A stretch of DNA of 64,000 nucleotides from Podarcis muralis (GCF_964188315.1 NC_135667.1:10416001-10480000), one strand, 5' to 3'; positions 1-64,000 are shown, counted from the first letter of the stretch. Notes: generated by a model not told the origin, from the sequence alone. Translations and numbers: made by a program.

Positions 1-523
1 TAAGTAACCGTTAATAAATATTATTTTAATTATTCCATATATGCTATAACTGACTGAAAATAACTTTGATTGATATGAAGGGCAGATTGCTTTAGAACTT
101 TATTTTTTAAATGCGTGGAGAGGTTTTATTATAAATCTCTGTGCATATAGGCTATCTGCATATTGTCAATGAGCAATAAGCTTTTTTGAGTCTAATTGTT
201 TAAAGAGAAAGAGAAAAGAGAGTAGGAGAAAGAGAAAAGTGATGGCATAAAAAATAGGAAAGCATATAGCCAAGTAATATGGTACTGAACTTTTTTGATG
301 ATACCCAAATTTTCAAGGTGGCAAAAACAAACACAGGTTGCTGAAGATATGAAGAAATATGCAACAGCTTTTTTAATTACACAGTATTCTTAGATTGCCC
401 AAATAAGTAAATAAACTTTGCTGGCTTCATCCTCTCTTTATAGGGAGGAAGGTGAGTCTCTCCTATCTAGATTCTGTGCACTGTTAAATTTTCCCATCAA
501 ACAAAACCTCACTTCATTTGCAG

Positions 524-3500
524 GGTGCTGACAAAGTTTTACCAGCAAATCCTGGCCTTGGTGTTTGCTGTTGATGAGATCAACGAGAATCCCAGGATGT
601 TGCCCAATGTCTCTCTCGGCTTCCACATCTATGATAGCTATTATGATTCAAAGATGACCTACAGAAACACTCTGGACCTGCTCTTTAAATCACATCACTT
701 TGTTCCCAACTACAGGTGTGGCATCCAGAAAAATGTCATAGGAGTCATTGGGGGACGCAGCTCTGATACCTCCTGGTGCATGGCAAACGTCTTAGGTCTT
801 TTCAAGATTCCACAGGTAGAATATGGATTTTGAAAAACAGAGATGTCACGCTTTCCTTGCATTAGGAATCTACTGATTCATAAATATGGAGTGGGGAAAT
901 GGACAAAGTAAAAGGGCCATAATATGCATATCCAACAATGTGTGTAAGAAGGGACCGTATCTGTTTAATAGATGTAATAGAAGGTTTCTCTAAAGCTGCC
1001 AGGTTTGTAAAGGAGGCACCTAGACTGGTTTATATACATCAATCCTGAATGAACTGCACTAGCTTCCTGTGAGCTACTGAATATATGACATGTGCACTGG
1101 ATTCATAAGCAAAAATTGCTGAAAACACATTAACAAAAAATGTTCCTCCCCTTAAAAATTAAGATAGTCCTTTCCCAAAGTATGATGTTACTCAACATTG
1201 TTCACTTTCAGAGGCTAATTGAAAACACTCTTTTCTTGCTATTGTTCTGGCATTTGTCACTTCAGAGTGTTATATAGTGGTGTCAGCATTGTGCTATTCT
1301 GCTACATTGTAGTATTTCATTTTAGTTGTTTTAAATAGTGCTGGTACAGTATTTTATATTTTACTGATATTTTATATGATTTGGTTTACAGTGCTCAGAG
1401 AAGAATAGAATATACAATCTAATGGAGATCTTCAGGATTTCCCAGGAAATCTTCCTTAGAGAGCACTTAGTAGATAGAGAATCAACCGCTCCCTACAGTC
1501 ATTACAAAACTTACAGATCAAAAGTACATGGTCAACAATTTCTATCACTCCACTTCCATCTTGGAATTTTGCTTAATCATCCACTTAGTATATTAACATG
1601 AGCCATTATAAATGCTCCCCTATTCTTCTTTGTTTTAAAAATAATATTTATTAAATTTTCCACTTTAACAATCCAATCAAATCATATTAAATATTCCAAA
1701 TTATACATATTATTCAACCATCAAACAGTCCAAACATTATGCCAAATTATAAAAAAATATTGTAGGCATCTTTCATGTTATCAGGCCGGGGGGCAGGTTG
1801 TACTGATCATCTCATACTTCTGCTGTTTTCATAATTTTCACGATAGTTCCCATAAATCATTCCGATGTTAATCCTCATTACTTTTCACAGCCTCTGAGAT
1901 TATCAAACAAGCGAGATAAAACAAAACAATATATTCTGTCTGGAATTTACGTTCCCTCTGTATGTTCACGATGTCTCTTCACAAAATGATGTTTCCGCCA
2001 AGCCAGTCCAAAAATCTTCTCACCTCGGGCAGCAGCCAAGTCAGTCCAGATAAAATCAAAGCAAGGCATCTGCCCAATGCTTTAAGACCAGCTGTCCTTC
2101 AAATGGTTAACCTGTCCAGGGAAGGTTTTGCCATATAAAACTGGGAATGCAAATATTAAGTAAGATATTAAAAGGCACCTATCCCCCTAAGGCACCGCAT
2201 TTAATTTGACAAGCTGATCTACTTTCGGTCTTGGCCGCTCATTTAATTGGAGCTGCGTTATTCCGATTCTAATTCTAGGCAAACTTCCTAAGTGTTTTTG
2301 GCGTCTCTCTAGTCATTCTCCAAATCAAACTCTTTATCCTCTTCCAAATATATCTGCAGCCAAATACTTTGAACTTGGTTTTCCACTTTTGAATAATTGT
2401 TATTTCCACACAGTTAATGACTATTAGAATCATATTATATCACCAAATACACCACCTCTCCAGTCTCACTTGCTATAAATAATCAGGCAGCTGGTTCTTT
2501 CAGAAGAGGATTTTGCCATATAGCATAGCAAAAATAAAGATAATAAATATAATAAAAAAGGAGGCTGAACTTTCAGTTCCAAGTACTAAGTCTTTCAGTT
2601 CCAAGTACTAAGTCTACATAGATGTTAATACTTCTTCCATTCAAATATTTTTTAGCACCTCAGTGGCTGAATTAATTAGCAGAGTAGTTTCTTCCCCTTT
2701 GCTCAGATCATGTCCAAAACCTAAATCCAATTTTTCATCTTAATAATTGGAGGTTTGCTGCTAAATGGAGGCGACTTTGGAGAGTTGCCAAGAAACGTTC
2801 CAGGCAACCATCCAGCCATCCCCAGCCCCTCCTTCTGAATTTGGGGCCAGGTTTTGGGCAATCTGCAGATGACCTGCCACTCCCCAGCCTGAGGAGTGTA
2901 GGGTGGCTGATTACTCCCATCTCAGCCTGTACGGCAGTGATGGAATTCAGCAATCCTCCATCGCAGCTAGCTGAAAGCTCCTCTCCCAAATGCTCCCCTA
3001 TTCTTGGATACAATCAATATGTACAAAAATGAAACTGTAATGATGCCATAATAATAATAAATATCAATAGAAAACATTGCGCAAGCATATCTGAGTTTTC
3101 CAATATAAGGTGGGGTTGGTGCTGTCTCTAAACTTGGTAAACTTGGGATATAGAATAAATATATATTCAATATTTAAGTGTGTGTGCGTGCAAGTGTTTA
3201 TATTTGAATAAATTGGAATATCATGACTTCTTGTTTCCACTTGGAAACATTTGGCTTTTGCTTTTTCCAGATTTCATATGGTTCATTTGAACCAGCCATA
3301 AATGATGGAACCAAGTTCCCTTCCTTTTACCGCATGGTCCCCAATGAAGACCTTCAGTATCAGGGAATTATCCGGTTACTTCTGCATTTCAGATGGAAAT
3401 GGGTTGGGCTCATCACTCCAGCTAATGAAGCTGGGGAACGTTTCTTGCAGAACATTGAGCCAATGCTTTTCAAGAATGGAATCTGTTCGGCATTTACAGA

Positions 3501-6500
3501 AAGACTTAAATTCAATATGAATTATAACAGTAACAAACTTGAAATGGCAGAGGACTCAAGGATTTTGTTTACAACTTTCACAACCAGCAAAGCTAATGCA
3601 ATTCTTCTATATGGAGAAAGTAGGTTTAGTATATGGTTGTCAGCTTTTTTATTCGCAATGGAGTTAACTCAGCAACTATTTCCTCAAAAGAAGTCCCGTG
3701 AAGGAAAAGTATGGATTACAACTATCCAAATTGACTTCATATTATATAGCCTTCAAAAATTGACTGTTAATATACGAATGTTCCATGGTGCTATCTCCTT
3801 TGCAATTCACTTCAAGGAGATTCACAACTTTAAAGACTTTCTTCGGAGTATACGTCCTCATTGGACAGACACAGGTGGTTTTATCCAAGATTTCTGGGAA
3901 GATGCATTCAGTTGTTCACTTTCAAACTCCACTCACTCGACATTCAGTGATAACATTTGTACTGGAGAGGAGATGCTGGAGAGCCTTCCTGCACCATTTT
4001 TTGAAATGAGCACGACTGGCCACAGCTACAGTATCTATAATGCTGTCTATGCTTTGGCACATGCCTTAAATAGCATGCACTTGGCTGGAGCCATCCGCAA
4101 CAGAAGAGGCGCTAAGGGAAAACTCTCTCCTCAATATGTAGATCCTTGGCAGGTATTCTTCTCTGTTACAAAGCATTCACTACATTGGTACATTTTGTGA
4201 GTAGGCATTTAAGGTAAAGGTAAAGGTACCCCTGCCCGTACGGGCCAGTCATGTCCGACTCTAGGGTTGCGTGCTCATCTCGCTCTAGAGGCCGTGAGCC
4301 GGCGCCGTTCAAAGACACTTCCGGGTCACGTGGCCAGCGTGACGAAGCTGCAGCTGGCAGGCCAGCACCAGCGCAGCACACGGAACCGCTGTTTACCTTC
4401 CCGCTATAAAGCGGTCCCTATTTATCTACTTGCACTTAGGAGTGTTTTAGAACTGTTAGGTGGGCAGGAGCTGGGACTGAACGACGGGAGCTCACCCCGC
4501 CGTGGGGATTCGAACCACCGACCATACGATCGGCAAGTCCTAGGCACTGAGGTTTTACCCACAGTTTATTTTATTTTCAGTAAAGAAATAAAAGAATAAA
4601 ACTTAAGAAATTAAAAATAAACCTTAAGTAAATTTATTGTATGAAAGATGGGAATTAGAGTATTTCTTATAATGATACTAAACAGACTTTAGATGACACA
4701 GGCTTTCAGAAGCAACAGACTACCAACAACTACAAGTAACTGTAGCTGTGCCAACCACCTCCTTCCCACTGCAAAACCCCTCCATTTTCTCCCATTTCCC
4801 TTCCCAATTCTCTCTGTCTCTCTGTCTCTGTCCAGTGTGTAAGGTTGGGGCCAGGGGCCCACTGGCCCCAGATGCATAATTCTGAGGGAGAACAACCAGA
4901 CCCCAACCACAGGCACTGGCTTTTGCAGGGATCCTCATATCCAAGAGAAAACAGAAGAGCAGCCCATAAGGGAGCTGCCACTACATGGGGACGTCCTGGA
5001 AGGCCCCGTCCCCAACTCCTCATCTTTCCCTGTCTGCCAATCACCAGGAGTTTCTGGCCTCACTGGTAGGTCCCCAGAAGACACTGGCAACTGTTTGATC
5101 ACTGTCTCTTAGACCCTGCTTTTCTCCCTTCTCCTCTTCTGCCTCTGAGTCTGGATTTCAGTCTGCCACTGCCTCTTCCTGCTCCCTTAACCCTGTTGCC
5201 TTTTCTGTTTCTGACACCTCCTCCTCCCAGTCGGCTCCCTCTTCTCCCACTGACCACTCCTTGTCATTCCACCACCAATCCCCTGGCTCTGAGCCTCCTT
5301 TCCTTGGGGTGTCCCTTTCGGGTTCCCCAGCAGCTACTTCCTCCAACTCCTCTGCATCCAACATCCAACCATGCTCAAATCCACCCTATAAATTATGGAA
5401 AGGTCCAGTCCAATGTTCTCATGTTGCATTCCTATCCTTTGTGAACATAAGCTCCCATCTCTTCTCATTCATGACTTCTCAAATCCCTTCCCTTTCTTGG
5501 ATCTTGACAAAGGCTAGTCTCAAGCAAGCAGGTCTATGGTCTCATCTCTTCATAATATATTTATGCAAGTCTGTTGAATGTTGAATTGGCACAGATTCAT
5601 GATTTCCTACTCCTCTTGTATGCGCAACTAGAATATGGATGCTCTCCATTGTGAACTGAAGCATTTAACTTCAATTCTCTTTCCACTTAGCTCCACTCAT
5701 TCCTGCAGAGAATCTCATTCAACAACAGTGCTGGGGATGAAATTGCATTAAATGAATATGGAGAGTTAGCAGCTGGCTTTGATATTACCAACTTGGTCAC
5801 TTTCCCAAATAATTCCTATGTCAGAGTCAAAGTGGGAAGTTTAGATCCTCAGGCCCCTCTGGGCAAAGAGCTCACCATTAATGAAGACAGAATCAAATGG
5901 CACAGACGCTTCACTAAGGTATGGAAATAATGGCACAGTCCCTGAAAACCCAGAATTAGTGGCTATCCACAAAATGGGATGTAACAAAAGCACTTCACAC
6001 ATTTTTCATTTTGAAATTCACTAGCACTTGAAACCACTTCAGACTAGTGATGAGTTAGAATAGAGGAGTGCTCCCAGACCTCTTGCTTCAAATGGAATGC
6101 AACTCCTCCCAGAACAGGTCAGGCATAGGACCCGAAAGCATTTCTCTCTGAGACAGGATGTGGCCTAACAGGAAACCACTACCCAAAAGTCATGGAATGA
6201 TTTCCTATTGCTAGTTTCTTGTAATGACCCTGCAGGTAGGAGCAGAACCACTATAATGGTTTACCTTTAATTCCTTGTGCCACCACAAAGGAACACCATG
6301 TGGACTCCTTGAAGCAAATGCCGTTAGGTGGTGACTCCATCAAAAGGCCAAGCCAGGGGTGAAATCACACTGAATTCTAACACAGCTGTAAGGTAGGATG
6401 GTCCAGGCACGAATACTTGTTGAATGGTCTCTTTAAATTTGAAAGTTCATTATTGTTCCACAAGATGTGTATGTCTTTCAGGGCCAGAGCAAATAACATG

Positions 6501-9500
6501 ACCTAGTTTTACAGATGTGAAGCACTATAGCAGGTGCTGTTAAAAAGGTAAAGGTAAAGGGACCCCTGACCATCAGGTCCAGTTGTGACCAACTCTGGGG
6601 TTGCGGCGCTCATCTCGCTTTATTGGCCGAGGGAGCCAGCGTACAGCTTCAGGATCATGTGGCCAGCATTACTAAGCCGCTTCTGGCGAACCAGAGCAGC
6701 ACACGGAAACGCCATTTACCTTCCAGCCAGAGCGGTACCTATTTATCTACTTGCACTTTGACGTGCTTTCTAACTGCTCGGTTGGCAGGATCAGGAACCG
6801 AGCAATGGGAGCTCACCCGCTCATGGGGATTCGACCTGCCGACCTTCTGATCAGCAAGTCCTAGGCTCTGGTGTTTAACTCACAGCTGTTAAGTTGTGTT
6901 AATTAAGCTGTGTCACCAATTGGGTATAGTATATAAAGAGCAGCACCTAGCTCTCTCAGTACCCTAGTGTATGGGTTGGTGGTTCGGTCATGCTCCTTGA
7001 TATATTATAATTAATGTAAAAGGAGTTTTTGTTTTTGTTATTAAAATCTAGCTAGAGTTATTTTGCATTCCTTGTAATGTATAGTCTCCCCAGCAAGCTC
7101 TCTGCAGCGCAACTAGTCTGCAAATAGCCAACAATACTGACATCTTCTTAAGCTTGTATGATGCTAAGAACAGCAGCTTTTTACCCCACTGTATGTGCCA
7201 CTTCTGTACATATGGATCATTTCGCCAGTGTGGTGTAGTGCTTAAGAGCGGTAGACTTGTAATCTGGTGAACCAGGTTCACGTCTCTGCTCCTCCACATG
7301 CAGCTGCTGGGTGACCTTGGGCCAGTCACACTTTTTTGAAGTCTCTCAGCATCACTCACCTCACAGAGTGTTTGTTGTGGGGGAGGAAAGGAAATGAGAT
7401 TTTTAGCCGCTTTTAGACTCCTTCGGGTAGTGATAAAGCGGGATATCAAATCCAAACTCCTCCTCCTCCTCCTCCTCTTCTTCTTCTTCTTCTTCGCACC
7501 ATTAGTCCTCCTATTTACTATTAAATCACCTGATCTTGGAGATTATATAAATCCCCTAAAACATTTATCTCTTCTTACCTCTTTGGATAGGTGCCACCCC
7601 CTTCTGTATGTAATGACATCTGCCATTCTGGATACGGGAAGAAAAAGAAGGAGGGGGAGAAGTTTTGCTGCTATGATTGTGATCCATGTCCAGAAGGAAT
7701 GATTTCAAATGAGAAAGGTTAGAGATGACATCTTAAGATACTGCAGAACCTCTGGGCTCCTGGCAATTTTGTTGACATTAAACTGCTGCAGGAGAGAAGG
7801 CTTAAATTAACAGATGTGTTCTTCTCACTGTTTATAGATAACATCAATATATTTTAATCTTTAAAACATCTTGAAGATTTCTTTTTTAAGTGGAAGCTAA
7901 TGTATTTTACCTCCAACTTCAACAAAATTAGGGTGGACTAGAAGTGGTGTTTTCTCCTCTAAGAATTAGGTTGTTTGACAATAGGGTGAAACTCTTATCA
8001 AACTCGCTTTTCTGAGATCCAATTAATCTCAGCTGTAATGCATTTCTCATTTTGTTGTACTGTTTATGTGGCTCTAAGAAAAAGCAGGGAGACAATAAAG
8101 AAAAAAAGATGTCACCCATGTAGAAAATTCCAGAATTGATACACAAGTTTTATTTTTGATACACCTAGTACAAAAGCATGCTACAAGAACTTAGTCTGCT
8201 ACAAGAACCTTTTCTTTTCCCTTTTCCCCCTCCCCCCTTCCTTTGCCATTTGTTTTAGTCCATTGTTTCACGATAATATTTAAGCTTTTGCTTGCTTACT
8301 CTTAGATGTTTGATTGTTGTTCTCCTGCTGATTAGGTGTTTTTTCTTCCTTTATGTACGTTATATGGTAGTTCTGTTTAGCTGTGGAATGTTTTGGGGTT
8401 TATTTTTAATTTAATTAATTGGATTGTCTAATATTATAATAGTAGGCTGACAAAGAATATAATCGTTTCATATAATCAGAGAGGTAGCTGATGTTTAGGT
8501 GGTTTGTTCTACTCGATTAATTAGAGTTATCGAGTTGTTGATACTATAAGCAGAAAAACTAGGCCGGGAAAGAATAACATAAATTTCCATTAATGGAGGC
8601 TAGTATGAGTCTTGGGATTGCTACCGTGGAAGGGCGAAGGAGGTATGGCGGTGAGGGGCGGGTGTTATAGGTGAAGGGGATTGAGATACGGATATGCTCG
8701 TACCCCTTCCAAACTGCGCCCCATCCCGAGGGATGAGGGTGGGGTGAGCACGGATTACTCATCTCCGTCACTGGTGCTGTGCAATGCCAGGTCTATAGGT
8801 AACAAAACTGCCACCCTGTGAGATTTCTTTACCTTGCAGGGGGTTGACCTGGCTTGTGTGACGGAGACCTGGGTCCACGAAGGGGAAACAGTTACCATAC
8901 GAGAGATGGTGCCCCCGGGTTTCTCCGTCCTCCACTAGTCGCGGACTGTGGGCCGGGGGGGAGGGGTGGCATTATTCATCCAGGAAGATTGTTCTTTCAG
9001 GGCTCTACCATCGCCATCGATCCCCAGCATTGAATGTGTTGGCCTCCGAGGAGAGCTTGGCTGTCTGGCTGGTGTACTGGCCACCTAGCGCACCAGCAGC
9101 CACCCTGTCAGGCCTACTGGAGGCGGTGGTCGGCTGGGCCTTGGAGTTCCCTAACCTATTGGTATTGGGGGACTTCAACATCCAGGCTGATGCCACAGGC
9201 TCTGGACCTGGAGTCTTCCATGGAGACACTAGGGCTCTCCCAGTTTGTTTCGGGTCCCACACATCAAGCAGGACACATGCTGGATTTGATCTTTGGCGTC
9301 GGTATAGATGTGATCATGTCTCTTTCAATGAAGGTCCCATGGTCTGATCACTACGCTCTGAAAGCCAGGATTGACTTTCCACCCCCACCCTGCTTAGGTG
9401 GCGAGCCGATTTGGGCTCACCCGCAGAGGCTGATGGACCCTGATAAATTCCGTCAAGCCTTGCAGGACCTTTCTCCCCCTGGCGACTCATTGACTGAGCT

Positions 9501-12500
9501 TGTTGAGGGCTGGAATATCCAGCTCCTGGCAGCCATCGATGAGATCACACGTAAGCGCCCTCTGCGACCCCGGAGAAACCGGGCTCCCTGGAAATGGAGA
9601 AACCGGGCTCCCGGAAAATGAAGCGGGACCTCAGATGGCTAGAGCGAGTATGGCAGGGTGCCCGTGACGGAGCCTCAAGAACATCTTATAGGGTTTTTAT
9701 GAAAACCTACAAGATGGCAGTAAAGGCCGCTAAGAAGTCTTACTTCTCGGCCTCCATTGCATCTGCTAGCTCTCGCCCGGCGCAATTATTTAGTATAATT
9801 AGGTCTTTAACATCCCTGGAGGGACAGCCAAATTTAAATAACAATTTGACACACAGCTGTGAGGCATTTGTGAGCTTTTTTGCGGAGATGGTCCTGTTGC
9901 TCCGCCGTGACCTCCCTGCCAATTTGGATACAATAATGGAACTGGAGGCCCCTCGACTGTCCTCGGGTCCAGTATTGGACCACTTTGACTGGATATCCCC
10001 AGCCGATGTGGGGGTCCTCCGAGCTGGAAAGCCCACCACCTGTCCTCTTAACCCGTGCCCATCCTGGCTGATTAGAGCTTGTCCAGACGAGGTATGGGCC
10101 CCCCTAGAGGATATCCTCAATTTGTCCCTTGGCACCGGGACATTCCCAGGGGTGCGCCCGCTCTTAAAAAACATCATTAGATCCTTTAGATCTATCCAAT
10201 TACCGCCCGGTTTCAAATCTTCTGTTCCTGGGTAAGGTGATTGAGAGAGCAGTTGCTGAACAGCTTGGTGGGTTTCTGGATGAAACATCAGCTCTGGATC
10301 CATTCCAACCCGGCTTCCGTGCTGGTCATGGGACCAAGGCGGTTCTGGTCACCCTAACAGATGATCTCCGCAGGCAGCTGGATTGAGGCGGGTCGGGGCT
10401 GCTGATTCTTCTAGACCTGTCAGCAGCCTTTGACATGGTCGATCATGAATGCCTTGCCGACGTGGGGATCCAGGGCACAGTCCTTCAATGGCTGCACCTG
10501 TTTCTCTCTGGTTTGGGACAGAGGGTGGTGCTTGGGGGGGAACCACTCCTTGGTGTGTGGAGCCACTCCTTGGTGTGTAGAGTGCCTCAGGGTGTGAGAC
10601 TCTCCCCGATGCTTTTCAACATCTTTATGCGCCCCCTCGCCTAGCTTGCCCGGAGTTTTGGGTTGGGCTGCCATCAGTATGCTGATGACACCCAACTCTA
10701 TCTGTTGATGGATGGCCATCCTGACTCGGCCTCAGACACACTGATCAGATGTTTGGAAGCTGTGGCTGGATGGTTACGTGGGAACCGGTTGAAGTTACAT
10801 CCTTCAAAGATAGAGGTCCTGTGGCTGGATCGGGACGATATGGGATTGGGGGGGCAACACCCATCTCTTGTGGGGGTGCAATTAGTGCCAGCACCGTCCG
10901 TTAAGAGTTTGGGTGTAATCTTTGACACCTCCCTTTCCATGGAGGTGCAGATTGCAGCTATAACAAAGGCGGCATTTTTTCATCTCCGCCAAGCTAAGCA
11001 GTTGGCTCCTTACCTCTCTCGCCCTGACCTAGCCACTGTGATTCACACGATGGTCACCTCCAGACTGGATTATTGTAACTCGCTCTACATGGGGCTGCCC
11101 TTGATACTGACCCAGAAACTCCAAAGGGTGCAGAATGCTGCAGCGAGACTCCTTACGGGGTCCTCGCTGCGAGATCACATTCACCCGGTGCTATACCAAC
11201 TGCACTGGCTCCCGGTGGAGTACAGGATCAGCTTTAAGGTGCTGGTTTTAACCTTTAAAGCCCTATATGGCCTAGGACCCTCATGCCTACGGGACAACCT
11301 CTCCTGGTATTTCCCACAGAGGAACTTATGGTGTTCAAACAAAAACATCTTGGCGGTCCCAGGCCACAGAGAGGTTAGACTGGCCTCAACCAGAGCCAGG
11401 GCTTTTTCAGCTGTGGCTCCGATCTGGTGGAACGCTCTGTCACAAGAGACTAGGGTCCTGCGGGACTTGACATCTTTCTGCAGGGCCTGCAAGACAGAGC
11501 TGTTCCACCAGGCCTTTGGCCAGGACACAGCCTGACTCCCTCCTTTGGCAATCTTCAGAGAACTCTAGCCCAATGGTTCCCATTAATTTGATTTGAATTA
11601 ATTTTATAATGAAATGATTTTAGAATGTTGTATTATTTTAGTGTTGTTAGCCGCGCTGAGCCCGGCTTCGGCTGGGGAGGGCGGGATATAAATACAAATT
11701 TATTATTATTGTTATTGTTATTTGGACTTGAAGCTCTCATACATTCTGACATAGAAAACACTATGTTAAAAGGACTAGTGATGTGAAATTCTTAAGAATA
11801 CTTTTGGTTACTTCAAATTGAAGTAACAACAATTTGTTACTTCAAACAATATACATTGTTTGTGTATTTTCAGACATGGAAAGATGTGTCAGTTGCCCAG
11901 CAGATCAGTATCCAAACAGCGGCCAGGATCTTTGCATTCCTAAGATTCCAAACTTCCTAGCCTTCGATGAAACCTTGGCCATTGTTTCAACTTCCTCTGC
12001 GCTTCTATTCTCTCTGATCACAGTTTTAGTGCTAGGCATCTTCATTAAGCATCGCAATACAGCCATAGTCAAAGCCAACAACCGAAGCCTCACCTATGGT
12101 CTCCTTATCTCCCTCCTCTTGTGTTTCCTCTCTTCTTTGCTGTTTATTGGAAAACCTAATATGGTGACTTGCCTTCTCCGACAAACTGCTTTTGGCATTG
12201 TCTTCTCTATAGCCCTCTCCAGCATCTTAGCCAAAACCATACTGGTGGTTTTGGCATTCATGGCTACCAAACCAGGATCCAATATGAGGAAATGGGTAGG
12301 CAAAGAACTGGCTTATTCCATTGTCTTTTCCTGCTCCATTGTTCAAGTAGGAATCTGTGTCCTCTGGCTGGCAACCTCTCCCCCATTCCCAGATGTGGAC
12401 ATGCACTCAATGCCTGAAGAAATCATATTTCTTTGTAATGAAGGGTCAGTCTCCATGTTCTATTGTGTTTTGGGCTACATGGGCTTCCTGGCCACTATCA

Positions 12501-12775
12501 GCTTCACGGTGGCCTTTCTAGCCAGGAAGTTGCCTGACACTTTCAACGAAGCCAAGTTCATCACCTTCAGCATGCTGGTCTTCTGCAGTGTTTGGCTCTC
12601 CTTCATTCCAACCTACCTGAGCACCAGAGGAAAATACATGGTGGCTGTGGAGATCTTCTCCATCTTTGCTTCTGGTGCTGGGTTACTTGTTTGCATTTTC
12701 ACCCCTAAATGCTACATTATTGTGGTGAGGCCTGACCTGAACAACAAAGAGCAGCTAACACAAAGAAAGTTATAA
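524..12775 (+). CDS. Vomeronasal type-2 receptor (V2R-A), exons 2-6; exon 1 lies just upstream of the window
   Basis: Exons with AG/GT borders: 524-815, 3271-4152, 5691-5918, 7591-7717, 11874-12775. Phases join into one open frame: Venus-flytrap domain, Cys-rich domain ([11 protein letters not shown]), 7TM ([12 protein letters not shown]...PKCYII). Window base 1 (taagtaacc) matches the exon-1 donor gtaagtaacc of genes B and C. Confidence 0.95.
1628..2987 (-). mobile_element. L1-like retroposon insertion with no recognisable ORF, in V2R-A intron 2
   Basis: 18-bp TSD aaatgctcccctattctt at 1610-1627 and 2988-3005; empty site in genes B and C; on the minus strand it starts GGGAGAGG and ends with AATAAA plus an A-rich tail. 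Confidence 0.7.
4211..4564 (-). mobile_element. Sauria SINE, slightly 5'-truncated
   Basis: Minus-strand tRNA-like head with B box GGTTCGAATCC, (ACCTTT)n tail; absent from the paralogous intron-3 site of genes B and C. Confidence 0.9.
6418..7133 (+). mobile_element. Solo LTR in V2R-A intron 4, with nested Sauria SINE
   Basis: TGTTG...CAACA inverted termini, 5-bp TSD atact (6413-6417, 7134-7138), internal TATATAA and ATTAAA; empty site in genes B and C. Confidence 0.8.
6544..6884 (-). mobile_element. Sauria SINE (second subfamily) nested in solo LTR
   Basis: (ACCTTT)n tail; 8-bp TSD gctgttaa at 6536-6543 and 6885-6892; empty site in the LTR copy near 19850. Confidence 0.9.
7226..7494 (+). 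mobile_element. tRNA-derived CORE-type SINE (Ther1/MIR-related, Squam3-like) with L2-type 3' end
   Basis: A-box-like TGGTGTAGTGCTTAAGAGC, CORE-like gggtgaccttgggccagtcac, tail ttagccgc...gcgggatatcaaat(CCT/CTT)n; absent in genes B and C. Confidence 0.8.
8180..11721 (+). mobile_element. Degenerate L2-clade LINE (APE endonuclease + RT) in V2R-A intron 5
   Basis: [10 protein letters not shown] at about 8775, GDFNI, RT motif YADD at 10678-10689, SRLDYCNSL; several stops and frameshifts; 3' stem-loop and (TTA)n tail; ends set by empty site aaaagcat|ttgggcttgaag in gene C. Confidence 0.92.
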
Positions 12776-13561
12776 ATGACAGTGGAATTTGTGGTTCTGT
12801 TGGGTCTTAGAATACATGGACTTGCTGGCTGGTATCACTTTCTGAGTCCCTACTCCGGATATGTGTAGAGTTTGCTCCTTACCTTTTTCTTCTCCTGCAT
12901 TCCCATGGGTGTCCCACATTTCTGCTCAAAGGGCTCTGTTTTTTGTCGGCCAAAGATGTCCCAAAGGCAATGGGTAAATATTTTTCCTCAGGTTCTACTC
13001 CCAAAGCCTTTTTCACAAATGAGTAATGCTGTAAAGCAGTGGAGGTTTAGGTTCAAAGTTTCCTTCTCCTAGGTGGGCTCCCTTCTTAGGTTTACGAGAC
13101 CCATCTACCCCTCATTTCCCTCTTCAGCACCTTCAGTAGCCACCTCTTTAAGCATTGAGCCCACTTTTGCTCTCATCTGCTATATCCTGTCTTTGCGTGC
13201 AGAGAAATTCCCTAACTCACTGAGGATTTGAGGCCCATTGGCTGACCTCACCCTGGTTTAGGCAGTCAGTTGAATCTGTTTTGTGGGATGTGGCTGCTGT
13301 TTCAAGCTGACAAGTTCTAGGAGCCACAGGTGAGAACTGAGTGCAGGGTGGGGATCTGAGGTAGACAAACTACCCTAGAAGGAGCATGACGTGTTCCCCG
13401 CTAGAGTTACTACCCCTCCCTAACACTCCATACACCCCTGTCATGTATTACTGTATATTTAAAGCAAGTGGAATCTTAATAGCAAAACTCTCAGCCTTTT
13501 CATTTAGAAATGGTTAATTTCAGTGGTTCAATGTTGTACATATACTGTATGAATGATTGTT

Positions 13562-13567
13562 AATAAA
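13562..13567 (+). terminator. Probable polyadenylation signal of V2R-A
   Basis: First canonical AATAAA after the stop codon; same position in the gene B flank (25820-25825). Confidence 0.45.
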
Positions 13568-15408
13568 AAGTCTCTTATCAATTACTTCGTGTAATCTGCA
13601 AATTCATCTTGAAGACAACAGAGGGTACCAGAAACAAAAAACATTGTGAAATAGTTAAGGGCTCTACATTCTTTATCTCTCCCACACAAGGCAGCTGAGG
13701 AATAGAAGAAGGAGAAGTTTAAAACAGCCATTTCCCTTGCAACAATATCTGGAGGAAAACACACTGTATATTACTAACAATAATAGGACAAGCCTTTTCC
13801 CCCTGAATTATACTTCTAACCTGTTTGAAAGAGTGGTGGCAAAGAATATCTCAAGCCAAATGGCTTCAGATAATTTTTATTAATTTTAAATTACCAGCCA
13901 ATAATAGCCTCATTAAAACAATACCAAATTATAATACTAATACTAATCACTCACATACCGATTCATATAATTTAGGTGCCCCCCCACATGCTAGATGTTT
14001 TTTTTTATTTCTGCATTCCAAAACCTTATTAATTTCTATTATATTCTGGTCAAAATAATAATCCCTTGTAAAACAACTGCAATATTAATAACTTCTATTC
14101 TATTGATGCTATAATCCAGTGTCCCCACGTCTTGATAAGGCAAGGATGCTATCCCGAATTGCTGCCACTATTCAGTTAATGTGATTGCAAACCATGTCTG
14201 ATCAGTGTTACATAGGTGGGAGAGTGATGGATACCCCAGTACTAACAAATTAGGAAGTGGGGAAAGGATGGGGCCAGCTCAACTCTAGCCATCCTGCTGA
14301 CCTTGTAGGTTCATGCCTTGCCTATGATTTTGTGATGTTACAAATATAAATACATTGGCAGATCTGGCTTCCTGTCCACCAGCTGCAGTAATAGATGCTT
14401 TTGGATTCACTATCTGCAGTGTGGATTCAGAGCATTCATCCTAGGCTGGAAAAAATGGTGAACACTGCTTTTTTACTGGAAGCCGAATCACAGGACAAAG
14501 CGATACAGCGACTTTTGGAAACTGTGGGATAACCGCTTCTCCCAGGGCATGATGGGGACCATAAACAGTTGTAGGAATGAAGGATACAGCACCATATATG
14601 GACAGGAAAATATCATGGGAGGAATTGTAGCACGCAGGAAAGAATAAGGATTACACTTAGAGTTCCTCACTTGGAACTTTATAAATTACCTAATATACCA
14701 ACACAAACAGAAATCACAAGACTGTAGCTGTTATCTAAGAGATTATTATATGTGCATGGAATGCAATGGAAATTATTAACATAGTGAAACACAGAAATAA
14801 GAAGAATGAAGCCATCAAATCTAGCACGCAAGGGGAAACATTTAATTAAATCATATAATTTGACATTTGAATAATTGGAATTCATAATTGTATTAATTAA
14901 ATAAAATTGGTATTGTTATAATGAGGTTGCTATGGGAACAATATTTTTAAATCAATAAAAATATATATTTAAAAAATAATAATAGTAATATTTTGGCAGT
15001 TTCCCTACTGCTGATGCACCATAGAATCAAAAAACACTGCACAAGTGATTCTCTCCCCTATCATTACTAAAATTATAATAATCAATCTACCTGACTGAAC
15101 CGCCAAATGCCACAGTGTAAATAAAGAATCAACAAGCAAGCCTGAGATGATTATAAGCTCCTCTGTGCTCCATAGACAACTAGGCAGGGCTCTGTTACTT
15201 ATCAGTTATAAGTTTCCCTTTTTCATATCAAACCACTGCATCTTATTTGGCATCCAAGGCATTCTGTTGTGACAGTGTTCAAGTTAAGAATAAGGTGGAT
15301 ACATGTCCCTTACAGTGCCAAATTGACAGAGTCAGCTGCCACCCAATTTCTCTTATTCAGATCAGGTGGAGGAGAGGAATAATACTGTCGAGAGAAGCAG
15401 GGGAGTCC

Positions 15409-18222
15409 ATGCACACAAGGGTATTTGCCATCAGGATGTTGCTCCTGCTGCTTCTGCTGCTCCCCAATATAGTGTCCCAAGGAAAAAGTGCTAAATGCAC
15501 AACAAATCATCCTGTTCATGTTCCACACGAGTGGTATGAGCCAGGTGACCTGGTCATTGGTGCAATGGCATCTCATATCTATTACATAGTCCACAAGGTT
15601 TCCTTCAAGAAACACCCTTCCCAGGACTTCATTGACGCCCCAATGTAAGTAACCGTTAATTAATATTATTTTAATTATTCCATATATGCTGTATCTTAAA
15701 ATAACTTTGATTGATTGGGGGGTTAGTTTTAGAACTTTATTTTTTAAACGTGTGGAGAGATTTTATTAGAAATCTCTGTGCATATAGGCTATGTGCATAT
15801 TGTAAATGAACAATAAGCTTTTTAAAAACACCAAATATGTAAAGACAGAAAAGAGAGTAGGAGAAAGAGAAAAGAGATGGCATTAAAAATAGGAAAAGCA
15901 TATAGCCAAGAAGTATGGTACTCAACTTTTTTGATGATCCCCAAATTTTCAAGGTGGCAAAAAAAACATGGGTTGCTGAAGATATGAAGAAATGTGCAAT
16001 AGCTTTTATAATTACACAGTATTCCTTGATTGCCCAAATAAGTAAATTAATTTTACTGGCTTCAGCCTCTCTTTGTAGGCAGGCAGATGAATCTCTCCTA
16101 TCTAGATTCTGTGCACTGTTTAATTTTCCCATCAAACAAAACCTCACTTCATTTGCAGGGTGTTGACAAAGTTCTACCAGCAAATCCTGGCCTTGGTGTT
16201 TGCTGTTGATGAAATCAACGAGAATCCCAGCATGTTGCCCAATGTCTCTCTCGGCTTCCACATCTATGATAGCTATTATGATTCAAAGATGACCTACCGA
16301 AACACTCTGGACCTGCTCTTTAAATCACATCACTTTGTTCCCAACTACAGGTGTGGCATCCAGAAAAATGTCGTAGGAGTCATTGGGGGACTCAGCTCTG
16401 ATACCTCCTGGTGCATGGCAAACGTCTTAGGTCTTTTCAAGATTCCACAGGTAGAATATGGATTTTGAAAAACAGAGATTTCATGCTGTCCTTGCAGTAG
16501 GAATCTACTGATTCATAAATATGGAGTGGGGAAATGAACAAAGTAAAATGGGTATAATATGCATATCCAACAATGTTTATAAGACAGGCTAATTGTGTTT
16601 AATAGATAAAACAGGAGATTTCTGTATATATAGCTGCCAGGTTTGTAAAGGAGGCACCTAGACTGGTTCATATACATCAATCTTGAAAGCACTGCACTGA
16701 CTTCCTGCGAGCTACTCAGTATATGACGTTGACATTCATTCATAAGCAAAAATTACTCAGAAGACATTAACTAAAAATGTTCCTCCCCTTAAGAATCAAG
16801 ATATTCCTTTCCCAAAGTATGATGTTAATCAACATTGTTCACTTTCAGAGGCTAATTGAAAACACTGTTTCCTTCCTATTGTTCTGGCATTTGTCATCTG
16901 TCATTTCAGAGCGTCATTTATATAGTGGTGTCAGCATTGTGCTATTCTGCTTCATTGTTGTATTTCACTTTAGTTGTTTTAACTAGTGCTGGTACATTAT
17001 TTTGCATTTTGCTGATATTTTTATTGTGCTCAGAAAACAATAACATATATAATCTTTTGGAGCTCTTCAGGATTTCCCAGGAAATCTTCCTGAGAGAGTT
17101 CTTAGAGGATAGAGAATCAACCTCTCTCTTCAAACGCTATAAAGGTTACAGAGCAAAAGTACATGAACCACCTTCACTTTGGACTTTTGTTGAGTCTTCC
17201 ATTTACTATATTAACATAAGCGATGATAAATGCTCCTCTCTACTTGGAGACAATCAGTGTATACAAGTATAAAGCTGGGATGATGCCATAATAATAACAA
17301 TAAATATCTACAGAAACCATGAGCAAAATTACCATAGTTTTCACTCCATAACACACATTTTTTTTCCTCCTAAAAAGTAAGGGGAAATGTCTGTGCGTGT
17401 TACGGAACGAATGCTTCCCTCCTCCGTGGTTTCCAGCGGGAGAAGAGCCGCTGAATGAAGAGGAGAGAGGGACAGAGTGCCTGCTTCTTTAAAGGAGCAA
17501 AGCGGGCGAGGAGAGGAGCCGCTTACACGAGTGTAAGCGGCTCCTGTCCGGTTGGCTCCTTTAAAGCAAGCAGGCTCTCTGTCCCTCCTCCCCACTCAGC
17601 TCGCTAAATTGCAGCAAAGTTTTTCAGCTCGCTAAGCCAGATGAGCTAGGGAGGAGGGAGAGAAGCAGAGCCTGCTTGCTTTAAAGGAGCAAAGCGGGAG
17701 AGGAGCCTTCTCCCCTTATACCCCTCTTCTGCATTATTAGCACACACACTTCACACACTCCACGCGTGCTACTTGTCCCTTGAGTGCTTTTCCTTCCATC
17801 CCCACTTAAAACATGGTTACAAAGCACAGATCCACATGGATCCTCAGGATTTTTGCACTGGGTCACCCCAAATTCACCATCAGATCACATAGCATGTCCA
17901 TGGCTACAGTTTGCACCAAAAAAATCACGCACCCACTGTAGCCTGGGGCCACAGTGGTGCAAAAATGTGGGTACAAACATGGATCCACATGGATCCTCAG
18001 GATTTTTGCATTGGGCTACCCCAAACTCACCGTCAGATCACATGTCTGTGGCCACAGCATGAACCACAAAAATCATACATCCACTGTTTCGTTTAGAATA
18101 TTTTGTTTCTTGTTTTCCTCCTCTAAAAACTACATGCGTGTTATGGTCGGGTGCGTGTTATCGAGCGAAAAATACGGTACCTCTGTTTTTCTATGTAATT
18201 TGGTACATTTAGGATATATATT

Positions 18223-18261
<39 letters not shown>

Positions 18262-21200
18262 CATACACAAATATTTTGGGATATCATGATCTCTTCTTTC
18301 ACTTGGAAACATTTGGCTTTTGCTTTTTCCAGATTTCATATGGTTCATTTGAACCAGCCATAAATTATGGGACCAAGTTCCCTTCCTTTTACCGCATGGT
18401 CCCCAATGAAGACCTTCAGTATCAGGGAATTATCCAGTTACTTCTGCATTTCAGATGGAAATGGGTTGGGCTCATCACTCCAGCTAATGAAGCTGGGGAA
18501 CGTTTCTTACAGACAATTGAGCCAATGCTTTTCAAGAATGGAATCTGTTCAGCATTCACAGAAAGACTTAAATTCAATATGAATTATAACAGTAACTTAA
18601 TAGAAATGATGGACATAAAGATTTTGTTACCAAGTTTCACAACCAGCAGCGCCAATGTCGTTCTTGTATATGGAGAAAGTAGATTTATTATATGGTTGTC
18701 AGTTGCTTTAAGCGCAATGGAGTTTTCTCAGTTACTATTTCCTCAAAAGAATTCACGTGAAGCAACAGTATGGATTATAACTACCCAAATTGATTTCATA
18801 TTATATAGCCTTCAAAAATTTGTTAATATAAGAAATTTCCATGGTGCTCTATCCTTTGCAATTCACTTCAAGGAGATCCACAACTTTAAAGACTTTCTTC
18901 GGAGTATACGTCCTCATTGGACAGACACAGATGGTTTTATCCAAGATTTCTGGGAAGATGCATTCAGTTGTTCACTTTCAAATTTCACTCTCTCAACATT
19001 CAGTGATAACATGTGTACTGGAGATGAGATGCTGGAGAGCCTCCCTGCACCATTTTTTGAAATGAGCATGACTGGCCACAGCTACAGTATCTATAATGCT
19101 GTCTATGCTCTGGCACATGCCTTAACTACCAAGCAGTTGGCTGGAACCATCCGCAAAAGGAGAGATGCTGGTGGACGACTCTCTCCTCAATATGCAGAAC
19201 CTTGGCAGGTATATTTTCCTACTACCTCATTGTATTCACTGCATTGCTTTATTATGTGAGTTGGCATTTAATGGTCAGTAAAGAAATAAAGCAAAAATTT
19301 ACCACCAACTAAGCGTCAATGAAGCTGTGACAACCACCTCCTCACACTGCAAACCCCTCTGTTTTCTCTCCAAATCCCTCCGCAATTGTCCCTGTCTCTC
19401 TTACCTGTCCAGTTACCCAGTGGTGTAAGGTTGGGGGCCTGGGGCCCATGGCCCCGGGCACATAATTCTGAGGGATCACAACCAGGACCCCAACCCCAGG
19501 CATTGGTTTCTGTGGGGATCCTCATCCTGTCCTAGAGAAAACAGAAGAGCAGTCAATCAGGGAGCTGCCGCTGCTTGGCCACATCCTGGAAGGCCCTTCC
19601 CCAACTCCTCATCCTTCCCTGTCTGCCCACCGCCAGTGGTATCAGGGCCCTAAAGCCAATCTAGGCCCCACCACTTACTCCTCAGAACACGCTGTTTGAT
19701 CACTGACCCTAGACCCTCCTTCTCTCCATCTCCAATGGTTTCTTTAAATGTAAGGGTTCATCATTGTTCCACCCAATGTGTATGTCTTTAAGGGGCCAGA
19801 GCAAGGGCCAGAGCAAAATAACGAGACCCAGCTTTACAGCTGTGAAACATAGCAGGTGCTGCTGAGTTGTGTTGATTAGGCTGTGTCAGCAATTGGGTGT
19901 AGTATATAAGGAGCAGGACCTAGCTCTGCCATTACCCTGGGGGGTGGGTTGGTGGTTGGGTCTGGTTTGTTGTTGATGTATTTAGTGTATAAGGAGTTTT
20001 CATTTTTGTAACTAAAACCTCGTTTGAGTTATTTTTGGGTCCCTTTTTAATGCATGGTCTCCCCAGCAAGCTCTCTGCAGCGTTGTTGTTGTTGTTGTTT
20101 AGTCGTTTAGTCGTGTCCAACTCTTCGTGACCCCATGGACCAGAGCACGCCAGGCACCTCTGTCCTCCACTACCTCCCGCAGTTTGGTCAAACTCATGCT
20201 GGTGACCTCGAAAACACTATCCAACCATCTCGTCCTCTGTCGCCCCCTTCTCCTTGTGCCCTCCATCTTTCCCAGCATCAGTGTCTTCTCCAGGGAGTCT
20301 TCTCTTCTCTCTGCAACGTTACTATACTGCAAATAGCCAACACTTCTCTCCATCATCCTCTTTGGCCTTTGAGCCTGGATTGCTGTCTGCCTCTACCTGC
20401 TCCCTTAACCCCATTGCCAGTTCAGTTTCTGACACCTCCTCCTCCAGTTCTTCTCCCTCTTCTGCCACTGACCACTCCTTGTCATCCCACCACCAATCCC
20501 CTGGCTCTAACCCTTCTTTCCCTGGGGGTCCCTTGGGGGTCCCCAGCTGGTGCCTCTAACCAATCCTCTGCATCCAGCCAGTCCCTAACACCAATGCTCA
20601 AGTCCACTCTATAAACTAAGGAAAGGTCCAGTCAGACGTTCTCATATTATGTTTCGAGAACATGAGCTCCCATCTCATCTCTTGCTTGACTTCTCAAATT
20701 CCTTCCATTTCTTGGGTCTTGACAAAGGCTGATCCCAAGCAAACAGACTTAACTCTCCTTCATATATCTTTATGGAAGGCTCTTTACTGTTGAATTAAGA
20801 ATGATTCATGGTTTCCCACGCCTCCTGTATGTGCAACTGAAATATTGCTCCCCATTGTGCAACTGAAATATTGCTCTCCATTGTGAACTGAAGTGTTTAA
20901 CTCCTAGACGAAAAGGATTTGATTCCATCTAGGGATGCTATCCAACAATCTTAATCAAACTATTCGAATGCTTTATAGACTTTTTGATTTTTCCTTCCAC
21001 TTAGCTCCATTCGTTCCTGCAGAGAATCTCATTCAACAACAGTGCTGGCGATGAAATTACATTAAATGAATATGGAGAGTTAGCAGCTGGCTTTGATATT
21101 ACAAACATGGTCACTTTCCCAAATAGATCATACATCAGAGTCCAAGTGGGAAGGTTGGATCCTCAGGCCCCTCCAGGCACAGAGCTCACCATTAATGACG

Positions 21201-22859
21201 ATAGAATCAAATGGCACAGACGCTTCACTAAGGTATGGAAAATAAACACAGTCCCTGAAATTCCATAATCTGTGGTTATCCAAAATATGGGATGTAACAA
21301 AAGAACTTAACATATTATAACTTTGATATTCACTATTGAAAATATTGGCTTAAAATGGATACTCCTATGATAGAGAGATACTCTGTTTGAAAGAGTGACT
21401 TTTCCTCTATGTTTGCACCTTCAGCTTCTGAGGCCCTGCCTGTTCGACTGTGTACATGATAAGATACTGCATGTCAGACTGAAATTCCCTTTATTTTTAT
21501 TTTATGCCTATAAACCATCTAGGAGAAAATGTTGTCCTATAGGAAATACTGTAAGATCTAACAGTAAATTAAAGAATGAGCCAAAATACCCCCCCAAAAA
21601 AGCAAGAGGCACAAAAGAAATCTCACACTAAGAAAGAAGAATGACTATCAGAGAGTCCAGCGTTGGCCAACATTCTTGTTTGTGGAATCCCTGAGGCAAA
21701 TCTCCAGTTAGTGGCATTAGACTGAAGACTAAGCTAGCTATATCGTTGTTTGGGCTGAGAAGGAATATTATAATGTGATTGAGTTTGTATGATGCTAATT
21801 TCAGGGTCCGTACATCTAGTGAGTTTGTATGATGCTAATTTCAGGGTTTTAAATTAAATTAAATTAAATTAAAAGACGCCTGCTTCTTGGAAGAAGGGCA
21901 ATGACAGGCCTAGACAGCATCTTGAGAAGTAGAGACGTCACCTTGCCAACAAAGGTCCGTATAGTTAAAGCCATGGTTTTCCCAGTAGTGATGTATGGAA
22001 GTGAGAGCTGGACCATAAAGAAGGTTGATCGCCGAAGAATTGATGCTTTTGAATTATGGTGCTGGAAAAGACTCTTGAGAGTCCCATGGACTGCAAGAAG
22101 ATCAAACACATTCATTCTTAAGGAAATCAGCCCTGAGTGCTCACTGGAAGGACAGGTCGTAAAGCTGAGGCTCCAGTACTTTGGCCACCTCATGAGAAGA
22201 GAAGACTCCCTGGAGAAGACACTGATGCTGGGAAAGATGGAGGGCACAAGGAGAAGGGGGCGACAGAGGACGAGATGGTTGGATAGTGTTTTCGAGGTTA
22301 CCCGCATGAGTTTGACCAAACTGCGGGAGGTAGTGGAGGACAGAGGTGTCTGGCGTGCTCTGGTCCATGGGGTCACGAAGAGTCGGACACGACTAAACGA
22401 CTAAACAACAACAACAATTTCAGGGTCTGTAGCTGGTGAATAGGTCTACGGTGGGTGCAAGCCCTTCTAGCCACAGAAGCCACTTAAGACTTTAGTAGAG
22501 AAGAAGAAGAAGAAGAAGAGTTTGGATTTGATATCCCGCCTTTCACTCCCTTTAAGGGAGTGAGTTAGAATCAAGGAGTGTTCCCAGACTTAAGAACTTC
22601 TGGCTTCAGAGAGACTGCAACCACTCCCAGAAGAGGTCAGGCATAGGAAATACCCACCCAAAGCATTTCTTTCTGATAAAGAGTCTGCCCCCATACAATC
22701 CATGACTTTCTCCAGACACCTGTCCAGCAACTTCACCACCTCCTCGCTATCCAATGGAATGGAGAGATGGAGCTACAATTCATCAACATACAGATGACAC
22801 CATGTGCCAGATCCTAGAATATTATTCTGAAGAGTTTCATACATATGATAAATTAGTAA

Positions 22860-22903
<44 letters not shown>

Positions 22904-25133
22904 CCCCGCCCATCAGGCTGGGTTTCCCAAGCCACTCTGGGCAGCTCCCAACAAAGTGTTAATAATGATAATAATAATAAATTGATAAAACATCAAACAT
23001 TTAAAACTTCCCTAAACAGGGCTGCCTTCAGATGTCTTCTAAAAGTCAAATAGTTGTTTAAATAGTATAAAATAAATAAATAGTATAAAAGACAGAATGG
23101 GTCCTAATGGGACCCCAAAGCCCAAAAGCCATGGAGTGGTTCCCTAGTACTAGTTTCTCAGAGTGACCTTGCAGGTAGGAACAGAACCACTGTAATGGGG
23201 TACGTTTAGTTGCCATCTCCTTGAGTCACTACAATAAAAGCCTTAAAGAAAATGCAGTTAGGTTGTGAGGTGAGAGTAGACTGAATTCTGGTGCAGCTCA
23301 AAAGGTGGATGGTCTAGGTATGAATATTGAAGTCTTGTTGAGTTTGTATAATGCTTAGAGGAGCAGCTCTTTACCACACCTCTGCACATATGGATGATAT
23401 ATTTCACACTATTAGTCCTTCTATTTACTGTTAAATCACCTGATCTTGGAGATTAGATAAATCCCCTAAAACATTTATCTCTTCCTACCTCTTTGGATAG
23501 GTGCCACCCCCTTCTGTATGTAATGACATCTGCCATTCTGGATACGGGAAGAAAAAGAAGGAGGGGAAGAAGTTTTGCTGCTATGATTGTGATCCATGTC
23601 CAGAAGGAATGATCTCAAATGAGAAAGGTGGACAATGTCATCTTAAGACAATACCAAACAATGCAATTTATTTTAGTAAGGTCTGGGCTCACTGGCAATT
23701 CCGTGGTTATTAAACCACTGGAGAAGGACAGGTTTAAAGCAAATTGATGTGTTGATCTCATTTTTTATAGATAACTTCAATGTAACCTTATATTTCAAAT
23801 GGCTTGAAGACAAATATTTAAATTGTAGGCAATATATTTCACCTCCAACTTCTGTAAAGTTAGGGGGGAATAGAAGTGGTGTTTTCTCCTCTAAGACTTA
23901 GGTTGTTTCATGAGAGGGTGAAAATTAAATCAAACTCACCTTTCTGGGCTTCAAAGATTTCAGCTGTAATGTATTTCTCCTTTTGCTGTGCAGTATATGT
24001 GGTTCTAAGAAAAAGTAAGGAGGGCAATAAAAACAGATGTCCTTCATGTAAAAAATTCAGATTTCATACATGAAATTTATTGTTGATGCATCAAGAGGGA
24101 AGGCATTTGGGCTGGAAGTTCAGAAACATTTTCAGATAGAAAACACTATGCTAGATGGACTAATGATGAGAAAATTCTTAAGATTAGTTGTGGTTACTTC
24201 AAATTGTCACACACTGTTTGTTTGTTTTCAGACATGGAAACATGTATCAGTTGCCCAGCAGATCAATACTCAAACAGTGGCCAGGATCTATGCATTCCCA
24301 AGACTCCAAATTTCCTAGCCTTTGATGAAACCTTGGCCATTGTTTCAACTTCCTCTGTGCTTCTATTCTCTCTGATCACAATTTTGGTGCTTGGCATCTT
24401 CATTAAGCATCGTGATACAGCCATAGTCAAAGCCAACAACCGAAGCCTCACCTATGGTCTCCTTATCTCCCTCCTCTTGTGTTTCCTCTCTTCTTTGTTG
24501 TTTATTGGAAAACCTAATAAGGTGACTTGCCTACTCCGACAAACTGCTTTTGGCATTGTCTTCTCTATAGCCCTCTCCAGCATCTTAGCCAAAACCATAT
24601 TGGTGGTTTTGGCATTCATGGCTACCAAACCAGGATCCAATATGAGGAAATGGGTAGGCAAAGAACTGGCTTATTCCATTGTCTTTTCCTGCTCCCTTCT
24701 TCAAGTTGGGATCTGTGTCCTCTGGCTGGCAACCTCTCCCCCATTCCCAGATGTGGACATGCACTCAATGCCTGAAGAAATCATATTTCTTTGCAATGAA
24801 GGGTCAGTCTCCATGTTCTATTGTGTTTTGGGCTACATGGGCTTCCTTGCTATAGTCAGCTTCACGGTGGCCTTCTTGGCCAGGAAGTTGCCTGACACTT
24901 TCAACGAAGCCAAGTTCATCACCTTCAGCATGCTGGTCTTCTGCAGTGTTTGGCTCTCCTTCATTCCAACCTACCTGAGCACCAGAGGAAAATACATGGT
25001 GGCTGTGGAGATCTTCTCCATTTTTGCTTCTGGTGCTGGGTTACTGGCTTGCATTTTCCCCCCTAAATGCTACATTATTGTGGTGAGGCCTGACCTGAAC
25101 AACAGAGAGCAGCTAACACAAAGGAAGTTATAA
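15409..25133 (+). CDS. Vomeronasal type-2 receptor (V2R-B), complete, 886 aa predicted
   Basis: Exons 15409-15644, 16159-16450, 18333-19208, 21005-21232, 23501-23627, 24232-25133 (2661 nt, open frame); Leu-rich signal peptide; alternative start ATG at 15436. Confidence 0.95.
17332..18177. mobile_element. Non-autonomous Tc1/mariner-superfamily (Tc2-like) DNA transposon in V2R-B intron 2
   Basis: Imperfect TIRs ccatagttttcactccataacac / gtgttatcgagcgaaaaatacgg, TA duplication, empty site gagcaaaatta|tctctg in gene C. Confidence 0.8.
18225..18260. repeat. (GT)18 microsatellite
   Basis: Direct reading. Confidence 0.95.
19734..20342 (+). mobile_element. Second copy of the solo-LTR family, lacking the 5' TGTTG, in V2R-B intron 3, with nested Bov-B
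   Basis: Colinear with 6423-7133, ends CAACA; flanked by direct repeat cttctctccatc (19719-19730, 20343-20354). Confidence 0.75.
20083..20306 (-). mobile_element. Bov-B (RTE clade) 3' fragment
   Basis: [28 protein letters not shown]...RLND; (CAA)n tail; 12-bp TSD ctctctgca(g/a)cg. Confidence 0.92.
21848..22415 (+). mobile_element. Bov-B (RTE clade) 3' fragment
   Basis: ORF 21901-22404 is the Bov-B RT C-terminus ([21 protein letters not shown]); (CAA)n tail; 11-bp TSD aatttcagggt at 21837-21847 and 22416-22426. Confidence 0.93.
22498..22561 (-). mobile_element. 3' tail fragment of the CORE-type SINE
   Basis: Reverse complement of gcgggatatcaaatccaaactc(ttc)n seen at 7438-7494; absent in gene C. 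Confidence 0.7.
22854..23048 (-). mobile_element. L2 3' fragment with (TAG)n tail
   Basis: taccccgcccatcaggctggg...gggctgccttcagatgtcttctaaaag resembles a reversed L2 3' end; (TAG)n at about 22860-22902; absent in gene C. Confidence 0.6.
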
Positions 25134-27405
25134 ATGACAGAAAAATTTGTGGTTCTGTTGGATCTGAGGCTACATGGACTTGCTAGAAGGTATAAATTTC
25201 CGGGTCCCTACTCTGGATCTTTGTAGAGTTTGCTTCTTAACTTTTTTGTCTGCCAAAGTTTCCCAAAGGCAATGGGTACAGATTTTATTTCAGGTTTTAC
25301 TCCCAAAGCCTTTTTCACGAATGAGTACAGCTGTAAAGCAGTTTTGGTTTAAGTTCAAAGTTTCCTTCTTCTAGATGGGCTCCCTTCCTATGTTGACGAG
25401 ACCCATCTGCCCCTCATTTCCTTCTGCAGCCCTTTCAGTAGAAACCTTGTTGAGCATTGGACCTCTTTTGCTCTCATCCACTCAATCTGCTATATCCTGT
25501 CTTTGCATGCTGAGAAATTCCCTAACTCGCTGAAGGTTTGAGATCCATTGGCTACACTCGCCTGGTGTAGGCTGCCAGTGAATCTGTTTCCTGGGTTGCA
25601 GGGGGCGGGGGATCAGAGGTAGACAAACTACACCAGAAGGAGGATGACTTGTTCCTCACTATAGTTACTACCCCTCCCCTAACACTCTATACATCCCTGT
25701 CATGTATTACTGTACCTTTGAATCAAATAGATTCTTAATAGCAAAACTGTCAGACTTTCAATTTAGAAAGGGTTACGTTCAGTCTATGGATGTTGTACAT
25801 ATATGAGTGCTTGATTATTAATAAAAAGTCTCATCAATTGTTTCAAGTAATCTGCATATTCATGTTGAAGACAACACAGGGTACCAGAAGGAACACACAT
25901 TGTGAAATAGTTGAGGGCTCTACAATCTTTATCTCTCTCTACACATTGGATATTACTATCTCTAATAGGACAAGACTTTTAGTCTTCTGAACTACACTTC
26001 TAACCAGACTGAAAGAGTTGTGGCAGAGAATATTTCAAGCATGCCAAATGGTGTCAGAGAATACAGATGTGTTTCTAAGGTCTATTGATGCTATTATCCA
26101 GGGTCCCCACATCTTGATAAGGTTTGAATGCTCTCCAGAATTGCTGCCACAAATCAATTAGGGCGATGGCAAACCATGTCTGATCAGTGTTACATAAGTG
26201 GGAGAATGAAGGATCTCCCAGATTAGGAAGCAGGGAAAGGATGGAGCCAGCACAACTCTAGATATTCTGCCATAGCAAGGAGTGAACTAGATGGCCTTGT
26301 AGGTTCATTCCTTGCCTATGATTTTGTGATGTTACAAATATAATTACATTGGCAGATCTGGCTTCCTGTCCACCAGCTGCAGTAATAGATGCTTTTGGAT
26401 TAACTATCTGCAGTCTGGATTCAGATCATTCTTCCTAGCCTGGAAAAAATGGTGAACACTGCTTTTTTACTGGAAGCCGAATCACAAGACAAAACGTTGC
26501 AGTGACTTTTGGAAACAGTGGGATAACTGCTTCTCCCAGGGCATAATGGGAACCATCAACAGCTGTAGGAATGAAGGATATAGCACCATATACGGATGGG
26601 AAAAGATCATGGGGTAAACCTAACATGCAGGAAAGAATAAGGGATACAGTTAGAGTTCCTCACTTAAAACTTTATATACATTACCTAATATTCCAACACA
26701 AATAGAAACACAAGACTGTAGCTGTTCTGTAAGGGATTATTTTATTTGCATGGAATGTAATGGAAATTATTAACACAGTGGAACACAGAAATAATGTAAA
26801 ACATGAAGCCATCAGATCTAGCATGCAAGGGGGGCAGTTTAATTAAATCATATAATTTGACATTTGAATAATTGTCATTCATAATTGCATTAATTAAATA
26901 AAATTGGTATTGTTATAATGAGGCTGGTATTGGAACAATATTGGGAAATCAATGAAAAATATATTTTTAAAAATAATAATAGTAATATTTTAGCAGTTCC
27001 TCTACTGCTGATGAGCCATAGAATCAAAAAATACTGCACAGGTGATTCTCTCCCCTATCATTATTAAAATTACAATAATCAATCCACCTGGCTGGTCCTC
27101 CAGATGTCACAGGGGGGGGGGAGAATCAACAAGCAAGCCTGAAATGATTATAACCTCCTCTGTGCTCCATAGACAACCAGGCTGGGCTCTGTTACTTATC
27201 AGTTATCAGTTTCCCTCTTTCATATCAAACCACTGCATCTTATTTGGTATCCAAGGCATTCTGTTGTGACAGTGTTCAAGTTGACAATAAGGTGGATACA
27301 TGTCATTTAAAGTGCCAAATAGACAGAGTCAGCTGCCACCCAATTTGTCTTGTTCAGGTCAGGTGGAGGAGAGGAATTATACTGTTGAGAGAAGCAGGGG
27401 AGTCC

Positions 27406-30400
27406 ATGCACACAAGTGTATTTGCCATCAGGATGTTGCTCCTGCTGCTCCTGCTGCTCCCCAATATAGTGTCCCAAGTACAAAGTGTTAAATGCACAAC
27501 AAATCATCCTGTTCATGTTCCACACGAGTGGCATGAGCCAGGTGACCTGGTCATTGGTGCAATGGCATCTCATATCTTTTACATAGTCCCCAAATTATCC
27601 TTCAAGAAACACCCTTCCCAGGTCTTCACTGATACCCCACTGTAAGTAACCGGTAATTAATATTATTTTATCTATTGCTTATAAGCTGTTTCTGACTGAA
27701 AATAATTTTTATTGATTGCGGGGGAATCTCTTCCACTTTATTTTTTGAACGTGGAGAGATTTTATTAGAAATCTCTCTGCACATAGGCTATGAACATTAA
27801 GCTTTTTTAAAAATCCAATTCTGTAAAGAGAGACAGAAAAAGGAGAAAGTGAAAAGAGATGGCATAAAAACACAGAGAAACATATAGCCAAAAGTGTACT
27901 CAACTTTGTTGGTGATACCCAAATTTTCAATGCGGTGAAAACAAACATGGGTTGCGGAAGATATCGAAGAAAAATGCAACAGCTTTTGCGTGCCCAGGTG
28001 GAGACTCCCCAACCCCAGACGACACCAGGTGGAATAATGAGTCGTGACAATGTGTTATGGCATTAAAATTGGTCAGAACTTTATTAAATTTTCAGATGTA
28101 GGAACACCTTGGCTTGGGCGATACCCAAATTTTCAAGCTGGTGAAAACAAACATGGGTTGCTGAAGATATCGAAGAAAAGTGCAACAGCTTTTTTAATGA
28201 CACAGTATTATTCCCGGGAAAATCAGAGGCTCACTATGTCAGGTTCGTACTGGAAGACCGGACAAATGCTAGAACGTTAGCAGTGGCAAAGTTTTTATCG
28301 GTGGTTGCAAGAACAAATGAGCCCTATATTCTAAACAAAATGCTTGATTAACCTGGAGGTAGGCTGTATGAGAGGGACGCGGGTGGCGCTGTGGGTTAAA
28401 GCCTCAGCGCCTAGGGCTTGCCGATCGAAAGGTCGGCGGTTCGAATCCCCACGGCGGGGTGCGCTCCCGTCATTCGGTCCCAGCGCCTGCCAACCTAGCA
28501 GTTCGAAAGCACCTTCGGGTGCAAGTAGATAAATAGGGACCGCTCCAGCGGGAAGGTAAACAGCGTTCCGTGTGCTGCGCTGGCTCGCCAGATGCAGCTT
28601 GTCACGCTGGCCACGTGACCCGGAAGTGTCTGCGGACAGCGCTGGCTCCCGGCCTATAGAGTGAGATGAGCGCACAACCCTAGAGTCTGTCAAGACTGGC
28701 CCATACGGGCAGGCTGTATGAATTGTGTATTGATTTGTAATGATTTGTTGGGTCCCTGGACCGTAATAAAGATTGATTCATTGATTGATTATTCTATTGC
28801 CTAAATAAATAAATAAACAAACTATTCTGGCTTTGTCCTCTCGTTTTAGGCAGGAGGTGAAACTCTCATATCTAGATTATGTTTAATTTTCCCACTCTCA
28901 CTCCATTTGCAGGATAGTGACAAAGTTCTACCAGCAAATCCTGGCCCTGGTGTTTGCTGTTGATGAGATCAACGAGAATCCCAGGATGTTGCCCAATGTC
29001 TCTCTCGGCTTCCACATCTATGACAGCTATTATGATTCAAAGATGACCTACCAAAACACTCTGGACCTGCTCTTTAAATCACATCACTTTGTTCCCAACT
29101 ACAGGTGTGGCATCCAGAAAAATGTCATAGGAGTCATTGGGGGACTTAGCTCTGATACCTCCTGGTGTATGGCAAACGTCTTAGGTCTTTTCAAGATTCC
29201 ACAGGTAGAATATGGGTTTTGGAAAACAGAGTTTTCATGCTTTCCTTGCAGTATGAATCTACTGATTCATACATATGGAGTGGGGAAATGGACAAAGTAA
29301 AAGAGCCATAATAAGCATATCCAACAATGTTTGTAAGAAGGGCAATTTGTGTTTAATAAATGTAATAGGAGATTTCTGTATAGCTGCCAGGTTTGTAAAG
29401 GAGGCACCTAGACTGGTTCATATACATCAATCCTGAATGCACTGCTCTGGCTTCCTGTGAGCTACTGAATATATGACATTGACATTGGTTCATAAGCAAA
29501 AATTACCGTACTCAGAAGACATTAACTAAAAATGTTCCTCCCCTTAAAAATCAAGATAGTCCTTTCCCAAAGTATGATGTTAATCAACGTTGTTCACTTT
29601 CAGAGGCTAATTGAAAAGGCTGTTTTCTTGCTATTGTTCTGTCACCTCTCACCTGTCATTTCAGAGCGTTATATAGTGGTTTCAGTATTGTGCTATTCTG
29701 CTTCATTGTTGGATTGCATTTTTCTTCTTTTAATCTTTCCTGGAATGTTTAGCATGGTGTTTCTGTATCTTACTGATATTTTATACGATGTGATTTATTC
29801 TGCTCAGCAAATAATAACATACGCAGTCTAATAGAGATCTTCAGGATTGCCCAAGATATCTTCCTGAGAGAGTTCTTAGCAGATGCAGAAGCAACCTCTC
29901 TCTACAAACGCTATAAAGGTTACAAAGCAAAAGAGCATGATCAACAATTTCTATTGCTCCACCTCCACATTGGACTTTTGTTCAATGATCCACTTAGCTT
30001 TGATAAATGTTCCTCTCTAATTGGAGACAATCAATATGTACAAGAATGAAGCTGTGATGATGCCATAATAACAACAATAAATATCTACAGGAACCATTGA
30101 GCAAAATTATCTCTGTTTTCTATGTAAGTTGGGTTTGGTGCTGTCCCTAAACTTGGTAAACTTGGAATATCGATTGAATATATATTCTATATATGTGTGG
30201 GGCGTGTTTAAATAAATTGGAATATCATGAGTTCTCGTTTCCACCTGGAAACGTTTGGCTTTTGCTTTTTCCAGATTTCATATGGTTCATTTGAACCAGC
30301 CATAAATGATGGAACCAAGTTCCCTTCCTTTTACCGCATGGTCCCCAATGAAGACCTTCAGTATCAGGGAATTATCCAGTTATTTCTGCATTTCAGATGG

Positions 30401-33400
30401 AAATGGGTTGGACTCTTGACTCCAGCTAATGAAGCTGGGGAACAGTTCTTACAGACAATTGAGCAAATGTTTTTAAAGAATGGAATATGTTCAGCATTTA
30501 CAGAAAGAGTTAAACCCAGTATACATTATAATGCTAACTTACTGGAAATGCTGGATGACTCAAGGATTTTGTTACCAACTTTCACAAACAGCAAAGCCAA
30601 TGCAGTCCTTGTATACGGAGAAAGTAGATTTATTATATGGTTGTCAGTTACTTTAAAGGTAATGGAGTTAACTCAGCTGCTATTTCTTCGTAAGAAGTCC
30701 CGTGAAGGAAAAGTATGGATTACAACTGCCCAAATTGATTTCATATTACATAGCCTTCAAGAAAGTATTGATGTTAATATACGAATGCTCCATGGTGCTA
30801 TATCCTTTGCAATTCACTTCAAGGAGATTCACAACTTTAAATACTTTCTTCAAAGTATACATCCTCATTTGACAGAGGCAGATGGTTTTATCCAAGATTT
30901 CTGGGAAGATGCATTCGGCTGTTCACTTTCAAATTCCACTTTCTCAACATTCTTTGATAAAATGTGTACTGGAGAGGAAATACTGGAGAACCTCCCGGCA
31001 CCACTTTTTGAAATGAGCATGACTGGCCACAGCTACAGTGTTTATAATGCTGTCTATGCTTTGGCTCATGCCTTAAATAGCATGCACTTGGCTGGAACCA
31101 TCCGTAACAGAAGAGGTGTTAAGGGAAAACTCTCTCCTCAATATGTAGATCCTTGGCAGGTATTGTTCCCTGTTACAAAGCATTCACTGCATTGGTCCAT
31201 TTTGTGAGTAGGCATTTAATCATCAGTAAAGAAATAAAAGAATAAAACTTAAGAAATTAAAAATAAATCTTAAGTAACTGTAGCTGTGCCAACCACCTCC
31301 TTCACACTGCAAACCCCTCCGTTTTCTCCCCATATCCCTCCCCAATTCTCTCTGTCTCTCTTACCTGTCCAGTTACCCAGTGGTGTAAGGTTGAGGGCCC
31401 CGGGCGCATAATTCTAAGGGAGCACAACCAGGACCCCAACCCCAGGCACTGGCTTTGGCAGGGATCCTCATATCAAAAAGAAAACAGAAGAGCAGCCCAT
31501 CAGGGAGCTGCCACTACCTGGACACGTCCTGGAAGGCCCCATTCCCAACTCCTCATCTTTCCCTGTATGCCCACCACCAGGGGCTTCTGGGCCTGAAGCC
31601 TCACTTGTAGGCTAGCAACTGTGTGATCACTGTCTCTAGACCCTGCTTTTCTCCTTTCTCCTCTTCTGCCTCTGAGTCTGGATTTCAGTCTTCCACAGCC
31701 TCTTCCTGCTCCCTTAACTCTGTTGCCTCTTCTGTTTCTGACACCTTCTCCTCCCAGTCTGCTCCCTCTTCTCCCACTGACCACTCATTGTTTTCCCACC
31801 ACCAATCCCCTGGCTCTGAGCCTTGAGGGTTGCCCAGCTGGAGCCTCCTACCCTTTCTTTACATCCAGCCAATCCCTAACACCAATGCTCAAGTCTACTC
31901 TATAAACAAAGGAAAGGTCCAGTCAGACGTTCTCATGTTGCCTTCCAATGTTTTGAGAGAATGAGCTCCCATCTCTTCTCTTACTTGACTTCTCAAATTC
32001 CTTCCCTTTCATGGGTTTTGACAAAGGTTGATCCCAAGCAAACAGATCTATAGGCTTAACTGTCCTTCACATATCTTTATGGAAGGCTCTTTACTGTTGA
32101 ATTGAGACTGATTCATGATTTCCCACTCCTCCTGCATGTGCAACTGAAATATTGCTCTCCATTGTGAACTGAAGTGTTTAACTGCTAAAGGAAAAGGATT
32201 TGATTCCATCTAGGGGTGCTATCTTAATCAGAATGCTTTATAGATATTTTTATTCTCTTCCTCTTAGCTCCATTCATTTCTGCAGAAAATCTCATTCAAC
32301 AACAGTGCTGGGGATGAAATTACATTAAATGAGTATGGAGAGTTAGCAGCTGGCTTGGATATTACCAACTTGGTCACTTTCCCAAATAATTCATATGTCA
32401 GGGTGAAAGTGGGAAGGTTGGATCCTCAGGCCCCTCCAGGGAAAGAGCTCACCATTAATGAAGACAGAATCAAATGGCACAGACGCTTCACTAAGGTATG
32501 GAAAATAAATGCACAGTCCCTGGAATTCCATAATTTGTGGTTATCTCCAATATGGGATGTAATAGCACATTATTAACTTTGATATTCACTATTGAAAATC
32601 TGGCTTAAAATAAGAAGATTTCAATCTGCATGAATATTACTTTGATGGAGAAATACTCTATTTGAAAGAGTGACTTTTCCTCTATGTTTGCACCTTCAGC
32701 TTCTGAGGCCCTGCCTGTTTGACTGTGTACATGATAAGATACTGCATGTGAGACTGAAATTCCCTTTATTTTTATTTTATGCCTATAAAGAATCTAGGAG
32801 AAAATGTTGTCCTATAAGAAATACTGTAAGATCTAACAGTAAATTAAAGAATGAGCCAAAATACCCCAAAAAATCAAGAGGCACAAAAGAAATCTCACAC
32901 TAAGAAGGAAGAATGGCTATCAGAGAGTCCAGCATTGGCCAACATTCTTGTTTGTGGAATCCCTGAGGCAAATCTTCAGTTAGCGGCATTGGATTGAAGA
33001 CTATGCCAGCTATATCATTGTTTGGAATGAGAATGAACATTATAATCTTCTTGAGTTTGTATGATGCTAATTTCAGGGTCCATACATCTAGGAGCAGCTG
33101 TAGCTGGTGAATAGGTCTAAGGTGGGTGCAAGCCCTTCTAGCCACAGAAGCAACTTTAGTGATGAGTTAGAATCAAGGAGTACTCCCAGACTTAAGAACT
33201 TCTGGCTTCAGAGAGTGTGCAACCTCTCCCAGAACAGGTCAGGAGTAGGAACCCCATACCCAAAGCATTTCCCTCCTATCAGGATTCAGCCCCCATACAA
33301 TCCATCACTCTCTCCAGACAGCTGCCCAGTACCTTCACCACCTCCTCTCATTCCAATGGAATGGAGAGATAGAGCTGCAGATCATCAGCATACAGATGGC

Positions 33401-35496
33401 ACTGTGTTCCAGATCCTAGGATATGATTCTGAAGAGTTTCATACAGGTGATAAATGGCAACAAAACACAGAATGGGTCTTAAAGGGACACCGAAGCCCAA
33501 AAGCCATGGAGTGGTTTCCTAGTACTAGTTTCTCAGAGTGACCCTGCAGGTAGGAACAGAACCTCTGTAATGGGGTGCCTTTAATTCCCATCTCCTTGAG
33601 TCACAACAAAGAACATATATGAAATCCTTTAAGAAAATGCAGTTAGGTTCTGAGGTGAAATTAGACTGAATTATGGCACAGCTGTAAGGGTGGATGATCT
33701 AGGTATGAATATTGCAGTTTTCTTGAGTTTGTATAATGCTTAGAGGAGCAGCTATTTACCCCACTGTATGTGACACCTGTGCTCCTATGGATTATACATT
33801 TCACACTATTAGTCCTTGTATTTACTGTTAAATCACCTGATATTGGATACTAGATAAATCCCCCCCCCCCAAAAAAAATTAACTTTTCCTACCTCTTTGG
33901 ATAGGTGCCGCCCCCTTCTGTATGTAATGACATCTGCCATTCTGGATACAGGAAGACAAAGAAGGAGGGGAAGAAGTTTTGCTGTTATGATTGTGATCCA
34001 TGTCCAGAAGGAATGATGTCAAATGAGAAAGGTGGACAATGTCATCTTAAGACAATACCAAACAATGCAATTCCATGGTTATTAATCTGCTGAAGGAGAG
34101 AAGGTTTAAATTAAATTGATGTGTTGATCTCATTGTTTATAGACAACATCAAAATATTTTTATCTTTAAAATATTTTGAAGAATTTTAAAAAATATATAT
34201 TTTACCTTCACCTTCTATAAAATTAGCGTGGAATAGAATTGGTGATTTCTCCTCTAAGAGTTAGGTTGTTTGACAAGAGGGTGAATGTCTCATTAAACTT
34301 GCCTTTCTGGACTCCAAATATTTCAGCTGTAATTTATTACTTAATTTGCTATACAGTTTATGTGGTTCTTAGACCAAGCAGGGGGACTGTAAGAGCAGAT
34401 GTCCTCCATGTAGAAAATTATGGGTTTGATTCATGAGATTTATTTTTGATACTTCTAGGTTAAAAGCATTTGGGCTTGAAGTTCTTAAACATTTTTAGGT
34501 GGAAACCATTGTGCTAGATGGATTATTGATGAGGAAATTCTTAAAAATAGTTTTGGATGCTTCAAACTGTCATGCATTGTATCTTTGTTTTCAGACATGG
34601 AAACATGTGTCAGTTGCCCAGCAGATCAGTATCCAAACAGCGGCCAGGATCTATGCATTCCTAAGATACCAAACTTCCTAGCCTTTGATGAAACCTTGGC
34701 CATTGTTTCAACATCCTCTGTGCTTCTCTTCTCTCTGATCACAGTTTTAGTGCTAGGCATCTTCATTAAGCATCGCAATACAGCCATAGTCAAAGCCAAC
34801 AACCGAAGCCTCACCTATGGTCTCCTTATCGCCCTCCTCTTGTGTTTCCTCTCTTCTTTGTTGTTCATCGGAAAACCTAATATGGTGACCTGCCTTCTCC
34901 GACAAACTGCTTTTGGCATTGTCTTCTCTGTGGCCCTCTCCAGCACCTTAGCCAAAACCATATTGGTGGTTTTGGCATTCATGGCTACCAAACCAGGATC
35001 CAATATGAGGAAATGGGTAGGCAAAGAACTGGCTTATTCCATTGTCTTTTCCTGCTCCATTGTTCAAGTAGGAATCTGTGTCCTCTGGCTGGCAACCTCT
35101 CCCCCATTCCCAGATGTGGACATGCACTCAATGCCTGAAGAAATCATATTTCTTTGTAATGAAGGGTCAGTCTCCATGTTCTATTGTGTTTTGGGCTACA
35201 TGGGCTTCCTGGCCATTATCAGCTTCACTGTGGCCTTCCTAGCCAGGAAGTTGCCTGACACTTTCAACGAAGCCAGGTTCATCACCTTCAGCATGCTGGT
35301 CTTCTGCAGTGTTTGGCTCTCCTTCATTCCAACCTACCTGAGCACCAGAGGAAAATACATGGTGGCTGTGGAGATCTTCTCCATCTTTGCTTCTGGTGCT
35401 GGGTTGCTGGCTTGCATTTTCACCCCTAAATGCTACATTATTGTGTTGAGGCCTGACCTGAACAACAGAGAGCAGCTAACAAAAAGAAAGGTATAA
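27406..35496 (+). CDS. Vomeronasal type-2 receptor (V2R-C), complete, 889 aa predicted
   Basis: Exons 27406-27641, 28913-29204, 30275-31159, 32268-32495, 33905-34031, 34595-35496 (2670 nt, open frame), all AG/GT. Confidence 0.95.
28214..28787 (+). mobile_element. 5'-truncated non-LTR retrotransposon 3' end with (ATTG)n tail, clade uncertain
   Basis: 7-bp TSD attattc (28207-28213, 28788-28794); short frame [31 protein letters not shown]...stop; aataaagattgattcattgattg tail. Confidence 0.65.
28372..28710 (+). mobile_element. Sauria SINE nested in the LINE fragment
   Basis: Full head gggacgcgggtggcgctgtggg, B box ggttcgaatcc; 11-bp TSD aggctgtatga (28361-28371, 28711-28721); lacks the ACCTTT tail. 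Confidence 0.92.
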
Positions 35497-36126
35497 ATGA
35501 CAGTGGAATTTGTGGTTCTTTTGGGTCTGAGGCTGCATGGACTTGCTGGCTGGTATCACCTTCTGGGTCCATACTCCAGATATGTGTAGTGTTTGCTCCT
35601 TACCTTTTTCTTCTCCTGCATTCCCATGGGTGTCCCACATTTCTGCTCAAAGGGCTCTGTTTCTTTGTGCTATGCTCCACTCCTCCTTTCTTCCCACCCA
35701 GTGCAGCCCTGACCTCTGCTTGCCCTTCAGAGCCAGTGTGTCACATGGTACTGGGCCTTGGCTGCAGCCGCCTCTCATCCTTCTTGCCCACTCTCCAGCA
35801 GCTGCTACAATCTGCCCAAGGGAAGAGGATGGCAGTAGCGTCCATGGAGAGGCAATGGAATGCTCCCTCACAGCAGCTACAGCAGCTATTGTTCAGGACA
35901 AGCACCAACTCATTTTCCTCCCAAAGCTTCAGAGCAGCAGCCCTGGCAAAGGAAATAGATATATTCTAGGATCACATCAGAAGCCAGGATGGTTTTTTTT
36001 AAATTCTGGGACTGTCCCTGGAAAATCGGTACACTCAGAGGGTATGCGTATGGATGGAACAATATTCCTTCTCCCAATAAGTGCTCATAAGAACATCGTT
36101 GCAAAGGGAATAATTGGACACAGGGT

Positions 36127-36322
36127 GGTTGCATCATGGAATTGATTATTTTGTATAATTCCAAATCATCCATGTTTTAATGAGGGCCTCTTGAGTTTGC
36201 CATTAGCACCATTAACTCAAAACAACCCAGGTCTCACAGGCATAACTTCCCATCACTTGAGGAGTGCAATTTGACTAGAGAGCAGAGCGGAAAGGAGAAG
36301 TAGGAGATACACAGGGTATAAA
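36127..36322 (+). promoter_or_regulatory. Candidate OR1 promoter (homeodomain site, O/E-like site, TATA)
   Basis: Block ggttgcatcatgga...ttttaatgagggcctcttgagttt...attaactcaa shared with OR2 and OR3 upstream regions; TATAAA at 36317-36322. Confidence 0.55.
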
Positions 36323-37078
36323 TATGGGGGGTGAGAATGAGAGGGCAGGTCTTTAGGAGAAAGTCAATTTCCTGGTATTTTCCTTGCAAAGCTAGAGTTG
36401 CCATTTCCTTCAGGTGGGTCCTTCCTTTGAACCTGACCAGCTATTTCAGAAGAATACGTTAGTTCTTGATAACAAGGTAAAGCTTATTGTTGACAAAGTC
36501 GTATCTTCCTTAAAGCTGGGAAAGAGCATTTGGGGAGTGATCAGAGGGTAAAAGAATAGGATTCAAATGCTAAAGTATTTCAAGTAGGAATGTTATACTG
36601 ATGATGGATAAAATCATGCAGACTGCATTAAAAAAAACCTTTCTAGATTTATTCCCATTGTTGTCTGCACCGAGATCTTCAGCTGATGGGCCTTGTATGA
36701 TGTATAAAGATTTGTGTGATGTATAAAGATCCACAGGTGAATAATGGTTTCAAGACATGTGAATTCCCATACCTTAGAGTAGTAGAGGTTAGGAAAATGT
36801 ATTGATTTCAATCCAGAAACAGATTCTCTTCAGAGCAGCATGAAAACCAAGTGTATATAATCACTGTATTAAAGGGGTTGTTAGACTACAAGTGTCTTAA
36901 AATGACATTTCTCTATTTTTATCTCTAAACATTATCCTAAATAGTTCACTCTGGGAAACATCTCAGGATAAACTGGTCTGAGCTGACACATCCGGCCAAG
37001 AGATGCTGACTTGCTTGCCCTTCAATCTGTGACCATCAACGCCATATATTTTGTTCTCCCATGATGCGTACTGCCTGA

Positions 37079-38038
37079 ATGGCGTGTGGAAACGTAACAT
37101 CGGTCCTTGAACATTTTGAACTTCTAGGATTCCTGTACCCCAAAGACCTAAAGTCCATGTTGCTCTTCTTCTTCTTCTTCATGTACATATTGTGTCTTTC
37201 CGGAAATGGCTTGATCCTCTTAGTGGTAGGACTGGAACCCCACTTGCACAAGCCTATGTACTGGTTCCTCTGCCACCTGTCCATCATAGACATGATGGTC
37301 TCCTCAGTGGTAGTGCCCAAGTTGATTGTTTGGCTGATGGGAGGGAATGGGGCCATCTCCTTTGCAGGGTGTGTAGCCCAGCTCTTTTTCTTCCACTTCC
37401 TGGGCTGCACAGAATGCTTCCTGTACACTGTGATGGCCTTTGATCGCTTCCTGGCCATCTGCAAACCACTACACTACAGCACCATCATGAACCACCGTGT
37501 GTGCTTCTACCTTTCTGCTGGCACCGTGTTGGGAGGTGCTCTGCACTCTGCTCTAGAGACTTCCCTCACCTTCCATTTGCCATACGGACGGGGGAACCAG
37601 GTGAACTTCATTGTCTGCGACATCCCAGCTGTGCTGAAGCTGGCCTGCGTGGACACATCCCTCAATGAGATGGTGACTTTCATTGACGTGGGGTTGGTCG
37701 CCATGGCTTGCTTCCTCCTGATCCTGACATCTTACGTTTATATCATTTGTGCCATCCTGAGAATTCCCACTGCCAAGGGCAGACACCGTGCCTTTTCCAC
37801 TTGCACAGCCCATATCACCTTGGTGATGATCTATTACGTGCCTGTTGTTTACAACTACCTGAGGCCAGCGTCTCAGGAATCCTTTGACGGCATCATTGCC
37901 ATGTTTTATGCAGCAGTGACCCCCTTTTTAAACCCTCTCATATACACACTGAGGAACAATGAGATGAAAGTGGGTTTGAAGAAATTGTGCAGTACAAAAT
38001 GGCAGGGTCCTCACAAGTCGGTTCAAGCGTGGTGCTGA
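37079..38038 (+). CDS. Olfactory receptor, class II (OR10-family-like), OR1, 319 aa
   Basis: Single-exon 7TM with LHKPMYWFLCHLS, MAFDRFLAICKPLHY, RAFSTCTAH, PFLNPLIYTLRN. Confidence 0.96.
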   Translation: MACGNVTSVLEHFELLGFLYPKDLKSMLLFFFFFMYILCLSGNGLILLVVGLEPHLHKPMYWFLCHLSIIDMMVSSVVVPKLIVWLMGGNGAISFAGCVAQLFFFHFLGCTECFLYTVMAFDRFLAICKPLHYSTIMNHRVCFYLSAGTVLGGALHSALETSLTFHLPYGRGNQVNFIVCDIPAVLKLACVDTSLNEMVTFIDVGLVAMACFLLILTSYVYIICAILRIPTAKGRHRAFSTCTAHITLVMIYYVPVVYNYLRPASQESFDGIIAMFYAAVTPFLNPLIYTLRNNEMKVGLKKLCSTKWQGPHKSVQAWC

Positions 38039-38207
38039 TAATGTCAAGGTTGCAGGTTCGATCCTCATAAGGGACAGTTGCATATTGCTGTGTTGCAGAG
38101 TATTGGACAAGATGAGGGTTTCCCAAGCTTGCATCTCCAGCTGTTTTTGAACTTGCAGACCCATGTCTAGGAAACCCTGAACTAGTTGATCCTTTCCAAT
38201 TCTATGA
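38001..38207 (+). mobile_element. tRNA-Ile-derived SINE with CR1-like tail, overlapping the OR1 3' end; small palindromic insert at about 38116-38179
   Basis: gcgtggtgctgataatgtcaaggttgcaggttcgatcc matches the vertebrate tRNA-Ile core; B box at 38055-38064; ends ctttccaattctatgat. Confidence 0.7.
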
Positions 38208-38624
38208 TGGTTTTTAAGTAGGAGTTTTGCTGAAACCTGGAGGAAACAAATATTTCATGCCTTTTGGTTTGCTTTGTGTGTGTGTTTTTTTAAAATATTT
38301 ATTTATTTTTAAAGAACCATGCAGTCCAACTGTTGTGTAGATCTTGAGTGTTTATGAACATTTGATTTTCTGGTCATTGCAAGAGAAGACAGACACCATG
38401 GTGCACAACCTGAGCATCGAATACCCACCTCGCTCTATTGTAACCCTTTATGCCATTTACAATGTGTTGTGCACATGATAGGAAATAGCCATCCATGACC
38501 ACAAAGTCTCCTTTGGTTATACCACACATCTCTTCCTCTATCTGTGCACATGGATTCAAAATCCAATTTAGGTAGTAATTGTGCAGGTGGTACCTACCTA
38601 TGGTTGCTGGTTTTGTGTGTGCCC

Positions 38625-38870
38625 CATGTGGTCATCCAGTGAAATGCAGGGGGCAGTGAAGAACTTTCTGGACCGATACTGCCCACCCAGGCATCCCATT
38701 GGATCTTCTTTAACCAGTTCTTCTTCAGCTGTGATGTGTTTCTGTATTCTTGGTGGTTCTTTCATGTTGAAACCCTGGTTTCCCCTTCAGTCCTATCCAG
38801 CCCATGAGTTCTGGCCAATTACCTGTCTCGTAGCTCCTGGTTTCTCGCTGCTGTCTCACCCCAGACTTTT
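38625..38870 (+). repeat. Unclassified old dispersed repeat, copy 1
   Basis: Aligns with the reverse complements of 50321-50492 and 57300-57545 (gcagggggcagtgaagaactttctggac, ttcttcttcagct, ggccaat...gctcctggtttct). Confidence 0.7.
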
Positions 38871-39842
38871 GCACATAACCAAGCCTCTATGCCAAAACAA
38901 TTGTTTGCAAATGATTGTTCCCCAGTAGAGTTCCAAGCAACAATATCTTTTTAACTTTCAAATAAACAATAGTTTTAATAATACACACTGGACTCTGGTG
39001 AAACCACAGGGCATAAACATGTTCCCCAGATGTGCACATATCCCGAGAGAACAAGTAAGGAGGTTGCATGAAATTCAGAGAAGCTGCAACATTATAAAGA
39101 CACAGGGGGGAGATGAAATGGTCTGTCATGGTGGGAAATGTTCAGTTGATTATCTTCTACAGCTATCCTGTAGCCAACCTGTATTCCCCAGACTGGTTTT
39201 TCTTTCTTTCTGCATCTCAGAAGAAACATATATGAATAAAAGAAAATCTAATTTGTGTGCTCAGGACTTGCCTGGCCACAACACAACTGAAAGCAGTTAA
39301 GGTGTTCCTACGCCCTCTGTTTAATCTCCTTCAGAAGATCACACAGTTACTACTCTGAAGAGGGGAGTTCGTTTCAGAATCTCCTCTGCACACTCAACTA
39401 GCTGACGTTTGACTGAAGGTACGTCTGAGGCAAATAGCTAGGTAAAATATCCATGAGTCTCCTGAACAGAAACTAACTGCAATGATATAATAACAACTAA
39501 GCTTCAGCAAGCTTTGGCTAATGATGTCTTGATAAGTGATCGAATTATCCTATGATCCATCAGACATTCTAGCCATTCCTCAGGTAATTTTACCAGTGAT
39601 TTTATAGCACACCTATAATCTCATCAAAGAGGTCATTTGGCCAACGCCTATCAGGAAACTGGATTGAATAGCTCCCAAATGCATTTCTGGACGACGTTAA
39701 GGATTTAATAAGTAATAAAATAAAATAAGCTCAAAATAGTCTTTGGAGAATGAGATCATGGCAAAAACATCATGTGCATGAAATCCTGATATTAATGTAG
39801 TTTGGGATTATTTCTGAATATTGTGCACTGTTATTTCCCCCA

Positions 39843-40139
39843 GTTCGAATCCCCGCGGCGAGGTGCGCTCCCGTTGCTCAGTCCCAGCGCCTGCCAACCT
39901 AGCAGTTCGAAAGCACCCCCGGGTGCAAGTAGATAAATAGGGACCGCTTACTGGCGGGAAGGTAAACGGCGTTTCCGTGTGCAGCTCTGGCTCACCAGAT
40001 GCAGCTTGTCACGCTGGCCACGTGACCCGGAAGTGTCTCCGGACAGCGCTGGCCCCCGGCCTCTTAAGTGAGATGGGCGCACAACCCTAGAGTCTGTCAA
40101 GACTGGCCCGTACGGGCAGGGGTACCTTTACCTTTACCT
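39843..40139 (+). mobile_element. Sauria SINE, 5'-truncated at the B box
   Basis: ttcgaatccccgcggcg...gggcaggggtacctttacctttacc. Confidence 0.9.
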
Positions 40140-40348
40140 ATGATCCCACCTACCACAAAGTATCTTACGAACAGCAGCAGATCTTGCAGCCTCAAATTTC
40201 AGCAGCGCCCTTTGCAACCCCAAAATTCAGAGCCCCCCCCCCATTTCTCACACTCCATTCTAAAGCATAGTTGCAACACCCCCTACAGCACCCTTGAAGC
40301 TCCGTGTCCCGTGCAACCAAGCCAGTCACACTCCCCTAAATCTGCCTC

Positions 40349-40431
40349 TCTTACCAATGGAGTGTGCAAATGAAACAGCACCAACAGAGTTCGTCCTCTC
40401 AGGGTTCCAATACCCACCAGAAATGAAGGTC
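40349..40431 (+). pseudogene. 83-bp OR 5' fragment (MECANETAPTEFVLSGFQYPPEMKV)
   Basis: 82/83 identical to the reverse complement of 55260-55342 (start of OR4). Confidence 0.9.
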
Positions 40432-40570
40432 ATGTATTGGTTAGGGTGTTGGACTAACACTTGGGAAACCAGGTTCAAGTTCCCAGTCAGCTATGAAGCT
40501 CACTGGGTGACCTTGGCTCAGTCACCATCTCTCAGCCTAAGCAACCTCACAGGGTTGTTGAGAGGATAAA
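40432..40570 (+). mobile_element. Older CORE/MIR-like SINE
   Basis: ggttcaagttccc B-box-like, ctgggtgaccttggctcagtcacc...cctcacagggttgttgagaggataaa. Confidence 0.7.
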
Positions 40571-41255
40571 AGGGGGAGAAGAAGAGAATGTACTTCAGCT
40601 TGAACTCCTTGGTTGAAAGGTAGGATTGAAAAGCAAAAATAATTAAATGGTATATTAAAAAAAACTATGTGGCTGTACTTTGAAGAAGCCCACTTGCATT
40701 CCCTTCTGAATTTCTCAGGATGTCTGCCATGTTCTAGGGTGTTTTGTAGTTGAAATAACTTTTGCTTTTCTGCACAATTCCTTACCTGCCCCTAAGAAAG
40801 AAGTTTGGTCCTCCTGAAATATGTTTTAATTTAATATACATGTGTATAATTTTACTTACCTTGATTGTATAAGCATCCCCCTGGTGACTATCCACATTCT
40901 TGGGTTGAAAAACTATTTTATTTTATTTTATTTTAAAAGATTTTGCTTTTCTGTTACATTAATACTAACAAATAAAAAATAAATTGATATTTTTAGTAAA
41001 TATTTTGAGTCACACTTCTTCAGTAAAAAAATAAAGATTCGTTCATCATAAATCATAGTTCTCAGGATTAGACATATTTGCATTGATGCCAATGTTTTAT
41101 TCGTAGTGTATTGCTGAAGTGCACCATGTAATCTTTTCAGATACTAATTTTCTCTAATAAACTGTTTTGAAAAAGATATAAAGGGTTAAAATAAAGCATG
41201 GACTGGAAATGGGGTAGATAAAACACGAACATAAGAACATGTGGCTAACATCTCA

Positions 41256-41423
41256 AAATCCAACTTTGTCCGATTTACTCCAAAATTGGGCCAAAGTTTT
41301 ACAGCATTTTGCAGCTATTCAGTTTTGGGGGCTCTGCAAAACATGAAGTTTGCGCTGCAAATTCTGCAAAACAATTGCAAAACTTTGGCCCAGATTAGGA
41401 GTAAATTGAACAAGGTTGGATTT
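41256..41423. repeat. Imperfect inverted repeat (fold-back, MITE-like relic)
   Basis: Arms of about 58-63 bp: aaatccaactttgtccgatttactcc... versus ...ggagtaaattgaacaaggttggattt. Confidence 0.7.
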
Positions 41424-41732
41424 CAAGCACTGTTAATAAGGTACCCGAGTTTGATGTATCATTTACTCTGTTCTTTGGGAGGTTTGGAGGAAATTCCAAA
41501 TTTGGGGGTTCATAATTAACACAGCTTGTGCTCAGGCTTCTGGTGAAATATATTTGAGTAATGTACTGCCTGGATTGGCCACAGCTAGCATAAATATCAA
41601 AATCCTGGCCATGTGCATTTGCCTGATCAATGGGACAGTTCTTCTGCTTGCTGAACATCAGGTGCTAGGTCAAGTCATTAAACTCAGGAACTTAGGATTA
41701 GGGGACATAGTGGGAAGGGAGGTAAAGAGTGG

Positions 41733-41734
<2 letters not shown>

Positions 41735-41776
<42 letters not shown>
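41735..41776. repeat. (AC)21 microsatellite
   Basis: Direct reading. Confidence 0.95.
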
Positions 41777-41779
<3 letters not shown>

Positions 41780-41865
41780 CCCCATCACACCTTACATATA
41801 CCAACCACATAATGTATCCACCATCACCACTTATGCTGCCTAGTAAGTCACATAACTAAACACAA

Positions 41866-42038
41866 GGTTCCATTATGGAGTGATTCCCATGGTTCCCACA
41901 AATGAATCAACATTTTAATGAGGCCCTCTGGAGTTTCAGCTGTTATTAACTCAAGAGCACCCCAATGGCCAGGGCTTGGTAACCTAAGAGACACAAAATA
42001 AGAAGAGAGCAGAGAGGGAACAAAAAGAAGATTATAAA
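41866..42038 (+). promoter_or_regulatory. Candidate OR2 promoter (homeodomain site, O/E-like site, TATA)
   Basis: aacattttaatgaggccctctgga at 41909-41932; TATAAA at 42033-42038; paralogous to the OR1 and OR3 blocks. Confidence 0.6.
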
Positions 42039-42306
42039 GATGGGTGACCAGAACAAGAGGGGTAGATGCATAATACAAGAGCATATTAGGACTCTCTTGC
42101 CATTTATATCATGTGGCAATAAAAGACTGGCACATTAAAGGAGTTGTTAGACATAACTGAAATTTGCATCCACCCACTGATGGAAGATCTAGGTGAAAAC
42201 CAGCCTGAGCTGACACATCCCACCAAGAGATGCTGACTTTGGTTTTCCTTCCATTTGTGACCATTATCACCATCCGTTCTGTTCTGCTAAGATGAGTGCT
42301 GCCTAA

Positions 42307-43266
42307 ATGGATTGTGGAAATGTAACATCAGTGTTTGAACATTTTGAACTTGTGGGATTCATATATCCCAAAGAGCTAAAGTTCCCGTTGCTCACCTTCT
42401 TTTCCATTATGTATATATTATCTCTTTCTGGAAATGGCTTGATCCTTCTAGTGGTAGCCCTGGAACCTCATTTGCACAAGCCTATGTACTGGTTCCTCTG
42501 CCATCTGTCTGTGTTGGATATGATGATCTGCTCAGTGGTGGTGCCCAAGATGATTTTTTGGCTGATAGAGGGCAATGGGGTCATCTCCGTCACAGGTTGT
42601 GTGTCCCAGCTCTTCCTCTTTCACTTCCTGGGCTGCACAGAATGCTTCTTGTACACCGTGATGGCCTTTGATCGCTTCCTGGCCATCTGCAAACCACTCC
42701 ACTACGGCACCATCATGAACCATCAGATTTGCTTCAACTTCTCTATTGGCATCTGGTTTGGAGGCTGCCTGCACTCTGTGGTACATACCTACCTCACCTT
42801 CCATTTGCCATATGGACGGGGGAACCAGGTGAACTACACCTTCTGTGACATCCCAGCTGTGCTGAAGCTGGCCTGTGGAGACACATCCTTCCATGAGCTG
42901 GTGACTTTTGTTGACATTGGGATTGTGTCTTTGGTTTCCTTCCTCCTGATCCTCACATCCTACATGTATATCATTTGTGCCATCCTGAGGATTCCCACTG
43001 CCACAGGGAGACAACGTGCCTTCTCCACCTGCACAGCCCATATCACTTTGGTGGTGATATTCTATGTCCCTGTGGTTTACAACTACCTGCGTCCACCATC
43101 TCAGGAGTCCCTTGATGGGACCATTGCTGTGTTCTACACAGCGGTGACACCATTCTTAAACCCTCTCATATACACTCTGAGGAACAATGAGATGAAAGTT
43201 GGTGTGAAGAAATTGTGCAGTAGGAAACCACAGCACTCCCTTAACCATGTGAGATCATCTTCCTGA
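42307..43266 (+). CDS. Olfactory receptor, class II (OR10-family-like), OR2, 319 aa
   Basis: Intact 7TM with the same OR signature motifs as OR1. Confidence 0.96.
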   Translation: MDCGNVTSVFEHFELVGFIYPKELKFPLLTFFSIMYILSLSGNGLILLVVALEPHLHKPMYWFLCHLSVLDMMICSVVVPKMIFWLIEGNGVISVTGCVSQLFLFHFLGCTECFLYTVMAFDRFLAICKPLHYGTIMNHQICFNFSIGIWFGGCLHSVVHTYLTFHLPYGRGNQVNYTFCDIPAVLKLACGDTSFHELVTFVDIGIVSLVSFLLILTSYMYIICAILRIPTATGRQRAFSTCTAHITLVVIFYVPVVYNYLRPPSQESLDGTIAVFYTAVTPFLNPLIYTLRNNEMKVGVKKLCSRKPQHSLNHVRSSS

Positions 43267-44768
43267 AAACATTATATATTGAGAAATCCTTGCAGTCCAA
43301 CTGTTAAGTAGATATGGGTATTTTAGGAATAGCTAGAGACAACAAATAATCTGAACATGGAACATTTCCCTGATCTCTACTCTCTCCTTTTACCTGTTGT
43401 AAATAGAAATCTCAAACCTAAAAATATTCTTTGTCTAAACTATTCATCTGTTGGCTTTTTGTATTGTGAGAAGATGGAACTGGGGGAAATCTAATAGGAT
43501 CTAAGCAACTTCTGGTTCAGGATGAATCATCCCTAAGTGATTAGGATGAAAATATTTCTGACTGGTCCAAAGGTGGCTAGATAGAACTAAGCAATCAAAG
43601 TGCAATAGCACATAATAGCCCTGAGATCTATGGATGATGGGCAGTATATAAATTTAATTTTGTTGTTGTTGTTGTTGTTAACAACAACAACAACAGCTAT
43701 TGAAAGAGACCAATGAAATTTGAAGGGGAAACATACATGCCAGAGCCATTAAGAGAGAGAGAGAGAGAATCTGTTGGTCTTTATAAGTTAATGTTAAAAG
43801 CTTTTGAGCCAAAATGTGTCAGCTGGAGTGCCTGGTTGTCAATGAGAGCATAGATGCAGTGGAACTAATGGAAACCTGCTACAGTGGAGTAAACCACTGG
43901 GACCTGGTTATTTTCAAATACTAACTGTGAAGCAGGGGTAACCAATGGGGCATTCGCCATAAGTTGTTGGACTTCAATTCCCACTCCATTGTCTTTTGAG
44001 ACAACAACTCAAAACCACCACAACAGAAAATGTCGTGATAGGCACCATCATAGAGTGAATTTAAGGTTGTTCGTGGCTACTAGCCATGATGGTTTCATTG
44101 CCTCCAGTATCACAGGCAGAATGCCTTTGAAAGCAAGTCACTAGGGAATCACAGCTGGAGAGGCTGATGCTGTTTCTCAGCTGGTAACCGGAGGATTCAA
44201 TTGTACAAGATGCAGGGTGCTCCTTCCTAAGTATCTTCTGCCCTTGAAGTGAAAGGAATCACAGCATCTATTTCTTCCCCAGCATATTTCATGATTGAAT
44301 GCTTCATTTTAATGGCACTTGACTTCCTTTTAGTCTCCTCAAATGAATTGCCCTAGAGTGTTGCCATGTTGAAATCTTTGTGTCAATCATTCCAATATAC
44401 CACTCCTGGATCCAACCACAGTGACATCCATGTCCCACAGATTTCAGTGGAATATGTTTAACTCTCTCATGTTGAAACTAATTGGGTTGAAAAGTTTGAT
44501 TGATTGGGCCCAGTCTGGAGAGTCACTAACATATGCATGTAAATGTATATTTATATTTATATTTACTTATTTGGGGAATATCTAACTTGCTCTCTATTCA
44601 AGAGACTCATAAAGAGATGAGAGAAAATAGAAATCAAGTGCAATTTCAGAACATTGTACAAAGTACGGCCAAATATCAAACAATAGAATATCCAAACCTT
44701 GTATAAAATGCATATCAAACACAATACAAATAAAACCTTGAATCAATATATAATATTAAAATCAAATA

Positions 44769-45121
44769 CAGTGGTGCCCCGCAAGACGAATGCCTCGCAA
44801 GATGAAAAACCCGCTAGACGAAAGGGTTTTCCGTTTTTGAGTTGCTTCGCAATACGATTTTCCCTATGGGCTTGCTTCACAAGACGAAAACGTCTTGCGA
44901 GTCTTGCGATTTTTTTCGCTCCCCCCCCCTTTTTCTAAGCCGCTAAGCCGCTAATAGCCTTTTAGCCGCTAAGCCGCTAAGCCTTTAATAGCCGCTAAGC
45001 CGCTAAACCGCTAATAGCACTAATCCGCTAAGCCGCTAATAGGGTTGCTTCGCAAGACAAAAAAACCGCTAGACGAAGAGACTCACGGGACGGATTATTT
45101 TCATCTTGCGAGGCACCACTG
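44769..45121. mobile_element. Tc1/mariner-superfamily (Tigger/pogo-like) MITE
   Basis: TA|cagtggtgccccgcaag ... cttgcgaggcaccactg|TA; internal (gccgctaa)-type repeats. Confidence 0.88.
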
Positions 45122-45455
45122 TACAGCATAAAGGAATCTTAAATCAATATACAAAGTGTATAGAAAATAAATAAAAATGGGATACCAAACAGAACTCAAA
45201 GATGACGACAACCACCTCAAAACAGTATACAGAATAAAAATCAAATACAATACAAAATATCACTAACCAAATTTTTAAAAGTGGTAAATCAGTAAGAGAG
45301 AGAGGGAGATTTTCCTATACTATAGAGAAAAATGCAAGGCTATCATCACGTTTTAGTTTATGTGGCTGCCTATGCCAACCAAATGACAACAGGGTGGCAG
45401 CCACCCAGGTGAGCCATTTAATGGAGGAAAGTAGGGGCTAAGTACCCCTCCCCAC

Positions 45456-46333
45456 TGTGAAACATGGCTACAGCAAGGATTAATAGAGAGGAGAAGCATT
45501 TCACGAGTCACTCTGTGCAGTGCCTCTCCCAATTATATTAAACATGGCTGCAGAAACATCTAATGGAGGGAGCAGCTGCTTCAAAAAACCATTCTATGAA
45601 GCCCCTCCCTATTTCTTTTTCTTTCTTATTTTTGTAAGAGTGGGTGCTGTGGCAAGCTGTTAGGGGAGCTGTTTTGGGGTGAGCTGTGAGAAGAGGGGGA
45701 GGCATTTGGGGTGAGCTTGGAGAAGATAGGTGATGGGGCAGATGTGTTGTAGAGGGAGGAGGTTCGGTCAGCTCTAAAGGGACAAGGGGTTGGTGAGATG
45801 GTGGGAAGCAGGATGGCAAAACGGTTGGAGGGTAGGTGAGCAAAGCAAGCAAGGCCAGCGGCCCCTAGTGAGTGAGGACATTAAGTGCCAGTCAACAAAG
45901 AAGAGTGGGGTCCCTCCTCCAGCTGTGTGCTAGTGGGCAGAGACCAAAAAAGGGTTTAGGGTTTCAGTCTGCCTGATGTGGGTGGGAGAGGAAATCCCTT
46001 ACAGTCTTTTAGTGGAGACAAGGAAGAGGAAGGGGGCAAAGAGCATCCTGCAGGCTGACTGAGACAGGCTGAAACAAGGAGACCGAGAGCAGGGCTGGTT
46101 TGTCTGTTCTGAGACCAATGGGAGAAGCAAGAAACCCTCTTACAATGTGAATGCTCCACACTCTCTCCATCTAGACTCAGGTTGTTTATAAGTGTAAATA
46201 AACCAAATATCACAAAGACACTACAGTCTCCACTGTGCCTCATTGCCCAATCGGAAACACAGATTCTGGGTCAAGCACACCTGGAACCACTGGAACCTCG
46301 CACTGCTCATGGAGATTGGGGTGGTGTGTCACA
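45456..46333 (+). mobile_element. Probable solo LTR, 5' boundary uncertain
   Basis: Ends aaataaacc...ggtggtgtgtcaCA; purine-rich U3-like body; no matching TSD found. Confidence 0.4.
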
Positions 46334-46838
46334 ATATATATGCCCAGTATAATGACAATGCAATGCTATACTAGGGCCGACTGTGAGCCAATTCAAAGAG
46401 GACACAGGAATGGAAGGGAGAAGGGGAAGAGAGGAAAGGCCCAGCAATAGAGGGAAGAACAGCAGAGATGGTTGCCTAAGGATCCTTCAGATTTGAAGCC
46501 ATCCCTGTCTTTGACAGGTACTTATCATAAACTGGTACTTAGTTATAAGTTATTTAATTTTGATTAATTCAATCACTGCTGAGGGAAGGGGTTCATTTTA
46601 TGCCCTAATCATCTCTGCTTTGGTCAACAAGGTTGGAAAACAAATGGGAATGGAACAGTACTGTGGGCTGAACTATGTATTTTGCTGCTGAAGTTGACAA
46701 TGTTTACTGTGGATTAAATGATGTAGTTCTCCACTGCTCTTGGCAGCACTTGCCATGGCAGCTGGAGCTACAGTGGAGTGTTCAGATGGCTGCCTTGTTA
46801 CCTCCACTTTCCGCTGAGCAATAATGTGGAAAGTCAAA

Positions 46839-47343
46839 GTCAAGAAAAAGTTTAAAGACTATTTGCAAAAATATTGTAAATTGTATGAATGTTAAGAGGA
46901 TGCAGGATAGAAAACAATTTGGCATTAGTAAACTAAGCGGAAAGATATATGAAAATAAGCTAACTTTAAGAATAAGGTTGAAATTATGAATTAGCAGATG
47001 AAACTCAAATATCTAAATATTTGAAAACAAAGTTCAAAATTTGGAGATAAATTTTTTTGGAAAGTATATAATAAGATTTGAAAGAAGGTGAAGTACTACT
47101 GAATATAAATTTTATAAACGGGAACGCAGGAAAAGGAGATGTGAGGAAGTCCAAAAGGAAGGTTTATGGAAGATTGGTTCAATGAAAAGTAATAATGTTG
47201 TATTGTATCTGGTTTGTGTGTGGCTATTATTCTGTTTTTTCTTTTCTTTTCTCTTTTTTTCCTTATCTAAGTTGGTGATGGTGTTTTATATGTTTGGTAT
47301 GGTATTGTTAAAACCTTTAATAAAAATTTAAAAAAATAATAAT
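46839..47343 (+). mobile_element. L1 3' fragment
   Basis: 19-bp TSD aataatgtggaaagtcaaa (46820-46838, 47344-47362); ORF2-end-like EKFKDYLQKYCK; AATAAA plus A-rich tail. Confidence 0.8.
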
Positions 47344-47437
47344 AATAATGTGGAAAGTCAAATATGGATGGGTCAACAACCTTCCCTCCCAAGAAGTGTT
47401 CAAATGAATATAATTGTGATGTGCATAAATATTCAAA

Positions 47438-47630
47438 GGTTGCATCATGGAATGCTTCCTTGACGTTCCCCCAAAGGAAGTAACACTTTAATAAGGACTT
47501 CTGGGGTTTCAGCTCCTATCATCATTAACTCAAGATCATGCCATGCCACACAAGCTTATGTCCCACAACATCCAAAATGAGACGGCAGTGTGGGGATAAG
47601 GAAAAGAAAGCAATGCAGGTAGGGGATAAA
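47438..47630 (+). promoter_or_regulatory. Candidate OR3 promoter block
   Basis: ggttgcatcatgga...aacactttaataaggacttctggggtttcagc...attaactcaaga; gataaa at 47625-47630 in the TATA-equivalent position. Confidence 0.5.
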
Positions 47631-48632
47631 TATGAGTACCTGAGGACAGGTGTTCAGGAGGAAGCCAATTGCCTAGGCTCCTCTTCCCATTTATATCAGG
47701 TGGGTGCTTGCTTTGAACCCAGACAACTATATCAGAAGAATATGCCCAATATTTTTGATAACTCATTGCCAACAAAGCTATCTCTTACCCAAAAGCTGAT
47801 GAAGGGAATTTGAAGGAACCTTTATTTTAAGGAGGAGGGGGATGAGTAGGATGGGAAATCTTGTATGCCAACTGGGTACTAATGACTGATAAAATAATAC
47901 AGGCTGTATTTTGTTACAAGCTTTCTAGAGTCATGCACATGATGGTTATCACCAAAGATCTTCAGCTAACTGACCTTCTTTCCACTCCACTGAAACCCAC
48001 ATATCTGTTTTTCTATATGTTAGGTGAGATCTGGATAGACTGAGTTGTTTCATTTGTAGGAGTAAGAAGAGTAAAAGGCAGCACTTCTCTTGAAGATCCT
48101 CTGCTCTGTTCAATATATCAGCCATCAGCTGCTGCTCCAGAGGAAGGGGGATAAAATGATGTAATGAACAGTGATGGGTAAACTATCATCACAGGAGCAT
48201 TCCAGCTAACAACAGCCCATTCACAGCCTATGTTTCAAAATCAGGATGTTTCTGCTAATTTTGCTCTCAAGGACAAAATGAAAAAAAAATGTGTTGGGGG
48301 TCTGCTAAATAGCTGTCTCCTCCCTATATACCAGAGGTTTTATCCAATGTTAGTCATGTTCAAAGCAGATATATTGAAAATAATGTAAATGAATTTCAAG
48401 AGGTATAGTATGAGTAGAACTTGATTGGGTACATCCCTGTGTGTCTGAAATAATAATGTCTTACTGAGCATTTTGGTTCTTTCGGTTTCTGTTCAAGGAC
48501 TACTGGAGTGGAGGGAAAGGGTGTTATAGGGAGCTAGGATAGTGGCGTCTGAAGCAGAAGCAGGCAGAAGTTAGCTCTCTGGGTGATTGGCAGTAGATTG
48601 GCAAAGGTTTCAGAATAATAAGTATTGCCTGA

Positions 48633-49577
48633 ATGGAGTGTGGAAATGTAACATCAGTGCTTGAACATTTTGAACTTATGGGGTTTGCATATCCCAAAGA
48701 GCTAAAGATCCTGTTGCTCACCTTCTTCTTCCTCATGTATATATTGTCTCTTTTTGGAAACGGCTTGATCCTCTTGGTGGTTGCACTGGAACCTAGTTTG
48801 CACAAGCCTATGTACTGGTTCCTCTGCCATCTGTCCATCATAGATATGATGATCTGCTCAGTGGTGGTACCCAAGATGATTTCCTGGATGCTCAAGGGCA
48901 ATGGGGACATTTCCTTTACAGAATGTGCAACCCAGCTCTTCTTCTTCCACACCCTGGGCTGTTCAGAGTGCTTGCTGTACACTGTGATGGCCTTTGATCG
49001 CTTCCTGGCCATCTGCAAGCCACTCCACTACAGCACCATCATGAACCATCGTCTGGGCACCTGTCTTTCTGTTGGTGCCTGGTTTGGAGGCTGCCTGCAC
49101 TCTGTGGTAGAGACCTACCTCACCTTCCGTTTGCCATATGGACGAGGAAGTCAGGTGAACTACATCTTCTGTGACATCCCAGCTGTTCTGAAGCTGGCCT
49201 GTACTGACACATCCATCAATGAGATGGTGATTTCGGTTGACGTTGAAGTAGTGGCTGTTACCTGCTCCCTCCTGATCCTGACCTCCTATGTGTATATTAT
49301 TTCTGCCATCCTGAGGATTCCCACTGCCACAGGGAGACAACGTGCCTTCTCCACCTGTACAGCCCATATCACCTTGGTGGTTATCTATTATGTCCCTGTG
49401 GTTTACAACTACCTGCGTCCACCATCTCAGGACTCCCTTGATGGTATTGTTGCTGTGTTCTACACAGCATTGACCCCTCTCTTAAACCCTCTCATATACA
49501 CTCTGAGGAACAATGAGATGAAAGTTGGCGTAAAGAAATTGTGCAGTAGAAAACACAGTGCTCACTTAACTAACTGA
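48633..49577 (+). CDS. Olfactory receptor, class II (OR10-family-like), OR3, 314 aa
   Basis: Intact 7TM with OR signature motifs. Confidence 0.96.
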   Translation: MECGNVTSVLEHFELMGFAYPKELKILLLTFFFLMYILSLFGNGLILLVVALEPSLHKPMYWFLCHLSIIDMMICSVVVPKMISWMLKGNGDISFTECATQLFFFHTLGCSECLLYTVMAFDRFLAICKPLHYSTIMNHRLGTCLSVGAWFGGCLHSVVETYLTFRLPYGRGSQVNYIFCDIPAVLKLACTDTSINEMVISVDVEVVAVTCSLLILTSYVYIISAILRIPTATGRQRAFSTCTAHITLVVIYYVPVVYNYLRPPSQDSLDGIVAVFYTALTPLLNPLIYTLRNNEMKVGVKKLCSRKHSAHLTN

Positions 49578-50320
49578 GTTCTTGTTATTGCAATTAGTTT
49601 TATTGAAAATCAGAGAAAATAAACGAGCTTTTCTAAAACCTACTCTTGTGTTCCAACGGTTAAGAACATCTCCACTGTTTGCAAGCAGCTCTTGAGCATG
49701 GGATACTCACCTGAGCTCTACTGTCTTTTTTTCTGTCATTTGCAACCTGGTGCCTGCAAGATGAAGAGTAATGATCTGTAACCACAAATTCTCATTTGTT
49801 TGCACCACTCATCTGTTTCCATGCATGCATTTAAAGCTCAATTTATACAGTCCTTCTCCAGGCGACTGCTGCTTATCCATGGCTGCCTTCCAGACTGCAA
49901 CATAAATGTCTGAGGCTGCAGATCTAAACTCATTTACTACAGAGTACAGATGGGGAAGAATTTCTATTCACTTTGCATTTGAAGGCAAACTGAAGTTGTG
50001 CTTTCCTATAGAATAAACAGCAGTGTTAGGGGAGTGGTAGTACCTCTGGTGGGGGACATGTCATGCTCCTTCAAGGTAGTTTCTCCACTTTTGGCCCCCG
50101 CTCTGCACTCAGCTTTCACCTGTGGTTCCTAGAAGCTGTCAGAGTCCACACCCCAGGAAACGGCTTCAACTGGTTGGCTAAACCAGGTGAGGGGAGCCAA
50201 TGGGTCTCAAACCCTCATTGAGTTGTGATTCTTGTTAAGAACTCTCTGGGGAAACAATTATTTGCAAACAATGTTGTTTGTGGAAAGGCTGAGTTTTGGG
50301 CAGGGGTTTGGCAGGCCTCA

Positions 50321-50492
50321 GCAGCCAGAAACCAGGAGCTATGAGACGGGCTATTGGCCACAACTGAAAACCCAGCAGGACTGAAGGAGAGACACATCAG
50401 AGCTGAAGAAGAACAGGTTCAAGATGATCCAATGAGCAGCCAGTCCAGAAAGTTATTTGCTGCCCCCTGCAGCTCATTGGTTGAATACATGG
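50321..50492 (-). repeat. Unclassified old dispersed repeat, copy 2
   Basis: Homologous to 38625-38870. Confidence 0.6.
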
Positions 50493-50506
50493 AGTAGACA
50501 TATATA

Positions 50507-50812
50507 CAGTGGTGCCCCGCAAGACGAATGCCTTGCAAGACGAAAAACTCGCTAGACGAAAGGGTTTTTCCGTTTTTTGAGTCGTTCCGCAAGACGAATT
50601 TCCCTATGGGCTTGCTTCGCAAGACGAAATGTCTTGCGAGTTCTTGCGAGTTTGTTTCCTTTTTCTTAAAGCCGCTAAGCCGTTAATAGCCACTAAGCCG
50701 CTAATAGCCGCTAAGCCGCTAAGCCGCTAATAGCCGTGCTTCGCAAGACGAAAAAACCGCAAGACAAAGAGACTCGCGGAACGGATTAATTTCGTCTTGC
50801 GAGGCACCACTG
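50507..50812. mobile_element. Tc1/mariner-superfamily MITE, same family as 44769-45121
   Basis: TA|cagtggtgccccgcaagacgaa ... ttcgtcttgcgaggcaccactg|TA. Confidence 0.88.
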
Positions 50813-52079
50813 TATCTTGTTGATTTCAACAGGAACTGAGTGCCACTCATTTAATCTAAGCAGGACTGAGTGGAATTGTGTCTGCTAGAATTTATTTCTG
50901 CAACACTTTTCAGCCAATCCCCACACCTACCCCCACCTTCATATAATCCATAGTTCTCCGGAAAGGTGGGCTGAAGGAGTTGTTGTTGTTGTTAGTCTAA
51001 CCTGTCACGCAAGAAAAATAAGCCTTGCTGGATCAGAACAAAGACTTAGCTAAGTTCAGCATCCTATTCTTACAGTAGCCAATCAGATGCCTGAAACTCC
51101 AGGGAGCAGCTGCCAGTCAGTGTTGACAATACTTAGCCAGATAGGCCAATGGTCTGACACAGTATATGGCAGCTCTCTGTATTCCTGCAGATCATGGTCT
51201 CAGCATGTGCTGACATAGATTTTGGCTCAAACATTTATGACGAGATGTTCAGGCTGAAATAATTCTCAATCACTTAGACATATGTTAGATGTTCTTTCTC
51301 TAATCACTAAGTGAAATAAACGGGCAGGTGATCCTGCCACCATGGAGAACTGGCAGGAGAGCTAGGGCTTTTATTTTATTTTTACCAGTGAGGCACCACT
51401 GACTCACAGCAATTGGACAGTTCCACCTACTTTCCATGATGGCATAGCATTGCGGCATGGCCCTGCCCCACCTCTGTGGCCTTTGCTGCAGCCACATTTT
51501 TCCAGCTGATGAGAGATGCAGCAGCCTCTCACAGCAGTTGGATAATTTGAATTCAGGCCACCTGTGGATTGGCCAATGGCAGGTGGGCTTAGGGGCGGGC
51601 ACACCCAGGGGTGGAGCTGACTGAGTCTTCATGAGGACTTCCCTCAGGTCTGCTCCTTGGGGATAAAAGGAGTGTTCATCCCTCAATCAGCACCATTGTA
51701 CCATTGGACTGGGAACTGAAGCTAATGGTGGAGGGAGTCAGGTCAAATGGTGGGCGGAGCCTGGGAGGGCAGGACCCTGATAGACTCCAGCTACAAAAGT
51801 GGAGGCTGCTGAAGAGGCTGGAGACCATTTTGACTGCATACCCAGGACATCAATCTCAGTTTCTTATTCAAGTATGAGTTCCATGTTCCCGCATCAGTTT
51901 CCAATTATTATTTTTAAATAAATAGAAACACCAGAAAATTCACCAGCATCTTAATGTGGATTTATTGTAACGTAGTGCATTCAGTTTTCCTCAATTTACA
52001 CCTCTCTACAAAGCATATAACCCCTAATATGATGCATTTTGCATGTTATTTTCACCAATCTGTGCATTATGTGAAAACC

Positions 52080-53990
52080 AAGGTAAAGAAATGTGTCTTT
52101 AGCATTTGCTACCAGCTGCATAGTGAAGAAGCCAGGTGCACCTCTGTTGGGATGGAATCCCACAACTTAGGGGCTGTCACAAAGAATGCCCTGTCCTGGG
52201 CCACCACCACCAAAACTTCTCAGGGAGGTGGAACTTCCAGGGGGGCCCTGTGGCGTTTGCCCTCCTAGGTGTGTGACATCATACTGGGTTCATAAGGAAA
52301 GGGTTAACTAAGTGTAAAATGACTAACCAATAGGAACCCAAGGGGAGGAGTTAGAGTTAGAGTTAGAGTTAGAGTTAGAGTTAGAGTTAGAGTTAGAGTT
52401 AGAGTTAGAGTTAGAGTTAGAGTTAGAGTTGTTGAGAAGTCAGTCTGGAGTTAGAGAAGAGAAGAGAAGAGAGGATAAGTCTGTGGGTTGGGCTAGTCTG
52501 ATGTGAGAGAGTGAGAGAATCTGTTAAGAGGAGTCAGTCAAACAGTTGATATAATCAGTCAGAAGGTATTAGGAAGGTATAGGCTGGTAAAGAAACTAAA
52601 GTTAAGAAACTGACAAGAATTTTATCTGAGAAACCATAAACTTGTTAACGCTTATAAAATAAACTTGTTTATTTGGTTCAGTTTTAATAACTGTCTGGAC
52701 TCAGTGTGTACCCAAGAGTAACGGGTTGGTGGCAGCGGGGAAGCGAGCACAGTGGTGGCACAGGGATCAATAGACCGTCAAATGTCCGGGGACCCTGTGT
52801 GATTGCCACAGGCCCCCTCTGTTGATCTTCACATACGGTAGGGTATGTGGAGATAAAGTCAGCATGTCCCATATTTAGAGCCTAAGTCATTTAGGTTGTT
52901 TAACACTAACACAGGCATCCATAAACATACTGACAGCCAATGAAGCTGTTTTAGAACAGGGGATGTATGAGTTCTAAAGGTAACCCCAGCCAATGGCAGC
53001 TGCATTTTGGACCAATTCTGAGTCATCTTCAAGGGCAGGTCCAGATAATAATCCAACCTGGAAGTTACCAGAGTATGGAATACTATAGCTAAATCATCTC
53101 TGTCCAAATTGGGCTGTAGCTGGTGAAACAGCCATAGCTGGAAAGAGGCATGCTTTGTCACCAAGACTACCTGAGGTCCAAATGTCAATGTTGGATCTAG
53201 GAACATTCCCAAGCTAAGAATCGGCTCCTTTCAGAGTACCCAGAAGAGGCTTCAATTTGTTGACCCAAATACAGCCCATCACTGCCTCCAAACACCTGTC
53301 TAGCAAGTCAGCTTTCTCTCCAAATTCAGATAGAGCTGAGTATCACCCACATATTGATGGCACTTCACTCCAAAACTCCTGATCACAACTCCCAGCAGCT
53401 GCATGTAGATGTTCAATAGCATAGGGGACAAAATGGAACATCTGAGGGTGTTGAAAAATGACCTTTCATAACTACTTTCTGGAAACAGTCCTGGAGGTAG
53501 GAGCAGATCAAATGAATTCAAATGCCCCCAACATTCATCTCTCAGAGCTGTTCCAGAAAGATACAATTGTCAATGGCATCAAAACAACTGTGAAAGATCA
53601 AGAAGAATGAGCAGGGTCACACTCCCTGCAACTCTCTCCTAGCAAATGTCATCAACCAGGATGACCAGAGTGGTTTCAGTGCCATAACTGGGCCTTAAAC
53701 TAGGCTGAAATGTATTCAGAAATTCAGTCTCCTCCAACCATGCTTGAAGGTGGACTGCTACAACCCTCTAAAGCGCCATACCCAAACAGGGAAAATGAGC
53801 CACTGGGCAATAGCTGTTTAGCACTTCCGGGTCCAGGGAAGTCTTCTTAAGGAGGGGGTGGACAACAGCCTCTTTCAAGACAGGTGGGTAGTCCTGCCTC
53901 CTCCAGTGAAGCATTGATCACTCCCTAGGCCCACATGGTGAAGTCAATCAGACTTGACTTGATCAGGGTTGGAGACTCCCATTGTTCTAG
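52080..53990 (-). mobile_element. Old degenerate L2 LINE interrupted by a solo LTR; boundaries approximate
   Basis: Minus-strand remnants LVTSRLDY, HQYVGDTQLY, AFFVTAPKLWDSIP. Confidence 0.75.
52249..52810 (+). mobile_element. Solo LTR with internal (GAGTTA)n
   Basis: TGTGGC...GCCACA termini, 5-bp TSD ggccc (52244-52248, 52811-52815), AATAAA near 52658. Confidence 0.85.
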
Positions 53991-54407
53991 GCACATTTTG
54001 CGACGGGGAATTTCATTAGTACAAGCAGTTTCTTAGCTCTGGGCGCTGTACAGCACCTAAGATTTCAGATTAAAACTGCAGAGTGGAAGGAAAGGAGGAC
54101 CTTTTTCCTCCTCCCCACTTCCAGCCACTCTCTGAAGACTGGAGAAGGGACCCTCTTAAGAATATTAGGGGGTGGGCAGGGGAAGGACTAGACTATGTGA
54201 AAAATTAACATAATATTTTAGCTGAAGTTCATTCATTTTCAACTTTGTATCCTTGTTATAAAAAAGCGAGCCTAGACATGAAGTTGTTCCACCCATAACT
54301 TAGGTTTAAGGTGCCATTTAGCTCCTAGCTTTCATATCTCAGTTTCTAACACTGGACTTGATGTGTCAAAAGGAACATAAAACAGAATTGCACACATGGG
54401 GGGTTCT

Positions 54408-55334
54408 TTACATGGCAATCCCACCCCACCTTTTCACCACAGCAGTCTTCATTTCCTTATTTCTAAGTGTATATATGAGCGGGTTCAAAAATGGGGTTAT
54501 TGTGGTGTAGAACACACAAACCACAGGATCCATGGAGTCCTGAGAAGCTGGCCTCAGGTAGTGATAAACCACAGGTAGGTAATATATTCCCACCACAGTA
54601 AGATGGGCTGTGCAGGTTGAGAAGGCCCGTCGACGCCCTTCCCTGCTGCTGATCCTCAAAATTGCTGAGATAATGTAGACATAGGAGGTCAATATAAGGA
54701 GGAAGCAAGTCATTGCCACACTGCCAATATCTATCAACACCATCATCTGATTGAACTCTGTATCAGCACAAGCCAGCTTCAACATTGCAGGGATGTCACA
54801 TAAGATATAGTCAACATCATTTCTTTGCCCATATGGCAAACGGAAGGTGAGGGTTGTCTGTATAATTGAGTTCAAACAGCCTCCAATCACTGTCCCCACA
54901 GAGAGGCCAAGGCAGGCTTTCCAATTCATGATGTTGCTGTAATGGAGAGGCTTACAAATGGCCAAGAAGCGATCATAAGCCATCAAGGTGTAAAGGAGAC
55001 TTTCTGCACATCCGAGGAAGTTGAAGAAAAACAACTGAGAGATGCAACTTGTGAAGGAGATGACCTTTCCACCAGGGATGAATCCTGCAATCACTTTGGG
55101 GACGATGACAGAAGAGAAAGCCATGTCCAGGATGGACAGATGGCAGAGGAACCAGTACATGGGCTTGTGCAACTGGAGGTCAGAAGCCACCACCCAGAGA
55201 ATGAGGGAATTTCCAGACAGGGTCAGCAGGAACATGAGCAAGAAGAAGAGAAACAATGGGACCTTCATTTCTGGTGGGTATTGGAAACCTGAGAGGACGA
55301 ACTCTGTTGGTGCTGTTTCATTTGCACACTCCAT
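54408..55334 (-). CDS. Olfactory receptor, class II (OR10-family-like), OR4, 308 aa
   Basis: Starts MECANET at ATG 55334 (N-glycosylation sequon NET); LHKPMYWFLCHLS, MAYDRFLAIC, RAFSTC, PFLNPLIYTLRN. Confidence 0.95.
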   Translation of the reverse strand: MECANETAPTEFVLSGFQYPPEMKVPLFLFFLLMFLLTLSGNSLILWVVASDLQLHKPMYWFLCHLSILDMAFSSVIVPKVIAGFIPGGKVISFTSCISQLFFFNFLGCAESLLYTLMAYDRFLAICKPLHYSNIMNWKACLGLSVGTVIGGCLNSIIQTTLTFRLPYGQRNDVDYILCDIPAMLKLACADTEFNQMMVLIDIGSVAMTCFLLILTSYVYIISAILRISSREGRRRAFSTCTAHLTVVGIYYLPVVYHYLRPASQDSMDPVVCVFYTTITPFLNPLIYTLRNKEMKTAVVKRWGGIAM

Positions 55335-57299
55335 TGGTAAGATATTAATATCAGTTAGATAAGTTTGATTAACATTTTGGAAGTGAATGAGAAGGTGAGA
55401 TATCACTACTGATGACAACGTTTTCCAAAAGTAGGTGACACCTATACAGTTGTAGGGAAGGACATGATCTATAGAAGCAGTTGTTGGCCTCCTCCCAGCA
55501 CAATGGAAACAAGTCCATTAAGGTGAATGGAGAACCACCAAACCCACCTCAGTCTGCTCTCAGCCAACGCCCACCTGCCTGTCTTCCTAGTCACAACTGA
55601 TCCAAAGGCCTGCCTGCTTCCTCTTCCTTTGTCTCTGTCTTGCCCAGAGGAGTTCTAGGAAAAACTTGCATTCGTTCGCTCTGTCATCGGCTCTGGCACC
55701 ACCCACTGTCTGTCTTCTTGCCTTTTCCCCTACCATTTCCAATAGGCACCACTGTCCCAGCAACAACTTAGACCTTTGTTAATATCTTAAGGAACCCAGG
55801 TAGCAGATAATTGCTGAACAGCACGGGATTTGTGGTGGTAACTGCACCACAAGAGACAAAGAGGTGTTGCTTTCCACTCTTATTTTCCTATGTGTTGTTT
55901 GAGAGAAGGAAGGAGAGTTTCCTTTCTAACTGTGTTAGAGAAAAGAACAGAACTAAAAGGCTCTCTACATTCAACTGTAGGAACTAGCAACAGGCACTAG
56001 GAAGAGCCCAGTTTTAAAAGGCTGGAAAAATCTTGGCTTAATAGGTCAACGTCAGGTGAACGATTGGCAATAAATCTCCTTGTCAGAATAAGCCAGACAT
56101 AAAATCCATCATGCAGTTAGGAAAGCAGTTGTCAGATTTGGTATGGAAGGATGCATTTACCCAAGGCTTGGATATAATGTGGTTCTGACATCCTTTCACC
56201 AACTTGTGTATCCATTACAAACCACTTTGTAACAAATGTGAAAAAAATAGCCTGGCTTTTCCACTTGAGTTCAGTGGGCTTCTGCATCCATAGGGCCCAC
56301 TCCTCAACAGTTATTTCCTGCCCAGAACACCTTAAGTCAGCTTACTGGAGTTCAGTGATAAGCTGGGAGGGACGGGACAATCCATACAAGTCACATATAA
56401 TCCAACATTAGCATACTAATGCTTTTGCCATGATACAGCTCTTGAAAGACTATTCTCAGTTTTTTAATCTTATTATTTATTAAATGCATCTCCTGTCCTT
56501 TGTTCCATCTTCTTCCATAAACACAGTTGGGAGGCGCTATTCAATGCAGTTTTTGGACAGCTATTGACTAAATGAACTCTTTGATGACACACTTGCTATA
56601 GAACCTGGTGATAGTTCCAACAGGAATGGTGAGAACTTCTGGCAGAAGCGAATTTGTTGCTGTCAACCTTAAATCATTTATATCATTTCAGTTTGTTTCT
56701 GTTCAGAAGACTCACCTGATGTTGTACCAAGGGCCAAGGTGGCCCCTCAGTGCAAGCTATTTCATTGGAGTTGCCCCAGATGTACCTTCACTTCAGAAAA
56801 TGAGGGAGCAGAGGAAATCCTGAAGCTATATTCCCTTCCAGAGTGGTAGCTGTGTAATCAGCTGCAGGAGAGAACATGGAGGGTGTTGGAACACCTTAAA
56901 GGCTTTCAGCTATGCTGCGGCTAGGTCAGCCCACAAATCAGATTTCCTTTCATTCATATCTGTTTCTTCTGAGATGCAGAAAGGAAAAAAAAGTTGGCAT
57001 GAGGATAGCGGCAGGGGATAATCAGCTCAATGTTTTTCACCAAGAGAGGCACCATTTCATCTCCCCCTGTACCTTTATAATACTGCAGCTTCACTGGGTT
57101 TAAGAGCAGATCCTTGTTCGTTGCCCCTGGAGAGAAAGTGCCCATCTGAGAACATGTTTATGCCCTATGGTTTCATTAGATTCCAGACAGTGTCATTTAT
57201 AATGTGGTTTATTTGGAGGGTGGAAAGAGAGACTGGTAGTTATTATAAATTCCACTGGGGAATAATTATTTGCAATCAATGGTTTTGGATGGTCATGAG

Positions 57300-57545
57300 C
57301 AAGAGTCTGGGGTGAGACAGCAGCTAGAAACCAGGACCTATATGAAACAGGTCATTGGCCTGAACTGATGAGCTGGAGAGGACAGTAGATTAAACCAGGG
57401 CTCAGCATGAAAGAACCACCAAAGAATCATGAGAGCTGAAGAAGACCTGGTTAAACAAAACCCAAAGGGAAGCCTGGGTGGGCAGTATCAGTCCAGAAAG
57501 TTCTTCACTGCCACCTGCAGTTCATTGGTTGACCACAGGTGGCAG
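57300..57545 (-). repeat. Unclassified old dispersed repeat, copy 3
   Basis: Homologous to 38625-38870. Confidence 0.7.
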
Positions 57546-57760
57546 CCACATACACACACAAACCAGGAGCCCCTGACAGTTGGTCTACGTTCAGTGCCTA
57601 TGAAATCAATAAGACACATTGGCATGACTGGTGCAGTCACACTGGGTGCTGCGCTGCAGGGGGTGACAAAAAAGCACTGTAGAACGGAGCGTGAGAAGCA
57701 AGGGGTGCCAAATTTTAGCGTCACGCAGCCCAAGGTCTGCCAGTGAAAGCTTCTTTTATG

Positions 57761-58332
57761 TGTTGTAAGAAAACTGCTCCCTTTCCCTTATGGGGTATTC
57801 CGGAGCCCATATAGAGTCCTTAAGTGGGTTCTCTATCAGTAGGAGAAAACAGCGTCCAGCCACTGTATATTAAGCAAAGCGGCTAGTAAGCCTGATCTTT
57901 ATCAAACTGTTGCAGCAGGGTCCCCACTCACCACATGCAGGAGGGAGGGGAACCTTGAACAATGGTGTGCAAGCCCTTATATAGACTTTTTAAATTGCCC
58001 ACCCTGTAGCCCAAGACCACCTCCCAAAACATCATACACACATCACAGAAGGAGGCGGTCTACAGCAGAAATCCTGTCTGCCAGGATACCTGATAATGGT
58101 CACTGGTTGCATTACCTGGCCATTCTTTTGTGGTGGTTAATCCTTTAGTTCCTGAATCCAGGTCACAGGCTCACCCTATTCATACACAAATACACCCTTA
58201 AGACAGGATCTGCAAGCAAAAAGACAATGGGAAGGCTTTCCCCATTTGCCTCCCTTACTGCAGCAGAATATTTGAGTTCATTAGGAAAGCCAAAATGGCT
58301 TCAGGATTAGCTCTCCCATACTATTTCAGACA
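57761..58332 (-). mobile_element. Probable solo LTR, boundaries approximate
   Basis: TG...CA ends, minus-strand TATA (cttatata) and polyA-like (ctttatc) motifs; TSD not clean. Confidence 0.4.
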
Positions 58333-58462
58333 CATGGTTCATATATTTAGATATGTGTGCATTTATGAATGTTTATTCTGTATTTGAGACCTTAAAATTC
58401 TTACGGCATATTTGTCCTGAATCTTTCAACATTCAGCTTCATTCGAGTCTATGAGTTCTAGT

Positions 58463-58467
<5 letters not shown>

Positions 58468-58503
<36 letters not shown>
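58468..58503. repeat. (GA)18 microsatellite
   Basis: Direct reading. Confidence 0.95.
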
Positions 58504-58506
<3 letters not shown>

Positions 58507-59395
58507 TTTTTTTTCTCTATCCACATTCTTCATGCCTCACATAATTTTGTAAACCTCCGTCATTGAAGTGGCTTTAAAACTCTAAACTTTCCCTGCACAG
58601 TACGCAAATTCTAATGTTCTTAAAATCTAATTTCAAAAGCAACATTTGAAATTATTTCCCCTCACGATTACCAAAAGAGAGAGAGAATATATAAAATGCA
58701 CACTGGAGCCCAATCATTGCATAAGGCCTAACTAGCTGTTGCAAGAAGCAGAAATGGGGGGGGGGGGAGAGAGATCAATGAGCTCATTAACATTGAAGAA
58801 CCCCTTGAGTCTACTCTAATCAATGCTTGTCTGGAATGTTAAAAATATATATATGTTTAATTGTTCACCCCCTGAAAGAGTTTGGACGGGTAGCCCAAAG
58901 GACCATCACTGCAGGGAGCTGGGTCCTGATGGACTCAAACCAATTTAAAAGATGGGACTGCTGAGATAGCAGGATAGTGAAGGCTATGGAGGAGCACTGA
59001 AATTAAGCTTCTGTGTGAAATTATAATTGGGTTCAGCATTGAGTAGTCTGGGAACGGAGTCAGCCTCGAGCCTCTTTGTGCCCAGAGAACGTAAAACGTA
59101 ATGTATGTCTCTCTTCACCAGTGTAGATAATTGGGTTCACAGAGTAAATGGCAATTTTCTTTGTCTGCCAAGCTGATGGGAACAGAGGGCAGAAGACATG
59201 GAAGAGGAATTGTCCTCTCCTACTACAGGCTAAGTTTTAATATTATGGCTGTTCTCCTAAACTGAGTTTGGTCCGAAGACTAAGTACTCTGTCACTCCCT
59301 GCCTGGAGCTCTTACACTAGAGATGGGCAGTAGTAGAGACAAAAGGGATTGAAAATGCAGTGTTCAAAGTAATTGGGGGGAGAGACAGTTGGTGT

Positions 59396-59843
59396 TTTGT
59401 CCATGGAGTTTTCTTGGCAGGGATACTGGAGTGGCTTGCCGGTTCCTGCTCCAGGTGGATCACGTCAATACTCTCCACTATGACCTGTCCATTTTGTATG
59501 GCCCTGCACGGCATAGCTCATAGCTTCTCTGAGTTATTCAAGCCCCTTCGCCACGACAAGGCAGTGATCCATGAAGGAAGGACAGATCCTAAAGCTGAGG
59601 CTCCAATACTTTGGCCACCTCATGAGAAGGGAAGACTCCCTGGAAAAGACCCTGATGCTGGGAAAGATGGAGGGCACAAGGAGAAGGGGACGACAGAAGA
59701 TGAGATGGTTGGACAGTGTTCTCGAAGCTACGAACATGAGTTTGACCAAACTGCAGGAGGCAGTGAAAGACGGGAGTGCCTGGCGTGCTCTGGTCCATGG
59801 GGTCACGAAGAGTCGGACACGACTAAACGACTAAACAACAACA
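59396..59843 (+). mobile_element. Bov-B insertion: inverted 5'-region piece (59396-59577) fused to a direct 3' piece (59578-59843)
   Basis: 11-bp TSD acagttggtgt (59385-59395, 59844-59854); 3' piece encodes ...RRGRQKMRWLD...RLND with (CAA)n tail; reverse complement of the left piece matches the Bov-B 5' region as I recall it. Confidence 0.85.
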
Positions 59844-60007
59844 ACAGTTGGTGTGGGAAGCAGGCTGGGTGGAAGCCAATAAACTGACAGTTTGGAGGAA
59901 AGAGTAGGTTTTGTTTCGTGCTCCAGGAAGAGGAAGGACAGAGCATGGTACTCGCACATCTTCTGAGGTCTCATTCAAGGACATTTGGGACTTTTTAGTT
60001 TAGAGGA

Positions 60008-60095
60008 TGTTGAATAGTGGGTAGACATGGCAGATGACACAGCGATTTCTCCAAAGCAGCTCTTTATTTTGTAAGCTGGAACAGAACTGAACAGC
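60008..60095 (-). mobile_element. Diverged fragment of the Gypsy LTR family, inverted
   Basis: Aligns with the reverse complement of the 3' part of LTR 60362-60626 (cacagcgat.tct.caa..agctctttatt...gtaagctggaa.agaactga). Confidence 0.7.
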
Positions 60096-60361
60096 AAACA
60101 CAGTACTGCACAGTATTTTCTCCCTTAGGAAAATTGTCATTTTTATTTAACAAGGAGATCTTATAGATAATATTTGCTTACAAGTTCTCAGTATGTCTCA
60201 GTTTAGGTTTTTCTTCCTTCAAAGGAGATTTTTCAATTTTTCTAACAGTTAAAATGTCTAGGGCACAATCCTGCCCAAAACAAGCAATCTAAATACAGTA
60301 GTATTGATTTTATGTGCTTAGCTTTTCTTATAAGCTTCATTTTGCCTCGTTAGAATCAAGG

Positions 60362-60626
60362 TGTTATGTAGTGTAGTTTCACCCTGGGCCAACAGGGGGA
60401 TACTGTATATAGTTTTCACTCAGGTCTGTAGATAGTTTTCACTCAGGTCCGCGGCAGTTATTTTAGGCGGGAACTCTGGGCTGTTGTGGTTACAATGTGA
60501 CAGCCGGCTGCCTATAAATACAGGCCGGCTGAGCTGTTCACAGTCAGTTCTATTCCAGCTTACCATAATAAAGAGCTACTTGAAGAGATCGCTGTGCCGG
60601 CTGCTATGTCAACCCACGACTTAACA
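60362..60626 (+). mobile_element. 5' LTR of Gypsy retrotransposon
   Basis: TGTTA...TTAACA, TATAAA, AATAAA, directly followed by a PBS. Confidence 0.92.
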
Positions 60627-60627
60627 C

Positions 60628-60645
60628 TGGCGACGAGGATGGGAT
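60628..60645 (+). promoter_or_regulatory. Primer-binding site for tRNA-Ser(GCU)
   Basis: TGGCGACGAGGATGGGAT is complementary to the 3' 18 nt (AUCCCAUCCUCGUCGCCA) of vertebrate tRNA-Ser(GCU). Confidence 0.88.
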
Positions 60646-60821
60646 AGATGGACATCAGAGCACAGCCAGATGCGGCCAGCCTCTGAACTGAGCTGAATCA
60701 CTGAGCTGAATCACAGAGCGAAATCACTGAGCGAAATCACTGGGCAGAACCAGTTCAGAGCTGACTGTTCTGGCTAGAGCACTGTGTTCCATCCATCGCC
60801 CTTCACGCCGGCATCGGAATC

Positions 60822-63800
60822 ATGGCTTCACTTGTGCCTCTACCGCCGTTTGCGCCAGCCTCTGAATCATGGGACTCCTACCTCGCTCGGTTCGACTGCT
60901 ACCTCCAAGCCAACGAACTGACAGCAGTATCACAGGATCGGAAGCGGGGCCTATTCCTCAGCCTCTGTGGGCCTGAGGTGTTTGAGACGGCCCGAGCGTT
61001 GGTTGCGCCTGAAGCAGTCCAGGCATCACCATGGGACACGATCCAAGAGAAGCTCCGCAACCACTACGCACCAAAGCCGTCCAAGATTGCTGCCCGCCAT
61101 GCGTTCTACCACAGGAACCAGGCAGAGGGGGAGTCAATCAACAACTACACCACCGCCCTGCGACAGGCTGCAATGCACTGTGAGTTCCGAGACTTAGACG
61201 ATGCCCTGATGGATCGAATCGTCTGCGGGGTCCGGGACATCCATCTGCAACGGCGTCTCCTAGCCAAGCCAGACCTCACGCTACAGAAAGCCATTGAGGA
61301 GGCTGTGGCCTCAGAAGCTGCTGAACGCTCCGCTCAGGAGATCCGCAAGTCCAGCAGCCTGCGTCTTGCTAGGGAGCCCGTTCCGGTGCATCATGAAGAG
61401 GCCAGCAGTGAGGAGGCATCCTCCAGTGAAGACGATGATGTGCACCAGACAAAGCGGGAGCGCAGGAAGTTCCAACAGAAGTCCAAGGGCCAACCGGAAT
61501 GTGCTGGCTGCGGAGGCAACCATTCCCGTGCCAAGTGTCGATTCAGAGACGCCATCTGTAGGAGGTGTTCCAGAAGGGGCCACATCGCTAAGGTCTGCCG
61601 ATCGGCTCCGTCTGACACCCCCCCTTCATCGACTCGCAAGTCCAAGTCTTCACTCCAGTCTGCCAAGGAAAGTTGTTTCGCTCTCACCAACTGCCGCTGC
61701 CCGTCTGGAACCACGATTGGCCAAACCGACTCGCCTACGAGACGCAAGCTGAACGTCACGGTGCTCATTGAAGGAGCTCCATGTGACATGGAGATCGACA
61801 CCGGGTCTGCCCTGTCCATCGTGTCATGGAGCACCATCAAAAGACTGGTACCCAGAGTGTCCAAAAGGCAACTCGACTCTCACCGCGTACACCTGAGAGA
61901 CTACCAGGGAAACGACGTTCCCGTGGTAGGCGTTGGCCGGTTCCGGATCGCCTTCAAGGATTTTTCGGGCCTGCTCCGGTTGGTGGTGGTCGAAGGTCAG
62001 CGGCCAAGCCTCCTAGGGCTAGACTGGTTTGATGCCCTCGGCCTGGAAGTCACCGGCATCAACTGCATCTCTAACGCAGAGACTGAGGGTCTGGTCAAAG
62101 ACTTTGCCGAGGTTTTTGACGGCACCTTGGGCCAATATACAGGTACGCCCATCTCCTTTAGCCTGGATCCACAAGTCGCCCCCATCAAGCTAAAGCCACG
62201 CCGGGTTCCCTTTGCTCTCAAGGCTAAGGTGGACGAACAACTGGACAAACTGATCGCCCAAGGAGTTTTGGAGCCGGTTGACCACGCAAAGTGGGAAACC
62301 CCCATCGTCACGCCTGTCAAGCCAGATGGGTCGGTGAGAATCTGCGCTGACTACAAGTGCACGATCAACAAGGCACTTCAGCAGCACGCTTATCCGGTTC
62401 CTGTTGTCCAACACCTGCTGCATTCCCTGGGTGAGGGTAAGGTCTTCGCTAAGCTGGACCTTGCCCAAGCCTATCAACAACTGCCAGTCGATGATGCCAC
62501 TGCTGAAGCCCAGACGATCGTCACCCACCGGGGGGCATTCCGTTGCCGCCGGTTGCAGTTCGGGGTGAGTGTGGCTCCTGGCATCTTCCAAGGCCTTATG
62601 GAGCGTCTCCTGCAAGGGCTTCCGGGCGTGGTACCATATTTTGATGACGTCTTGGTGTCTGCAGACTCACACCAGCAGCTGTTCGAGCGCCTCCGTGCCG
62701 TGCTGACCAGGTTCCAGGAGGCCGGGCTCAAGGTAAAAAGGGAGAAGTGCCAGATCGCCGTTCCACAGGTAGAGTTCCTGGGCTATCTTATCGATGCCTC
62801 CGGTCTTCATCCAACCACATCCAAGATCCGCGCTATCCAGCAGGCCCCCACTCCAAAGAACAAAACGGAGTTGCAGGCGTTCCTGGGGCTGCTGAACTTT
62901 TATAACATGTTCCTGCCCCACAAAGCCACAGTGGCTGAGCCTCTTCACCGACTCCTTAGCACTAAGACGCCTTGGGCCTGGGGTCATCGGGAGACGGCGG
63001 CTTTCAACGCGGTCAAGGCTCTCCTTTCTTCGGACAGTGTGCTGGTACAGTACAGTGAATCCAGGCCGCTGGTCCTTGCCTGCGACGCCTCACCTTTTGG
63101 CATCGGGGCTGTCCTTAGTCACCGTTTTCCAGATGGAAGAGAAGCACCGCTCGCCTACTTTTCCAGGACACTATCTCCGACGGAACGGAATTACAGCCAG
63201 CTCGACAAGGAGGCATTGGCACTTGTGGCTGGAGTGAAGAGGTTTCATGAATACCTCTATGGCAGGACTTTTGACCTCATCACTGACCACAAGCCACTCC
63301 TGGGCCTCCTCGCCGGTGATCGTCCAACTCCACCGGTCCTCTCACCACGCATGCTGCGATGGACTGTTTTCCTGGCTGCCTACCACTACCGGCTCATCCA
63401 CCGCCCGGGGAAATCGATGGGCCATGCCGACGCCCTCAGCCGTTGCCCTCTTCCAGCATTTGTGGAAGACCCGGCTCCAGCTTCATCGCTCCTTCTGATT
63501 GAGGATCTTCCGGCAGCGCCTGTGTCGGCTGCCACTGTGGCCTCCGCATCTGCCCAGGATCGCACCATCAGCCGGGTGCTCAACTGGGTGTGGAGGGGGT
63601 GGCCACAAGGGCCCTTTGCATCGGAATTCCAGCCCTTCGCAACCAGACAACATGAACTCTCAGCTCATCGCGGCTGTCTGCTGTGGGGAGACCGCGTCGT
63701 GATTCCCCAGGGACTCCGTCAGCGCGTCCTGGAGGCTCTGCACGTTGGCCACCCGGGAATTGTCAAAATGAAGGCGTTGGCTCGGTGTTACGTCTGGTGG

Positions 63801-64000
63801 CCTAATATGGACGATGCCATCACTGCCTGGGTGTCCGCCTGTCAAGCGTGCCAGGAGTCGAGGCCTGCACCACCGGCAGCTAAGGGATACACGTGGGAGA
63901 CGCCAAAGACACCCTGGTCGAGGGTGCACATCGATCTGGCTGGCCCCTTTCACGGCCGGACCTTTATGGTAGTGGTGGACGCCTATTCCAAATGGCTGGA
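60822..64000 (+). CDS. Gypsy (Mag-like) gag-pol polyprotein, open to the window end
   Basis: Translated by hand, 1059 codons without a stop: gag, CCHC knuckle CRRCSRRGHIAKVC, protease DTGS, RT YFDD (62637-62648), RNase H CDASPFGIGAVL, integrase HHCC and start of core (VHIDLAGP). Confidence 0.95.
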   Translation, partial: MASLVPLPPFAPASESWDSYLARFDCYLQANELTAVSQDRKRGLFLSLCGPEVFETARALVAPEAVQASPWDTIQEKLRNHYAPKPSKIAARHAFYHRNQAEGESINNYTTALRQAAMHCEFRDLDDALMDRIVCGVRDIHLQRRLLAKPDLTLQKAIEEAVASEAAERSAQEIRKSSSLRLAREPVPVHHEEASSEEASSSEDDDVHQTKRERRKFQQKSKGQPECAGCGGNHSRAKCRFRDAICRRCSRRGHIAKVCRSAPSDTPPSSTRKSKSSLQSAKESCFALTNCRCPSGTTIGQTDSPTRRKLNVTVLIEGAPCDMEIDTGSALSIVSWSTIKRLVPRVSKRQLDSHRVHLRDYQGNDVPVVGVGRFRIAFKDFSGLLRLVVVEGQRPSLLGLDWFDALGLEVTGINCISNAETEGLVKDFAEVFDGTLGQYTGTPISFSLDPQVAPIKLKPRRVPFALKAKVDEQLDKLIAQGVLEPVDHAKWETPIVTPVKPDGSVRICADYKCTINKALQQHAYPVPVVQHLLHSLGEGKVFAKLDLAQAYQQLPVDDATAEAQTIVTHRGAFRCRRLQFGVSVAPGIFQGLMERLLQGLPGVVPYFDDVLVSADSHQQLFERLRAVLTRFQEAGLKVKREKCQIAVPQVEFLGYLIDASGLHPTTSKIRAIQQAPTPKNKTELQAFLGLLNFYNMFLPHKATVAEPLHRLLSTKTPWAWGHRETAAFNAVKALLSSDSVLVQYSESRPLVLACDASPFGIGAVLSHRFPDGREAPLAYFSRTLSPTERNYSQLDKEALALVAGVKRFHEYLYGRTFDLITDHKPLLGLLAGDRPTPPVLSPRMLRWTVFLAAYHYRLIHRPGKSMGHADALSRCPLPAFVEDPAPASSLLLIEDLPAAPVSAATVASASAQDRTISRVLNWVWRGWPQGPFASEFQPFATRQHELSAHRGCLLWGDRVVIPQGLRQRVLEALHVGHPGIVKMKALARCYVWWPNMDDAITAWVSACQACQESRPAPPAAKGYTWETPKTPWSRVHIDLAGPFHGRTFMVVVDAYSKWL

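What the first reader, a model, noticed from the sequence alone, without database searches (positions are those of the whole stretch)
36127..47630. Conserved homeodomain + O/E-like promoter block upstream of three ORs, resembling the mammalian H/P-element core
Seen: a roughly 95-bp block recurs at 36127-36220, 41866-41956 and 47438-47535 (about 0.9, 0.4 and 1.1 kb before each ATG), each followed by a TATA-like box about 110-135 bp past the TAAT core. The OR2 copy has AACATTTTAATGA (41909-41921), 12/13 identical to the 13-mer AACTTTTTAATGA that I recall from the mouse H and P elements; OR1 and OR3 copies match 10/13. TTTAATGAGGCCCTCTGGA (41914-41932) fits 17/19 of the Lhx2-Ebf composite consensus as I recall it (reverse of TYCCYWGGGVCTHATTARM). 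Inference: the mammalian OR gene-choice motif grammar operates in squamate proximal promoters, with graded motif quality predicting different choice frequencies (OR2 highest).
Basis: partly seen in the sequence, partly recalled or inferred. Interest (0 to 1): 0.75.

Follow-up and report, generated by a model that had tools for sequence, protein, structure and literature searches.

The report
Conserved lizard smell-receptor gene promoter
Three neighbouring wall-lizard smell-receptor genes share an old promoter module, with a homeodomain site abutting an O/E-like site about 130 bases before a TATA box, that also occurs in other lizards, geckos, a turtle and an alligator; it is the reptile version of a promoter type already known from mice, and its activity could not be tested here.

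Summary
The ~95-bp block sits at the stated coordinates upstream of three tandem OR10G6-like OR genes in a Podarcis window. It is the 5' third of a ~300-bp module: box A, an HD + O/E-like composite, ATTAACTCAA, a TATA box and a short non-coding exon ending CAG|GT.

The module lies upstream of related ORs in Rhineura, Elgaria, Hemicordylus and three geckos. A recognisable form lies upstream of sister-clade genes in alligator and turtle. A profile built from alligator and turtle alone recovers the squamate modules (E = 4e-5 and 5e-4). It is not a TE: there are no stray copies.

The recalled 13-mer is confirmed in the literature. The composite fits a published pattern and the register of a tested mouse composite.

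Three cautions apply.
- The motif matches alone are at chance level.
- Among the three paralogs, and within squamates generally, the boxes are no better conserved than 4-fold degenerate sites (0.72). Excess conservation appears only at squamate-archelosaur depth, and as absence of indels in the core.
- The available RNA runs gave no reads on OR2 or the OR3 promoter, so the TSS, expression and the predicted choice-frequency ranking are untested.

Verdict: a probable OR proximal promoter of the known HD + O/E kind in a new taxon. The one notable feature is an enhancer-type composite spacing inside a promoter.

The parts
36107..36421 (+). OR1 promoter module (box A through end of putative non-coding exon 1)
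   Evidence: nhmmer profile hit, E = 3e-66; alignments A2 and A3
36129..36141 (+). OR1 box A, TTGCATCATGGAA
   Evidence: TTGC...TGGAA nearly invariant in 10 copies
36171..36194 (+). OR1 extended HD 13-mer (36171-36183, 10/13) plus 17-nt HD/O-E composite (36178-36194, 15/17 of the published pattern)
36211..36220 (+). OR1 ATTAACTCAA box
36317..36323 (+). OR1 TATA box, TATAAAT, 139 nt after the TAAT
36411..36416 (+). OR1 putative exon-1 end and splice donor, CAG|GTG
   Evidence: conserved ...TATCAG|GTGGGT in A2; no RNA confirmation
37079..38038 (+). OR1 coding exon (OR10G6-like, 319 aa)
41851..42116 (+). OR2 promoter module
   Evidence: nhmmer E = 4e-52; 98.6% identical to P. raffonei L001:7534-7819
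41868..41880 (+). OR2 box A, degraded (TTCCATTATGGAG)
41909..41932 (+). OR2 extended HD 13-mer (41909-41921, 12/13) plus composite TAATGAGGCCCTCTGGA (41916-41932; 17/17 of the published pattern; TAATKR and YYYCARRRR both met)
41945..41954 (+). OR2 ATTAACTCAA box
42033..42039 (+). OR2 TATA box, TATAAAG, 117 nt after the TAAT
42110..42115 (+). OR2 position homologous to the exon-1 donor, altered to CAT|GTG; most of the intron is deleted in this copy
42307..43266 (+). OR2 coding exon (319 aa; 98% identical to P. raffonei OR10G6-like)
47436..47708 (+). OR3 promoter module
   Evidence: nhmmer E = 6e-59; 78% over 225 bp to Rhineura
47440..47452 (+). OR3 box A, TTGCATCATGGAA
47482..47505 (+). OR3 extended HD (10/13) plus composite TAATAAGGACTTCTGGG (47489-47505; pattern 17/17, but TAATAA fails TAATKR and the O/E half is 3/8)
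47524..47533 (+). OR3 ATTAACTCAA box
47625..47631 (+). OR3 weakened TATA-like box, GATAAAT, 136 nt after the TAAT
47697..47702 (+). OR3 putative exon-1 end and donor, CAG|GTG
48633..49577 (+). OR3 coding exon (314 aa)

Best explanation
The block is the upstream part of the proximal promoter of a squamate subfamily of class II, OR10G6-like olfactory receptor genes. It was copied along with each gene at tandem duplication. The full module is about 300 bp and runs in this order: box A (TTGCAyCATGGAA); CCAAA; a homeodomain site (TTTTAATGAG) abutting an O/E-like half site (GCCyTCTGGA) in a fixed register; ATTAACTCAA; a TATA box 117-171 nt after the TAAT; an initiator-like TCAGAAC; and a short non-coding exon 1 ending ...TATCAG|GT. 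A 0.1-3 kb intron would join that exon to the single coding exon. The mechanism is inferred by analogy with mouse. An Lhx2-type LIM-homeodomain protein and an Ebf (O/E) protein would bind the juxtaposed sites about 150-170 bp upstream of the start site. With TBP at the TATA box they would make the promoter competent for stochastic activation in olfactory neurons. Shown here: the sequence architecture, its position and orientation relative to the genes, and its conservation. Inferred: the start site, the splicing, the binding factors, and any role in gene choice.
For: 1. The module always lies 0.4-3 kb upstream of a clade-A OR on the same strand, and never elsewhere in about 270 kb of window plus loci. 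2. It is present in Podarcis (3 copies), P. raffonei, Rhineura, Elgaria, Hemicordylus, Eublepharis, Gekko (2 copies) and Sphaerodactylus. 3. The same order of elements is present upstream of sister-clade genes in alligator and turtle. A profile built only from those two finds the Rhineura module (E = 4e-5), Podarcis OR1 (E = 5e-4) and Eublepharis (E = 0.04). 4. At squamate-archelosaur depth the 24-nt core is 73% identical against 49-53% at 4-fold sites; 0 of 5000 resamples reach it. 5. No indel occurs in the 24 core columns, against 164 of 306 other module columns, so the HD-O/E spacing is fixed. 6. TAATGAG|GCCCTCTGGA has the same register as the EMSA-tested Sfaktiria composite TAATTGA|TCTCCAAGGA, where a 2-bp insertion impaired competition. 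It also fits the pattern published in PMC11643329. 7. The layout matches mouse OR promoters. There, 78% have a conserved O/E site within 200 bp of the TSS, HD sites are enriched, about 39% have a TATA box, and the TSS lies 0.2-24 kb from the ATG. HD and O/E sites are functionally required in the M71 promoter. 8. TATAAAG is the best conserved box (0.86), and TCAGAAC lies 30 nt after it in geckos, Hemicordylus and alligator.
Against: No expression evidence: four RNA runs of the species gave zero reads on OR2 or the OR3 promoter, and their tissue is unknown. The TSS, exon 1 and intron are therefore predictions. Within squamates the boxes (0.70-0.86 identity) are not significantly better conserved than 4-fold degenerate sites (0.72; P = 0.07-0.68). 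Other non-coding pieces of the locus also align across species. The motif matches are at chance level as single-sequence events. The O/E half is weak (3-7 of 8), and 5 of 14 copies fail TAATKR or YYYCARRRR. Both clade-A genes of Tiliqua lack any recognisable module within 4-5 kb, with no assembly gaps, so the module is dispensable or replaceable. The deep-conservation P value refers to a site that was found by searching; the unbiased figures are the nhmmer E-values.
Confidence: 0.62

Rival explanations
1. It is the promoter, but the conserved boxes are read by factors other than Lhx2 and Ebf, for example other homeodomain proteins such as Emx2, a C/EBP-ATF-type factor on box A, or an unknown factor on ATTAACTCAA. 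In that case the resemblance to the Lhx2-Ebf composite is coincidental.
For: The O/E half matches TCCCNNGGGA at only 3-7 of 8 positions. The degenerate composite pattern occurs once per 723 nt of strand. Box A and ATTAACTCAA are as well conserved as the composite (0.78-0.79) and have no assigned factor. In lacertoids box A reads TTGCATCA, a C/EBP-ATF-like sequence (my own knowledge), though not in geckos. Emx2 also binds OR homeodomain sites.
Against: The TAAT and CTGG positions are the invariant ones across 11 sequences including alligator and turtle. The spacing is fixed and equals that of a tested mouse composite. Composite Ebf halves are reported to be degenerate by nature.
Confidence: 0.15
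2. It is a neutral relic: duplicated upstream DNA that still aligns because squamate substitution rates are slow, with no present regulatory function for the block itself.
For: Among the paralogs the block (71-74%) is no better conserved than intron or 3' flank patches (70-71%) or third codon positions (73%). Within squamates the boxes do not exceed 4-fold sites. With Rhineura, many intergenic patches align at 70-77%. Tiliqua lacks the module.
Against: The core is retained at squamate-archelosaur depth, where 4-fold sites are down to 0.49-0.53. The reciprocal profile hits are significant. The pattern is one of conserved islands without indels separated by indel-rich spacers. The conserved islands coincide with a TATA box and an exon-intron boundary.
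Confidence: 0.12
3. It is a promoter-embedded enhancer of the Greek Island, H or P type. The composite would recruit Lhx2, Ebf and Ldb1 stably in most olfactory neurons and would act on neighbouring ORs of the cluster as well as on its own gene.
For: Composite spacing is identical to a tested Greek Island composite. A second HD-like box and further O/E-like stretches lie within 80 bp. [quoted passage not shown]
Against: It sits directly before a TATA box at every copy, one per gene, which is how promoters are distributed. Composite-like matches are common by chance. No accessibility or binding data exist.
Confidence: 0.08
4. It is a fragment of a transposable element that happens to lie upstream of the three genes.
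For: It recurs three times in 12 kb. The region holds real dispersed repeats, for example at 44765-45123 and 40433-40648.
Against: Profile searches found no copy away from an OR 5' region, always in the same orientation, at orthologous positions in 8 other squamate genomes plus alligator and turtle. There were no reads from other genomic copies in the RNA runs, unlike the true repeat at 44765-45123.
Confidence: 0.02

Closest known systems
Mouse class II OR proximal promoters (M71/Olfr151, MOR23, P3; genome-wide sets of Young 2011, Clowney 2011 and Plessy 2012)
   Same: HD and O/E-like sites lie within about 200 bp upstream of the inferred start. A TATA box is present, as in a subset of mouse OR promoters. 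A non-coding upstream exon is separated by an intron of 0.1-3 kb from a single coding exon. The promoter is conserved among orthologs and subfamily paralogs. The extended HD 13-mer is also present in the mouse P3 promoter.
   Different: The taxon is Squamata, with traces in turtle and alligator. The HD and O/E halves directly abut in the enhancer-type composite register, which mouse work reports as depleted from or 'not found in' promoters. The start site and expression are unverified.
Greek Island composite motif (Lhx2-Ebf; Monahan et al. 2017, PMC5608512; Pulupa et al., PMC11643329)
   Same: A TAAT-type site and a degenerate pyrimidine/purine Ebf half lie at the same fixed distance. It fits WWAHDRRBHHHHNDRDD and aligns in register with the Sfaktiria EMSA probe.
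   Different: The location is promoter-proximal, not intergenic. There is one composite per element, whereas Lipsi, for example, has four. No binding, accessibility or hub data exist. The HOMER score could not be computed.
Mouse H and P elements and the multimerised 21-mer 'gene choice enhancer' (ACATAACTTTTTAATGAGTCT)
   Same: They share the extended homeodomain sequence. OR2 matches 12/13, and geckos keep 12 contiguous bases, CTTTTTAATGAG.
   Different: H and P are enhancers acting on several genes at a distance. The match in the window is at chance level on its own. Nothing outside the HD site is similar.
Mammalian J element (class I OR enhancer conserved from platypus to human)
   Same: It is an OR regulatory sequence with HD sites, an O/E-like site and a composite, recognised by deep conservation using an nhmmer profile.
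   Different: J is a single long-range enhancer for a 3-Mb class I cluster. The module here is per-gene, proximal, and belongs to class II family-10 genes.

Membership tests
Vertebrate OR proximal promoter of the HD + O/E type | Homeodomain site (TAATKR as defined in PMC5638857) close upstream of the start site | tested here: met
   Met in OR1 and OR2 (TAATGA). OR3 has TAATAA, which fails K. 9 of 14 copies across species meet it.
Vertebrate OR proximal promoter of the HD + O/E type | O/E-like site (YYYCARRRR) within about 200 bp of the start site | tested here: met
   Met on the minus strand in OR2 (CTCCAGAGG) and OR3 (CCCCAGAAG); OR1 is 8/9. 9 of 14 copies meet it. The distance to the start is inferred from the TATA box only.
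Vertebrate OR proximal promoter of the HD + O/E type | Transcription start just downstream (a TATA box at -60 to -10 in a subset of promoters) | tested here: inconclusive
   A conserved TATAAAG is present, but the RNA runs gave no reads on the genes.
Vertebrate OR proximal promoter of the HD + O/E type | Non-coding 5' exon spliced to the single coding exon | tested here: inconclusive
   A conserved ...TATCAG|GTGGGT is present and putative exon 1 of OR1 and OR3 has no ATG. No spliced reads were obtained. Geckos lack a GT at that position.
Vertebrate OR proximal promoter of the HD + O/E type | Cross-species conservation peaking at the promoter | tested here: met
   The excess over 4-fold sites appears only at squamate-archelosaur depth.
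Vertebrate OR proximal promoter of the HD + O/E type | Sparse, singular expression in olfactory sensory neurons | not testable with these tools
   No olfactory-tissue RNA data were reachable.
Greek Island, H or P-type OR enhancer | Lhx2-Ebf composite motif with stereotyped spacing | tested here: met
   The published pattern is met 17/17 in OR2 and OR3 and 15/17 in OR1. The register equals the Sfaktiria probe, and no indels occur in 14 copies. The pattern alone is not specific: 177 hits per 64 kb.
Greek Island, H or P-type OR enhancer | Intergenic position, acting at a distance on several ORs | tested here: not met
   There is one copy per gene, 117-139 nt before that gene's TATA box. Action at a distance was not testable.
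Greek Island, H or P-type OR enhancer | Co-binding of Lhx2, Ebf and Ldb1, with accessibility in most olfactory neurons | not testable with these tools
   No ChIP or ATAC data for this species.
Greek Island, H or P-type OR enhancer | Extended homeodomain 13-mer AACTTTTTAATGA (H, P and J elements) | tested here: inconclusive
   12/13 in OR2 and 10/13 in OR1 and OR3. A 12/13 match is expected 0.4 times per window. Geckos keep 11 of the 13 bases contiguously.
Transposable element fragment | Dispersed copies unrelated to gene position and orientation | tested here: not met
   All significant profile hits lie 5' of ORs on the gene strand. A whole-genome copy count was not possible.

The most novel reading that the evidence does not exclude
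An enhancer-type Lhx2-Ebf composite, with the same fixed spacing that defines mouse Greek Islands and is reported absent from mouse OR promoters, has been kept inside the proximal promoter of an OR lineage since before squamates split from turtles and crocodilians. That would suggest promoter-embedded composites are an ancestral, self-sufficient mode of OR activation, and that distant OR enhancers may derive from such promoters.
Probability: 0.1. Interest if true: 0.7.

Novelty: new member of a known kind. Interest (0 to 1): 0.38.

Why it matters
OR gene choice has been dissected almost entirely in mouse. A defined, deeply conserved reptile OR promoter gives a compact substrate of about 300 bp, with natural variants in three adjacent paralogs and a dozen orthologs. 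It could be used to test whether the Lhx2/Ebf grammar and its spacing rule are general to amniotes, and whether a composite inside a promoter behaves differently from one in an enhancer. It also carries a methodological warning. In squamates, 70-75% identity in a short non-coding box is what near-neutral sites show, so paralog or within-squamate alignments cannot by themselves demonstrate constraint.

Tried and rejected
1. RNA evidence. The look-up of sequencing runs found no indexed RNA holder. Laying four raw RNA runs on 41800-47799 gave reads only on a dispersed repeat at about 44765-45123. Nothing can be said about the TSS, splicing or relative expression of OR1-3.

2. Motif statistics. 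The 13-mer match, the published composite pattern, and a stricter TAAT + 3 + O/E test were all at or near chance. HD plus adjacent O/E-like pairs number 5 against 1.7 expected in the window, and only one of the five lies in the block.

3. Constraint within squamates. Resampling of 4-fold sites showed no significant excess for any box. I therefore dropped the claim that within-squamate identity proves selection.

4. TE hypothesis. Rejected on copy distribution.

5. Structured RNA. Rfam finds nothing in 35500-50600.

6. Generality of the grammar. The neighbouring clade-C promoter (OR4) has a composite-like site at 57252 (-), but its TAAT cores are not kept in the P. raffonei paralog, so I did not claim a cluster-wide rule.

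7. Exact look-up of the OR2 protein found no record. The species was identified only to genus, Podarcis, from the 98% hit to P. raffonei.

9. I used the published fuzznuc pattern instead.

Full report
**What is in the window.** The window has no N and is 43.6% G+C.
- Up to about 36 kb it carries exons of three V2R-type genes (ANF_receptor and 7tm_3 domains).
- Next come three tandem olfactory receptor genes on the + strand: OR1 37079-38038, OR2 42307-43266 and OR3 48633-49577.
- A fourth, OR4, lies on the - strand at 54408-55328. All four match Pfam 7tm_4 at E = 1e-47 to 1e-52.
- The best protein hit of OR2 is 'olfactory receptor 10G6-like' of Podarcis raffonei at 98% identity. Relatives at 70-84% occur in Rhineura, Elgaria, Hemicordylus, Tiliqua and geckos. 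The genome is therefore a wall lizard, genus Podarcis.

**The observation.**
- The TAAT cores are at 36178, 41916 and 47489, which is 901, 391 and 1144 bp before the ATGs.
- TATA-like boxes follow at 139, 117 and 136 nt.
- The 13-mer matches are 12/13 for OR2 and 10/13 for OR1 and OR3.
- The recurrence is far beyond chance (2 hits against 0.00 expected; profile E = 1e-52 to 1e-66).
- The block is only part of a longer homology.

**The recalled motifs.**
[quoted passage not shown] It is the core of the 21-mer ACATAACTTTTTAATGAGTCT used as a multimerised gene-choice enhancer.
- The Monahan supplement gives the EMSA-tested Sfaktiria composite, which on one strand reads ...CTTTTTAATTGATCTCCAAGGAAT.
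- OR2 (TAATGAGGCCCTCTGGA) and OR3 fit the pattern 17/17, and OR1 fits 15/17.
- In register, TAATGAG|GCCCTCTGGA aligns with TAATTGA|TCTCCAAGGA.
- By the field's simpler definitions (HD = TAATKR, O/E-like = YYYCARRRR), OR2 meets both. OR1 meets HD only. OR3 meets O/E-like only.

**Are the motif matches meaningful in themselves? No.**
- A 12/13 match to the 13-mer is expected 0.40 times per window, and 35% of shuffles have one.
- The published composite pattern matches 177 times in the window, once per 723 nt of strand.
- TAAT + 3 nt + an O/E half at 6/8 or better occurs 3 times against 2.2 expected.
- The O/E halves of the window copies match TCCCNNGGGA at only 4, 6 and 3 of 8 positions.
- Any case for function has to come from position and conservation.

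**Anatomy of the module.** I fetched the loci of relatives and found the block at the corresponding upstream position in these species:
- Rhineura (L006:7410-7693)
- Elgaria (L002:6780-7105)
- Hemicordylus (L005:6177-6489)
- Eublepharis (L003:6633-6956)
- Gekko (L008:6411-6736 and 13567-13852)
- Sphaerodactylus (L007:4963-5290)
- P. raffonei (L001:7545-7810 and 13473-13748)

The ten-sequence alignment A2 shows a module of about 300 bp in this order:
- box A (TTGCAyCATGGAA);
- CCAAA;
- TTTTAATGAGGCCyTCTGGA;
- ATTAACTCAA;
- a GTCTCATGAG stretch;
- GAGAGCAGAG;
- TATAAAG;
- ATCAGAACCAGAGGG, whose A lies 30 nt after the TATA box in geckos and Hemicordylus;
- about 60-90 nt ending in ...CCATTTATATCAG|GTGGGT.

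The distance from the core to the ATG varies from 0.4 to 3 kb. That is what a variable intron between a non-coding exon 1 and the coding exon would give. Putative exon 1 of OR1 and OR3 has no ATG. OR2 and Rhineura have lost most of the intron, and OR2 reads CAT|GTG at the donor position. Geckos keep CTTTTTAATGAG, 12 contiguous bases of the mouse 21-mer.

**Is it a TE? No.** In about 270 kb of window plus loci, every significant profile hit lies 5' of an OR on the gene's strand. The RNA runs showed many mismatched reads from other copies on a true dispersed repeat at 44765-45123, but none on the block.

**How strong is the conservation?** This needed care.
- A gene tree places all block-bearing genes in one squamate clade, A. 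A sister clade B holds Lacerta 312-aa genes, one Sphaerodactylus gene, alligator and turtle. A third clade C holds OR4 and the 308-aa genes.
- Among the three Podarcis paralogs the block is 71-74% identical. Intron and 3' flank patches are 70-71% and third codon positions are 73%.
- Across nine clade-A genes the boxes are 0.70-0.86 identical, but 4-fold degenerate sites of the same genes are 0.72. Resampling gives P = 0.07 for TATA and 0.15-0.68 for the other boxes.
- Other non-coding pieces also align between species: 3' UTR segments, an intronic element, and many intergenic patches with Rhineura.
- Within squamates, therefore, identity alone does not prove constraint. What stands out there is the pattern of gap-free islands separated by indel-rich spacers at 0.25-0.47.

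**The deeper comparison.** This one is informative.
- The clade-A profile gave a weak hit 417 bp upstream of the alligator clade-B gene (E = 0.004) and a very weak hit upstream of the turtle gene.
- Reading them and aligning them (A3) shows the same order of elements: CCCAAA; TAATGAATCCCACTGGAGTTT in alligator and TAATAATGCCCACTGGAGTTT in turtle; CATCAyT; GAGAAGAGAG; GGTTATAAG at 144 and 171 nt; and TCAGAGC about 30 nt after that.
- The reverse test is not circular. A profile built only from alligator and turtle recovers the Rhineura module (E = 4e-5, spanning the composite to the TATA box), Podarcis OR1 (E = 5e-4) and Eublepharis (E = 0.04).
- At this depth 4-fold sites are 0.49-0.53 identical while the 24-nt core is 0.73; 0 of 5000 resamples reach it. 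The site was found by searching, so the nhmmer E-values are the fairer figures.
- None of the 24 core columns has a gap in 11 sequences, against 164 of 306 other module columns (Fisher P = 5e-8). This is partly circular, because the alignment anchors on the core.
- The HD-to-O/E spacing has therefore stayed fixed in every copy. By my own knowledge of divergence times that covers roughly 190-200 My within squamates and about 270-280 My to archelosaurs.
- Counter-evidence: both clade-A genes of Tiliqua lack any recognisable module within 4-5 kb of gap-free sequence. Lacerta clade-B genes also gave no significant hit.

**Expression.** No indexed RNA run holds the region. Four raw RNA runs of the same species, three bulk and one single-cell, gave zero reads across OR2 and the OR3 promoter. 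Their tissue is not given and is evidently not olfactory. The start site, the splice and the relative expression of OR1-3 remain untested.

**Comparison with what is known.**
- In mouse, 78% of OR promoters have a conserved O/E site within 200 bp of the TSS, and HD sites are enriched.
- About 39% have a TATA box at -60 to -10.
- TSSs lie 0.2-24 kb from the ATG because of upstream non-coding exons.
- Conservation rises toward the TSS (PMC3247239).
- HD and O/E sites are required for the M71 promoter, and about 300 bp of promoter can drive OR-like expression (PMC12547500).

The lizard module has all the sequence features of this class, so the architecture is a known kind in a new taxon. I found no paper on OR promoters in lizards.

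One feature departs from the mouse picture. The HD and O/E halves abut in the Greek Island composite register, whereas composites are described as enriched in enhancers and depleted from or 'not found in' OR promoters. Given how degenerate the pattern is, this is suggestive only.

OR2 does carry the ancestral-looking core, identical to the alignment consensus, and a canonical TATAAAG. However, it has three changes in box A and an altered donor. OR1 and OR3 keep box A and the donor, but have 2 and 5 changes in the core, and OR3 has a weakened TATA box. No ranking can be derived without expression data.

**Verdict.** The block is real and is most likely the upstream half of the proximal promoter of a squamate OR10G6-like subfamily. 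It is inherited through gene duplications, and its core predates the squamate-archelosaur split. Binding of Lhx2-type and Ebf-type factors is inferred by analogy. It is a new member of a known kind, of moderate interest, with a testable twist: composite spacing inside a promoter.

Noticed in passing
window 38614-39490 (+) and 40363-40431 (+): A truncated clade-C OR lies between OR1 and OR2. A promoter plus exon-1 copy is 74% identical over 833 bp to OR4's upstream region. It is followed by only the first 23 codons of the CDS, 100% identical to OR4's N-terminus, and then by repeat DNA at 40433-40648. The orthologous gene is intact in P. raffonei (L001:5033-5959, 308 aa).
   Followed up: partly
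window 36597-36686 and 47871-48020 (introns of OR1 and OR3); L002:7304-7426; L008:7161-7228: A second conserved non-coding element sits inside the putative 5' intron. It is shared by Podarcis OR1 and OR3, Elgaria and Gekko, with an invariant core ATCTTCAGCTGA that contains a CAGCTG E-box. It is deleted in OR2 and Rhineura. It could be an intronic regulatory element or an alternative exon.
   Followed up: partly
window 56680-57345 (-), upstream of OR4: OR4 has its own conserved promoter: ATTATAAAG at about 57083, exon 1 ending CAG|GTGAGT at about 56716, and a composite-like TAATTATTCCCCAGTGG at 57252. The TATA box and the O/E-like TTCCCCAG are kept in the P. raffonei paralog (L001:3807-4404), but both TAAT cores are not.
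   Followed up: partly
window 50246-50508 (-): An orphan fragment of the clade-C promoter (69-73% to OR4's upstream region) includes TTGCAAATAATTGTTTCCCCAGAG. It lies just past the 3' end of OR3, and no OR coding sequence follows it.
   Followed up: partly
window 44765-45123: A dispersed repeat. RNA reads from all four runs pile up here at 95-99% identity with many variant positions and loose ends, so they come from other genomic copies embedded in transcripts.
   Followed up: no
L001:184-1050 (P. raffonei) against window 36697-36706: P. raffonei carries an insertion of about 865 bp in the OR1 5' intron relative to the window genome. As a result its OR1 promoter block lies outside the fetched locus.
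   Followed up: partly
L004 (Tiliqua scincoides), 3092-8001 and 8963-12920: Both clade-A OR genes of the skink Tiliqua lack any recognisable copy of the promoter module in gap-free upstream sequence. This indicates promoter turnover or a much longer intron in this lineage.
   Followed up: partly
window 36129-36137 and 47440-47448: In lacertoids and Hemicordylus, box A reads (G)TTGCATCA, which resembles a C/EBP-ATF composite response element (my own recollection). Geckos read ATTGCAC(C/T)T instead, so the resemblance may be lineage-specific or coincidental.
   Followed up: no
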